Shown here in pieces: positions 1 through 60,074 of a stretch of DNA of 60,074 nucleotides. Made by a program: the position numbers and the translations under genes. Each line of letters opens with the position of its first letter. The first letter of the stretch is position 1. Source of the stretch: Chiloscyllium plagiosum (lineage: Eukaryota). Under the pieces are notes generated by a model. It was not told where the DNA came from. It did not search any database and worked only from the letters and a program-made list of their open reading frames with translations. The stretch spans positions 10,146,241 to 10,206,314 of the forward strand of contig NC_057749.1 in NCBI RefSeq assembly GCF_004010195.1, read 5' to 3'.

Positions 1-130
1 CTTTTATCTTAGCCTGCTGGACCAACTTTCCTCATTCCTGAAGAAGGGCTAATGCCCGAAACGTCGATTCTCCTGTTCCCTAGATGCTGCCTGACCTGCT
101 GCGCTTTTCCAGCAACACATTTCCATCTCT
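1..130 (+). mobile_element. Penelope-like pLTR end (family A) with intact minimal hammerhead core at 38-65
   Basis: CTGAAGA-A-GGGC-taat-GCCC-GAAAC-GTC; same sequence family as 41270-41408. Confidence 0.8.
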
Positions 131-420
131 AAAGCACATACGAGCTAGGCCGGCTATAAACAGGTCCAGGACAGCGAGCTGAGGAGGGAATCATAATCTG
201 CCGATTCCCTATGCCTCTTCCGCAGTTATGTTAATGCCTGGATATCCTTGGAGAGGGAGCACACAGTGTCCATCAATGTTCTTGATGCCTTTAGAGAGAG
301 AGAGATGGGCATCACATGGGACGTACCGGTCTTTGCCTCGCTCTCCAACTCCATTTTGATTCAGTCCCTTCCCTCTCTCACTACCTCCTCTTCACTTTTG
401 ATAGTCTTCATTGCCCTCAA
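131..420 (+). mobile_element. Tx1/L1-clade ORF2 C-terminal relic
   Basis: AINRSR..LFRSYV.A.ISLEREH.VS...DAFRER resembles the Tx1-type ORF2 end. Confidence 0.45.
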
Positions 421-839
421 TTAGCTTTTCATGTCAATATTGAATTGGCCACATGGATGTTTTCACTGGTGACGGTTAGTTGTTTGTAGTGATTTTGGCC
501 TTGGGAAGGTCACGCAGCTGTGAGTGAGAACTCTCCTGGGGAGAAGAAAAGAAGATGCCCACACAAACCAGATCATAGAAAAGTTACCACACGAAAAGAG
601 GCCATTCAGCCCTTCAAGTTAGCTGAGTAAATGGGCTCCAGCTCATTGATTTTCTATCCCACCAGCTTCAGTCTGACAATACGCTCAAGCTGATGTGAAA
701 GAACTTCTTCCAATGGCCAACTGTGGACCTGAGACTCCAGAGACAGAAAATGAATTGGTGAGGGCTCTACTCCTTCTCTCAAAACAGTAGAGCCTTGGTT
801 GTCAAAGAGTTGGGAGCAAGCAAATGCTATTTTGTATTC

Positions 840-1160
840 ATAGAATCAATACAGTGTAGAAGCAAGCCATTCAGCCCATCAAGTCCACTCCAAAGAGTAT
901 CCCATCCAGACCTACTGTATCCCTGTGATCTCACATTTCCCATGGTTTGTTCACCTATCCCTGGACGCTGTGGGCAATTCAGCATGTTCAATCCACCTGA
1001 CCTGCACATCTTTGGACTGTGGGAGGAAACCGGAGCACCCAGAGAAAACCCACGCAGACATGGGGAGAATGTGCAAGCTCCACACAGATAATCACCCAAA
1101 GATGGGATTGAACCCAGATCCCCGGCACTGTGAGACAGTAGTGCAAACCACTGAACCGTG
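840..1160 (-). mobile_element. HE1-type V-SINE
   Basis: Reverse complement of the 10651-10990 family. Confidence 0.88.
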
Positions 1161-1562
1161 AATGCGACCAACATCACATTAAAAATTGAAAAGCTTCTCC
1201 AATTGCGTGTTCTTTAATGCCCTATGGCCTGGCCAATATTTATCCCTCAATCAACATCACAGCATGCAAATCAGCTTGTCACTACTGTATTTGCCACTTA
1301 TGGGATTTTGCTGTGCACATGTTTGCTGCTATGTTTCAGCAACTGCCCATCAAGAGTATTTAATTGGCTGTGAAGCATTTGGGACATCTTATGGCTGTGA
1401 GAGATGCTATATCAATGCAGTGCTTCATGAACATTGGAATATCCAAAAGAGCTTTAAAGCCAATATGGTACTTTTGATGTTTACGTAATATGGGTAACAT
1501 GACAGGCAATTATGAAGAGCAAACACTCAAACAGAGCTGTATTATAAATGACTGAAGAAGTG

Positions 1563-2636
1563 CATAGAATTCTAGTCACCCTGCTTGAGGAAAGGTATTA
1601 AATTGGAAAGGGTGCAGGAAAGATTAACAAAGATGTTACCGGGATGGGAGTATCTGAGTTATAAGGAGAGGCTAGATAGGCTGGGATTTTTCACACTGGA
1701 GCATAGGAGGGGTGACCTTATAGAAGTTTATATAATCATGGGGGGGTATAGATAGAGTTAATTGTAGGTGTCTTTTCCCTAGGATGGAGGATTTCAAGAC
1801 CAGGGGCAGATTTTTAAGGTGAAAGGAGAGAGATTTTAAAAAGCTTAAATCGACGCAAAGTACTGTGGATCTTAACGAGAAAAGGATGTGCTGGAGAAAC
1901 TCAGGCTTGGCAGCATCTGTGGAGAAAGAAACAGTTAAATGTTTCAATTCTTCTTGGGGACTTCCTCCTTTAACTTCACCGTGCTCACACAGAGATGCAG
2001 CAGGTGAGTGGGAATGTTGGCCCTTATTTCAAGGAGGTTGGAATATAAGAGTTGAGAAGTCTGACTGCAACTGTACAAGGCACCGGTGAGACCACGTCTG
2101 GAGTATTGTGAGCAGTTTTGTCCCCTCATTTAAGGAAATGTATCACTTCATTGGAGGCAATTCTGGGAAGGTTCACTAAGATGATCTCTGGTCTGGAGAG
2201 ATTGTCTTATGAGCAAAGGCTAGATGCCTTGGGGGCTCTACTGAGGTTTAGAGGAATGGGAGATGATCTCATTGAAACATAAAGGGTTTTGAAGGGAATT
2301 GACAGGATGAATTCTGAGAGGATGTTTCCCCTCAAGGGAGAGTGTCGGAGCAGAGGGCACAGTCTCAGAATAAAGGGACACCAATTTAAGACTGAGATGA
2401 GGAGGAATATCTACTCTCGGAGTCTTTGGAACATCTTGCCACAGAGAGATGTGAGGGCAGAGTCTTTGTGCATATTTAAGGATGAGATTGAAGGGGATAC
2501 TGATTCTTGATCAGTTACCGGGAAGGGGCAGGAACATTGAAGAATATCAACTCAGCTAATGATCTTATTGAATGCCTGAGCAGACTTGAGGGGTTGAATG
2601 GCTGACTTATTTCTTATAGTCTTATAGCTCTTATGA
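1563..2636 (+). mobile_element. Two CR1 3' fragments (1563-1842, 1985-2636)
   Basis: RPxLEYCxQF, GDLIEV and RGHSL-type CR1 C-terminal sequence, decayed. Confidence 0.85.
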
Positions 2637-2765
2637 TTAGACAGACATTGCTGTTTGTGGGATTGCTCTAGTTGAGATGTAGTTGCTGTATACAGAACAA
2701 CCTCAATTATCTGAACGATACTGGTGGGACTTTTTTTTGGACAACTGATTGTTTGGATAACTGAT

Positions 2766-2927
2766 CAGGGTTCCCACGGTGGCAGCAGCAGCAGGAACAG
2801 GGTCCCCGTGGCGATGGCAATAGCGGGAACAGCATCCCCATGGTGACGGCAATAGCATGTACAGGGTATCATAGTGACAGCAGTAGCAGGAACAGGGTTC
2901 CCGTGGCGATGGCAATAGCAGGAACAG
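2766..2927 (+). repeat. ~32 bp minisatellite, about 5 units
   Basis: ggcaatagcaggaacagggttcccgtggcgat recurring at 2816, 2848, 2879 and 2911. Confidence 0.8.
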
Positions 2928-3696
2928 TTAAATAAGATATTGCATTTTGCTAAGGCAAATTAGGGCAGAACTTACACACTTAAAGGTAAAGTTCTGGGGA
3001 GATTTACTGAACAAAGAGACCTTGGAGTGAAGGTTCATAGTTCCTTGAAGGTGGAGACAGGATAGTGAACAAGATGTTTGGCACTATTGCTTTTATTGGT
3101 CATTGCATTGAGTACAGGAGGTGGGAGATCATGTTGAATCTGTATAGGATATTGGTTAGGCCACTTTCGCAATTCTGGTCTCCCCGCTATAGAAAAGATC
3201 TTGTTAAAGCGTGCAGAAAAGATTTACAAGAATGTTGCCAGGGTTGGAGGATTTGAGCTACATGGATAGGCTAATAGATTAGGGCTATTTTCCCTGGAGC
3301 ATCAGAGGCTGATGGGTGACCTTATAGAGGTTTATAAGATCATGAGAGATATAAATAGGGTGAATAGCCAAGGTCTTTTCCCAGCTAGGGGAGTCCAAAA
3401 CTAGAGGGAATAAGTTTAAGATGAGAGGGAAAAAATTTGAAAGGGACCCAAGGGGCAACTTTTTCATGCAGAGGGTGGTACGTGTATGGAATGAGCTGAC
3501 AGAAAAAAGTTGTGGAGGCTGGTAGAATCACAACATGTCCAAGGCATCTGGATGGGTATATGAATAGCAAGGGTTTAGAGGGATATGGGCCAAGTGCTGG
3601 CAAATGGGACTGGATTAGCTCAGGATATCTGGTTGGCCTGGACAAGTTGGACTGAAAGGTCTGTTTCCGTGCTGTATATCTATATGACTCTCTGAC
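2928..3696 (+). mobile_element. CR1/HER1 3' fragment
   Basis: Similar to 55661-56435; ctatgact tail. Confidence 0.9.
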
Positions 3697-4433
3697 AGAG
3701 ATTGGAGAAGTTGGGACTGGCATTTTCCCTTGCAATAGTGAGGGCTCAGAGGGGATTTGGTGGAGGGAATCAAAATTCTAATGGTCTAGTGGGTGGGGAG
3801 AAACTGTTCTCAGTTAATTGGGAACAGGATGACCCAGATATACAGTAAATGGAAATTGAGGTATTGGGGACCTGAGGAAATATTTTGTCATGCAGCAAGT
3901 GGGTAAGCTGCACCCAAGAGTGTGACACAGACACAAAGGGCATTCAAGAGGGAGTTAGGCTGTTATTTGAGAATACGCAGGGTTATTAGGAGAAGGCAAC
4001 CAAGTTGCATTAAATGAATTGGAGACCAGGTGCAGACACAGTGGGCCGAATGGCCTCTCCACGTGTTGTATCAATTTTGTGAAGACTATCAATTTCAGAA
4101 TGATCAGGAAGAAAAACGGAAATTGCTGGACAGGCTCAGCGGGACTGGCAGCATCTGTGGAGAGAAATCAGTTAACATTTCAGGTTGAGTGACCCTTTGT
4201 TAGAAGGGTTTTGTCAGCGTGTTCAGTGTTGGTCTTCCATCGAATTCAAGCGTCCACATGCTTGGGGTCAGACACTGCACAATGATAACATTACAGTGCT
4301 CCCACTCAGTGCTAAGTTCAGAAAATTCATAGCACCAATGATCTCAAACTCTGGGAATGTGAGGCGCCATCACTATCATTTTTCAAAGCCAAAGCTATCA
4401 GGAATTTGATTGAAGCTAGGGCCTGTGCTGCAG

Positions 4434-4594
4434 GTTGACAGAGTTGCTGTTTGACCTGATGTTCCCAGAGAACATGGTGAGTATGTTTGGACTGAATGTT
4501 ACAACCTGTCACCCAGCAGTTTCAGTGCAGGGCTCTCACCAGATGGTGGTGCAATGGACCAATATTGCATCCACAATGCCAACTCCTGCTACAA
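4434..4594 (+). pseudogene. Disabled SORD-like exon 4 of an upstream tandem paralog
   Basis: gctgcag acceptor, gtcagc donor; 161 bp (+1 insertion at the start); reads DRVAV*PDVPREHGEYVWTECYNLSPSSFSAGLSPDGGAMDQYCIHNANSCYK, colinear with 37876-38035, with an in-frame TGA. Confidence 0.9.
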
Positions 4595-5387
4595 GTCAGC
4601 TCAAGTTAAAATTATGACTAAATTACTGCTGACTGTTAAAGTTTCTTTGCGCAGGGAAGAGGTTTTCACTGGATATGGGCACTTACATTGCGTGAAATAA
4701 AATGGAAAATTGCGGAAGGTTCAAATCCACAGCTGAGGAGAATAGAGATAAAGGTCAGAATTGTTTAAGGGTCTGAGTGTTGGGGGCTATGGAGGGATTG
4801 GAGGGGTGTGCAGAATCAGATGAAAAGTTCAGTGAGGCTGGTCATCTCACTCCATCTTTTACGCAGCGCGGAGAGATTCTCGCTGGGCAGTGGAACATTG
4901 CCACACGACAGTGATTAGCGCTGTGTGAAGCTCAGTGCTGTTGGTCCAAGTCACCTCATTAATATTCGATCTTACCAAACCCGCCCAGCGACACAGGGGA
5001 ATACTCAGCGTGGAAGGGGTGGTGTTTTCCTAGTGGTATTATGGCTGGATTGTTAATCCTGAGATCCACGTAATGTTCTGGGGACCTGGATTCAAATCCT
5101 GCCACAGTAGATGGTGGAATTTGAATTCAATATAAATCTGGAATTAAGATGACCATTTCCCATAAGCAAAAGGCTTTGTTATCTTCTTCATTAATGAAAC
5201 CTGGTGTGAGTTGCTTTTATCTTAAATACTGGTCACAGGCAGGCATTTAGCATCCTAGTGATTAAATTCGTCAAATTCATACTTGTGACGATCCTTGATT
5301 TCCAGTACACTCTGCCCATCTGGGTCGCGAAGTTGGGGTGGTCATAAGACCAGAAATAGAATCCAAGGGTCACGGAGCAGGAGGGTA

Positions 5388-6022
5388 CTGTTGCACCTCA
5401 ATTATCCGCATATCAATTATCCGAATTTCGCATCATCTGAACAAGGTCTCAAGGCCCCATAAAAATGTTACATCAAACAGTTAAGTGAATTCAGATCACC
5501 TGTATTGAAAAACATGTGAAAACACTGGCAAAAACAAAGAAACACGAGCACCTCAAACAATAGCGACCGGATATTTTTTACGCCAGGGTTGTTACACAGC
5601 CCTTTGTAAAAGTAAGTGCTTTGTTCCCATCACTTTACCAGGCCGGCCATGACAAAAGTGTCTGAGAAATTAAACACATGCATGAGGTGGTGCTTCTGTC
5701 TTTCTATCACAACACTGAGTTCAGCGGAAACTGATAAATGCTCTTGTGACTGCAGAAGCTGTTTGGGACCTTGTTTAATGCTGGGATTTCATATATTTAT
5801 GCGACGGTAGGGGTTTTGTCCTCAGTTTAACCTGCGATTTGCAGAATGCAAAGATTAGTTTGTTTAAATAGCAGACTCATCAAAATTATAGATTTTAACA
5901 AACTCTCTGATAGAGCACAGTATGGCTTCCCTTGTTTAAGGCCAAATTGATTATCCAAATAATCAATTTATCCAAACGAAATACTGCCCGCTTATCTCGT
6001 TCAGATAATCGAGGTTCCTCTG
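5388..6022. mobile_element. Tigger/pogo-type MITE
   Basis: Imperfect TIRs ctgttgcacctcaattatccg / cagataatcgaggttcctctg flanked by TA; subterminal attatccga repeats; the same terminus occurs alone at 2691-2765. Confidence 0.7.
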
Positions 6023-6121
6023 TATTGAGGCCTCTTCTGGAATACTGTGCCCAGTTCTGGTCATCCTGTTTTAGGGAGGATATTATTAAACTAGAGAGAG
6101 TTTAGAAAAGCTTTGGGCCAT

Positions 6122-6432
6122 AAGACTGGGTGGCTCAATGGTTAGCATTGCTGCCTCACAGCACCAAGGTCCCAGGTTTGATTCCAGCCTCGGCTGACTG
6201 TGTGGAGTTTCCACGTTCTCCCTGTGTCAGTGTGGGTTTCCTGTGGGTGCTCTGGTTTCCTCCCACAGTCCAAAGATGTGCAGGTCAGCTGAGTTGGCCA
6301 TGCTAAATTTCCCATAGGTTAGGTACATTAGTTAGAGGGAAATGGGTCTGGGTGGGTTACTCTTCGGAGGGTCGGTGTGGACTTGTTGGGCCGAAGGGCC
6401 TGTTTCCACTCTGTATGTAAACTAATCAAAAA
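6122..6432 (+). mobile_element. HE1-type V-SINE inserted in a CR1 fragment (6025-6887)
   Basis: A/B boxes, V-domain, CR1-like tail; the CR1 sequence resumes after 6432. Confidence 0.88.
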
Positions 6433-7269
6433 AATTTACCAGGATGTTGCTGGGAATGGAAGATTTGAGATATAAAAATAAACTGGAAAGACAAGGATAT
6501 TTTTCACTGGAGCATAGGAGGTTGAGGTTTATAAAATCAGGGTCCCAGGTTTGATCCAACCTTAGGTGACTATGGAGTCTGCGCATTCTCCCTATGTCTG
6601 CACGGGTTTATAAAATCATGAGGAGCACTGATGAGATGAATGACGAGAGTCTTTTCCCTAGGTTGTGGAGGCTCAAAACAAGGGGTTGTATTTTTAAGAT
6701 GAGAGGAGGAAGATTTAAAAAAGACATGGGGGACAATTTTCTTTACACAGAGAGTGCGTCATGTCTGGAACGAACTGCTAGAGGAAGTGAATGCAGGTAC
6801 ATTTATGTTTGAATGACATTTGGATAAGTTCATGAATAGGAAAGGTTTGGAGGGATATGGGACACATGGGACTAGTTTAGTTTGGGAACATAAACAGAAG
6901 TTGCTGGAAAAGCTCAGCAGGTCTGGCATCATCTGTGAAGAAAAATCAACGTTAACGTTTCGGGTCTGGTGACCCTTCCTCAGATCTGCAACCTCTGGAA
7001 TGAATTCTGTCTGAATCACAGTAAAGACTGACAGGTCTTTGGTATAGGGTGTCACAGGAATATGGGATCTTGGAAAGTCTACACGCTCACTTTCGTTCTC
7101 AAACATGCCATTGCAACAAGTATTGATGGTGCTGGGACTCGTAATTGAAGGAGGATCCCAATGGGACCCATCCAACTCATTACAGCCTGATAATGAAGAC
7201 TGGGAGTGAGGTGACTGGTCATCTTATTGATGAAGGAATGATGCAAAATGCAGAACATAAATTCAACTT

Positions 7270-7532
7270 TTAGAATCATGGAACCGTGGAATCAGACCAT
7301 TCGGCCCATCAAGCCCCACGCTGACCCTCCAAACATCATCCCATTCAGACACTATCCCCGAAGCCCTGCATTTCCTATGGCTAATCTACCTAGCCTACAC
7401 AACTTCAGACTGTGGGAGGAAACCAACTCAGACACAAGGAGAATGCGCAAACTCCACACACATAGTCACTTGAGGCTGGAGTCAAATCCGGGAAGGTGTT
7501 GTGAGGCAGTAATGCTAACCACTGAGCCACCG
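7270..7532 (-). mobile_element. HE1-type V-SINE (internally deleted)
   Basis: Family similarity. Confidence 0.8.
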
Positions 7533-7975
7533 TTTTGTTTTGGTAAATGTATTAATGTTCATTAGTTAAGTAAAGAATGCTTTGTATCTACACTAGACCT
7601 TTCACGAATTCAGTAGATCCCAATGCCATTATTCTAATGTGCCATTTCAAAGAAAAGTTCCTTTTTTCCCTATCTGTTATGTACCCTGAGCTAACACTGT
7701 AAAAAACAATTATCTGGTCATTAACCTTATCATTATCTCTGGGAGATTGATGTGTGCAAACCCGCAGCTAGGTTTCCAAGTGGCTACGTTTTGAGTGTAC
7801 TTCATTGGCTTACAGTGCTTTCCATTGTCTTGAGGCTGTGAAAGGCACTACAGAAATGCATACTCTTTCCTTCATGTCGAATACCAAACACAACATCTTA
7901 GCTATGACGTGCAAACTATCTTGTACCTTTGCCACAATCCTGCTACTATCTGACATGCTATTTACCCCTTTTATG

Positions 7976-8042
7976 GTAAAATTGGATTCGTGAATCTGAA
8001 GGTTGCCAAGACAAATGGGGGCAGTTCGGGCCATGATTTGTG
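7976..8042 (+). pseudogene. Disabled SORD-like exon 6 of the upstream paralog
   Basis: GKIGFVNLKVAKT(+1)MGAVRAMIC matches SORD [22 protein letters not shown]; 67 bp versus the expected 66; gtaagt donor; acceptor degraded (ttttatg). Confidence 0.8.
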
Positions 8043-8400
8043 GTAAGTTATGCTGTGTACACCTTCAGTCTCTAACTGTTCCTAGTTGACATACCTTTCT
8101 CTTCAGCTTCCTGACAAAAAAATAAGTGCTTCTAATCAACCTGTTCAGAGTTGCTGTCTCACACACACCTCTAAAACAATGAGGACCTGAACCTGAGTCT
8201 GCTGGTCTAGAAGCAGGGACACCAGCACTACACCACAAGAGGGCAATGCAGTGCAAGTTGGAAACCTTTCCAACATGTTAATCCTTCTAAACTGAGTGAA
8301 AGAACTCTCTATGTTTATGGTGTTAGTGGCTTATAAAATGCACGATAAAATTTCACTGACCTTCACTTTCATGTTGCACACACACATGTGGATAGTGAAG

Positions 8401-8574
8401 TTAAAAATCACACAACACCAGGTTATAGTCCAGGTTGTGGGCCCACTGTCACCTGATGAAGGAGCAACGCTCCGAAAGCTAGTGTGCTTCCAATTAAACC
8501 TGTTGTACTATAACCCGGTGTTGTGTGATTTTTAACGTTGTACACCCCAGTCCAACACCGGCATCTCCGAATCA
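8401..8574. mobile_element. Penelope-like fold-back insert, family C, intact hammerhead at 8450-8484 (+)
   Basis: 12 bp TSD tggatagtgaag (8389-8400 / 8575-8586); CAC-CTGATGA-A-GGAGC-aac-GCTCC-GAAAG-CTA-GTG. Confidence 0.85.
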
Positions 8575-9035
8575 TGGATAGTGAAGGTAGCAGTTCTAAT
8601 GTTCTTTTAAACACTTGGCTGAGCAGGTATCCTACCACCTGCCATTGGTGTGCATTAGAAGGATTTAGAAGTTGACAAATCAAACTCTTTGACTGTGTTA
8701 TGATCAGACATCAGGTTCTGGAGTGAGATTTGAATCTAAAGGCGGAAATACTATTTATTTACCTCAAGGTCTCTCAATGATACAAAGGTAAAGTCACCAT
8801 AGTCTCAGAAAAGCATAAAGCAATGTGGGTATATCTACACGACATGGATTGCAGTGGCTCACAGTCATCTCCTTGTGGATAATCAGAGACAGGCAATAAA
8901 TGTCGGCCCAGAAATGCCCACATTCAATTAATGAATACGCTGAGAAAATGGATAAGGTTTTCATTTATGCTGGAGCTAAGTTTAGAATTAACTGGAAGTA
9001 AACACAATGTTAGCTGCTACAATAGGATTACCCTT

Positions 9036-9152
9036 CCCTAACCCAACTCAAAGCCGAACCCTAACCCTAAACACAACCCTAACTCTAACCCTAACCCCAA
9101 CTATAACTCTAACTCCAACCCTAAACACTAACCCTAACCCTAACTCCAACCC
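9036..9152 (+). repeat. Degenerate interstitial telomeric repeat (CCCTAA)n
   Basis: About 19 hexamer units, several perfect CCCTAA. Confidence 0.85.
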
Positions 9153-10520
9153 ATTGTTTAATTTTGCAAGCTTTACAGCCAGAGAAAATCTAATGTCTTC
9201 ACATGATATATAGACAGAGGCAATATCAAACAATTTGGTAGAGATTAGGAGCTTTCCTGATCCTTCGATCAGGAATGTTGAGGCCAAATATAATAACAAA
9301 GGTAACCGACAGCCCCCCAGCTTATGTTCTGAGGACCTGGATTTGAATCTCACTATTGAACGTGTTGGAATTTGAATCCAGTAAAAACCTGTTCTTAAAG
9401 TCTAATGATGACCATTGTAATTGTTGTAAAAACCCATAGGTTTACTCTTGGCTTTTAGAGAAGGGAACTGCCATCCTGACCTCGTCTGACCAATATATAC
9501 CTCTAGGTTCATAGCACATGTGTTTAACTCTTATCTGCCCTCTGAAATAGCTCAGCAAGCTACTTGTACTAACCATTAGAAAGGCAACAAAGAGGATGAA
9601 ACTAGTTGGACCATCTGTCATTAACAAAGGCACCAGAAACAAAACAACAAACACAGCCCTATTGACCCTACAAAGTCTTCCTGAATAACCTCTGGTCCCT
9701 GAACTTTAGAGTTCATCACAGTGACCGACGTGGAAGCAAGCAAACTGGAAACAGAATGCAGAGTTCTCTGAAGGTGGCCAGACTGGAATGAGGTAATTCC
9801 GTGAAGAGATTTGAAAGCAAACAGGAGAATTCTCTTGTTGAATTGGGAGCCCGTTTAGATCAGTTAGCACAGGACTGAAAGATGAGTGTGATTGTCATGA
9901 TAAGGGTAGGAGATCTGCCACCTTGCCTCTGGGCAATTAATTCAACACAGATTAGACATTGAAACAAGGATGCTCCTGTTCTACTCTGTAGGTAACATGA
10001 TACTAATTGCTTTTTCCCATTGTGCCACTTTGAAAAAATATTCTTGATTTTAATTTGTGCACCATGAAAATGTCGAACCTACAAAGTATTGTTTCTTCGG
10101 CCACGTGTTGAAGAAAGGTTTTGACTCTGGCATTGATCCAGCTGCAGTGAACCTTCTGATATTCAGTGGTGGGGGGTGGGAGGGGGTTTACAATATAAAA
10201 TATTGTAAATCGTAAGCAGTAATTTTTTTTTCCTCACTTAATTAAAAGCATTCAAAACAAACTTCTGCATTCAAATGTTTCTTGCTGTGTGAATTAGATG
10301 GAGGAAGATGCTGAATAAATCATAAGTCTTTATTTCCTTCTCAGTTTCTCATATACAAGCCAGTCTATGGTCAGAGTGCCCATGTTGATAACCAGCATAC
10401 AAATCTGTGCCTCTCATCAGGCGCTGGTTTCTTCACAAGGGGAGTCTTTCCGTCTATCACTGGCCTTGTCACCATATTATGTTATGTAACTGTCTCTCAT
10501 ACATGATGGCCAATGGTAGA

Positions 10521-10999
10521 GAGGCAGCACGGTGGCTCAGTGGTTAGCACGGCTGCCTCACAGCACCAGGGACCCAGGTTCGATTCCAGCCTCAGGCAAC
10601 CGTCTGTGCTGAGTTTGCACATTCTCCCTGTATCTGTGTGGGTTTGCTTTGTGGGCGGCACGGTGGCACAGTGGTTAGCACTGCTGCCTCACAGCGCCTG
10701 AGACCCGGGTTCAATTCCCGCCTCAGGCGACTGACTGTGTGGAGTTTGCACGTTCTCCCCTTGTCTGCGTGGGTTTCCTCCGGGTGCTCCGGTTCCCTCC
10801 CACAGTCCAAAGATGTGCAGGGTCAGGTAAATTGGCCATGCTAAATTACCCGTAGTGTTAGGTAAGGGGTAAATGTAGGGGTAAATGTAGGGGTATGGGT
10901 GGGCTTCGCTTCGGCGGGTCGGTGTGGACTTGTTGGGCCGAAGGGCCTGTTTCCACACTGTAATGTAATCTAATCTAATCTAATCTAATCAAAAAAAAA
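10521..10999 (+). mobile_element. Truncated HE1 SINE (10521-10650) followed by a young full-length HE1 SINE (10651-10990)
   Basis: Two tRNA-derived heads; CpG-rich second copy with (TAATC)n tail and A-run. Confidence 0.92.
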
Positions 11000-12423
11000 G
11001 GTGACAAGAAATGGTAACATAGCTGAAACTTCAATGCACAGTCAGCATGGTATCATAGAAATTACTTTTGAAACTGACAACACATGCTCACTTGATTTGT
11101 CTCCGGATGTCCCATCATGTTTAGCAAGTCATTAAATGTTTTGGAAGTGTGGACACTATTTCAATCATGACAATTTGTACATAGTTAGCTCCCATTAGCA
11201 GCATTATTGTAATGACAGCGCAACCTGACTTTCCTTTTCATGAATTTAATTGAGGGCACATTATTGATCAGGATCTTGTGGAAAGCTTCCCTGCTATTTG
11301 TTGAAAGAATGCCCTGGATCTTTTACACATCCACTGGGGAGGTCAGTCAGGGGCATTGAAATGATGTGATCGAAAAGTGCACTTGGCTGGAAAGATTGCT
11401 GGTTTGGAAGTCTCTGGAGTACGGCTTGAGTCTCCAATCTTGTAACTCACCAGCAAGACAACGAAGCACTGTTTGATGTGTAACTTTTATCAAAACACAA
11501 AGCATTGGTAGTGTCACTGATGTAGCTTTTTTATAAACTCAAGAATAGCTTGTCTTGAGTCCATTATTGCAGGATACAGCTCTTCCACAGCATATAAAAT
11601 CCATAGCAATGTCCTTATATATTTCAATTGGAATATCCATGCATTGCAACAAAATAACAAATTCCACTTTACCCTACACTTGTTGTACTTGGAGGAGGCC
11701 CACGTTTTGAGCACCTTTGCATGTTGTAACTGCAAACCATGTCCTGGGAGTGATTTAAGATGCCTTTGCTTTACTCTTGCAGCACTGTCTCTTGTAACTT
11801 TGTTCAGTACTGCAGTCTCCAGAGCTGGCTTGTCCTAGACACCTCCCTCTGTCTCGCTGCTGAAAAGCCATTTCACAATGTTTCTGCCATGGTTTTCAGA
11901 TGATTCTTATCCAAAAATGGCTGTCTATAGACAGATTTTATTGCAAAGAAACAAACTAACTAATTTTAATTCATTCTTCAACAGAGGAAATTTGATTATG
12001 CTAGTATGCGTCCTGATGTCCATCTTCCTGACTCTTGTTCAGCCCCACATGTCTTTACACCTTTTGAGGACTGAAAGAATGGTCTTGGAATCGGGTCATA
12101 AAGCTGTTGTGCATGGAAACGGACCTTTTGGTTCCACTTGTCTACACTGGCAAGATATTCTAAATTAATCTAGTCTCATTTGCCAGCATTGACCATTATC
12201 CCTCTAAACTCTTTAATGACCCTTTGTGATTGACTCTTAAGATAATGTAGTCAGTCTGTATTTGGTTCCAATTGAGTCCACAAGAGAAGTCAAATGATCT
12301 TCAGAAACTATTTTGTAAGATTCCTCTGCGCCCATTTTGGGATACAGATTAACTTTGTTTACAAAATATGAAAATATTGTAACCACACATTTGTAACAGC
12401 AAGTTCAACTGAGAGGAAAAGCA

Positions 12424-12851
12424 GTCAAGATTAGAGTGGTGCTGAAAGTGGGCGGCACAGTGGCACAGTGGTTAGCACTGCTGCCTCACAGTGCCAGAGA
12501 CCCGGCTGACTGTGTGGAGTTTGCACATTCTCCCCTTGTCTGCGTGGGTTTCCTCCCTCAGTCCAAAAATGTGCAGGTTAGGTTAATTGGCCATGCTAAA
12601 TTGCTCGTTGTGTTAGATGAAGGGGTAAATGTAGGGGAATGGGTCTGGGTGGGTTGTGCTTCAGCAGGTCAGTGTGGAATTGTTGGGCTGAAGGGCCTGT
12701 TTCCACACTGTAAGTAATCTAACCTAAAAGCGCATCAAGTCAGGCAGCATTTGAGGAGCAGGAGAATTGACGTTCAGGAATCCTAATTTAATTTAATTTA
12801 ACCACTTTAATCTTGACTCTAATCTCCAGCATCAGCAGTATCCACTTCTAC
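12424..12851. mobile_element. Family A fold-back insert containing an HE1 SINE (12448-12726)
   Basis: 15 bp TSD ctgagaggaaaagca (12409-12423 / 12852-12866); inverted pLTR ends. Confidence 0.8.
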
Positions 12852-12941
12852 CTGAGAGGAAAAGCAATTGGATGAGTGGATACAATTATACTTTACGTTA
12901 ATTAATAAACATATATCATTACCACATAACATTCTTCCTAG

Positions 12942-13062
12942 GTGGTCTGTGGAAATGATCAGGTTAGCATCAAAGAGGATTGACAGAAAGCCTTCGGTAA
13001 TTAAGGGCTTACAGTATATGAATGGTCAGCCACCCTTGGCCTGTAGAGTACACAAGATATAG
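12942..13062 (+). pseudogene. SORD-like exon 9 (last exon) remnant of the upstream paralog
   Basis: cttcctag acceptor in the expected phase 2, then WSVEMIRLASKRIDRKPSV versus SORD WPVAISMLASKSVNVKPLV; similarity is lost afterwards, so the 3' end is approximate. Confidence 0.72.
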
Positions 13063-13872
13063 TTTATTGCATCTCTGCATCTATTTACAAGTTATAGGAA
13101 TAGGCTTGACATTATACAATGATTGGAGGAAAGGAGATCTCCCTAGGTGGATAATTCCTGCATGTATCCGACTACAACATTTTCCTTTAGTTTTGATAAC
13201 ACCATGCTTGTACGTTTCTTAATAAGCCGACAGGAAAATGATACTCAGTAGGTTGTACAACTGCAGTCTATTTATGTATTTTGGGCTTCCATTAGCGTGT
13301 TGGCCAGACAGCTTATTAGTGACACCAACAGCGTGGGTTCAATTCCCACACTAACTGAGGTTACCATCAAGGACTCTCCTTCTCAACCTCTCCCCTCAGA
13401 ATGTTGTGACCCTCAGGTTAAATCTCTGTCTAATGAGAGAGTATACCCATGATTTGGTAAGACTGTGGCAACTTTACTTTCAGTAATTACCTTAGTAAAA
13501 ACGTCTGTATTTTACTCAAGTAGATAATTGCAACAGTTAATTGGTCTGTTATCAAAGTCACCATAGTGACAAACAATTACGTAACTGATTTTCTAAAATC
13601 ACTGGTGTTTCAGCTAAATGCTACCATGTCTGAGTGAAACTCACCTTATTGCAATGTGAGAGTTTTACCAAGTTGTAAGGAGTACAGGTTTTCACTTGAT
13701 ATATTTCGTCATGTCAACTTTCTTGCAGTTTGTGCAGTTATTTTATCTTCAGATCATTTGTATATTATTGAATCAACCTGTTATAACACAGCTCAGGAAC
13801 AGGTGGGACAAGAAAACTGGACCTCCTGGCTCAGAGGTAGGGACACTACCACCACGCCATAAGAGTCCATAA

Positions 13873-13937
13873 TGTTCCCACCCAGGGGGACCTTTCACGT
13901 GTGAGGCAAAGTGTGATGACCACTACGCTATGGAAAC
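13873..13937 (-). pseudogene. tRNA-Val(CAC) pseudogene lacking the T-loop
   Basis: The minus strand GTTTCCATAGCGTAGTGGTCATCACACTTTGCCTCACACGTGAAAGGTCCCCCTGGGTGGGAACA aligns to vertebrate tRNA-Val-CAC with GGTTCGAAA (B box) deleted. Confidence 0.85.
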
Positions 13938-16900
13938 TCCAGTTCGTTCAATCGTGGGAAAGCTCTCACAATATGAGCTATTCCTTTGCAGTTTCATCAG
14001 TGATGGATTATCTTGATTGTGAATCAATTGGTAACAGTGGTTAGAGAATTATAGTGACAGATTGCATTGAGTGAGCAGGCAAGAATTTAATCAGAGGGTT
14101 CAGGTGACATCAGAACCAGTGGGCTTAAAGCTCTAATTATTAACATTACATTACAGGCTTAAATCACAGTCACTTAATAGCTCACTTCTTTTTTTCACAA
14201 ATTATACACAATAATTTTCACTTACCATTAATTGTACCTTCAGTAGTATCTGATGAGATTGAAGTCTATATTAACTCCACTGAATGGTGATTGTAATTGA
14301 GGTGGAATTGCTTTAAATTATGTTTGCTTTTGTATAAAAAAAGTGACAGTGTCATACATTTCACTAGAGTGCATAGTAAGACAATTTCTTTTAGTTTTAA
14401 AGTGAAATTCTAAAGGAATTTGCCCTCCTGTGTACATTGCAATGTCTTCAGTTGCACCATAACTGACCACTCGATGCTCGTCAGTAGTAATCATATCAAT
14501 AATCTATCATACCCTTAAGTTGATTTGAATTTTAACATTCTTTTCAATTAGATTACCTTATTACAACTGTGGGTCCAATGTCCATGTGCTGGTGTAAGGC
14601 AGGCCAGAGTAAAGAACATCTGCAGGTTTCACTGGAATTGTGATGTACAAATCCTATCTCAACTTTGGCAAGTCAAGCAACATTGATTAATTATTCTTCA
14701 CAACTCTGGGTTCTGATCCGGCTGAATGAATGGCACATGAACAATCTTGGGGCTGCTAAAATGGTACAAAGATGGAGTTTAAAGGGATGTGGTCACCTCA
14801 AGAGGGGGCAAAATAGAAGGACAGTTTATTTCAGAAAGCACCACGGTGAACTAACAGTCTCTTCCAAGGCTGAAGGGGTAGAAGGCTAAGAGATGTCCTG
14901 AAGATGAAAGAAACCCAATCTATGCATGAGTGGTAAGGTTGCCTGGCACTTGTACCGTGACGTAGGCTTGAGGTTGCAAAAGCCAATTCCATCTGTACAA
15001 CTCCGTGACTCTGAAAGTAAAGGTAAGAGAAAGGGAAGAAATGGGAGTGGGTTCACAATCCAAAGGTGTGGAACTCAGTATTAAGTCCAGAAGGTTGAAG
15101 ATGAGATGCTGGTCCTCCACTTTGTGCAGTATGATGAACTTTTATAAATCAGTGGGAATATAGAGACTGATCTTGGGCACTTTGGGAAGTTGGGAAGCAG
15201 TTAGAGAGGATGCAGGAAAGAATGGCTTTGGGCTGAGGGAGTTCCGATAAGTGGTGGATCAATTAAAGAGGCTGGAGCTGGACTCTTTCTGAAAGAAAAG
15301 GTTGGCAAGAGGTCAATATGGTCATGAGGGGTCCGGAGAGAACAGAGAGGAATGGTTTATTCGTATTGATGGAAGAGTTAAGAAGCAGAGGTCGTAATTT
15401 TGGGAGATCAACAGAAGAACCAAACGTGATATGAGGATAAGTTTTAATATGCAGCTCGAGGTTAAGTCCTAAAGAGTCACCCATTTGGACAGCATGCCTT
15501 GGCCAAGACAGTAGATGTCACAACCCGCTGTTTCCCAGGTGATCCAAAACACTTCCAGGTGGAGTTCCTCTGACACATCCTGCAAACACGTCTCCACCTC
15601 AGTATAGGTGTGGGGACATTTCTATAGGTGCAGTCTTTCTCTTGAAGTGTTGCCTGACTAACATGCTACTAAAGGATTGCAATATATTAATAGAGTTCTT
15701 ATTGATCTGGGAGAATATTTGTAGCTCAGGTTGTAAGTTTGCTCGCTGGTAGGTTTGTTCTCAGATGTTTTGTCACCGTACTAGGAAACATCATTGGTGA
15801 GCCCCCGGTTGAAGCGTTAGTGCTCTGTCCCACTTGCTATATATGTGTCTCATTTGTTGTGGTGGGTGTAGCATTTCCGGTTCTGTTTCTGAGATGTTGG
15901 TAAATGGGGTCCAAACCTATTTGTTTTTAATGGAGTTCTTACTATGATGTAGGGCTGTCCAGGGATCACTCCTGAAATACTTTGCACAGTTTTGGTTTCT
16001 TTAGTCATGAAATATAGGAAATAAGAGCAGTGGGAGCAGGAATGGTCTTCACCAAAGAAACTGGAATGGTTCAGGAGGGTAGCTCACGGACAACTTCCTA
16101 AGGGTGATAGAGATGGATGAATAAATGCTTGCCCAGCCAGCAATGCCCCCCTGAAAGAATGCCAAACAAAATTCCATCACTTCAGCCTGCTTCATTCAAT
16201 TAGATCAAGGCTAATCTTTAACCACAATGTCATTTTCCTCCACTAGCCAAATCCTTTGATATTTTTAATCTCTAGAAATTTATTGGTCTCGGTCTTCAAT
16301 AAGCAATGATTCAGCATTTATGCCAGGGGGTGTCATGAGTCACAAGGATTCAAAAATTCCTCTTCATCTTCATCCCTGAAAATGAGGAAACAAGTTAGGA
16401 GCACAACAAGGATATATGCCCAACTAGCCTGCCTTGACATTCAATACAATCACAAGTGACCTGATCATGGCCCCAGTTTCACATTCCCACCCACCCTTTA
16501 TTAATGGCTTAACTTTTATCCTAAAGGATACACTGTCCTCAGAGCAAGTGCAACAAAGGTCATTGCACTGATTCCTAAAATGAGAAGATTGTCCAATGAG
16601 AAATGACCTAGTCAAGACATGTGACATTCTTAAGAGGTTCTGAATGGGAGATTGTGCTTGGCTGGGTGGGGAAAAGGAGACGGAACTAGAACTTGATGGG
16701 CTGAATGTCCTTCATCTCCACTGTAGGGATTCTATGATTCCATAATTCTATGATGCATAGCCTCAAAATAAAGTGATAAGGAAGTTTTGGATTGCTCTAC
16801 TCCAGAAAGCTGTTGATGTTCAGTTACTGAACCCATTCACAAGTGAAATCAACAGATTTTTTTTTCATATGAAGGGTGTCAAAGGATACGGGACTGGTAT

Positions 16901-17124
16901 AAGAAGTTGAATTTCAGGTAAAAGGTTAGAGTTAAGTTCTTATTGTATGGTGGAGTAGGCTTGAAGGGCCAATGACCTACGTTTGCTGCTGTATTTTATG
17001 TGTTTCTCACATTTAAGTGTTTGGATAATAACTGAAAGTTTTCTTTTGGGTAACTCAGCTTTAAAATACACATCATAGATCTTCTCCACTTAGTGATTTG
17101 AGTGTATAATCCAGGCTGACAATC

Positions 17125-17623
17125 CATAGAGTCATAGAGTCGTACAGCACAGAAACAGACCGATCGGTCCCACATGTCTATAATCCCAAACTACACTAGT
17201 CCCACCCGCCTGCTCTTGGCCCTTATCTCTGCAAACCTTTCCTAATCACGTACTTATCTAAGTGTCTTCCAAGCATTATAACTGTGCCTACATCCACCAC
17301 TTCCTCAGGAATTTCATTCCACATGTGAACTACCCTCTGTGTAAAAACGTTTGCCTCTCAGGTCTTTTTCAAATATCTCTACTGTCACCTTAAAAACATG
17401 CCCCCGGTCTTGAAATCCTCCATCCTAGGGAAAAGACAACTACCATTAATCCTATCTATGTCCCTCATGATTTTATAACCTTCTATTAGGTCACCCCTCA
17501 ACCTTCTACGCTCCAGTGAAAAAAGTCCTAACCTTTCTTTATAACTCAAACCTTCCATACCCAGCAACATCCTGGTATATCTCTTCAGAACCCCCTCCAG
17601 CTTAATAATATCCTTCCTATAAC
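17125..17623 (-). mobile_element. CR1/HER1 3' fragment
   Basis: YRKDIIKLE..RRLRGDLIE on the minus strand. Confidence 0.9.
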
Positions 17624-18129
17624 TTGGCATGGTGAGTGGGGGGTAGGTGGTGTGGAAGTGGTATCATTCCACTTGAAGACCTGTCCAGAAAATTAATTAG
17701 GATGCCAAATTTGCATAAATCACTCATCGTGTCAGAAAAGTGAAACTCATAATGGTTTACCATGGCTCCGTAGGAAGACACAGCACACAAAGAGAGAGGC
17801 CTTTCAGCTGAGTGCATCTGCGCTAGCTCTTTGAAAGAGGTATCCAATTATTCCAATTCCTATTCTTCACCCAACTCTCTGCCCTGAATCCGGTTTGTTC
17901 TTCTTCAACTAAATGTATATAATCCCCGTTAGGAAGTTATTGAACATGCTTCTGTCAGATCTCTTGGGATGGTAATCTAGATAATAATTCACCACCTTAA
18001 AAAAGACCTATGCAGTTAATGTTTGGGCCTTGGGGAGTGTTAGAGGGGATAAAGAGTGGAGCTGGAAAAAGCACAGCAGGACAAGAAGCATCAGAGGAAG
18101 AGGAGAATCGATGTTTCAGGTCAGAATGG

Positions 18130-18936
18130 AAAGACCTAGGACATAGTTCCTTGAAAGTGAAGTCACAGTTAGCCAGGGTAGTAAAGAAGGTGTTTGGCTC
18201 ACTTGCCTTAATCTGTTACAGTATTGAGTACAGGAGTTGGGATGTCATGTTACAGCTTTAGAAGACATTGGTGAGGCCACATTTGGAGTACTGCGTACAA
18301 TTCTGATTTGGAAATGCCGGTGTTGGACTGGGGTGTACAAAGTTAAAAATCACACAACACCAGGTTATAGTCCAACAGGTTTAACTGGAAGCACTGGCTT
18401 TCGGAGCTCCTAATTAAACCTGGTGTACAATTCTGTTCACCCTGCTACAGGAAATTAGAAAGGGTGCAAAAAAGATTTACAAGGATGTTACCGAGACTGG
18501 AGGGGTCAAGTTATGAGGAGAGGCTGGATAGGCTTGGATTATTTTCCCTGGACCGTAGAAGGTTGAGGGGTCATCTCATAGAGATTTGTAAAATCATGAG
18601 GGGCACAGGTAAGGTGAATGGCCAAGGTCGTTTCCCCAGGGTGGGGGAGTCCAAAACTAGAGGGTGCAGGCTTAAGGTGAAAGGGGAAAGATTTAAAAGG
18701 TACCTCGGGGCAACTTTTTCACACAGAGGGTGGAGCTACATGGAACGAGCTGCCAAATGAAGTGGTGGAGGTGAGTATAATTACAACATTTAAAAGACAT
18801 TTGGACATGTAGATAGATAGGAGATGTTTCGAGGGATATGGGCCAAATGCAGGCAAATGGGACCACTTCAGTTCAGGACACCTGGTTGGCATGAAGGGTT
18901 TGTTTCCGTGAGCTATGACTCTATAACTCTATGGCT
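18130..18936 (+). mobile_element. CR1/HER1 3' fragment
   Basis: QKRFTRMLP..RRLRGHLIE; ctatgact tail. Confidence 0.9.
18306..18424. mobile_element. Family C insert within a CR1 fragment
   Basis: 11 bp TSD gtacaattctg (18295-18305 / 18425-18435). Confidence 0.8.
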
Positions 18937-19684
18937 CTCCTCATCTCTCCCTTCCTGTTCTTTAACCCACTGACCATTATCATTGTTTCAATATCGGCAT
19001 TCTGCTCTATGCTTCATTAGGCACATTTCCCCATAGTTTTCTGAAGGAAACATGAATGAAAATAAACAAGAGGTCTTGTAAATCATTTGACATCACAATG
19101 CTTAACCAACATCACAATTTGTAATGTAAAAACCACCACCACTGGGCAGCAAATGATGGAAATTTGACACGGGGAGAATGTGAGAAACACAGAACAGGTT
19201 AGGCAGCCTGTCAAAAGGGCTTGAAAATGAAAAGACAGACAGGCAGTATTATCAGAATAAAGTGAAGGGGGATAATGTGAAAGAAAACACAAATACCAAT
19301 CAAGGGACATTAAACTCGTGACATGTCTTAAAGGACAAGTGGGAGATTGATGAAATGACGAAAAGATTGTCTTAAGCAGCAAAACATTAATCAGCAGGAG
19401 AGATTCTCACATCCAACCAGAATATTCCACTGACAAATGACCTACAGTGAACATCAAACCAACATCAGGAATGCTGGAGTTATTCAGCAGGTCTGGAAGC
19501 AACTGTGGAGAGGGAGAGACAATTAACATTTTGAGTCCAGGTCTGAAAAGGAGTCATACCAGACTCCGAGCTGCAGCATACTGTTTCAGCTTTCCAGCAT
19601 TTGCAGTATTTTGCTGGGTTGATGGCTCTGAAATTTGCTAGGTTTGTATAAAGTAAATGGACTGCACAGATTCCCATTGATCAA

Positions 19685-20010
19685 GTGGCACGGTGGCTCA
19701 GTGGTTGGCACTGGTACCTCACAATGCCAGCGAGCAAGGTTTGATTCCAGACTCAGGTGACTGTCTGTGTAGAGGTGGCATGTTCTCCCTGTGTCTATCG
19801 TGTTTGCTCTGGTTTCCTCCGACAGTCCAAAGATATGCAGGTTAGGTGGCTAGGCCATGCTAAGTGTCCAAGGATGTGTAGGCTAGGTAAAATTAGCCAT
19901 GGGAAATGCAGGGTTCTGGGGATAGACTACAGGGATGTCTGGGTGGAATGTTCTTGGGAGGGTCAATGTGAACTTTTGCTGAATGGCCTGCTTTACACTG
20001 TAGGGATTTT
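19685..20010 (+). mobile_element. HE1-type V-SINE (older)
   Basis: Family similarity. Confidence 0.85.
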
Positions 20011-20019
20011 ATTATTGCA

Positions 20020-20400
20020 AAGATGTTCAGTTGGTAGTGCTGTTACCATTGAGTTAGAAGCTTATGGATTTAAGTGACACTCCGGAGAGCTAAGCAAGGA
20101 ATATACATCAAGATTTCAGTGCAGTACTAAGAGAGGTGTTATCTCTCAGTTGTGATATTCAGGTAAGATTCCTCATGAGATTTTGAGTGCTATTTTAAAG
20201 CAGAAGAGGGGAGTTCCTTCTATTGTTCCGGCCTGATTGACATTTATCGCTCACCCGACATCACTGAACAGATTTTTCTGGTCATTACCATGTTGCATAT
20301 TGTGGGATCTTGCTGTGTGCAGTTTAGCAAGTGTGTTTTCTATATTAAAGTAATCATTACATTCCAAAGCAACTGAAACAGTGTTTTGGTAGGACAGAAT
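20020..20400 (+). mobile_element. SacSINE1/DeuSINE-like old SINE (other pieces 1220-1425 +, 7690-7875 +, 11255-11470 -)
   Basis: tRNA-like head and atttatccctca..catcact..ctggtcatt..gtgggatcttgctgtg core; L2-type gctatataaatgca tail in the 1220 and 7690 copies. Confidence 0.65.
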
Positions 20401-20621
20401 TTGGATATTGTTGAAAAATGGTACATTTTTGTCAAAACTTCTTGCCTTGCACTCATCAGGACAATTTGCATAAAAATACAAGGTCAAATGGAACAACATT
20501 TTTAGACTGCATGGGAAGAACATGCTGATTGGTTGGGAAGTGGAATCTGATTTGTTGCCAAGTTGCCATGGAAAATGCAACAGTCAGATGATGACCGACA
20601 GCTAACTTTTATAAAGCTGTA

Positions 20622-21162
20622 AGACCAGAGGAGCATAGGACATAGGAGCAGGTCTGCTCTGCCATTCAGTCATGGCTGATAAGTTTCTCCACCCTACTCT
20701 CCTGCTTTCTCCCTGAAACCCTTGATCCCTTTGATACTCAAGACCCTATCTGTCTCAGTCTTAATATACTCAATGACCTGGCCTCCACAGCGACTTGTAG
20801 CAATGAATTCCATAGATTCACAACTCTCTGGCTGAAGAAGTGTCTCCTTATCTCCATTCTAAAAGGCCTCCTTTACTCTAAGGCTGTGCCCTCGGGTCCT
20901 AATCTCTCCTACAAATGGAAACATCTTCCCAACATCTATCTGTCCAGACCATTCAATATTCTGGATGTTTCAATTAGATATCCTCTCATCCTTCTAACTT
21001 CCATTCAGTATAGACCCAGAATCCTCAAATGTTCCTCATATGTTAAGCTTTTCATTCCTGGAACCATTTCTCATGAACATCCTCTGGACCCGCTCCAGTA
21101 CATCTTCCTGAGATATAGGGCCCAAAACTGCACACAATACTCCAAATGTAGTCTGACCAGAA
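20622..21162 (-). mobile_element. CR1 3' fragment
   Basis: CR1 C-terminal sequence on the minus strand. Confidence 0.85.
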
Positions 21163-22039
21163 GTATAAAGTGTGCCGGAATGTCTTAGAGACTCAAAAAA
21201 GGCACTGAAAAAGTGCAACTTTTCATTTCAGTGACAAATTGAGTCATCACACTGTATTGTAATTGCGCATACGTTGAAACTCCTGTACTACAGTGTAAAT
21301 TCATTCACAGAAACTGATGTTTTGACAGTATCTTGGATCCAGTAACAGAAACTGGTGCCTTCTAAGTTCAATTGGTATCAATAATTCCAGAAAAATGCTC
21401 TCTTCTTGGTCTTGCTGCAGGTTTGCCTTCCAGGATCAGTTATTTTGATCAAGAGCAGGTTGGTTGGAATCATCTGATAAAGGGGCAGCCTATAATTTTT
21501 TTTCAATGGGTGCAATCCAAAGTTCACCCCAAAGTGCGCCCATTCCCTCTACAGTGTCAATATGTCTGCCAATCTCAATGGAACACGCTTGAATGTAAAA
21601 TAGGTGTAAATGGGGGTAAATGGTCAGAATGCAAGAGAAGTGACTACTTTGCATCATAGAATGTTCACAGAACAAATGAAGACCATTCACTCCATCGTGT
21701 CTGTACCTGTGCTCTGAAAGAACAATTTATCTAGGCTCATTCCCTTCACCTTCTCTATGTATTCCGTGGTTTTTATTTTATTTTCATATAATGATCTCAT
21801 TTGCTTTAGAAAGCCTTGATTAAATCTACCTCCATTACACTGTCTGGCGGCAGATTCAAGATCCTAACCAATCACAACATGAAAAAGATTTTTCTCACGT
21901 TGTCACTGCTTCTTTGGCAATCATCTTGAATTTGTGACCCTTTGGATCTTGATTCTCTCGATCTTATGTTTCTTAATGGTGAAAATTAAAGTTATTGGTA
22001 GTTCTTTGGTAGTAGAGAATTTGAGTCTTCCTGAAAAAA

Positions 22040-22178
22040 AAGGGACATTTTTTGAAGCTTTCACATTGTAGTCATCAGAACATTTTGCAGGAGTACAGAT
22101 GTTGGGGTTCCTCTTGATTTTGTATTCTTGTGAGATGTCCTGATGAATACAAAATGAAAAGTTTTGACAAGATATATG
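22040..22178. mobile_element. Penelope-like fold-back insert, family E (related arm 20420-20610)
   Basis: Opposed motifs; + strand TGTC-CTGATGA-AT-acaaa-AT-GAAA-AGTT-TT-GACA at 22136-22169. Confidence 0.65.
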
Positions 22179-22371
22179 CATATATGGCATAGTGTGTTTA
22201 AGAACACACAATTGGAGAAGCTTTGCAATTTTTCACATACTTGCACTGCAGAAATTTACCAAAGATCCTCACACAGCACCTTCTAAACCCATGCCCATTT
22301 CCATCTCAAAGGACAAAGGCAGCAGATATATGGGAACACCCATCACCTTTAACTTCCACTCCAAGCCACTC

Positions 22372-22554
22372 GGAGGTAGTGAGGACCACAGATGCTAGAG
22401 AGCCAGAGTCGATAAAGTGTGGCATTAGAAAGAGAACAGCAGATCAGGGAGCATCAGAGCAGGAGGAGAGATGACTTTTCAAGTAGTCCTGATGCCCAAA
22501 ACATCGACTCTCCTCCTCCACGGATGCTACCTGCCCTGCTGTGCTTTTTCCAAT
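22372..22554. mobile_element. Family A fold-back insert
   Basis: 12 bp TSD tccaagccactc (22360-22371 / 22555-22566); inverted arms. Confidence 0.8.
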
Positions 22555-22869
22555 TCCAAGCCACTCACCATTCTGACTTGGAAACGTATCGCTGTTCCTT
22601 CATGGTCACCGGGTCAAATTCCCAGAATTCCATCCTTAATGGCATTGTGGGTCAACCCACAGCAGGTGGACTGCCACAGTTCAAGAAGGCAGCTCACTAC
22701 TGCCTTCTCAAGGGGCAACTAGGGATGAGCAATAAATGCTGGCCCAGCCGGCAAAGTTCACATACCGTAAAAATGAATAAATTTTTAAAAATACTGACAC
22801 CACAAAAATTAATTGGTAGGAACAGAAATACATTGGAGATATTGGTTGTTTTAAATGCACTGATGTCAC

Positions 22870-23263
22870 AGAGTCATATAGTCATGGAGACAGCACGGAA
22901 ACAGACCCTTCGGTCCAACCCGCCCATGCCGACCAGATATCCCAACCCAATCTAGCCCCACCTGCCAGCATCCAGCCCANNNNNNNNNNNNNNNNNNNNN
23001 NNNNNNNNNNNNNNNNNNNNNNNNNNNNNNNNNNNNNNNNNNNNNNNNNNNNNNNNNNNNNNNNNNNNNNNNNNNNNNNNNNNNNNNNNNNNNNNNNNNA
23101 ACATCCTTGTAAATCTTTTCTGAACCTTTTCAAGTTTCACAACATCCTTCCGATAGGAAGGAGACCAGAATTGCACGCAATATTGCAACAGTGGTCTAAC
23201 CAATATCCTGTACAGCCGCAACATGACGTTCCAACTCCTGTACTCAATACTCTGACCAATAAA
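22870..23263 (-). mobile_element. CR1/HER1 3' fragment spanning an N gap
   Basis: LVRPLLQYCVQFWSP on the minus strand. Confidence 0.88.
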
Positions 23264-23602
23264 GGTCAAAATACGTAGCAAAAGTCTTTGAGATTTACAG
23301 TGTTTTATTGTAAGTCTATATTGTAATATAAACACTACTTTTTACTACTGAAACTGTCCAAAGGCAAACTCCAAATGGAAAACTCTAGTTTTTTTCCAAA
23401 TAATCCAAAAAGAAAAATTATCAGCTCTGGCATCGTAATAATAGCAAAATAACAAAGGAAGAATTAACAGCTAAATCAAAATATCATCCGCGTGGAAAAT
23501 AATAGCCCAGCCCCTGTGGTGCCCACCTGTCCTGAAAGCTTCAAGGCTACTGGTGGATAGGGTGTGCTGTCTCTCTCCAAGGTCAGCTGGACTCAGATGT
23601 AG

Positions 23603-23772
23603 AGTCAAAAAGTGTGGTGCTGGAAAATGATGAAGGAATGATCATTCCTGATGAAGAGCTTATGCTTGAAACATCGATTCTCCTGGTTCTCGGATGCTGC
23701 CTGACTGGCTGTGCTTTTCCAGCACCACACTTTTCGACTCTGATCTCCAACAATGACAGTCCTTATTTTCTC
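23603..23772. mobile_element. Family A fold-back insert
   Basis: 16 bp TSD ctggactcagatgtag (23587-23602 / 23773-23788); CTGATGA..GAAAC motif at 23648. Confidence 0.85.
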
Positions 23773-24180
23773 CTGGACTCAGATGTAGCTTCACAATGAT
23801 TTAGCTTGTGTTTTATCCTGAAAAATCCACTAGCAAATCACCCATTTATCTAAATAAACAGAAATCAAATTAAGAACTTTTTTTTTGAAAACACACCACC
23901 GGATGTCCTATATGACGACTTAATGAATGAATTATTAGTACTACACACCACAGGAAGGAAGAAAGATGAAGATACTAAACGAAATGGAATTGGAGTGGAA
24001 AATAAGTCACTCCAACCCCTGTGGTGCCCATGTCTCTCTAATTGCCTCAAAGGTGTTGGTGGGCACTGTGGTGTGCCTCCCCAAGGCACCCACACACAGC
24101 GGTAAGAACCCTGCTCGTAAATACAAAGTTCACTGAGCGTGACGTTCTCAGTCAGGTCTTGGTCTATTTGCGTCTTGTTA

Positions 24181-24557
24181 AGGCTCTTGTGGCACAGTCC
24201 TAGTGTCCCTACTGCTTGACGAGGAGACCCAAGGTCAAGTCCCACCAGCTCCGGCAATATATAATGACATCTGTGAACAGTTTGATTAGAAAATACCTTT
24301 GTGTCTTATTTGGGCTCTTGTGACATCATGGTAGTGTCCCTACATCTGAATCAGGAGACCCAGGCCCAAGACCCACCAGAGGTGGGACTCCCGATGTATG
24401 CAATGACATCTCTGAGTAGGTTGATTTAAAAGAAAAATGCCTTACCAGAGTTGGGTAAGAGCGTGGTTTCTGGTGGTGTAGTGGTAATGTCCATAACTCT
24501 AAGGTAGGAGGCCCATGTTCAAGTCCCAGAGGTATGTCTGAAAAGTTGGTTAAGATA
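24181..24557 (+). mobile_element. Three tandem ~115 bp tRNA-derived short SINEs
   Basis: ggctcttgtgg..gtagtgtccctac..ggttcaagtcccacc..ctgaacaggttgatt units; more at 33555-33670, 33703-33812, and on - at 8125-8245, 13765-13868, 44955-45070. Confidence 0.72.
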
Positions 24558-25769
24558 GTGTCTTGATTTGATGCTTTTCATTGACACAGATACCTGCATA
24601 CAGTGAAAAGTTTTGTTTTGCATGCAGTCCAGGCAGGTCATACCATACATGGGAATACAGATTGTCAGGTGTTTAGACAGAGTGAGGCATACAGGGTTAT
24701 GACTGCACAGGAAGTATGCATGTGTCTTAAAGAGAGCTATGTTTCTAACTCTGACCGTTGGTGAGAGTACCTTTAAAATGACCACTCAAATGATTGCTGT
24801 GAACCATGAGCAAAATGATTTTGTTCCTTGCTAATCTGAAGCAAGCTTCCAAGAAAGTGAAATGGTGGGCAACTCGAACGCGAAGCTCTACCAGTGAAGG
24901 CAGCCTCCTGTATTGTGCGATGACGGTTTGAGCCTTGATGGTCAACTCTGTATTCAAGGCATCACCTGCTGGGCCTCAGGATCCCTTGGCTGGCATGTCA
25001 GTCTCTGCGGAGGAGGAAGGCAGTGGCCTGAGATTCGCTGGTTTCCACTTTTGCTGGGTAATCTTCTCATCCGGTTGAGCTGTGCATTCCTTCCCATCAC
25101 TTGCAATGCCCTGTCGAAGGAACAGCCTACAGAAATGACACCTTCCAGGGATTTTTCTCCCCCCCCAGTTATCAAAGTCAATCTCCTCCAACTTCACAAC
25201 TTGCATGCAGAGTTACCCAGTGGCTTACCAGGAAGCCGTGACCCAGTGAGCAGTTTGCCCCCATGCATTTAAGTCTTTAGATGTACACCCATCATCCATC
25301 AATTCCACCAGTGGAGATGTTGGTGGAACTGAGCATAGGCTGATGGAATTAACATGCTCCTGGACCTCTGAATTGGTGGCTGAGATATATCTGATAGGAA
25401 GCGTTGCTTTATAACAGGGATATAACTGGGTAGTGGTGTCACTGAATGGTCATAGAAGCTTGGGAAAATTTGAATACAGTCAGCCCAGGTTTCTGCAATC
25501 TATTGAGCATGTTAATGGTCAGCAAAAAGGCAAGAGGAAATTCAAGCCAAGGAGCACTTTGGCAGCAAAGGAGAGAGAGCATGGGTAAAAGGGGGAATGG
25601 AAAATCTCACTCTTCAGGTGGACACCGATGGCCTTTTCCCTACCAGTTATAATACAACTGCAAATGCTGCGGGTAGTGAAGCCTTGTTTAATGACATGTT
25701 TTGGAAGGGCCAAGTGGGCCACCCTCTCATCTTATATCCAATCAAAAACAAGTTGCCCCTCAGTGAATG

Positions 25770-26170
25770 GTGGGTGGGGCCGTTATTGGGGAAATCAGGC
25801 TTTTGATTGGCTTAAAAGCTGCTGAGGAGCAGAGGATTGGACCAGTCCTGGCCCTTAAGGGGTCATGACTGACGTACCCCCGATAGACGTCACCATGGGA
25901 ACTGTTGACACGCCCCCTACGCCTCAATGGTTGCTATGGATGTTATCTATGACAGAGACTTATTAAACTTCATGCAAAAGTTCACAAATTAAGTTACACA
26001 GTTACGCTGGTGCAGCAAGGGTGGGGCATCTGAACCAGCTCAGGGGAAAGGGGAAATTTAAGCAGAGGGGGAGGTTTGCTTAACTTGAGGGATACACACA
26101 TCCTTCAACTCATCTTCCAACCCAAGATCCCAGTCAGTAAAGAAGAAGGAAGCCACTAACAGGACTAAAC
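25770..26170 (+). promoter_or_regulatory. Putative proximal promoter / 5' UTR of the SORD-like gene
   Basis: Within 400 bp of the ATG: GGGTGGGGC boxes (25772, 26019), two inverted CCAAT (ATTGG 25806, 25836) and CRE-like TGACGT/GACGTCA (25870, 25886). Motif inspection only. Confidence 0.35.
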
Positions 26171-26221
26171 ATGGCGCAGGACAACATGGCTTTGGTGTTA
26201 GCCTGTGGAGAGTTGAAACTG
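26171..26221 (+). CDS. sord: SORD-like gene, coding exon 1 (MAQDNMALVLACGELKL)
   Basis: ATG in aaacATGG context; the peptide resembles the SORD N-terminus (NLSLVVHGPGDLRL); phase-0 donor gtaatc at 26222; in frame with exon 2. Confidence 0.85.
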
Positions 26222-26739
26222 GTAATCACACTTTCTGTTTTTCTTCTGTGATGGATCAACCATGTGTGAACCCGCAGGAGGTCGAAGGCATCAGGGTGAA
26301 GGACGTCTTCCTGCGGGGGGACACGGTATAAAGTAGAAATGCACATGAAACCTATCAAAGCAAGTTTAGGTGATAGAGGAGCTGGTCTAAACGTTGTTTT
26401 ACCAGTGTGCGTTCAGCCTCTGTCATGACAATGCCCCTTAATTATAACCAAATATTAAAATGAAAACTTAAAGGTTCCAAGGTTTGGGGGGGGATTAAGC
26501 AGAGAAATGCGGGGAACAAGATCAATTCGTTTCCCTCCTGGGTTGGTTTCACGATGTGCCATCGCTGGGATAAGTTTCCTATTGTTGTCAGCAGGTACGT
26601 GTCCAAGTGATGCCTGTAACGTCGCCATTGCCGTGTTATGTTCACGTATAATTGGTGCAGTTTATTCACTGGGACCGAATCAAACACCTCCCCACCAAAT
26701 CAATCCGCACTGTTTCGGTATTTGTTGGTCTTTAACCAG

Positions 26740-26852
26740 TGCGACTTTGCTTCAGTGTGTTGCTTTAGTCTACTGTGTGATATGTATGGGTAGCACGCAC
26801 AAAAAAAATCACTACTGTATCTCAGTGCATGTGACAGTAATAAAATCAAAAT
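26740..26852 (+). mobile_element. Rex1/Babar-like LINE 3' tail (another at 24562-24720 -)
   Basis: cactgtatctcagtgcatgtgacagtaataaaatcaaa-type terminus. Confidence 0.5.
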
Positions 26853-27107
26853 AGTTTTTGTATTTTTTGCTAATAGCTAATAACACCACAAAAAAAAATC
26901 AAAAACTATTTTGCAAAATGCCCAACGAGTAAGGCTTCTGGCAGATTTATGATCCGGCCCTGAAGTGTAATGAACAATTATTAGGAATGGGGGCCACATA
27001 AATGCTGGCAAATAGGACTAGACTTATTTAGGCTGTCTGATCAGCATGGACAAGTTAGAGCAAAGGGTCTGTTTCCGTCCTGCACAACTCTGACTCCATG
27101 CGACTTT

Positions 27108-27475
27108 TGAGAAGATTTTTAACTCAGGTTGATGTTGAAGTCGTAAGTTTGCTTGCTGAGCTGGTTAGGTTTGTTCTCAGACGTTTTGTCACCATGCCAG
27201 GTAACATCATCAGTGAGCTTCCATTGAAGCGCAGGTGTTCTGTCCTGCTTTCTATTTATGGGTCTTGGTCTGTTCCAGTGGGTGATATCATTTCCGGTTC
27301 TTTTTCTTAGAGGTTGACAAATGGGGTTCAAATCGGTGTGGTTATTGATGGGAGTTCCGGTTTGAATGCCAGACATCTAGGAATTCCCATGCAAAAGAAG
27401 GTTCACTGATGTTACTTCGCATGGGAATTCAACGTTTGAGAACAAACCTACCAGCTCAGCGAGCAAACTTACAAT
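27108..27475 (-). mobile_element. Penelope-like element end, family D (second copy ~15710-15940)
   Basis: The minus strand encodes an EFLDVWHSNRNS/INNHTDLNPICQPL GIY-YIG-type C-terminus; hammerhead-like CTCA-CTGATGA-T-GTTACC..GGTGAC-aAAAC-GTC-TGAG at 27176-27217; inverted arm at 27400-27475. Confidence 0.75.
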
Positions 27476-28167
27476 CTATAACAGGGAGGAGTTGTTCTAT
27501 AGATTGTATATACCCCACGTAACATAATTTGGACCAAGTATTTAGGAGCAATACCTCAATGTTGAGGCTGAGCTGGATAGATTTCTGAATTCCAAGGGAG
27601 TCAAGGACTGTGGAGTTGACAGGCAGGTTAGTGAATTTGAGGCCAATCCGAGTAACCATGATCTCATTGAATGATGGATCAGACTCATGAGATCAAATGG
27701 TGTAATTCTGCGCTTATTTTTCATGTTCCTTTCTTTTTATAATGTTAATGAAGACATGGAATAAGCTGCCATTGGATTGAGCTAAAATGCAAATTTGTAG
27801 TTGTGCCAGGATAAACCTATTCATGTAGGGAACTCATGAGAAAATGGAAACTCATTCAGGGATAGAGTAGATTACAGCAAGCATTTAGGTATGTTGTAGA
27901 CCCAGATAGAGGAAATGACAGGTGAGTTGCAGGATTTTTGATCAGCTAAGATGGAAATGGCCTCCTTCATCTACCTTTATGACCAGGGAAATACAAAGAG
28001 CCATTGGAAAGAGAGAGCTCAACACCCACTTTGTATTTTCTTCTTCTGTATTTCCAGCTCACACATAATTAGCATCAAGACCTACTATTGCCTCTTATTT
28101 GATCATACATAGCTTAGCTCGTGAGAACCTGACTTCTTTCTAAAAGGCTTTTTTTCTTCATTCACAG

Positions 28168-28201
28168 GAAAAACGTCCAGTCCCAGAACTCTGCCCTGGC
28201 G
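28168..28201 (+). CDS. sord: SORD-like gene, exon 2 (EKRPVPELCPG+G), 34 bp
   Basis: Polypyrimidine tract plus cacag acceptor and gtaagt donor; 34 bp, phase 0/1, as vertebrate SORD exon 2 (ENYPIPEPGPN). Confidence 0.92.
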
Positions 28202-28529
28202 GTAAGTCTGTCTATCCTGCTTAAGGTCTTTAAACAGTGTTATACGTATCAAAAATTGTTATTGCAGTGAGCTTCCCCTTAGTCAGTACCCAATGTCCAG
28301 AATTGTTCATGCAACCAGCAAAAGTTTCAACAAAAATTTGCCATTTTTATAAAATTTCTTCAAAAATGTTCCATTCTGCATTTGTTTACCAGGTATGGGG
28401 GTATTCCTCATCATCCCCACTAACAGTGTGACCCACCAACCCCCACCCCCATGCAGCCGCCATTACAGTCACAGCTCATTGAAGTTGTGATCGTATTAGA
28501 TCCAAAACCTTTCACCCACCAATCAGCTA

Positions 28530-29440
28530 TGTCCTCTAATGTGATTGCCACCCGAGCTCTAAAGGGAAAGCATGTTGTTTTGACTTTGAAACAGAAAACA
28601 GAAATATGTGAAAGTCTGGGAAAGAATGAAAATTGCAATGTGTGTATGTAGGAATTCAGTATTGATTCATCGACATAAGACGATGCTGCTCCTTTAACAA
28701 GGTTATGTTGTCCTTAGCTTTTTTTTCAGAGAGGTTGTAAAAAGACACAGGCTCTGAAAAGTCTGTGGTTGAGGGGTTTCAGGGCCAATCTAATTATAGC
28801 TAACAGATATTGCTCAGGCAGAAGGCTTTTAATTAAAAAAAAATGATTGGACAATGAAAGGAGAGTGGCCAGTTCTCCCAGCTCAGCATTACTCTGGTTT
28901 GGTTTGGTTTTTAGCGGTAGTGTGGAAAAAGCTGCTGGATCCCCAGAAGCAGGTCCATGCTGGTACTTTCTCTCTTTGACTTCTCTCCTGTAAGACCCTG
29001 TGTTTGATTTTATCTTTTGTGCCAAGGGGTGTTTATGGGGATCGTTGCAAGTATTGGGAACACGAGCATTAAGGTGGGATAATTTGTTGAGTTTTCGGAT
29101 GGGTTAAGTTATTCTGTATTCTGTTCTCTTTTGGTTGTGTTTCATTTGGTAATCTTGCAAATAAATTGTTTTGTTTAAAACTAAGTGGTTTGACCAGCTG
29201 CATCCCTCCTGGAATATCCACCTTACACCTGCTGAAAACAACTAGCAAAGTTAAGGCCTGGGCTACTTTCTTGAAATGTTTTGAGGGGATCTGGCCTGGT
29301 CCAAAACAGATATTAAAGTAGAAAGTGAAAAGCTGAAAGAGTTCTTTGCAAAATTGCAGACTGATAAAATTGTAGAGCACTGTAACATATCACACATCAG
29401 TTAGAGCATGATATGGCACTAAGAAGTCATAAGAACATAA
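28530..29440 (+). mobile_element. Tigger/pogo transposase N-terminal relic split by a ~630 bp insert
   Basis: KGKHVVLTLKQKTEICESLGKNEN...EFSIDSST (CENP-B-type HTH) resumes at ~29309 as DIKVESEKLKEFFAK. Confidence 0.65.
28676..29308 (+). mobile_element. Solo-LTR-like insertion
   Basis: Cleanly interrupts the Tigger frame; has AATAAA (~29160) and ends ..aaca; no clear TSD. Confidence 0.45.
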
Positions 29441-29476
29441 AGATGGTAATCTTCTAGTGTTGCCTGGAGTCCTTCA

Positions 29477-29795
29477 TCATGGAATCCCTACAGCACGGAA
29501 ACAAGCCCTTCGGCCCAACAAGTTCACACCGACCCCCTGAAGAGTAACCCACCCAAACATATTCCCCTACCCTATTACTCTACATTTCCCCTGACTAATG
29601 CATCCAACCTACACATTCCTGAACACTGTGAGCCATTTAGCATGGCCAATTCACCTAACCTGCACATCTTTGGATTGTGGGAGGAAATCCACGCAGACAC
29701 GGGGAGAATGTGTGGAGTTTGCACAATCACCCGAGGCTGGAATCGAACCTGGGTCCCTGGTGCTGTGAGACAGCAGTGCTAACCACTGTGCCATC
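29477..29795 (-). mobile_element. HE1-type V-SINE
   Basis: Family similarity. Confidence 0.88.
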
Positions 29796-30303
29796 CTCCA
29801 TGAACTCCTGGGTTCTATTGAGTAGCTTTAAGCTGCAGAAATCTATTCTGCAGTGCCAATCAGATCCTAGCTCCTAATTCACACAATATAACTTTAGCAT
29901 AGCTGCTGATTAGAGGTGGATCCTGAAGTTGACATTGCTACCGTGAGGCAGAAATGACTCAAGAAGACAACTTTATTTCTTGAATGGAAAATTAGGCCTT
30001 GCACAGCTTGGAAATTTGCTGCTTACTGCTCCCCAGAAGAAGCTGATCAAGGAAGCAGAGTTCCAGTGCTGTAAAGTTATGTCGTCATAGAAAATTTTTT
30101 GACATGTCTGAAGCATGTACATCCTGATTTGCTGATGATTCTCCATTCCTGTGCAGTTTTTCTTGCAGACAGATGTATTTAGTCAATCTTCAAATCTGTC
30201 TTCATGCCCTTTCCTTCTTCATGTTAGTTATGTGCATTTAAATAACCTTTTCTTTCAGTCCACCTAGCATTTTATCCATTTCAGCAAGTATCGGAGATAT
30301 TAA

Positions 30304-30529
30304 TGATTTGGAGATGCCGGTGTTGGACTGGGGTGTACAAAGTTAAAAATCACACAACACCAGGTTATAGTCCAACAGGTTTAATTGGAAGCGCGCTAGC
30401 TTTCAGAGCACCGCTCCTTCAGGTTGTGGAGTCCATTATCACCTGGTGAAGGAGCAGCGCTCCGAAAGCTAGCGCGCTTCCAATTAAACCTGTTGGACTA
30501 TAACCTGGTTTTGTGTAATTTTTAACAGC
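30304..30529. mobile_element. Family C fold-back insert
   Basis: ~80 bp inverted arms (gttaaaaatcacacaacaccaggttatagtccaacagg...); TSD gatattaa (30296-30303 / 30530-30537). Confidence 0.85.
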
Positions 30530-30664
30530 GATATTAACGTATACATTTTAACTGTCTTTTCATGGATTACGGTGTCTCTAAACTCATCAACCATTGTAGA
30601 AGCATTCAAATTAGAAGCAGGAATAGGCCTGAAATAGCCGAGAGAGCCAATCAGTTTAAGGACT

Positions 30665-30885
30665 AAAACAAAACAAAGAACTGTAGGCGCTGAAGACCTG
30701 AAGTGAAAAACAGGAATTGCTGGAGAAACTCAGCACGTCTAGCAGCATCTCTAGAGAGAAAGCAGAGTCAGTGTTTCGAGTCCAATGCCCCTTCTTCAGA
30801 AGACATCTCAAAATATTAACTCTGTTTCTCTCTCCACACATGCTGCCAGACCTGCTGAGGTTCTCCAGCGCTCTCTGTTTTTGGT
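30665..30885. mobile_element. Penelope-like fold-back insert, family B (related pieces at ~1845-1945, 4090-4205, 6885-6990, 19440-19620)
   Basis: Inverted gctggagaaactcagcaggtctggcagcatctgtggagaga arms; imperfect 14 bp TSD (30651-30664 / 30886-30899). The copy at 6954-6983 (-) has an intact CTGAGGA-A-GGGTC-acca-GACCC-GAAAC-GTT core. Confidence 0.7.
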
Positions 30886-32466
30886 TCAGTTCAAGGGCTG
30901 CCAGTGATGGGTAACAATTTCCTCAAATTCCAGGAGTAGCAATTACTGTTTTATAAGCTGTTGTACTGTTTTGGAATATTGAGGGGCAAAAAGATAAAAA
31001 CAACAGCACTTTAAAAAGGAGGGAGATAGACAAAGGCAGAGACCATATGATCAGAGAAAGAAACCAACACTGCTGCCTGTCACAGCAGTGAATCTGCACA
31101 GTTACAGTGATTAAAAGGCATCTGGATGGTTATATGAATAAGAAAGGTTTGGAGGGAAATGGACTGGGTGCTGACAGATGGGACTAGATTGGGTTGGGAT
31201 ACTTGGTTGGCATGGACGGGTTGGACCGAAGGGTCTGTTTCCGTGTTGTACATCTCTATGACCTAAATGCCGGTCTTGCCACCAATGCCCACATCCCATA
31301 TAAGAATAAAAAACAATTAATTCAGCATTACCCTTCCTTTAATATCTCTGGATCACTTCCCTGTAGAATTTCTTTGTTTACTTTTGTCAATATGTGATTG
31401 CAAATTTTCAACCTGCTTTCTGAGTGTACATTTTGATATTTTGATGCATGTCGCACTGCAATGCAGTGCCTGGGCTGAACACATGTTTCCTGAATAAAAT
31501 GACATTAATTTTTCAAAACAAAATATCCTTCAAGTTGCCAGTTGAACTCTGGACTACTCCTTTGAAATGATCCTCTCTCCAAGTTAAAGTTAGAACGTTT
31601 AAAGAAACATTTGGACAGACACACAAATAAAAAATGTTTAGAGGGATATGGGCCAAACACAGGCAAGTGGGACTAGATTAAGTTGAGAAACCTGGTTAGC
31701 ATGGATGAGTTGGACCGAAGGGCCTGTTTCCGTGTTGTAGGGCTTTCTGAACCAGAGACAAAATAATCCAAATGTGTGAGACTCTAGGATGGTAACTATA
31801 TCCATTGGCTAGCTCCAGTACTTAATACCTTGCTTCCTCTTGTTATCTGAATTTGATTAGTATGTTGAAGTCAAATATAACCAAGCTGGTTGTACAAACA
31901 TTTAATGTCACCAAAAAACAGACAGGTTTGGGCAGGGTGGGGTTTAAGACCTGAACAATTCTGTTTCCCCACCCAGACCCGTTGTTGACACATCTAATTC
32001 TGGCTTTAACTGAGACTGGATGATGCGCAGGAGATTAACCCGCTCCAAGGAGTGGGGTTGGAACTCTAGATAGAATCGTTGCCAGGTCCAAGTCTTCTTG
32101 CGGTTTTTCACCTTTAACCCTGGAGTGCTGTGTGTCAGGATAACCTGGCAGCTTCATCGAGCAAAGGATTTGGGAGGATCGGGAGGTGAGTTACACCTCA
32201 CACCTTGACCCCTGGCACCTGCCTGAAGAGTGTTCTCAATCAGGCACTGATTCCACAATGAGACCTCTGCCACTACCCAGACCCCCAAATCTTGATTGGC
32301 AGATGAATTAATTAATTAATTAATATTTTATACAGATTATATTGTTTCTATATCAAGTTAAGCAAAATTGTGTGTTGTTCCAATCTTTACAAGATTTTAA
32401 CATTTTTACTTTCATTCCACAATGTAAGCACAAAACCCTATCTTATTGCTGTGCTGTTCATTTCAG

Positions 32467-32631
32467 ATGTCCTTGTGAAGATGGGTTTTGTTGGGATCTG
32501 TAGTTCAGATATCCATTTCTGGTGTGAAGGAAAGTTTGGGGATTGGGTCGTCAAGAAACCCCTTGTTCTTGGGCATGAAGCAGCAGGGACTGTGTGTAAA
32601 GTGTCCTGTGGCGTGAACCATCTCAAAGCAG
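32467..32631 (+). CDS. sord: SORD-like gene, exon 3 (DVLVKMGFVGICSSDIHFWCEGKFGDWVVKKPLVLGHEAAGTVCKVSCGVNHLKA), 165 bp
   Basis: tttcag acceptor, gtagg donor; contains the GIC and GHExxG zinc-MDR motifs; size and phase match SORD exon 3. Confidence 0.96.
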
Positions 32632-32709
32632 GTAGGTCGAAATACAGTCCTTATGTTGAGCTTTTCCCATTTGCAATTTGTCTTGAGCAATCAAAATAAT
32701 AAAGAGCTT

Positions 32710-32955
32710 GGGAACTGTTTGTCCAGGGAACTTGTTGCTGAAGGCCTAGGGCAAAGGTACTGGTTGCTAAAGGTCAAAGGACTTGTTGCTAAGGACCCCA
32801 GAGCTGGTTGCTAAGGATCCCAAGCTTCGTTGTCATAGACTGGTATGTAAGGGTCAAGCAACTGGTTCACAAGGTTCAAGGGATTGGTTCCCTAAAGGTG
32901 AAGGGACTAGTTTCCAAGGCCACAGGGTTAGCTTATCTGAGACTGTTTGCTAAGT
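32710..32955 (+). repeat. Degenerate ~20 bp minisatellite just downstream of SORD exon 3
   Basis: Repeated ggactggttgctaagg-like units. Confidence 0.7.
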
Positions 32956-34332
32956 CTGGTTTTGAAGGGCTATGTTGGAGTAGTAAATATAATTTGGGTC
33001 CAAAACAATTTTCTCAAGGTTGAGGGTGAAGCTTTTCTTCATCCTTGAATCCAAATAAATTGCTACATCCATAGTGACAAGGTTATCTTGTGGGTGCAGG
33101 CGTTGCATTGCATTTATTCATGGGGTCATCGACACTGGCTAGGCCCATCTCCAATTACCCCTGAGAAAGGTGATCTGTCACCTTGAATTACTGCAGTCTT
33201 TGTGGTGCAGTTACACACAGTGCTGCTAGGTGGGGAGTTCTCGGATTTTGATCCAGTGACAGTGAAGGAACAATATGGTTATAACTGTAATATTTTTGCA
33301 GGGAATCGGATGGTGCATTATGTTGGGACGTGATGGTTTTACCTCTGAGGTCCTTAAAACCCACCTTGATCACCATGGAAATCGGATCTTGAAACAGTTT
33401 TTGGGCAGTGCTTCATATAGGAAGCAGTTAAGCAGATGATTGGGATTCTTAGATTAATTCATTGACTGCATTAAAGGTAATAGATGAAAGAAAAATACCA
33501 CAGGTGATCTGGTGATGGGGAAAATAAACTGTGTTTAAGTAATGAGTGCTTGTTGTGGGTACATGGATACAGCGGTAATGGGTACATACCTCTCAGCCAG
33601 GAGAGCTAGGTTCCAATCCCATCTGCTCCAGCATTATCAAATAACGTCTTTAAACAGGTTGAGAAATCACCATTGACTGGGTAGATGGGAAGGGGGTAGT
33701 GATTCTCATGGTGTGGTAGTAGTGTTCCTACTTCTGAGACAGGAAGCCTTGGTTCAAGTCCTGCCTCCTCTCAAGATGTGTCATAACACTCCTGAACAGA
33801 TTGATTAAAAGGTGGGACTGGTGTGTAGAAGGAGCCGTAAGACTGATTAGTTATTAATCTCTATGCACAATGTACTTGGTTTGTATTTCATTGCTGGCTT
33901 AGATCCAAATTGACAATGAAGCAGAGATGGTTGCCTAAAGGTGGAGATTGGAAACTAAAAGTTCTTTTCAGATAGAAGCTTGTAATTTGAGTTAGTTTTG
34001 AGAAGAATGGCTGAAAGTATCAAGATGCAATTTCTCACCGATGTTCTATGATGCTAAACCTTCTGATCAATAGAAAAATGGTGTAGAGCTAGGGAAGTGG
34101 GTTACATCCTTATTACTTAAAGTAAAAATAAGGTATGACCTTGAAACTGCTTGCACACTTACAGAAACAAGTGATGAGGCACCATGAACTTCATATAGCA
34201 TCTGCTGGACAATTGTGAGGACCAGACTATCACTGATGCAAAATGACTGAATGCAGACAGCATGATACAGAGATACAGGGATAAGGCTATTATCTAAGTA
34301 GGCAACTACTGAAAATTGGCAGTATAGATAGT

Positions 34333-34528
34333 ATAGTGCAACCCCGCATTGTAGAACAATTGCGCTTTAGAAACAGCACTTAAAATATTGGTGATGTAAT
34401 CACGTTACAGCCAACATGCATTTTAAAAGTTTGCGCTTTAGAAACAGTGTCCCCAGTTTGTCACTTTGTGTTAACGAAACCTAATGAATTTGCATTAACG
34501 AAACTGCATTATAGCAGAACGACCTCTA
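34333..34528. mobile_element. Probable short Tc1/pogo-type MITE inside the copia relic
   Basis: Internal repeats (ttgcgctttagaaacag x2, ttaacgaaac x2) and a TIR-like end ttatagcagaacgacctcta. Confidence 0.4.
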
Positions 34529-35550
34529 AAGTATCAGGTGCCAACAGGGGGTCTGAGAATAGAGGAATGCCACCATTACAGGGAGAGCAGGAAATGACAT
34601 CAGCAAATACAATTATTGACTAAATGTGAAAGATGAGAGTCAGGAGGTAAGATCCATCGATTGGAAAAATGAAAGAAAGCTGAGGAAGGCCAGGGAATGC
34701 AGTGCAGGTTTTGGAAGTGGACCAGGTTCCTTGAATATGGATGAAGGAAGAGATTGCAAGCGTGCACAAGGAATTATAATCCTAGGAGGGGGAGATTTTA
34801 TAGTAGTAATCCAAGAACCAAATAGGAAGATGAGTAGATGTGACAGTTTTATAGGAACAAGGACTATGGAACTGGCTGGGAATGCCACAGTAAGTAGAAT
34901 CCCTTATGACTGGGAGTTTTCAGGTTACAAACCAACTCTAGGTTATGTTGATAAAGAATGGCGGATAAAGAGTAAGCAGGAAATAGTTTGGTATAGTAGA
35001 AAGGGGATGAGCAGCCTTATCATTCAAATGGATATACACAAGAAAAATGGGACATACAATGGCTCAGGGATTTGAAGAGAAACTTGGAGATCAGGCTGTT
35101 AGAGTAGTATTACACTGCAGGAAACGTGGAAATGTTCTGATGTCTATTTTTGCAGGGTGAAAGATTTCAAGGGGAAATATTTCTGAAACACCTAAAGAAA
35201 TGAGTGATATAGAAGGGAAGCTATGGAAAATAGAAATGAACAAAGGTGTTTATGGGTTGAATGATGCAGCATGGTATGGTATTTCTCAGTTAGTAACCCC
35301 CTCACCATCCCCTACAATCACTAAACACTTGCTGAAAGAAAGTTACATTGAGCTTAAAATAGTTGCAATAATGTTCTACTAGTATATAGAGAGAAACTGA
35401 CAAGCATCTTTATAATGCACGTCAAAGATTTTCTATGGTAAGATGCTAAAGAATTTGACAATGTATGATAGACGAAAGGGAATTTAAATGCAAAAGGTTA
35501 GATAGTAAACATTAGTCGTGAATTTTGATCAACAGTCCTCCTTGGAAAGT

Positions 35551-35786
35551 TTCAGAAGTCACACAACACCAGGTTATAGTCCAACAGGTTTATTTGAAGT
35601 CACAAGCTTTCGGAGCACTGCTCCCTCGTCAGGTGAAGATGGAGGGTTAGACTTCACCCGACAAAGGAGCAGTGCTCTGAAAGCTTGTGACTTCAAATAA
35701 ACCTGTTGGAATATAACTGAGTGTCATGTGACTTCTGTCTTTGTCCACCCGCATCCAACTCCGGTGCCTCCACATCATGGCTACAC
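35551..35786. mobile_element. Family C variant fold-back insert, intact hammerhead at 35600-35636 (-)
   Basis: Inverted arms; the minus strand reads TCAC-CTGACGA-G-GGAGC-agt-GCTCC-GAAAG-CTT-GTGA; TSD ggaaagt. Confidence 0.82.
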
Positions 35787-36439
35787 GGAAAGTGTTATTC
35801 ACGTCCCAGTTCATTGAAACAGGTTCTCACAGAAAAATGATTTTGCATCGAGAGAGGAAACCGACAAGTTATGCCAGTTAAACTGGTGGTGTAGTCAGAC
35901 TAGGCTTGACTCCAGGTATAACATAGTGGAGCTGACTGCTTTTATTGAGGAAGTCTGAAGCAGTATTCCCTGTGAGTAGGTTATGTGTTCCCCGGTCAGA
36001 TGGCAGAAAGCAGCCTGGCAGATTTGATTATCAGCCAGCCATTCAGAGATCTTAGAGATCCATGCAGCCGTCCGAAACATGAATGGAAGCATAGGTGTGG
36101 AGAGCAAATAAAACATTCGCCAAATGAAATTCTGAAAAACGCATACCTATGTTTCCAGTGTTGGATCTGGTCCAGCATTCTATACACGTCCTTTTTTTAG
36201 TAATAGTGTATATACCAGTCTTTCAGGTGGCTATTCTAACATGGCAAAGTTCATCATACTTTTAATGGGAGTCAATAATTAATGCTGTGCATTGGTCTGG
36301 GAAGCGTGGACAGTAAAAACAGGTGGTTGAAGGCATCTTTGCTGCTGACAAGCTGTATCTAGAAGAAGCTTTAGATACAGGGGTGTATTCATAGGATTTT
36401 TCTGAAGGAAATTCTGTTCAAGAAGCAATCTGAAAGATT

Positions 36440-36870
36440 TGGGTTGGAGGATTTCAGCTATTGGGAGAGGCTGAATAGGCTGGGGCTGTTTTCCCTGGAG
36501 CGTCAGAGGGTGAAGGGTGACCTTATAGAGGTTTATAAAATCATGAGGGGCACGGATAGGGTAAATAGACAAGGGGTGGGGAAGTCCAGAACTTGAGGGC
36601 ATAGATCTATAGTGAGAGGGGGAAAATTTAAAAGGGACCTAAGGGGCAACTTTTCACGCAGAGGGTGGCGAGTATTTGGAATGAGCTGCCCGAGGAAGTA
36701 GTGGAGGCTGGTACAATTTCAACATTTAAAAGACATCTGGATGGAAGGATTTAGAGGGGTAGGGCCAAGTGCAAATAAATGGGACTATATTAATTTAGGA
36801 TATCTGGTCTGCATGGATAAGTTGGACAGAAGGCTCTGTTTTTGTACCGTGTATCTCCATGACTCAATGA
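36440..36870 (+). mobile_element. CR1/HER1 3' fragment inside the copia relic
   Basis: Family similarity. Confidence 0.88.
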
Positions 36871-37452
36871 TGGGTCCAAGCAGCTCATTGGGATAAATTA
36901 TAGATGGTTTAATCAACTCACTCCCATTATTTTCAAAGATGATTGTAGGAAATGGAATAATATGCTAACGTAATAGTGAGCGCTCTTGGGAGGGCCATGA
37001 CAAATGGACAGTAAAAGGAGCAGCCAACTTGGCATTGACCTGCAGTGAGAGGGTTTGATACTAACCTTGGCAGTGGAAATGGAAAAGGGAGGGTTTTGTT
37101 GTATTCTCAGCACATTGGACATATTTTAAGAAAATGAACTTATCCAACCACAGTACTCCATCGACCATTGATACAATTGTTGAAAGGTACTTGATTTATA
37201 TGAGAGGGTAATGTTAATTAAAATCAATGTCTTGTGGCACAGGCGACAATATCCCTGCCTGTCCAGGTTCACGGCCCCTTTCTCGACTTGATGTCCATGG
37301 AAGAAGCAAGTAATAATGCCACTACACAATTTGATAATCAGCTTGTAAATCCTTCCAATACACCTACAGCAGGTGATAGGAATGGGAGAGTCTTCAGATC
37401 AGAAATACTTGACACAGACTGGTGCACCTTAAACTATAGCCTCTGGCTTCAG

Positions 37453-37533
37453 TTAAAAATCACACAACACCAGGTTATAGTCCAACAGGTTTATTTGGAA
37501 GCACTAGCTTTCTGAGCGCCACTCCTTCATCAG
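37453..37533 (-). mobile_element. Family C single-arm insert ending exactly at the hammerhead CTGATGA
   Basis: 12 bp TSD ctctggc(t/c)tcag (37441-37452 / 37534-37545). Confidence 0.8.
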
Positions 37534-37875
37534 CTCTGGCCTCAGGTTAGCTTCTGGCTTCCTTGTGCCTCTCATACCTCTAGGCATGTGTAGAGTGTTG
37601 ACAGAGAGGATATTAATCTAATCCATGTACATGCAAACTGGTGAGGTGGCATACACTGTTGCTAATCTTTCCTAACCTATTTTACATTTGAACGTGGTTA
37701 GACTAAAATTAATTCCCATTAACTTTAGCAGCCGAATGGTACATAGATCCTCTAATGGGTTTTCCCCCCAAAGTATGATCTCTGATTCATCTAATTTGTT
37801 GCATTTGTTATTGACAGTACACAGATCTTCACTGTTCATTGTGCACTAAGTATCCATGTTTATCCTTTGCTGCAG

Positions 37876-38035
37876 GTGACAAGGTTGTTATTGAACCCAT
37901 CGTCCCCAGGGAGAATGATGAATATGTTAGAATTGGGCGCTACAACCTGTCCCCAACATGCTTCATGGCTGGCTTTCCTCCTGATGATGGAACTATGTGC
38001 CGATATTATGTCCACAAAGCCAACTACTGTTACAA
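37876..38035 (+). CDS. sord: SORD-like gene, exon 4 ([54 protein letters not shown]), 160 bp
   Basis: tgcag acceptor, gttagt donor; PRENDE..GRYNLSP..PPDDG is typical of vertebrate SORD (no structural-Zn Cys cluster); 160 bp, phase 1/2. Exons 5-9 were not found in the window. Confidence 0.96.
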
Positions 38036-38833
38036 GTTAGTCCGTCACCGACTGTATTAATGATATTGTTGTTACTGAAAGTTATTTAAATTCCTCTTTA
38101 GTGCAGCCTGAGTATTTTAGCACAGGGATACCGACAGGGGCAGCTGGACTGAAGTGCACTCTGATAAACCAGGCTAGTAGGTGCTGAAGGAAACAGATGT
38201 TGTAGAATGGTTGATTCCTGGCCAATGCCGCACATGTGTGGTTGTTGCTACTCCCTTATCATTAGTCTTGTCCCACCTGCAGGAAGGTAGCATCTCTGGT
38301 GATAGGGTGTAGTTGGGAAGAGGTTACCCTGGGTGGCCTTGACTTTGTCTCTGGATTCCATGAAATGTCATAGCGTCAGGTTAAACACGAGCAGTGAAGC
38401 CTCTTTCCTATTTGCTCCTTACTCTCCTCAAATGCCACCCTCCCCAGCTGCTGAAGTAGTTTTCCTCTATGTTGAACTTCACTAGGAGGGAACAATGAGG
38501 GTGGCAAGGGCACAGAGTTTACTCTGGGTGGATGACTTCAATGTCCATCATCCAGATTGACTGACTGGGCAGCATCCCTGCTGACTGATCTGGTTGAGTC
38601 TGGAAGGACACAGCTGCTGGACAGGTTCTGAGGCAAGTGGTGAGGAAAAATGCTCTTGACCTCATCTCCAGCAATCTGCAGACTGCAGGTTTGTCTGTCC
38701 ATGACAGTATCACTAAGAGTGACAACTGCACAGCCCTTGTGGAGGTGAAACCTGCTCTTCAAATTGAGGATACTTTCCATTATGTGTGTGGCCCTGTCAC
38801 CATGCTAGATGGAGTAGACTTCAAACAGGTCCA

Positions 38834-39046
38834 GATTAGAGTGGTGCTGGAAAAGCATAGCAGGTCAGGCAGCATCCAAGGAGCAGGAAAATTGTTTCGG
38901 GCAGGAGCCCTTCATCAAGAATCATTCCTGGTGAAGCCCACGATTCCTGATGAAGGGCTCCTGCCCAAAACGCTGCTGTGCTTTTCCAGTACCACTCTAA
39001 TCTTGACTGTTAATCTTCAGCATCTGCAGTCCTCACTTTAGCCCCC
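38834..39046. mobile_element. Family A fold-back insert
   Basis: 15 bp TSD cttcaaacaggtcca (38819-38833 / 39047-39061); two opposed, decayed hammerhead motifs. Confidence 0.85.
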
Positions 39047-39429
39047 CTTCAAACAGGTCCATCAATCCAGAACAAGGACATTATCAGCCATAGAACTGTG
39101 CTCAACTACAATCTGAAACTCATGGTTCGGCTTATTCCTCACTCTAGCATCAAGCCAGGGGATCAACTGGTTCAATAAAGAGCACAGAAGGGCATGTCAG
39201 GAGCAACTCCAGGCATTCTTAAAAAAAATGAGGTGTCCATGTAGTGAAGCAACAATGCAGGATTACATCAGTGCCAAACCGCAGAAGAAGCAAGTGAAAC
39301 AGAGCTAAGCAATCCCACAACCAATGGATCAGGTCTAAACTCTTCAATCCTGCCACTTTCAGTCGTACATTATGGACAATTTAAAACTAACAGCTGGTGG
39401 AAGCTCTGTAAATATCTCCATCCTTAATG

Positions 39430-39608
39430 TTAAAAATCACATAACACTCGGTTATAATTCAACAGATTGTGTCCACAACCACCTGATGAAGGAGCGTCGC
39501 TCCAAAAGCTAGTGCTTACAATTAAACCTATTGGACTATAACCTGGTGTTGTGTGATTTTTTATCTTTGTACACCCCAGTCCAACACCGGCATCTCCAAA
39601 TCATGACT
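39430..39608. mobile_element. Family C fold-back insert
   Basis: 13 bp TSD tccatcct(t/c)aatg (39417-39429 / 39609-39621). Confidence 0.85.
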
Positions 39609-39722
39609 TCCATCCTCAATGATAGTGGAGCCCAGCATGTCAAAGACAAGGCTGAAGTCTTTGCATCCATCTTCAGCAATAAGTCCCAAGTAGATGGTCC
39701 ATCTTGGCCCCTTTCTGAGTTC

Positions 39723-41408
39723 AAAAATGTGTTGCTGGATAAGCGCAGCAGGTCAGGTAGCATCCACGGAGCAGGAGAATTGACGTTTCGGGCATAAGCC
39801 CTTCTTCAGGAATGAGGAAGGTGTGCCAAGCAGGCTGAGATAAAGGTAGGGAGGAAGGACTTAGGGGAGGGGCGTTGGGAATGGTTTATAGTAAACGTCC
39901 GTGTTGAGTCGGTCGCCCGAGGTAGAAATGGAGACATCTAGGAAGGGGAGGCAGGAGTCTGAGACGGTCCAGGTAAATTTGAGGTCGGGGTGGAAGGTGC
40001 CATGGGCACCCGCATGGGCCCCAGCTATGTCCCAAATGAGTAGCCATGGGCACCCACATGGGCCCCAGCTATGCCCCAAAGGAGTAGCCATGGGCACCCG
40101 CATAGGCCCCAGCTATGGCATGAAGGAGTAGCCATGGGCACCCGCATGGGCCCCAGCTATGCCTGCCTCTTCGTCGGATATGTGGAACAGTCCATCTTCC
40201 GCAGCTACACTGGCACCATCCCCCATCTTTTCCTCCGCTACATCAATGACTGTATCGGCGCTACCTCATGCTCCCACGAGGAGGTTGAACAGTTCATCCA
40301 CTTTACTAACACTCCTCCCTCCCCTTGCTAGACCTCTCCATTTCTATCTNNNNNNNNNNNNNNNNNNNNNNNNNNNNNNNNNNNNNNNNNNNNNNNNNNN
40401 NNNNNNNNNNNNNNNNNNNNNNNNNNNNNNNNNNNNNNNNNNNNNNNNNNNNNNNNNNNNNNNNNNNNNNNNNNNNNNNNNNNNNNNNNNNNNNNNNNNN
40501 NNNNNNNNNNNNNNNNNNNNNNNNNNNNNNNNNNNNNNNNNNNNNNNNNNNNNNNNNNNNNNNNNNNNNNNNNNNNNNNNNNNNNNNNNNNNNNNNNNNN
40601 NNNNNNNNNNNNNNNNNNNNNNNNNNNNNNNNNNNNNNNNNNNNNNNNNNNNNNNNNNNNNNNNNNNNNNNNNNNNNNNNNNNNNNNNNNNNNNNNNNNN
40701 NNNNNNNNNNNNNNNNNNNNNNNNNNNNNNNNNNNNNNNNNNNNNNNNNNNNNNNNNNNNNNNNNNNNNNNNNNNNNNNNNNNNNNNNNNNNNNNNNNNN
40801 NNNNNNNNNNNNNNNNNNNNNNNNNNNNNNNNNNNNNNNNNNNNNNNNNNNNNNNNNNNNNNNNNNNNNNNNNNNNNNNNNNNNNNNNNNNNNNNNNNNN
40901 NNNNNNNNNNNNNNNNNNNNNNNNNNNNNNNNNNNNNNNNNNNNNNNNNNNNNNNNNNNNNNNNNNNNNNNNNNNNNNNNNNNNNNNNNNNNNNNNNNNN
41001 NNNNNNNNNNNNNNNNNNNNNNNNNNNNNNNNNNNNNNNNNNNNNNNNNNNNNNNNNNNNNNNNNNNNNNNNNNNNNNNNNNNNNNNNNNNNNNNNNNNN
41101 NNNNNNNNNNNNNNNNNNNNNNNNNNNNNNNNNNNNNNNNNNNNNNNNNNNNNNNNNNNNNNNNNNNNNNNNNNNNNNNNNNNNNNNNNNNNNNNNNNNN
41201 NNNNNNNNNNNNNNNNNNNNNNNNNNNNNNNNNNNNNNNNNNNNNNNNNNNNNNNNNNNNNNNNNNNCACACCTTCCTCATTCCTGAAGAAGGGCTTTTG
41301 CCCAAAACGTCAATTCTCCTGCTCTTTGGATGCTGCCTGACCTGCTGCGCTTTTCCAGCAACACATTTTTCAACTCTGATCTCCAGCATCTGCAGTCCTC
41401 ACTTTTTT
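39723..41408. mobile_element. Penelope-like element (family A) with inverted ends and RT fragments
   Basis: GVAMGTRMGPSYACLF..RYIND (+) and HPDLKFT..LPFLDV..TDVYYKP (-); inverted pLTR ends; 14 bp TSD ccctttctgagttc (39709-39722 / 41409-41422); the middle is an N gap. Confidence 0.9.
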
Positions 41409-42148
41409 CCCTTTCTGAGTTCTCCAGCATTACAGATGCCAATCTTCAACTAATGTGATTCACTCATTGTGATATCACTCAGCTGGAGGCTCTGGATACT
41501 GCAATGGCTATGAGCCCTGACGAAAGATTCAAAGTAGTATTGAGGATTTGTACGGCAAACCTTGCTGCTCCCTTAGCCAAACTGTTTCAGTACAACCACA
41601 AAACTGGCACCTCCATGACAATGGGGAGAATTGCCCAGGTCTGTCCTGTACACAAAGAAAACAAGAAAAGTCCAAGGTGGACAATTACTGCCCTTTCTGT
41701 CCACTCTCAAACATCGGCAAAGTAACAGAAGAGGTCATCAACACAAAAGAGTTACCTGCTCACGGACACCCAGCTTGGGTTCTGCCAAGCCCACTCTCCT
41801 TCTGACCAATATGGACAAAAGAAGTGAGTTCCAGAGGCAAGGTGAGAGTGTCACATTTGACCGAGTGCCATGGTAACCAGGAGTCCGAGCAAAACTGGAA
41901 TCAGTGAGAATTGGGAACAACCTGTCATCTTAGCTGATGGAGTTATACTTGGCACATAGGAAGATGGTTGTGGTTGTTCATCTCAGACCTAGGATATCAA
42001 TGGAAGGGTTCCTCAGGGTAGTGTCTTAGATCTTCAGTTGCTTCATCCAATATCTTCCTTCCAACATAAGGTCCAAAGTGGAAGATGTGCAAGTGTTAGC
42101 AAACAATGTTCAGCACCATTCGTGACTCACAGATACTCAACAATCTGT

Positions 42149-42357
42149 TAGGAGAAAGTGAGGACTGCAGATGTGGAGATCAGAGTCGAGAATGTAGTGC
42201 TGGAAAAGCGCAGCAGGTCAGGCAGCATCCGAGGAGCAGGAGAATTGGCGTTTCGGGCATAAGCCCTTCCTAATGAAGGGCTTATGCCTGATACATTGAT
42301 TCTCCTGCTCCTCGGATGTGGCCTGACCTGCTGTGCTTTTCCAGCACTACACTCTCG
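42149..42357. mobile_element. Family A fold-back insert
   Basis: 14 bp TSD actcaacaatctgt (42135-42148 / 42358-42371); ~90 bp inverted arms. Confidence 0.85.
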
Positions 42358-42789
42358 ACTCAACAATCTGTATCTGTATACAGCAAGACCTGGACAATAT
42401 CCAGACTGAGTTTGATAAGTGATAAGTGGCACTCACTCCAGACACGTGCCTAGCAAGGATCATCTTCAACAACAGCCTTATGCCTCACGATATTCACTGA
42501 TATTACTTTGACTAAAAGCCTAACTATCAACATTTTGGGGGTCACCATTGAGAAGGAACTGAACTGGGACAAGTACTGGTGCTTCAAGAGAAGAGAAGGA
42601 AATGCTCAGAATATTGCAGTGAGTAACTTACCTCCTGACTCCCTAATTCCTGTCCACCATCTGTAAAGTACAATTCACACATGAGTTGGAATAATCTCAA
42701 TTAGGTGAGTGCAGCACTGACAACATTCAACAAACTCAACTTCATCCAGGACTAAGTAGCCTACTAAGCACCCAACCAAGAACATGGCC

Positions 42790-44192
42790 TTCCACCATAA
42801 GAAGCAACTGAAGACCATGTGGAGGCATCTGGGATCTGAGGCATTGGTGCATCCTGGACTATTTCATTGTCCAAGGTAGAGACCTGAAAGATATGCTCAT
42901 GCCAAAAATTGTGGAGGTTTCTGACTATTACTGAATGGATCGTGGACATGTGTGCTCAGTGATGATCATTTGCCAGACACAAGACACTGGAAAACCTATG
43001 AAACCACACGGAGAAAGCTAAACATTCCTGCCTTGAGTGATCTGGAGCACTGGGGAGAGAGTGCCAGGCCCGTTTATATCGTGCACAAGAGTGCAACACA
43101 CCTTCACCATCCCAAACACCTGGGTATCGACTATTGGAGTTGTTCCATAACAGAACCCCGAATGGCTTGACTTTATCTGAGTGTCATCACCAATCTCCCT
43201 CTACCACCCATCATCAGCATCCATTATTATCTGGACAGGACGCACTTCAACCTCACTCTTGATTGCGTCCAGGACAAACGTCACCCTCATGGACCTTCAG
43301 TTTGCAGCTGTCTGATTATGCACGCTGCGCAGGATGTGCAAAGAGCACTCAACCCTTTAAAGACATGCCCCATATCATTTTCAAACATTGCAAATCCGTA
43401 GAGATCCTCCTTTCCTTGGCCAGTTGTGTAATGCCCACAACATCTTCATAGTTGAAGTCCCTCTGGAGCCTGGGCAGCACTTCCTGCTATTAATGAACAA
43501 GTCCAGCACTGGGTCAACTGTGCCAGCACTGCCTTCAGCCTGCAACAACGTGTCTTTGACAAAAGAGACTTCTGGAAATCAGTGGTAGTTCTAATAATGC
43601 CAGTGCGTTGGCATCCTTCTCAGCTGCAGTGAAATCTGGGCCATCTTCTGAAAGCTTGCAGCAGTGGTCCTGCACCAGATTCTGAGGATGCAATGGGAGC
43701 ACCTTTGGACCAATGCAAGAGTGTCCAGCCACATCAAAGCCCTGCTCCTGAAGAACTGTCTCTGATGGAGGGGACATCGCATCCAAACTCTCAAGAGCTG
43801 CTGCCCTCGGCAGGATCCCACCTCCCAGATTCCCATTGGCCAGCTGTCAAAGAGCAGCCAACAGGAACATTTTATAAGGATGTGGTCAAAGTTACCCTAA
43901 TGCACAGAGGCATTGATAACAATAACCTGGAAGAGAAAGCTGCTGATCGCTTGTCCTAGCACTTCTGGATTTGTCGAGTGTGAATCACTTGAGACTCCTC
44001 ATCAACTGACTTCGAGGTAGAATGACCATGGCGAAGAAACATGAAGGATGCCAGCCTGGGGCACCAAGTTCCATTTCCCCTTGTAACCACGTGCCCCCAC
44101 TGTGGGAAAACTTTTGCAAATTGAAAATGGGACACCTTGGTCACCCAAGGATTCATGTAGCCGTCTTCAGTTCTGAGGGACTGCTGCTGACA
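42790..44192 (+). mobile_element. Decayed RTE-clade LINE fragment
   Basis: ASTAF..QRVF, FYKDVVK..GI...LEEKAADR and terminal CPHCGK..GH...H knuckle; gagggactgctg tail. Confidence 0.72.
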
Positions 44193-44362
44193 AAACCAAC
44201 CTACCACCTTTTGATGTTTGCTGCCTTCACCTGTGATGCACAGTGACAGCACAAGACGCACTACTGCAACTCACCAAGACTCCTTAGACAGCATCCCAAT
44301 GACTGCAGCAGTTCAAGAAGACAGCTCACTACCAACTCCTCCAGGCAAATTGGAGGTCAGCA

Positions 44363-44668
44363 GAATCTCTACAGTGTGGAAGTAGGCCCTTCAATGGAAC
44401 AAGTCCACACCGACCCTCTAAAGAGTAACCCATTCCTCTGCCCTATTATCCAATATTTCCCCTGACTAATGCACCCAACCTGTACATCCCTGAACACCTA
44501 TGGGCAATTTAGCATGGCCAGTTCACCTGACCTGCACATCTTTGGGTTGTGGAAGGAAACCGGAGCACCCAAAGGAAACCCACGCAGACACGGGGAGAAT
44601 GTGCAAACTCCACTTGGACAGTTGCTCGAGGCTGGAATCGAACCCAGGTTCCTGGTGCCATGAGGCAG
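44363..44668 (-). mobile_element. HE1-type V-SINE
   Basis: Family similarity. Confidence 0.88.
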
Positions 44669-45264
44669 TATGTTTTATTGATGCTGGACAAACCAGTAAC
44701 ATGGACATCCCACAAACACATCTTCAGACAAACTCACCATTGCTGCAGTTCATCTCAATGCTTCTTGTCTATAAAGATGCCTACATTTTGATTGATTAAA
44801 TAACCTTGCAACTATATGTTTTATACAATGCCCCAGTTTGTTGAGGACAATGTAATTCTAGAAGGGGCATGCCTTTTGAGGTATTGTATGATGTTGGAGC
44901 TCTTTCAATATGTAGTATAAGGTCAACTGTCATGGAGCATTTGCTTGTATGTACTTTTGAGTAAACCTGTTCAGTAGATATTATTCTACAACTGTGTAGC
45001 AAGTGGGCCTTGAACTGGGATCTCCTGCTGTAGGAGCAGAGACACTTTCTCTGCAATACAAGAGCCCACAGCATCTGCTTGTGAAATGACTAAAGTTAGA
45101 ATAGATATGCCTTGCTCTTTCTGTGAGTTCAGAAGGATGAACACTTCTTAAATTTATTCATGGAATCAGGGTGTCTCTTGCCCACCCCTAATTGCCCAGA
45201 GTTGACCCACATTGCTGTGGATCTGAAGTAGGCCAGACCAGGTAAGGAATGCTGTTTCCTTCCC

Positions 45265-48200
45265 GGGGCACAGATAGGCGGTTCTGTGGGGGCGAGAGAG
45301 ACTCACGTTTGGTATGTTGCCTCCCAGGTGCAAGGGTACGTGACGTCTCTGATCGTGTTTTCCGGGTCCTTAAGGGGGAGGGGGAGCAGCCCGAAGTCGT
45401 GGTCCACATTGGCACCAAAGACATAGGTCGGAGGAGCGCTGAGGATGTTAGGCAGGCTTTCAGGGAGCTCAGTTGGAAGCTCAGAGTTAGAACAAACAGA
45501 GTTGTTGTCTCTGGTTTGTTACCCGTGCCACGTGATAGAGAGTCGAGGAATAGGGAGAGAGAACAGTTAAATGCGTGGCTACAGGGATGGTGCAAGAGGG
45601 AGGGATTCCGGTATCTGGATAACTGGGGTTCTTTCTGGGGAAGATGGGACCCCTATAAACAGGATGGTCTACACCTGAACCTGAGGGGCACCAGTATCCT
45701 TGGTGGGAGGTTTGCTAGTGCTCTGGGGGGGGGGTTTAAACTAACTCTGCAGAGGCATGGGAGCCCAGACTGTACCTTTAGGGTGCAGGACCTGGAGTGT
45801 AGGAAGGTTAGGAACATGGCATCAATCTCAAAGGAGGATGCCTGTAAACAGGAAAGTGGCTTGAAGTGTGTATACTTCAATGCAAGAAGTATACGAAATA
45901 AGGTAGGTGAACTTGCAGCGTGGGGTGGTACCTGGGACTTCGATGTTGTGGCTATTACGGAGACATGGCTAGAACAGGAACAGGATTGGCTGTTGCAGGT
46001 TCCAGAATTTAAATGTTTGAGTAGGGGCGGAGGTGGGGGTAAAAGAGGGGGAGGTGTGGCATTGCTTGTCAAAGATAGTATTACAGCGGTGGAAAGGACG
46101 ATGGATGAAGACTCGCCATCAGAGGTAGTTTGGGCTGAGGTTAGGAATAGGAAAGGTCAGGTCACCCTGTTAGGAGTCTTTTACAGGCCCCCTAATAGTC
46201 CTAGAATCATTGAAGAAAGGATAGGGAAGGTGATTCAGGAGATGAGTGACAGTAATAGGGTGGTTGTTATGGGGGACTTTAACTTTCCTGATATTGATTG
46301 GGAAAGCTATAGCTCAAGTTCGTTAGATGGGTCAGTGTTTGTTCAATGTGTGCAGGAGAGTTTCCTGACACAATATGTAGACAGGCCAACAAGAGGTGAG
46401 GCCATACTGGATTTGGTTCTGGGTAACGAACCAGGCCAGGTGTTAGAATTAAAGGTAGGTGAGCACTTTGGGGATAGTGACCATAATTCAGTGATTTTTA
46501 CTCTCGTGATGGAGAGGGATAAGTGTGTACTACAAGGCAAGAGTTATAGCTGGGGTCAGGGAAATTATGATGCGGTGAGGCATGACTTAGGATGTGTGGC
46601 CTGGAAAAGTAGACTCCAAGGCAAGAGTGTAAATGATATGTGGAACTTGTCCAAGGGGCAACTATTGAGTGTCCTTGATAATTATGTACCTGTCAGGCAG
46701 GGAGGAAAGGGTCGTGCGAGGGACCCGTGGTTTAATAAGGAATTGGAATCCCTTGTTAAATGGAAGAGGGCGGCCTATCTCAAGATGAGACGTGAAGGTT
46801 CAATTGGCGCGATTGAGAGTTATAGGGTAGCCAGGAAGGACCTGAAGAGAGAGCTAAAAGCAGCAAGGAGGGGACATGAAAGGTCATTAGTAGATAGGAT
46901 TAGGGAAAACCCTAAGGCTTTCTATAGGTATGTTAGGAATAAAAGAATCACTAGGGTAGGAATAGGTCCAGTCAAGGATAGTAGGGGGAAGTTGCGTGTG
47001 GAGGCGGAAGAGATTGGGGAGACACTGAATGAATACTTTACTTCAGTATTTACTCAGGAACAGGGCATTGTCATCGATGTGAATACTGAGTCACAAATAA
47101 GTAGAATGGATGGCTTTGAGGTATGTAGAGAAGAGGTGTTGGAAATCCTGGAAAAGGTGAAAATAGATAAGTCCCCTGGGCCTGATGGCATTTATCCTAG
47201 GATTCTCTGGGAAGCAAGGGAGGAGATTGCAGAGCCATTGGCCTTGATTTTTATGTCCTCTTTGTCTACAGGAGTAGTGCCAGAAGACTGGAGGATAGCA
47301 AATGTGGTTCCCTTGTTCAAAAAGGGGAGTAGGGATAACCCTAGTAACTATAGGCCGGTGAGTCTCACTTCTGTTGTGGGCAAAGTCTTAGAGAGAATTG
47401 TAAGGGATAGGATTTATGCACATCTAGATAGGAATAATGTGAACAAGGATAGTCAGCATGGCTTTGTGAAGGGCAGGTCGTGCCTCACAAACCTTATTGA
47501 ATTCTTTGAAAAGGTGACGAAGGAGGTTGATGAGGGGAAAGCGGTAGATGTGGTATATATGGATTTTAGTAAGGCGTTTGATAAGGTTCCCCATGGTAGG
47601 CTACTGCAGAAAATACGGAGATATGGCATTGAGGGTGAGTTGGAGGTTTGGATTAGGAATTGGCGGGATGGAAGAAGACAGAGGGTAGTAGGTGATGGCA
47701 AAGTTTCTTCATGGAGTGCCGTCACTAGCGGTGTTCCGCAAGGATCTGTTTCGGGACCATTGCTGTTTGTCATTTTTATAAATGACCAGGAGGAGGGGTT
47801 AGAAGGTTGGGTGAACAAGTTTGCGGATGATACGAAAGTCAGAGGAGTTGTTGACAGTGAGGAAGGATGTGGCAGGTTACAGCAGGATATAGAGAAGCTG
47901 CAGAGCTGGGCAGAAAGGTGGCAGATGGAATACAATGTAGCTAAGTGCGAGGTGATTCACTTTGGGAAGAATAACAAAAAGATGGGGTACGGGGCTAATG
48001 GTCGGATACTTGGTAGTGTGGATGAGCAGAGGGATCTTGGTGTCCATGTACACAGATCTCTGAAAGTTGCCACCCAGGTAAATAGTGCGGTGAGGAAGGC
48101 ATATGGCGTACTGGCTTTTATTGGTAGAGGAATTGAGTTCCGGAGTACTGAGGTAATCTTGCAGTTGTATAAGACTCTGGTGCGGCCGCATCTGGAATAT

Positions 48201-48971
48201 TGTGTGCAGTTTTGGTCGCCATACTATAGGAAGGATGTGGAGGCACTGGAACGGATGCAGAGGAGGTTTACCAGGATGTTGCCTGGTATGGAAGAAAGAT
48301 CGTATGAGGAAANNNNNNNNNNNNNNNNNNNNNNNNNNNNNNNNNNNNNNNNNNNNNNNNNNNNNNNNNNNNNNNNNNNNNNNNNNNNNNNNNNNNNNNN
48401 NNNNNNNNNNNNNNNNNNNNNNNNNNNNNNNNNNNNNNNNNNNNNNNNNNNNNNNNNNNNNNNNNNNNNNNNNNNNNNNNNNNNNNNNNNNNNNNNNNNN
48501 NNNNNNNNNNNNNNNNNNNNNNNNNNNNNNNNNNNNNNNNNNNNNNNNNNNNNNNNNNNNNNNNNNNNNNNNNNNNNNNNNNNNNNNNNNNNNNNNNNNN
48601 NNNNNNNNNNNNNNNNNNNNNNNNNNNNNNNNNNNNNNNNNNNNNNNNNNNNNNNNNNNNNNNNNNNNNNNNNNNNNNNNNNNNNNNNNNNNNNNNNNNN
48701 NNNNNNNNNNNNNNNNNNNNNNNNNNNNNNNNNNNNNNNNNNNNNNNNNNNNNNNNNNNNNNCGAGTCGTGAGTTCATGGCATGCCCTGCCAGTAGCAGT
48801 GGTGGACAGTCCCTCTTTATGGGCATTTAAACGGGCATTGGATAGGCATATGGAGGATAGTGGGCTAGTGTAGGTTAGGTGGGCTTGGATCGGCGCAACA
48901 TCGAGGGCCAAAGGGCCTGTACTGCGCTGTATTCTTCTATGTTCTATGTTCTATGTTCTATCTATGTTCTA
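45265..48971 (+). mobile_element. Young, 5'-truncated CR1/HER1-type LINE (partial ORF1 SGNH esterase + ORF2 APE endonuclease/RT)
   Basis: Stop-free frame to the gap at 48313: HIGTxDIG and DGLHLN (SGNH), NARS/ETW/YRPP/GDFN/SDH (APE), GVPQGS/FADD (RT); (TTCTATG)n tail at 48935-48971; inserted into a minus-strand SINE. Confidence 0.96.
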
Positions 48972-49625
48972 GTGGGTTTTAGGTGATGTTTTCTTTTTCC
49001 TCGACAATCAGCAATGGATTCTTGATCATCATTCGACTTTTCTTTTATTGAATTCAAATTCCACCATCCACCATGACCGGATTCGAACCTGAGTCTCCGC
49101 GATAATATCACTAGGCCATCGCCATCCCCCCAAAACATCTCTGGTTGTGTCTCCTTTTACCTTTAGCATTTCTCCCACATCACTGGAGACTGACCATTCA
49201 GGGGCTATGAGCAATAAAGAGAAGGGAGAGCTCCATGTGTGTGAGTGAGACCTGCAACACAGCCCTTTTCAGATAAATAAGGGAAAATGCCTTCCTGTTT
49301 TGCCTGGTGATGGGTTGATGACTTGTAATTGCTGGCCTCCTCTATTTGCGGACCCTGTACAAATCTATCAAGTTGGTTGCTAATTGTAAACAGTGCAGCT
49401 CAGCAAAGGGGTTCAGACTATACTGGATAACAGTGCTGCCCTTGTAGTGTAAAGGGTTAATTATATCTTTACACCAGGAAGAACTACTGAGTATGGCAGA
49501 TCATGTGGAACAAGAGCCTGAATCTTAAAGGGTTACCTAGCATGACTTATTGTGCCTTGTAAATAGTTAAGGTTAATAAAACCTATTTATTTTTGCTCAC
49601 GTGAGGGTAGGTTACATCTTTCTAT

Positions 49626-49850
49626 GGGGTGGCAGATGGTGACCAGCCTCATGAAACTGGAGACCCACTGTTGGGAAAAAGCAGAAGCCAGGAGAAAACA
49701 GCATAAGGGGCTCCCATCCCGCCCCTTCCCCGTGACCACCTCCTGCCCCCAGTGTAACAGAGCTTGTGGAAGCTGCATCTCTCTGTACAGCCACTGACAG
49801 ACTCACCCTGAGAGTGGAAGAGGGTCTGTGAGGGACCGCTGATGATGAAG
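49626..49850 (+). mobile_element. RTE-clade LINE 3' end
   Basis: EKAEARRK..CPQCNRACGSCISLYSH*QTH followed by a gagggaccgctgatgatga tail. Confidence 0.72.
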
Positions 49851-51807
49851 AAACCGGAGGGTAAGAGGCAATAAGAGCTCTGAGTGAAACTCGGCGACAG
49901 TGCGATGTTCAGCATAAACCATGACGGCGGTGCAGTGATTCGACTCTAGGAGGTGGGAGAGGTGCCTGAAGAGAAGCTCCACGCTGGTGGGGTCCCGCAA
50001 GTAACAGACTTCAAGGAAACAAAGTGTAGCAGAGGACCCATAACAGAGACAGTACGAGGCAGCAAGAAACAAGAGAAAATAAACAAGTACATAGAGCATT
50101 ACAAAAAATTTGAACAAGGATGGAGAAGAAGTCAGTACTAAAGAAAATCACCACTGGCAAACACTTGCAGAAAACGGAGTGTGGTCCTCCTAGTAGGTAT
50201 TGAACACAGCCAGTTTCATAGAAGGTCACAGACACAAAGAGACCAAGTCACAGTGGCAGCAACAGCACAGCCAATTGAAGACAACAGTCAGCACGTGTAC
50301 CAACAGTCTGTAACGCAGAGGGGCAGGTGAGCTCTTCCTGGAGAATGTGGTAGAGCCACAGTAAGACTCCGACCTGCATAATTTCACAAACCTGTAGGAC
50401 AAACTGTGAGTTGCAGAGATTGTAAATTACAAGAAAACAAATTTTACATTTGATGCAGTGGTTAATGTTTCCATTCTTTTGAAACAAAACATTCTCGGAG
50501 TATTCAACCTTTGGGACCCTGGTGTGGGTGGGGTGGGGGGTATTAAAATAAAACGAAAGGACAGATGCATGCTGAACTTCAGTAGAGTGGAAAAAGGGTC
50601 ACCTAAACTCTGTCTGTTCCTCCTAACTACTATGCTACTGTAGTAGGTGGAAGTGTGTATGTAACCTTAAATATTCTTCAGCAAGCCAATACCAGAGCTA
50701 CTGATTTCAATTCCGTACCATAGAAGGCTGTGAGGTCAAGTAACTGAATTAATTTCAGAAAGGAATAGGTTTCTAGACTGAAAAGGTATGGGAAATAAAA
50801 TATCAATGGTGATCATGTTGGACGTAGAGCATTGGACTGAATAACCAATTCTTGTTCCTGTTTTTCTATGTTAGTAATTCAGTGCACTGCCAGAACTGGG
50901 GTGCGTGGCCTCAAAATAAGGGGAGGTCACATTTTGGACTGAGTTGAGGAGGAACTTCTTCACCCAAAGGGTTGAGAATCTGTGGAATTCCCTGCCCAGT
51001 GAAGCAGTTGAGGCTTCCTCGTTGAATGTTTTTAAGGCAAAGGTAGATTTTTGAACAGTAAAGGAATTAAGGGTTACGGTGAGTGGGCGGGTAAGTGGAG
51101 CTGAGTCCACAAAAAGATCAGCCATGATCTTATTGGATGGCCTAATCCCGCTCCTGGTTCTGATATTGTTATCGCAGTCATACTCGTCCTCAGACATGTA
51201 AAGTTAATGCTGACCTTTGAATATTTTCAGAAGAGGAGCTACAAAAAGCATCAAAGAAGGAGGTGCCCAGCACCAGAAGGCAATCTGGACCTTGTTTGCT
51301 CTTTCTGCAGACTGTCACAGAGAATCGTGTTACTTGTTTAGTGGAGTTTGAGATTTCTGAACCTTCCTGCACTTCCATTCGGGTGTCACTGTTTCAGAAC
51401 ACCTTGCTGTCTCTTTTCAGCAGAATCAGCCCTCTCTTGGAGAAGGGACAGTGGAAGTAAAAGCAACTGAAACTACAGTCAGATGACAAATTTGTTAAAG
51501 TGCTACAGAACAAACGTTATACTTGTTTCATCAACAAAGGAAACCAATAACCTCCATATAATTTTACAACACCTAAGTTGCCTACAGCCATTTGAGAAAT
51601 CTCTAATTGCAGAGTTGGAGATCTTCAAATGGTCTCACAGAGATCGACATAATGATCCATGCTGAAGTTTCAGACAGGATGGAAAATGGCCCACCAACCC
51701 TGTTTACAATCATGCGCTGAGGCAATCAAGACACATCAGATACATTTAGAGAGAAAAGACTCTCCAAACTCTTGAACTGATTCACCAGAAGGAAATTCAA
51801 CAGTTGG

Positions 51808-52500
51808 AGTCATAGAGATGTACAGCATGGAAACAGACCCTTCGGTCCAACCCGTCCATGCCGACCAGATATCCCAACCCAACCTAGTTCCACTTGCCAG
51901 CACCCAGCCCATATTCCTCCAAACCCTTCCTATTCATATACCCAGCCAGATGCCTTTTAAATGTTGTAATTGTACTAGTCTCCACCACTTCCTCTGGCAG
52001 CTCATTCCATTCACGCACCACCCTCTGTGTGAAAATGTCGCCCGTTAGGTATCTTTTATGACTTTCCCTCTCACCCTAAACCTATGCTCTCCAGTTCTGG
52101 ACTCCCCGATCCCACAGAAAAGACCTTGTCTACTTGCTCTATCCATGCCCTTCATGATTTTATAAACCACTATAAGGTCACCCCTCAGCCTCCGATGCTC
52201 CAGGGAAAACAGCCCAGCCTGTTCAGCCTCTCCCTATAGCTCAAATCCTCCAACCCTGGCAACATTCTTGTAAATGTTTTCTGAACCCTTTCAAGTTTCA
52301 CAACATCCTTCCGATAGGAAGGAGTCCAGAATTGCCAGCAATATTCCGAAAGTGGCCTAACCAATGTCCTGTACAGCTGCAACATGACCTCCCAACTCCT
52401 GTACTATGACCAATAAAGGAAAGCATACCAAATGCCTTCTTCACTATCCTATCTACCTGGTGACTCTAAAACAAGGAGCTATGAACCTGCACTCCAAGGT
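51808..52500 (-). mobile_element. CR1/HER1 3' fragment
   Basis: LYRTLVRPLSEYCWQFW on the minus strand. Confidence 0.9.
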
Positions 52501-52526
52501 GTCTTTTGCCCCAGCTTGGTGAGATG

Positions 52527-52884
52527 CTGGTGTGGTGGTTAATGTCACCGGGCTCATAATTACCCCAGATAGTTATGAGTTCAATACCCATCCAACCAGC
52601 TGGTGGAATTAAGTAGATGACACCTACAGTTGTAAAGTCTTTTTAGAATAATGAGCATTGATTATTGTAAAACCTCATCTGTTTTACTTGTATCCTCTTT
52701 TTGGGAAAGGAATCCACCATTCTTAACCTGGTCTGGTCTACATTGTGACTCCTGATCCATAAGTAGACTCTTCATGTCTTCTGACAAAACTTTGTAAGCC
52801 ACTCAATTCCAGGGCAATTAGGGATGGACATCAAAGTTGGCCTTTCCAGTGATTCCCACATCCCGCAATACAATGAAAAAAAAG
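52527..52884 (+). mobile_element. Second old tRNA-derived SINE family (also 5020-5160, 9310-9690, and 45165-45264 + 48972-49122 on -)
   Basis: A/B boxes, ggtggaatt, cctggtctggtctaca core and gggcaattagggatgg..cccacatccc tail shared with LINE 3' ends. Confidence 0.65.
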
Positions 52885-53231
52885 AGCTTTCCAGGCAAAT
52901 GGAGATCCCATTTGACTGTGCCACCGCTCAGAACTGAAGCCAGCTTTGGAAGAACTTGATACAGAGCAGCAAAAGAAGTTCTCCATCATTGACAGTGATC
53001 TAGTGTAAAGGGACTGATGACCCACAGTTGCGCTACACACTCAAACCGTGGAGACTGAACCGCAGCACACTTCCATAGATTTCCAGAAATCCTATACACA
53101 GGTGACCAATGTTGTCACACAACTGAGGCTGCCAAAAGATAAATTGATCGAGGAAATAGTCTCGCTGTCACTGAATTTATTTGAAACTTGTAAATCATTG
53201 TGACTTAGTAGCTGAGAAAAGCCGAACATTC

Positions 53232-54914
53232 ATTACATTTAAAAAGATACTCTTGAGGGAAGAAATGAAAATCTTCCTTCCCCTTCACAATGGAGGGGCA
53301 GTAAGTACTTGTTAAAGATGGAAATCAGCTCCGTAATGAGGATGATCTCTTGAAACAGGGTTTATAAAAACAACGAGGATGTAATAACCAATTGGCCATC
53401 TAGTCTACCCTAGACTATGGAGCAAGAATTTCTCACTGACCCAGTTTTCCCCAGAGACAAATCACTTCCCAAAGGAGTTTCAGAAACATTCATGGCCAGA
53501 AAAAGTAGCCTTTTCCCATCACGGATTCCTTCAAGGTTTATAAAATCATGACTGGCATGGATAGGGTGAACAGACATGGAATTTTTCCCAGGATGGGGGA
53601 GTCCAAAACTGGAGGACATAGGTTTAAGGTGAGAGGGAAAAATTACAGCATGAATACGCAGGGTTTAAAGGGTTCTGGGCCAAATACTGGCAAATGCGAC
53701 AGTTCAGATTGGGATGTCTGGTCGGATGAACCAACATGAAGAAGCCTAACTGAGACATAGAATGCTGGAACTAGGGAGCATGAGTTAGACCAAGGGGTCT
53801 GTTTCTGTGCTTATGACTCTAAAACTCTATGATTATGATAATGATAGAGGGTCCATGCTTTCTACTCATTCTCCAGTAGAACTGAGAATGATGTTGCACT
53901 GTACATTAGTGCCACAAACCAAAGATGCTTTTGTATAGAGGATGAAGAGCAAGGGAGTAAAGAGTAAAATATTCATGGTTAATAGAATGCCCATGAAAGA
54001 GCGTCAGGGAGACCTGGAGTAAAGCATTAATTCTTTCTCCTCTTCAAGAACAGCTATTTGACTTTATGCAAAAGGAGTTATCTCATAATAATACCAGACA
54101 ACATGGAACTGGAGCCTGAGTCTATAAATACCTTGTAAATAGTTACATAAATAAAGCCTGTTAATCTTTGCTTGTAAGGGTGTAGACTGCACCTTTCCAT
54201 ATCCTCATTGTGTATCAGTTTCTAGATTGATCATGAACAGCTGTAGGACAGGTGGAACAGGCTCTCTCAATGGAATAATATTATCGTGAGTATTTCTACA
54301 AAGCAAAAACAAGTGATAGGATACCACATACCAGTTACCTAATATCTACAAGTTAATGGATGGAAGTTTGTGGTTTATAAGACAGTCCTGTATGATATGT
54401 CAGGAACACAATTGGACCAGCATCCACCACTTCCTCTGGTAGCTCATTCCATATACACACCATACTCTGCATGAAAAAGTTACCCCTCAGGTCCTTTTTA
54501 AATTTTTTTTCCCTCTCACCTTAAACCTATGTCCTCTAGTTTTGGACTCCCCCATCCTGGGAAAAATTCCACGTCTGTTCACCCTATCCATGCCCATCAT
54601 AATTTTATAAACCTTGAAGGAATCAGTGATGGGAAAAGGCTACTTTTCTCTGGCCATGAATGTTTCTGAAACTCCTTTGGGAAGTGATTTGTCTCTGGGG
54701 AAAACTGGGTCGGTGAGAAATTCTTGCTTCATAGTGTAGGGTAGACTAGATGGCCAGTTGGTTATTACATTCTCGTTTTTATAAACCCTGTTTCAAGAGA
54801 TCATGCTCACTACACAGCTGATTTCCATCTTTAACAAGGACTTAGTGCCCCTCCATTGTGAAGGGGAAGGAAGATTTTCATTGCTTCCCTCAAGGGTATC
54901 TTTATAAACGTAAT
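53232..54914. repeat. Long inverted duplication: arms 53232-53644 and 54501-54914, ~860 bp spacer
   Basis: Arms are reverse complements with few mismatches (ctagtctaccctagactatggagcaagaatttctcac vs gtgagaaattcttgcttcatagtgtagggtagactag). Confidence 0.93.
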
Positions 54915-55660
54915 TAATTGAGATTCCAGTTGTGGATCGAGAGGATGCATGGATGGATACTTAATTATTTTGGTAAGTGTTTAACATCTTGGGGCATTAA
55001 GATTTGCGCAGTCACAAACAAACCTAACTTTAGAATAGCAACATCTAACATCTGGGAAAGCTTCTGTGTACTCTTAAAAGGTCACAAAATGTTATAATAA
55101 TCTTGGGGCGATACAAGATGGCGGTGACCCAGCAAGTCTGAGTCTGTATTGCTCTGCCTAACACTTGGGCAAAGTGGGGTACCTGCCTTCACCACACCTT
55201 TTAAATCATTTAAGATAACTTTTGCATGATTAGTCATTTTACATCGAACTTGAACAGTTTGGTGTTGTTCTTAAAATGACTAAGGGCAAAAATTCCCAAA
55301 GTTCGCAACAGGCAGGGACCCCTCCCCCACCCCCCCCAGCAGCAGCAGAGACATCCGCGGCCACCTCGGGGGACTTACCTGCGGAGGCGAGCCTGATCTC
55401 TGGGGTCAACAAGCTGCAGGAGAAGATCGACGCCTTCCTCGAAGAATCCAGGACCAGGTGGGAGTTGTTCTCGGTCCTGCTCCAGAAGCACGACCGAGAA
55501 CTTGAAAAACTTGAATAACTGCGTCGGAGGGGGTGGAGCAAAAGGCTGCGACCTCAGAAGCTGCTGCCGAATCGGCCGTGGGCCAGGTCTGGGCTCTAGA
55601 GCAGCGAGTCTGGACCTTGGAAGAGCACATCAATGACCTCGATAATTGGGGTCATCGAAA

Positions 55661-56435
55661 TGGGTGAGCAAATCTTAGCAGGACTTATACACTTAATGGT
55701 AAGGTCCAGGGAGTGTTGCTGAACAAAGAGACCTTGGAGTACAGGTTCTTGGCTCCTTGAAAGTGGAGTCGCAGGTAGATAGGATAGTGAAGAAGGCGTT
55801 TGGTATGCTTTCCTTTATTGGTCAGAGTATTGAGTACAGGAGTTGGGAGGTCATGTTGCAGCTGTGCAGGACATTGGTTAGGCCACTGTTGGAATATTGC
55901 TTGCAATTCTGGTCTCCTTCCTATCGGAAAGATGTTGTGAAACTTGAAAAGGTCCAGAAAAGATTTACAAGGATGTTGCCAGGCTTGGAGGATCTGAGCT
56001 ATAGGGAGAGGCTGAACAGGCTGCGGCTAATCCCGGGAGCGTCGGAGGCTGAGGGGTGACCTTATAGAGGTTTACAAAATTATGAGGGGCATGGATAGGA
56101 TAAATAGATAAAGTCTTTTCCCTGGTGTTGGGGAGTCCAGAACTAGAGGGCATAGGTTTAGGGTGAGAGGTGAAAGATATAAAAGAGACCCAAAGGGCAA
56201 CATTTTCACGCAGAGGGTGGTACGTGTATGGAATGAGCTGCCAGAGGATGTGGCGGAGGCTAGTACAATTGCAACATTTAAGAGGCATTGGATGGGTATA
56301 TGAATAGGAAGGGTTTGGAGGGATATGGGGTGGGTGCTGGCAGGTGGGACTAGATTGGGTTGGGATATCTGGTCGGCATGGATGAGTTGGACCGAAGGGT
56401 CTGTTTCCGTGCTGTACGTCTCTATGACTCTATGA
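55661..56435 (+). mobile_element. CR1/HER1 3' fragment inserted in L1 ORF1
   Basis: LVRPLLEYCxQFWSP C-terminus and (CTATGACT)n tail; L1 ORF1 resumes at 56436. Confidence 0.92.
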
Positions 56436-58001
56436 CTTCCCGAATGGGAAGAGGAAGGCCAGCTTGCAGTTTTTTTGGAGCAATGGCTCCCTCAAATGTT
56501 AAAGTTGGAGTTGGGATCAGGCCAGGTACGGGTGGAGTGGGCCCACCGGGTTGCTATACGCAGGCCCAGGTCGGACCAGTGCCCCCACCCGGTTCTGTTC
56601 CGGCTCCAATATTATAAAGAGAAGCAGACGCTCCTGGAAGCCTCCAGAGTCCTGGGGAAGGATCCCCAGGCCATGATGCAGAAGGAATCCAGGACAATGT
56701 TATTCCAGGACTTTTCTCCAGCCGTGGTCTGCAAGAGGAGGGCATTTGATGAGGCGAAGAAGCGCCTAAGAGACCTAAATATCCAATACTCCTTGCGTTA
56801 CCCGGCAACGCTCCGCTTCAGCCACGAAGGATCAGTATACAACTCTGGATCACCGGAGAAGGCTAAAAAAATTTTGGACTCTCTTAAATAGACTGTAAGA
56901 TTCAAACTGTATGGATAATGATTTTACTTTGTCCCCCCCCCCCTCCCCGGTTTATCCTTTCTTACCTTCTCCATCCCTTTTTTGTCCATTACCTTCTCTT
57001 GGGTGGGGGGGGAGGGCTTATTTGTTCTTCACTATGTGACTTCTTTTTTTACAGGCCGTGCAGCTTATTTGATTTGTGTGGGAGGGGGGTCTTGGTTTGT
57101 CCAACCTTTTTTTTTAGAGCAGGGTTCTCTTCTTCTGTTATCTTACTTAGTTTTCTAATAATTGCTAAGATTGTAACTTTGTCCTTTTATATATTTATAT
57201 TTTGTATTATGTTTGCTAAATGCACCTAGGTGTTGGTGTGGGGGTGGGTGGGTTACTCACTTTCAACTTTGGTTTTATAGAATACTCAAATTTGTCTACT
57301 CCATTTTAAAATGCCTGGGCCGAGGGCGGGGCACTAGTTAGGAGAGGTTATGATGGGGTTATTGATGGGTAGATACTCCCCCTGGGAGCAAGGGGAAAAA
57401 TCTCCTTTCAAATGTGTTTTGTATTGTTTTCTTTACTTAGGAATAGTTTTTAATTGTGTTGGTGTAAATGTCTTAAAGAATTTTTGTTTTTGTGAATTTT
57501 CCATGGTCTTTATTCAAGGTGTTTTGGGTAGGTTTCTTCCTCCTGGGGGGTCTCGGGCTTGCCTGGACGATCATGGCTAACCATTCGCTTAGGTGGTACA
57601 CCTGGAATGTCAAGGGCAGTAATTCACCAATAAAAAGGACAAATATTATCAAACCTCAAAAAAGAAAGGGTTGATATAGCTCTTTTACAGGAGACACATC
57701 TACTTGACAAAGAGCACTTAAAATTACAACAGGTTGGATTTGACCAGACCTTTTTCTCATCTTTTAGCTCAAAAAGTAGGGGAGTAGTCATTCTCATTCG
57801 GAAGAATCTTCCTTTTAAAATCTTAAGCCAGATAAAAGATGAATCTGGACGGTATATACTGATCAAAACCCTAATAAATGGAGAGGAGTGTGGGATTTTG
57901 AATCTTTATTGCCCCCCGGCACATCCCTTCAAATTTGTAACAGAAGCGTTCTCTAAGTTGATGGCTTTTGAGGCCTGCCATACAATTATAGGAGGAGATT
58001 T

Positions 58002-58290
58002 GTGGGCGGCACGGTGGCACAGTGTTAGCACTGCTGCCGCACAGCGCCAGAAATCTGGGTTCAATTCCTGCCTCAGGCGACTGACTGTGTGGAGTTTGCA
58101 CGTTCTCCCCGTGTCTGCGTGGGTTTCCTCCCACCATCCAAAAAATGTGCAGCGTCAGGTGAATTGGCCATACTAAATTGCCTGTAGTGTAAGGTTAGGG
58201 GTATGGGTGGGTTTCGCTTCGGCGGGTCGGTGTGGACTTGTTGGGCCGAAGGGCCTGTTTCCACACTGTAATCTAATCTAATCTAATCTA
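58002..58290 (+). mobile_element. HE1-type V-SINE inserted in the L1 endonuclease GDFN motif
   Basis: tRNA-derived head with A/B boxes, V-domain, (TAATC)n tail; short attt duplication; L1 reads GGD|FN across it. Confidence 0.92.
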
Positions 58291-60074
58291 ATTTTAATTT
58301 TATTATGGACTCAGAGACAGATAGGGTACCCAAGAGTACTATGAGTATATCTCTTAGATCTAGACATTTGGTGGATCTGAATAAGGAGCTGGGCTAGTAG
58401 ATGTGTGGAGGTGCCTTCACCCCCAGGGCAGAGACTCTACTTTCTACTCTAACCCACACAAGTGTCATACTAGAATTGATATGTTTTTTGCTCCCTCGAC
58501 CCTTTTGAATTCCATATTGTCCTGCAAAATAGGTAATATAGCAATCTCTGATCATGCTGCAGTATATATGGAAGTTAAGACTAGGGACGATGGGACAGGC
58601 CCCTGACATTGGCGTATGGATTCTTTCTTAATGAAGGATAGCAAATTTATAAAATATTTTTCTCAAGAATTCAAAACCTTTTTGGAAATTAATTCAGATA
58701 CGGCCAGTAACCCATTGACGATGTGGGAGACCATTAAGGCTTATGCGCGAGGTTTGATCATCTCATATTCTGCAACCCAGAAAAGACAAAAGGGAGAACA
58801 ACAGCGCCTGCTCGAGGCTCGCTTGAAGGCAGCTGAGACAGCGTACAATAATAGGCCCTCTATTATTAAGCTACAATGGATCCATAGCCCGTAGGACAGC
58901 CTTGAACACCGAACTTACTCAAACAGCAAAGAGGAAATATTATTTGCAAAGCAAAGACTATATGAATATGGCAACAAGCATGGCAGATACCTAGCATATC
59001 TTGCTAGGAAAAAAAAAGCTCCTCAAGTTATCACATCCATTAGGGAAAGTGCTGGTACTCTGACTTGTGATCGTAATAGGATCAATACAGCCTTTAGAAA
59101 GTTCTATTTTGAATTGTATAAATTGCAGGACTGTGAGAAGAGAACTAATAAGATAAACATGTGGCCTTTCTGGATTTAACCCCGGAGCAGGTGTTGATCC
59201 TGAATTCCCCCCTGACAACCCAGGAAGTACTTGATGCAATTAGACAGCTTCAGAGTGGCAAAGCACCTGGACCAGATGGATTCCAGGTTGAATTTTATAT
59301 AAGATTTATAGGGGAACTGGCTGGTCCACTTATAGACATATATAATTACTCACATAGTCAGGGCTGCCTCCCGCCTGCGTTCAGAGAAGCAAATATTTCT
59401 CTCATTCTTAAAAAAGGAAAGGCCCCAGAAGATTGCTCATCATATAGACCAATACCCTTGCTAAATGTGGATTTCAAAATCCTTTCTAAAACGTTAGCAT
59501 TAAGATTGGAGAGGGTCTTACCATATATCATAAAGGAGGACCAGACAGAGTTTACCAAGGGCTGTAGATCAGCTAACAATATTAGAAGGGTCTTAAATAC
59601 GATACAAACCTGTCAACAGGAAAGGTTACCGGGGATAGTTGTCTCCTTGGATGCAGAGAAGGCATTTGATCGGGTAGAATGGTCATATCTTTGTTACACA
59701 CTGGAAAGGTTCAGTATCGGAGAGGTATTTTCTAAATGGGTCTCAATATTATACAATTTATTATACAATATTATACAGGACAGCCGTGATTACCAATGAT
59801 TTGGGTTTGGATAGTTTCAGTGTGGGTAGGGGCTGTCGTCAGGGATGTCCTGTCTCACCGTTATTATTCACGCTAATAATCAAACCACTGGTGGAATATA
59901 TACGAACCGACTCGTGCATAGTGGCTCTGAGGGTTGGTTCAGGTAAACATAAAATCACTCTCTATGCAGATGATATCCTCCTTTTCTTAAGTAATCCTTT
60001 GATATCCTTCCCCCGCTTAATTCAAGTAATCAATCTATTTAGTATGTTCTCAGGCTATAAAATCAATTTTATGA

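Follow-up and report, generated by a model that had tools for sequence, protein, structure and literature searches.

To our knowledge, sorbitol dehydrogenase (SORD) is regarded in vertebrates as a polyol-pathway housekeeping enzyme present in a single copy. A stretch of 60,074 nucleotides from Chiloscyllium plagiosum (contig NC_057749.1, positions 10,146,241 to 10,206,314; here called the window) was originally predicted to carry an intact SORD paralog with a rebuilt polyol-binding pocket, possibly a zinc dehydrogenase of new specificity in sharks. This locus raises the question of what kind of gene it is and which substrate its product would use. The SORD-family gene whose exons 1-4 occupy window positions 26171-38035 (+) is referred to as gene A.

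Gene structure and transcription

Exons were placed by tblastn using P0002, a Chiloscyllium punctatum protein of 380 aa annotated as 'sorbitol dehydrogenase-like', and the splice borders were read from the sequence. The following features were identified:

26171..26221 (+), exon 1 of gene A: ATG start codon, 17 codons (phase 0), then a GT donor at 26222; tblastn 100% to P0002 residues 1-17
28168..28201 (+), exon 2 of gene A: 34 nt encoding EKRPVPELCPG, with 1 base left over, between an AG acceptor and a GT donor; P0002 residues 18-28 matched at 100% by tblastn
32467..32631 (+), exon 3 of gene A: 165 nt, with C44, H69, E70, the S-D-x-H motif, G45S, Y50F, I56F and F59W
37876..38035 (+), exon 4 of gene A: 160 nt, with G96I and the pocket loop CFMAGFPP instead of IFFCATPP
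38036..60074 (+), intron 4 of gene A (first 22 kb of 25.8 kb), with LINE insertions
45246..48827 (+), LINE ORF in intron 4: GDSL esterase, endonuclease and reverse transcriptase domains, interrupted by an N run at 48313-48762
63868-63986, 66980-67045, 83963-84141, 88549-88670 and 98530-98776 (+, window-equivalent positions from a same-contig search), exons 5-9 of gene A

Exons 1-4 (51+34+165+160 nt) spliced into 410 nt, that is 136 codons plus 2 bases, in an open frame with AG/GT at each junction. The predicted four-exon frame was thus confirmed, with its start at 26171 and its end at 38035 both exact. Exon 3 alone matched sheep SORD (E 4.7e-18), human SORD (6.2e-17) and Pfam ADH_N (5.6e-12), therefore the likeness of gene A to SORD is not due to chance. 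The LINE ORF of intron 4 matched RVT_1 (4.5e-33), Exo_endo_phos (2e-18) and Lipase_GDSL_2 (1.9e-11).

No match to exons 5-9 was detected inside the window by tblastn with P0002. All of them were located in the window's own genome on the same contig, 3.8-38.7 kb beyond the window end, where they were open and had canonical splice sites; none is disabled. The full model comprises nine exons, all with AG/GT borders, and a 1143-nt ORF encoding a 380-aa protein with two differences from P0002 over 380 residues (99.5% identity). Its exon junctions lie at what we take to be the same places as in human SORD.

Lack of expression had been named as a finding that would count against the prediction. One spliced contig (run X4, record 20; 223 nt, depth 8.8) joined 32558-32627 directly to 37872-38024, which is the exon 3-exon 4 junction of gene A, allowing a 4-base ambiguity. 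The splicing support is this single contig from one public run of unstated library type, and other contigs of runs X1, X3 and X4 read from exon into intron.

Family membership and catalytic site

Gene A was aligned to human SORD (PDB 1PL6) by HMMER with an E value of 2.3e-133, and residues are numbered here according to 1PL6, one lower than in the original prediction. P0002 matched Pfam ADH_N (1.9e-21) and ADH_zinc_N (2.5e-22), representing the GroES-like catalytic and the Rossmann coenzyme domains of the MDR superfamily. The zinc ligands C44, H69, E70 and E155, the last encoded by exon 5, were present in gene A and in all five clade-A proteins (see below). The three predicted ligands (C, H and E) and the S-D-x-H motif, here SSDIH, were verified. 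The NAD(H) site encoded by exons 5-7 consists of GAGPIG (G-x-G-x-x-G) and D203, which were invariant in the alignment. Residues C44, D47, H69, E70, E155, P156, V159, D203, R208 and Y299 were identical in 5/5 clade-A proteins. The predicted protein thus retains all residues needed for catalysis and cofactor binding, including R298/Y299.

The fold and domain order of gene A are those of vertebrate SORD (EC 1.1.1.14; human 1PL6/1PL8, sheep 3QE3), with about 57% identity to bony-vertebrate SORDs (58% in one comparison, 55-59% in another). Both have the same zinc ligands, NAD loop and D203, and both lack the four-cysteine structural zinc lobe. The two domains, the zinc ligands and the NAD site that define the MDR polyol/sorbitol dehydrogenases were all found in gene A, whereas the conserved pocket and the one-to-one orthology of canonical vertebrate SORD were not. 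Gene A differs from the latter by six pocket changes, 31 cysteines, a Q/C-rich tail and the absence of one-to-one orthology.

The gene cluster and the phylogeny of its members

Five SORD lineages were distinguished in elasmobranchs, namely the canonical C1, C2, C3, A and B. Their order on the contig is B (tailed), C1, a decayed relic, A and C3, the last on the opposite strand. C1 is on the same strand as gene A, its end lying 1.6 kb upstream of window position 1, and displays the pocket Y50/I56/F59/IFF[S/C]ATP. Its exons 3, 4, 8 and 9 were 100% identical to P0026, and the matches of its exons 5 and 7 (82-85%) extended past the exon borders. Gene A therefore does not stand as the only SORD ortholog in this shark, a possibility against which the prediction was to be checked. 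The relic (psi-C2) was represented in the window by two segments:

4437..4595 (+), exon 4 of psi-C2, a decayed SORD paralog, from tblastn and a DNA alignment to gene A exon 4 with flanks
12943..12999 (+), probable start of exon 9 of the same pseudogene, from a weak tblastn match to residues 301-319 of the C2 protein P0017

In relic exon 4 both splice sites were retained, the acceptor as TGCTGCAG and the donor as GT, but the frame was interrupted by a 1-nt insertion and by a TGA in frame. SFSAGL is the sequence of its pocket loop, and it was nearest to C2 proteins, with a mean of 31.4/53 identical residues compared with 27.2 in clade A and 22-26 in the remaining groups. The exon 9 match to P0017 displayed 63% identity, with E 0.16 for the whole window and 0.01 for a 12-kb subset. 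It retained the acceptor ttcttcctag, followed by GTGG, and encodes SKRID as in C1/C2, not the SKKVD of A/B. In this genome C2 survives only as this relic, located 21.6 kb upstream of gene A.

A tree of SORD-like sequences, as proposed with the original prediction, was calculated with IQ-TREE from 44 rows after removal of the tails. Gene A fell into a separate clade coexisting with the canonical clade C1. Supports were 100/100 for clades A, B and C2 and 100/99 for C1, and gene A grouped beside P0002 (100/99). Clade A was sampled with five usable proteins in addition to the window gene; it is present in both sharks and rays, and its stem is the longest internal branch of the tree (0.30). The chimaera copy, A and B formed a tailed clade (98/97) with the tail columns removed. 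Identity between sharks and rays was 80-82% for A, 77-79.5% for C1 and 73-76% for C2; clade A is as conserved from shark to ray as canonical SORD. Public annotation of these genes reads only 'sorbitol dehydrogenase-like', and no paper describing these chondrichthyan SORD paralogs was found in the literature searched.

Substitutions in the substrate pocket

All substitutions originally listed against human SORD were recovered in the 1PL6 alignment as G45S, Y50F, I56F, F59W, G96I, F118M, C119A, A120G and T121F. The canonical pocket residues Y50, I56, F59, F118, A120 and T121 are F50, F56, W59, M118, G120 and F121 in gene A, while F297, R298 and Y299 are unchanged. The pocket was mapped with the 19 putative active-site positions given by Jia et al. 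(2015; PMC4404067), which derive from a plant homology model and were transferred here to human numbering. On this map six of the 19 positions were changed in gene A (50, 56, 59, 118, 120 and 121), and only positions 59 and 274 varied among 11/11 bony-vertebrate SORDs.

Within clade A, F50 and G120 occurred in 5/5 proteins and position 121 was F in 4/5 and L in 1/5. I56 and F118 were absent from all five, with F/L/V at position 56, M/F/W at 59 and Q/T/M at 118. The predicted substitutions were thus conserved in part. The core (F50, G120, F/L121) is common to sharks and rays, whereas G45S, I56F and G96I were confined to the three shark sequences (3/5 proteins) and F59W and F118M to Chiloscyllium. 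The restriction to sharks proved too narrow, as clade A includes rays and the pocket core also occurs in the untailed paralog C2. On the alignment, Y50F, A120G and T121F/L are fixed at putative substrate-contact positions that are invariant in bony-vertebrate SORD, and the replacements of I56, F59 and F118 are lineage-specific. Instead of adaptation to a new substrate, the variability at 56, 59 and 118 could reflect a loosening of constraint. Together these changes would deprive the pocket of two hydroxyl groups and make it more hydrophobic, and the preferred substrate of the enzyme is probably not sorbitol.

The C2 proteins P0017 (Heptranchias), P0041 (Amblyraja) and P0126 (Mobula hypostoma), annotated only as 'sorbitol dehydrogenase-like', have the pocket core of A (T46, F50, G120, L121), with K298 as in clade-A rays. 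Like A, C2 is chondrichthyan-specific and belongs to the same gene family cluster. Unlike A, it has normal length (354 aa), 3.0% cysteine and the canonical KCDP... C-terminus.

According to PMC4404067, the L-idonate dehydrogenase class of plants originated by tandem duplication and differs from the SDH class exactly at Y42H, A112G and T113S; in our mapping these positions are human Y50, A120 and T121. On the basis of homology modelling, that source proposes that these substitutions may explain the preference of the plant enzyme for L-idonate over sorbitol. The Vitis Class II SDH, or L-idonate 5-dehydrogenase, as described there, resembles gene A in being a tandem SDH duplicate with its catalytic residues kept and with the same three pocket positions changed, the A120G replacement being identical. 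Clade A has F and F/L where the plant enzyme of that source has H and S, making its predicted pocket less polar, not more. The plant enzyme shows neither cysteine enrichment nor a tail, and its origin is independent of gene A.

Cysteines and the C-terminal tail

The predicted excess of cysteines in the first 136 residues was borne out, with nine in gene A and five in human SORD (C44, C105, C119, C129 and C139). The full protein contains 31 cysteines, compared with 9-14 in the untailed shark and bony-vertebrate copies examined. Cysteine content was 7.2% in clade A, 2.8% in C1, 3.0% in C2 and 3.3% in bony vertebrates, that of the gene A protein being about 2.5 times the usual. New cysteines at 80, 158, 191 and 205 were present in 5/5 clade-A proteins, and those at 145, 214, 227 and 240 in 5/5 A and 7/7 B proteins, with C145, C227 and C240 also found in the chimaera copy. 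The last ~8 residues are replaced in gene A by a Q/C-rich tail of 35 residues encoded by exon 9, which matched no Pfam family. Among the MDR structures and Pfam families that were searched, nothing comparable to the cysteine-rich surface and the tail was found. The sister clade B carries the extra cysteines and the tail as in A, yet its canonical pocket is unchanged.

The tailed, cysteine-rich lineage (A, B and the chimaera copy) is a grouping made here, not a named family; gene A belongs to it by C145, C214, C227, C240 and its Q/C-rich C-terminal extension. An AlphaFold2 model had a mean pLDDT of 62.8, too poor to judge cysteine proximities. The tailed 3' half and the gene cluster were not visible to the earlier reader of this DNA.

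Origin of gene A

It is possible, although we hold it only tentatively, that gene A is a mosaic whose exons 1-4, with the altered pocket, came from a C2-type paralog and whose exons 5-9 and tail came from a B-type paralog, joined by recombination or gene conversion in the tandem cluster before the shark-ray split. A tree of residues 5-142 placed A beside C2 (support 88) and one of residues 143-350 placed it with B (86-90), whereas the whole-protein tree supported A+B+chimaera (98/97). The AU test gave p 0.045 against A+B for the 5' part, but for the 3' part A+C2 was not rejected (p 0.07). Derived states restricted to A+C2 numbered eight in exons 1-4 and two in exons 5-9, and those restricted to A+B three and 11, respectively (Fisher p 0.011), but the groups and the boundary were picked after the trees were seen. 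Without the pocket columns the 5' part was powerless either way (p 0.59 and 0.37), so that the same signal could arise from parallel selection acting on the pocket together with its second shell. The C2-like relic upstream of gene A favours a mosaic, while the paralogs within this genome showed saturated nucleotide identities (59-82%) that did not discriminate. A mosaic would concern the origin of the gene and is compatible with the function proposed next.

Proposed function

We consider it probable, at roughly 0.7 for the explanation as a whole, that gene A is intact and transcribed and comprises nine exons, its 380-aa product being an NAD-dependent zinc dehydrogenase from the sorbitol dehydrogenase family. 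The enzyme most likely still acts with NAD+ on a polyol-like substrate, oxidising one of its secondary alcohols. Its cysteines and tail may serve to anchor, cross-link or redox-regulate it in a specialised cell or structure; this is the weakest part of the proposal and is based on composition and conservation. The original reading of an intact paralog with a rebuilt pocket was supported in regard to sole orthology, conservation, exons 5-9 and expression, and its possible new specificity is deduced from sequence.

It is improbable, in our estimation, that the gene A product serves chiefly as a structural or cross-linked protein, in the manner of enzymes recruited as lens crystallins, with catalysis secondary or dispensable and the pocket under relaxed constraint. 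The cysteine content, 7.2% where other SORDs have about 3%, the tail without a Pfam family, the variable positions 56, 59 and 118 and the long stem of clade A (0.30) agree with such a role. However, all catalytic and cofactor residues were invariant in 5/5 clade-A proteins, as were F50 and G120, and position 121 was only F or L, without drift. Clade B moreover shares the cysteines and tail but has a canonical pocket, indicating that the tail alone does not free the pocket from constraint. That gene A is the sole ordinary SORD or a decaying pseudogene might be suggested by the four exons within the window and the LINE-filled intron 4. This was ruled out for practical purposes by C1 and the open nine-exon frame, and the identities to C. 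punctatum (99.5%) and to ray orthologs (80-82%) and the spliced contig also oppose it.

GAPDHS, a sperm-specific glycolytic isozyme, has an anchoring extension, and zeta-crystallin, an enzyme-derived lens crystallin, is also an MDR protein. In both, a duplicated housekeeping dehydrogenase gained a low-complexity extension or a structural role with the fold kept; their likeness to gene A is by analogy only, and in contrast to GAPDHS the extension of gene A is C-terminal and Q/C-rich. A wider scenario, quite improbable when all its parts are taken together, would combine immobilisation, a mosaic gene A and a non-sorbitol polyol of cartilaginous fish. A cysteine-loaded, Q/C-tailed SORD lineage would have arisen in cartilaginous fish more than 400 million years ago, and disulfide or transglutaminase cross-links through the surface cysteines and tail would immobilise the enzyme in a specialised structure. 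By analogy with GAPDHS, one candidate would be the sperm flagellum, fertilisation being internal in these fish. In gene A this anchoring half would then be joined to the catalytic half of C2 with its altered specificity, and the enzyme would act on a substrate such as scyllo-/myo-inositol or a bile alcohol like scymnol, not sorbitol.

Gene A represents a genuine, novel variation on an established enzyme family. SORD of cartilaginous fish forms a five-lineage cluster in which two innovations are separable, the changed pocket (C2 and A) and the cysteine-rich surface with the tail (A, B and chimaera), and gene A unites both. The pocket changes, at the positions that, in PMC4404067, separate plant SDH from L-idonate dehydrogenase, would represent a natural parallel re-tuning of a well-understood fold. 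Gene A is a tractable case in which to test how metabolic enzymes acquire new substrates and, perhaps, take on a structural role or become anchored. It may also be a sign of polyol metabolism so far unrecognised in elasmobranchs.

Structure of gene A

The window consists of AT-rich vertebrate DNA, in which a six-frame motif scan picked up a GIC...GHE exon at 32316-32696. In a word-indexed protein search, this exon (exon 3) matched 'sorbitol dehydrogenase-like' proteins of Chiloscyllium punctatum (98% identity), Rhincodon, Carcharodon and Cetorhinus, and against SORD structures it gave E values of 4.7e-18 (sheep) and 6.2e-17 (human). P0002, a C. punctatum protein of 380 aa (E 2.3e-133 to human SORD 1PL6, HMMER alignment), was the tblastn query that located exons 1-4 of this SORD-family gene, here termed gene A, and the junctions of these exons were read. 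Exons 5-9 gave no match to P0002 by tblastn within the window and were found downstream on the same contig and strand by a protein search of the window's own genome, where the window occupies G000:C40:10146241-10206314.

Exons of gene A (window coordinates for exons 1-4, window-equivalent coordinates for exons 5-9)
26171-26221, + strand, exon 1
28168-28201, + strand, exon 2
32467-32631, + strand, exon 3
37876-38035, + strand, exon 4
63868-63986, + strand, exon 5
66980-67045, + strand, exon 6
83963-84141, + strand, exon 7
88549-88670, + strand, exon 8
98530-98776, + strand, exon 9

The first four exons total 410 nt (136 codons plus 2 bases) with AG/GT at each junction, bearing out the four exons and open 136-codon frame at 26171-38035 of the original prediction. 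Exons 5-9, for which it had raised the possibility of disablement, were all present, open and flanked by AG/GT. Joined by coordinates, the nine exons form a 1143-nt open frame, all introns being AG/GT, and encode a product of 380 aa, 31 of them Cys, with just two differences from P0002, I61L and M211L.

The gene spans approximately 72.6 kb, including an intron 4 of 25.8 kb with LINE insertions. One LINE (45246-48827, + strand) encodes GDSL-esterase, endonuclease and reverse transcriptase domains in a long frame and is broken by an N run; another (57634-60073, + strand) is an endonuclease and reverse transcriptase fragment that continues past the window end. Three N runs were present (22980-23099, 40350-41267 and 48313-48762), the second and third within reverse-transcriptase-like frames. 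Very-high-copy intronic repeats lie at 29406-29839, 30274-30707, 31142-31575, 36350-36783 and 37218-37651; their summed contig word depth was 1e5 to 1e6 in the public sequencing runs X1, X3 and X4, compared with 5-40 in unique sequence, and contigs over 25500-38500 show many repeat-to-repeat joints.

Exon 3 was present in four public runs of one study whose library kind is unstated, none being listed as RNA. When contigs of four public runs were compared with 25500-38500, one contig of run X4 (record 20, 223 nt, depth 8.8; library type and tissue unstated) joined 32558-32627 directly to 37872-38024, which coincides with the predicted junction of exons 3 and 4 once four ambiguous bases, GCAG, are allowed for. 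Further contigs of X1, X3 and X4 cross from exon into intron and thus represent unspliced RNA or DNA. In the single-cell RNA run X5, of which about 2% was sampled, the 725 reads that mapped fell entirely on intronic repeats, and the exon-bearing bins had a depth of zero.

The SORD cluster on contig C40

Gene A belongs to a five-lineage SORD cluster. A protein search of the window's genome detected four further SORD-like loci on the same contig, which were assigned by tblastn identity and are arranged in the order B, C1, relic, gene A, C3.

SORD-like loci on contig C40 besides gene A
10.076-10.095 Mb (G000:C40:10075855-10094674; loci L005, L016, L012 and L010), + strand, tailed paralog B, best match Heterodontus P0014
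10.122-10.145 Mb, + strand, canonical SORD C1, exons 3, 4, 8 and 9 100% identical to P0026, ends 1.6 kb before the window
window 4437-4595, + strand, decayed SORD exon 4 of the relic (tblastn), with one inserted base and a TGA in frame
window 12943-12999, + strand, probable exon 9 start of the relic, a weak match preceded by a pyrimidine tract and AG, with an SKRID motif (C1/C2 type)
10.368-10.398 Mb, - strand, paralog C3, counterpart of C. punctatum P0098

P0026 is the protein named by NCBI for Chiloscyllium plagiosum, and its locus answers the question whether a canonical SORD coexists with gene A. The exons of B seen in this genome are open and encode the canonical pocket IFFSATPP and a long tail.

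The relic exon 4 retains its acceptor context TGCTGCAG and a GT donor, and its loop reads SFSAGL. It is nearest to proteins of C2, an untailed paralog (mean 31.4/53 identical residues, compared with 27.2 for A and 22-26 for the others). Judging by these features, the two fragments appear to be remnants of an unprocessed C2 pseudogene lying between C1 and gene A. A processed (retro-)pseudogene, suspected from the tblastn extension, was ruled out by the retained intron acceptor and donor. A rule of reciprocal retention, with either A or C2 kept, was likewise ruled out, since Mobula has both (P0009 from A and P0126 from C2).

Phylogeny and constraint

Of 6079 candidates, 3737 proteins passed E <= 0.001 in the search with P0002, the best 120 of the 3737 being listed, and the C2 protein P0017 as a second query added further chondrichthyan rows. 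All well-formed chondrichthyan rows, 11 bony-vertebrate rows spanning the groups and one insect outgroup entered the trees; P0001 and P0003 (clade A models whose internal segments are aberrant), P0012 (an unusual bat model of 417 aa) and the other bony-vertebrate rows were excluded. The careful IQ-TREE analysis comprised 44 rows over residues 5-350, the tails thus being left out.

Support for SORD clades (IQ-TREE)
chondrichthyan SORDs as a single clade, 98/90
C1, canonical, 9 rows, 100/99
C2, 6 rows, 100/100
C3, P0098 and Pristis P0133, 100/100
B, 7 rows, 100/100
A, 6 rows including the window gene, 100/100
chimaera copy with A and B, 98/97

Clade A contains the sharks Chiloscyllium, Carcharodon and Cetorhinus, with Rhincodon added from an excluded model, and the rays Hypanus and Mobula. 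As it includes both groups, with internal branching that follows species relationships, clade A is older than the divergence of sharks and rays. No internal branch of the tree is longer than its stem (0.30). Shark-ray identity was 80-82% for A, 80-82% for B, 77-79.5% for C1 and 73-76% for C2. By this comparison of A with C1, gene A appears to be constrained at least as strongly as the canonical enzyme.

The substrate pocket

Residues are numbered after human SORD 1PL6, one less than in the original prediction. The HMMER alignment to 1PL6 recovered every substitution that had been listed (G45S, Y50F, I56F, F59W, G96I, F118M, C119A, A120G and T121F), as well as the retained C44, H69, E70 and S-D-x-H motif.

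A literature search returned nothing relevant on human SORD pocket residues by name. Jia et al. (2015, PMC4404067) used human 1PL8 as the template for models of grape SDH and L-idonate dehydrogenase, and gave 19 residues as putative members of the active site. We mapped these to the human enzyme with a constant offset of +8 before and +6 after the coenzyme domain, giving positions 44, 46, 47, 50, 56, 57, 59, 69, 70, 118, 120, 121, 155, 156, 159, 274, 297, 298 and 299.

Residues at the 19 mapped positions
bony vertebrates (11 rows): variation solely at 59 (F in 10, Y in 1) and 274 (L/M)
C1, B and chimaera copy: canonical, bar a few single-row changes (F50, Y/S59, S120, I121, L56 or V274)
A: F50 5/5, G120 5/5, F121 4/5 (L in one), T46 4/5; I56 never (F3, L1, V1); F118 never (Q2, T2, M1)
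C2: F50 5/5, G120 5/5, L121 5/5, K298 5/5, T46 4/5; F118 never

The conserved pattern in A and C2 shows that the pocket change is real and old, and common to A and this untailed paralog. As for conservation of the individual substitutions in other sharks, F50, G120 and F/L121 extend across clade A, but G45S, I56F and G96I are restricted to shark A, and F59W and F118M to Chiloscyllium.

According to the grape study, the plant L-idonate class is uniformly distinguished from the SDH class by Y42H, A112G and T113S, and arose by tandem duplication under positive selection (PMC4404067). These residues correspond to human Y50, A120 and T121, the same three sites that are changed in gene A, the A to G replacement being identical. 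The proposal that equivalent positions set plant L-idonate dehydrogenase apart from SDH is thus supported at Y50 and T121.

The catalytic and cofactor-binding residues C44, D47, H69, E70, E155, P156, V159, D203, R208 and Y299 are all invariant in clade A. On the likeliest reading, the gene A product would be an NAD-dependent dehydrogenase that is still active, whose pocket is less polar and whose preference has shifted away from sorbitol.

Cysteines and C-terminal tail

The original prediction of 9 Cys over the first four exons was correct, human SORD having 5 there, and the enrichment extends over the protein: Cys content was 7.2% in clade A, 5.4% in B, 5.3% in the chimaera copy, 2.8% in C1, 3.0% in C2 and 3.3% in bony vertebrates. 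Only clade A has invariant Cys at 80, 158, 191 and 205; those at 145, 214, 227 and 240 occur in 5/5 A and 7/7 B proteins, three of the four also in the chimaera copy. The new Cys stand in place of polar or small residues (e.g., E214, S227 and G240), and a group of them lies within residues 214-249 of the coenzyme domain. At residues 202-205 of gene A (exon 7, locus L002), a C-x-x-C (C-D-M-C) brackets the NAD-binding D203, C205 being the member invariant in clade A only; as a pure speculation, it could serve as a redox switch on cofactor binding.

In A and B the canonical ...KCDPNNQNP C-terminus is replaced. The A tail has a glutamine run followed by Cys-containing, Q-rich sequence ending in ...QCPQHSFF, and the B tail contains ...QCQQQCQQLLQQCQQQCQQL.... 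The latter shows C-x3-C ... C-x3-C in a glutamine-rich stretch, similar to a helical-hairpin disulfide motif. A Pfam search assigned the tails to no family, and in the ESM Atlas the best values (0.77-0.79, to unnamed short clusters) were below the useful range. An AlphaFold2 model of P0002 from a 40-row alignment had a mean pLDDT of 62.8 and 25-32 in the tail, which therefore has no confident structure.

The cysteine/tail feature can be separated from the pocket change, since B has the former with a canonical pocket; gene A has both. From their composition and conservation, we infer that the cysteines and tail would anchor, cross-link or redox-regulate the enzyme. Sperm-anchored GAPDHS, enzyme crystallins and glutamine-rich transglutaminase substrates may offer analogues.

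Origin of gene A

Partition trees were in conflict. For residues 5-142 (exons 1-4) A branched beside C2 (support 88), and for residues 143-350 it grouped with B (86-90). Derived states are spread unevenly as well: those exclusive to A and C2 number 8 in exons 1-4 and 2 beyond, and those exclusive to A and B number 3 and 11 (Fisher p 0.011). Both observations fit a mosaic gene formed through recombination or conversion in the tandem cluster. The AU tests were weak (p 0.045 for A+B in the 5' part, p 0.07 for A+C2 in the 3' part, with groups named after the trees had been seen), and no power was left once the pocket columns were removed. We regard a mosaic origin as tentative and rather less than an even chance. 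The A/C2 signal could also come from selection acting in parallel on the pocket and its second shell. Exon nucleotide comparison among the paralogs of this genome, tried as a marker of origin, was saturated at 59-82% and carried no signal.

Placement within the SORD family

The original prediction is confirmed in full as an observation and its interpretation holds, the changed specificity being what we infer from the pocket residues. In fold, zinc ligands and NAD site, gene A conforms to the MDR polyol dehydrogenase family; it departs from canonical SORD in its pocket and in having no one-to-one orthology, and is best placed in the SORD family as a variant. Since genomes of related species already bear automatic 'sorbitol dehydrogenase-like' models, the existence of the gene itself is not new. 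Our literature search found no description of chondrichthyan SORD paralogs, pockets, cysteines or tails. The analysis adds to the original prediction a five-lineage cluster, a pocket core that gene A has in common with C2, and a 3' half with a conserved cysteine-rich surface and a Q/C-rich tail in common with B.
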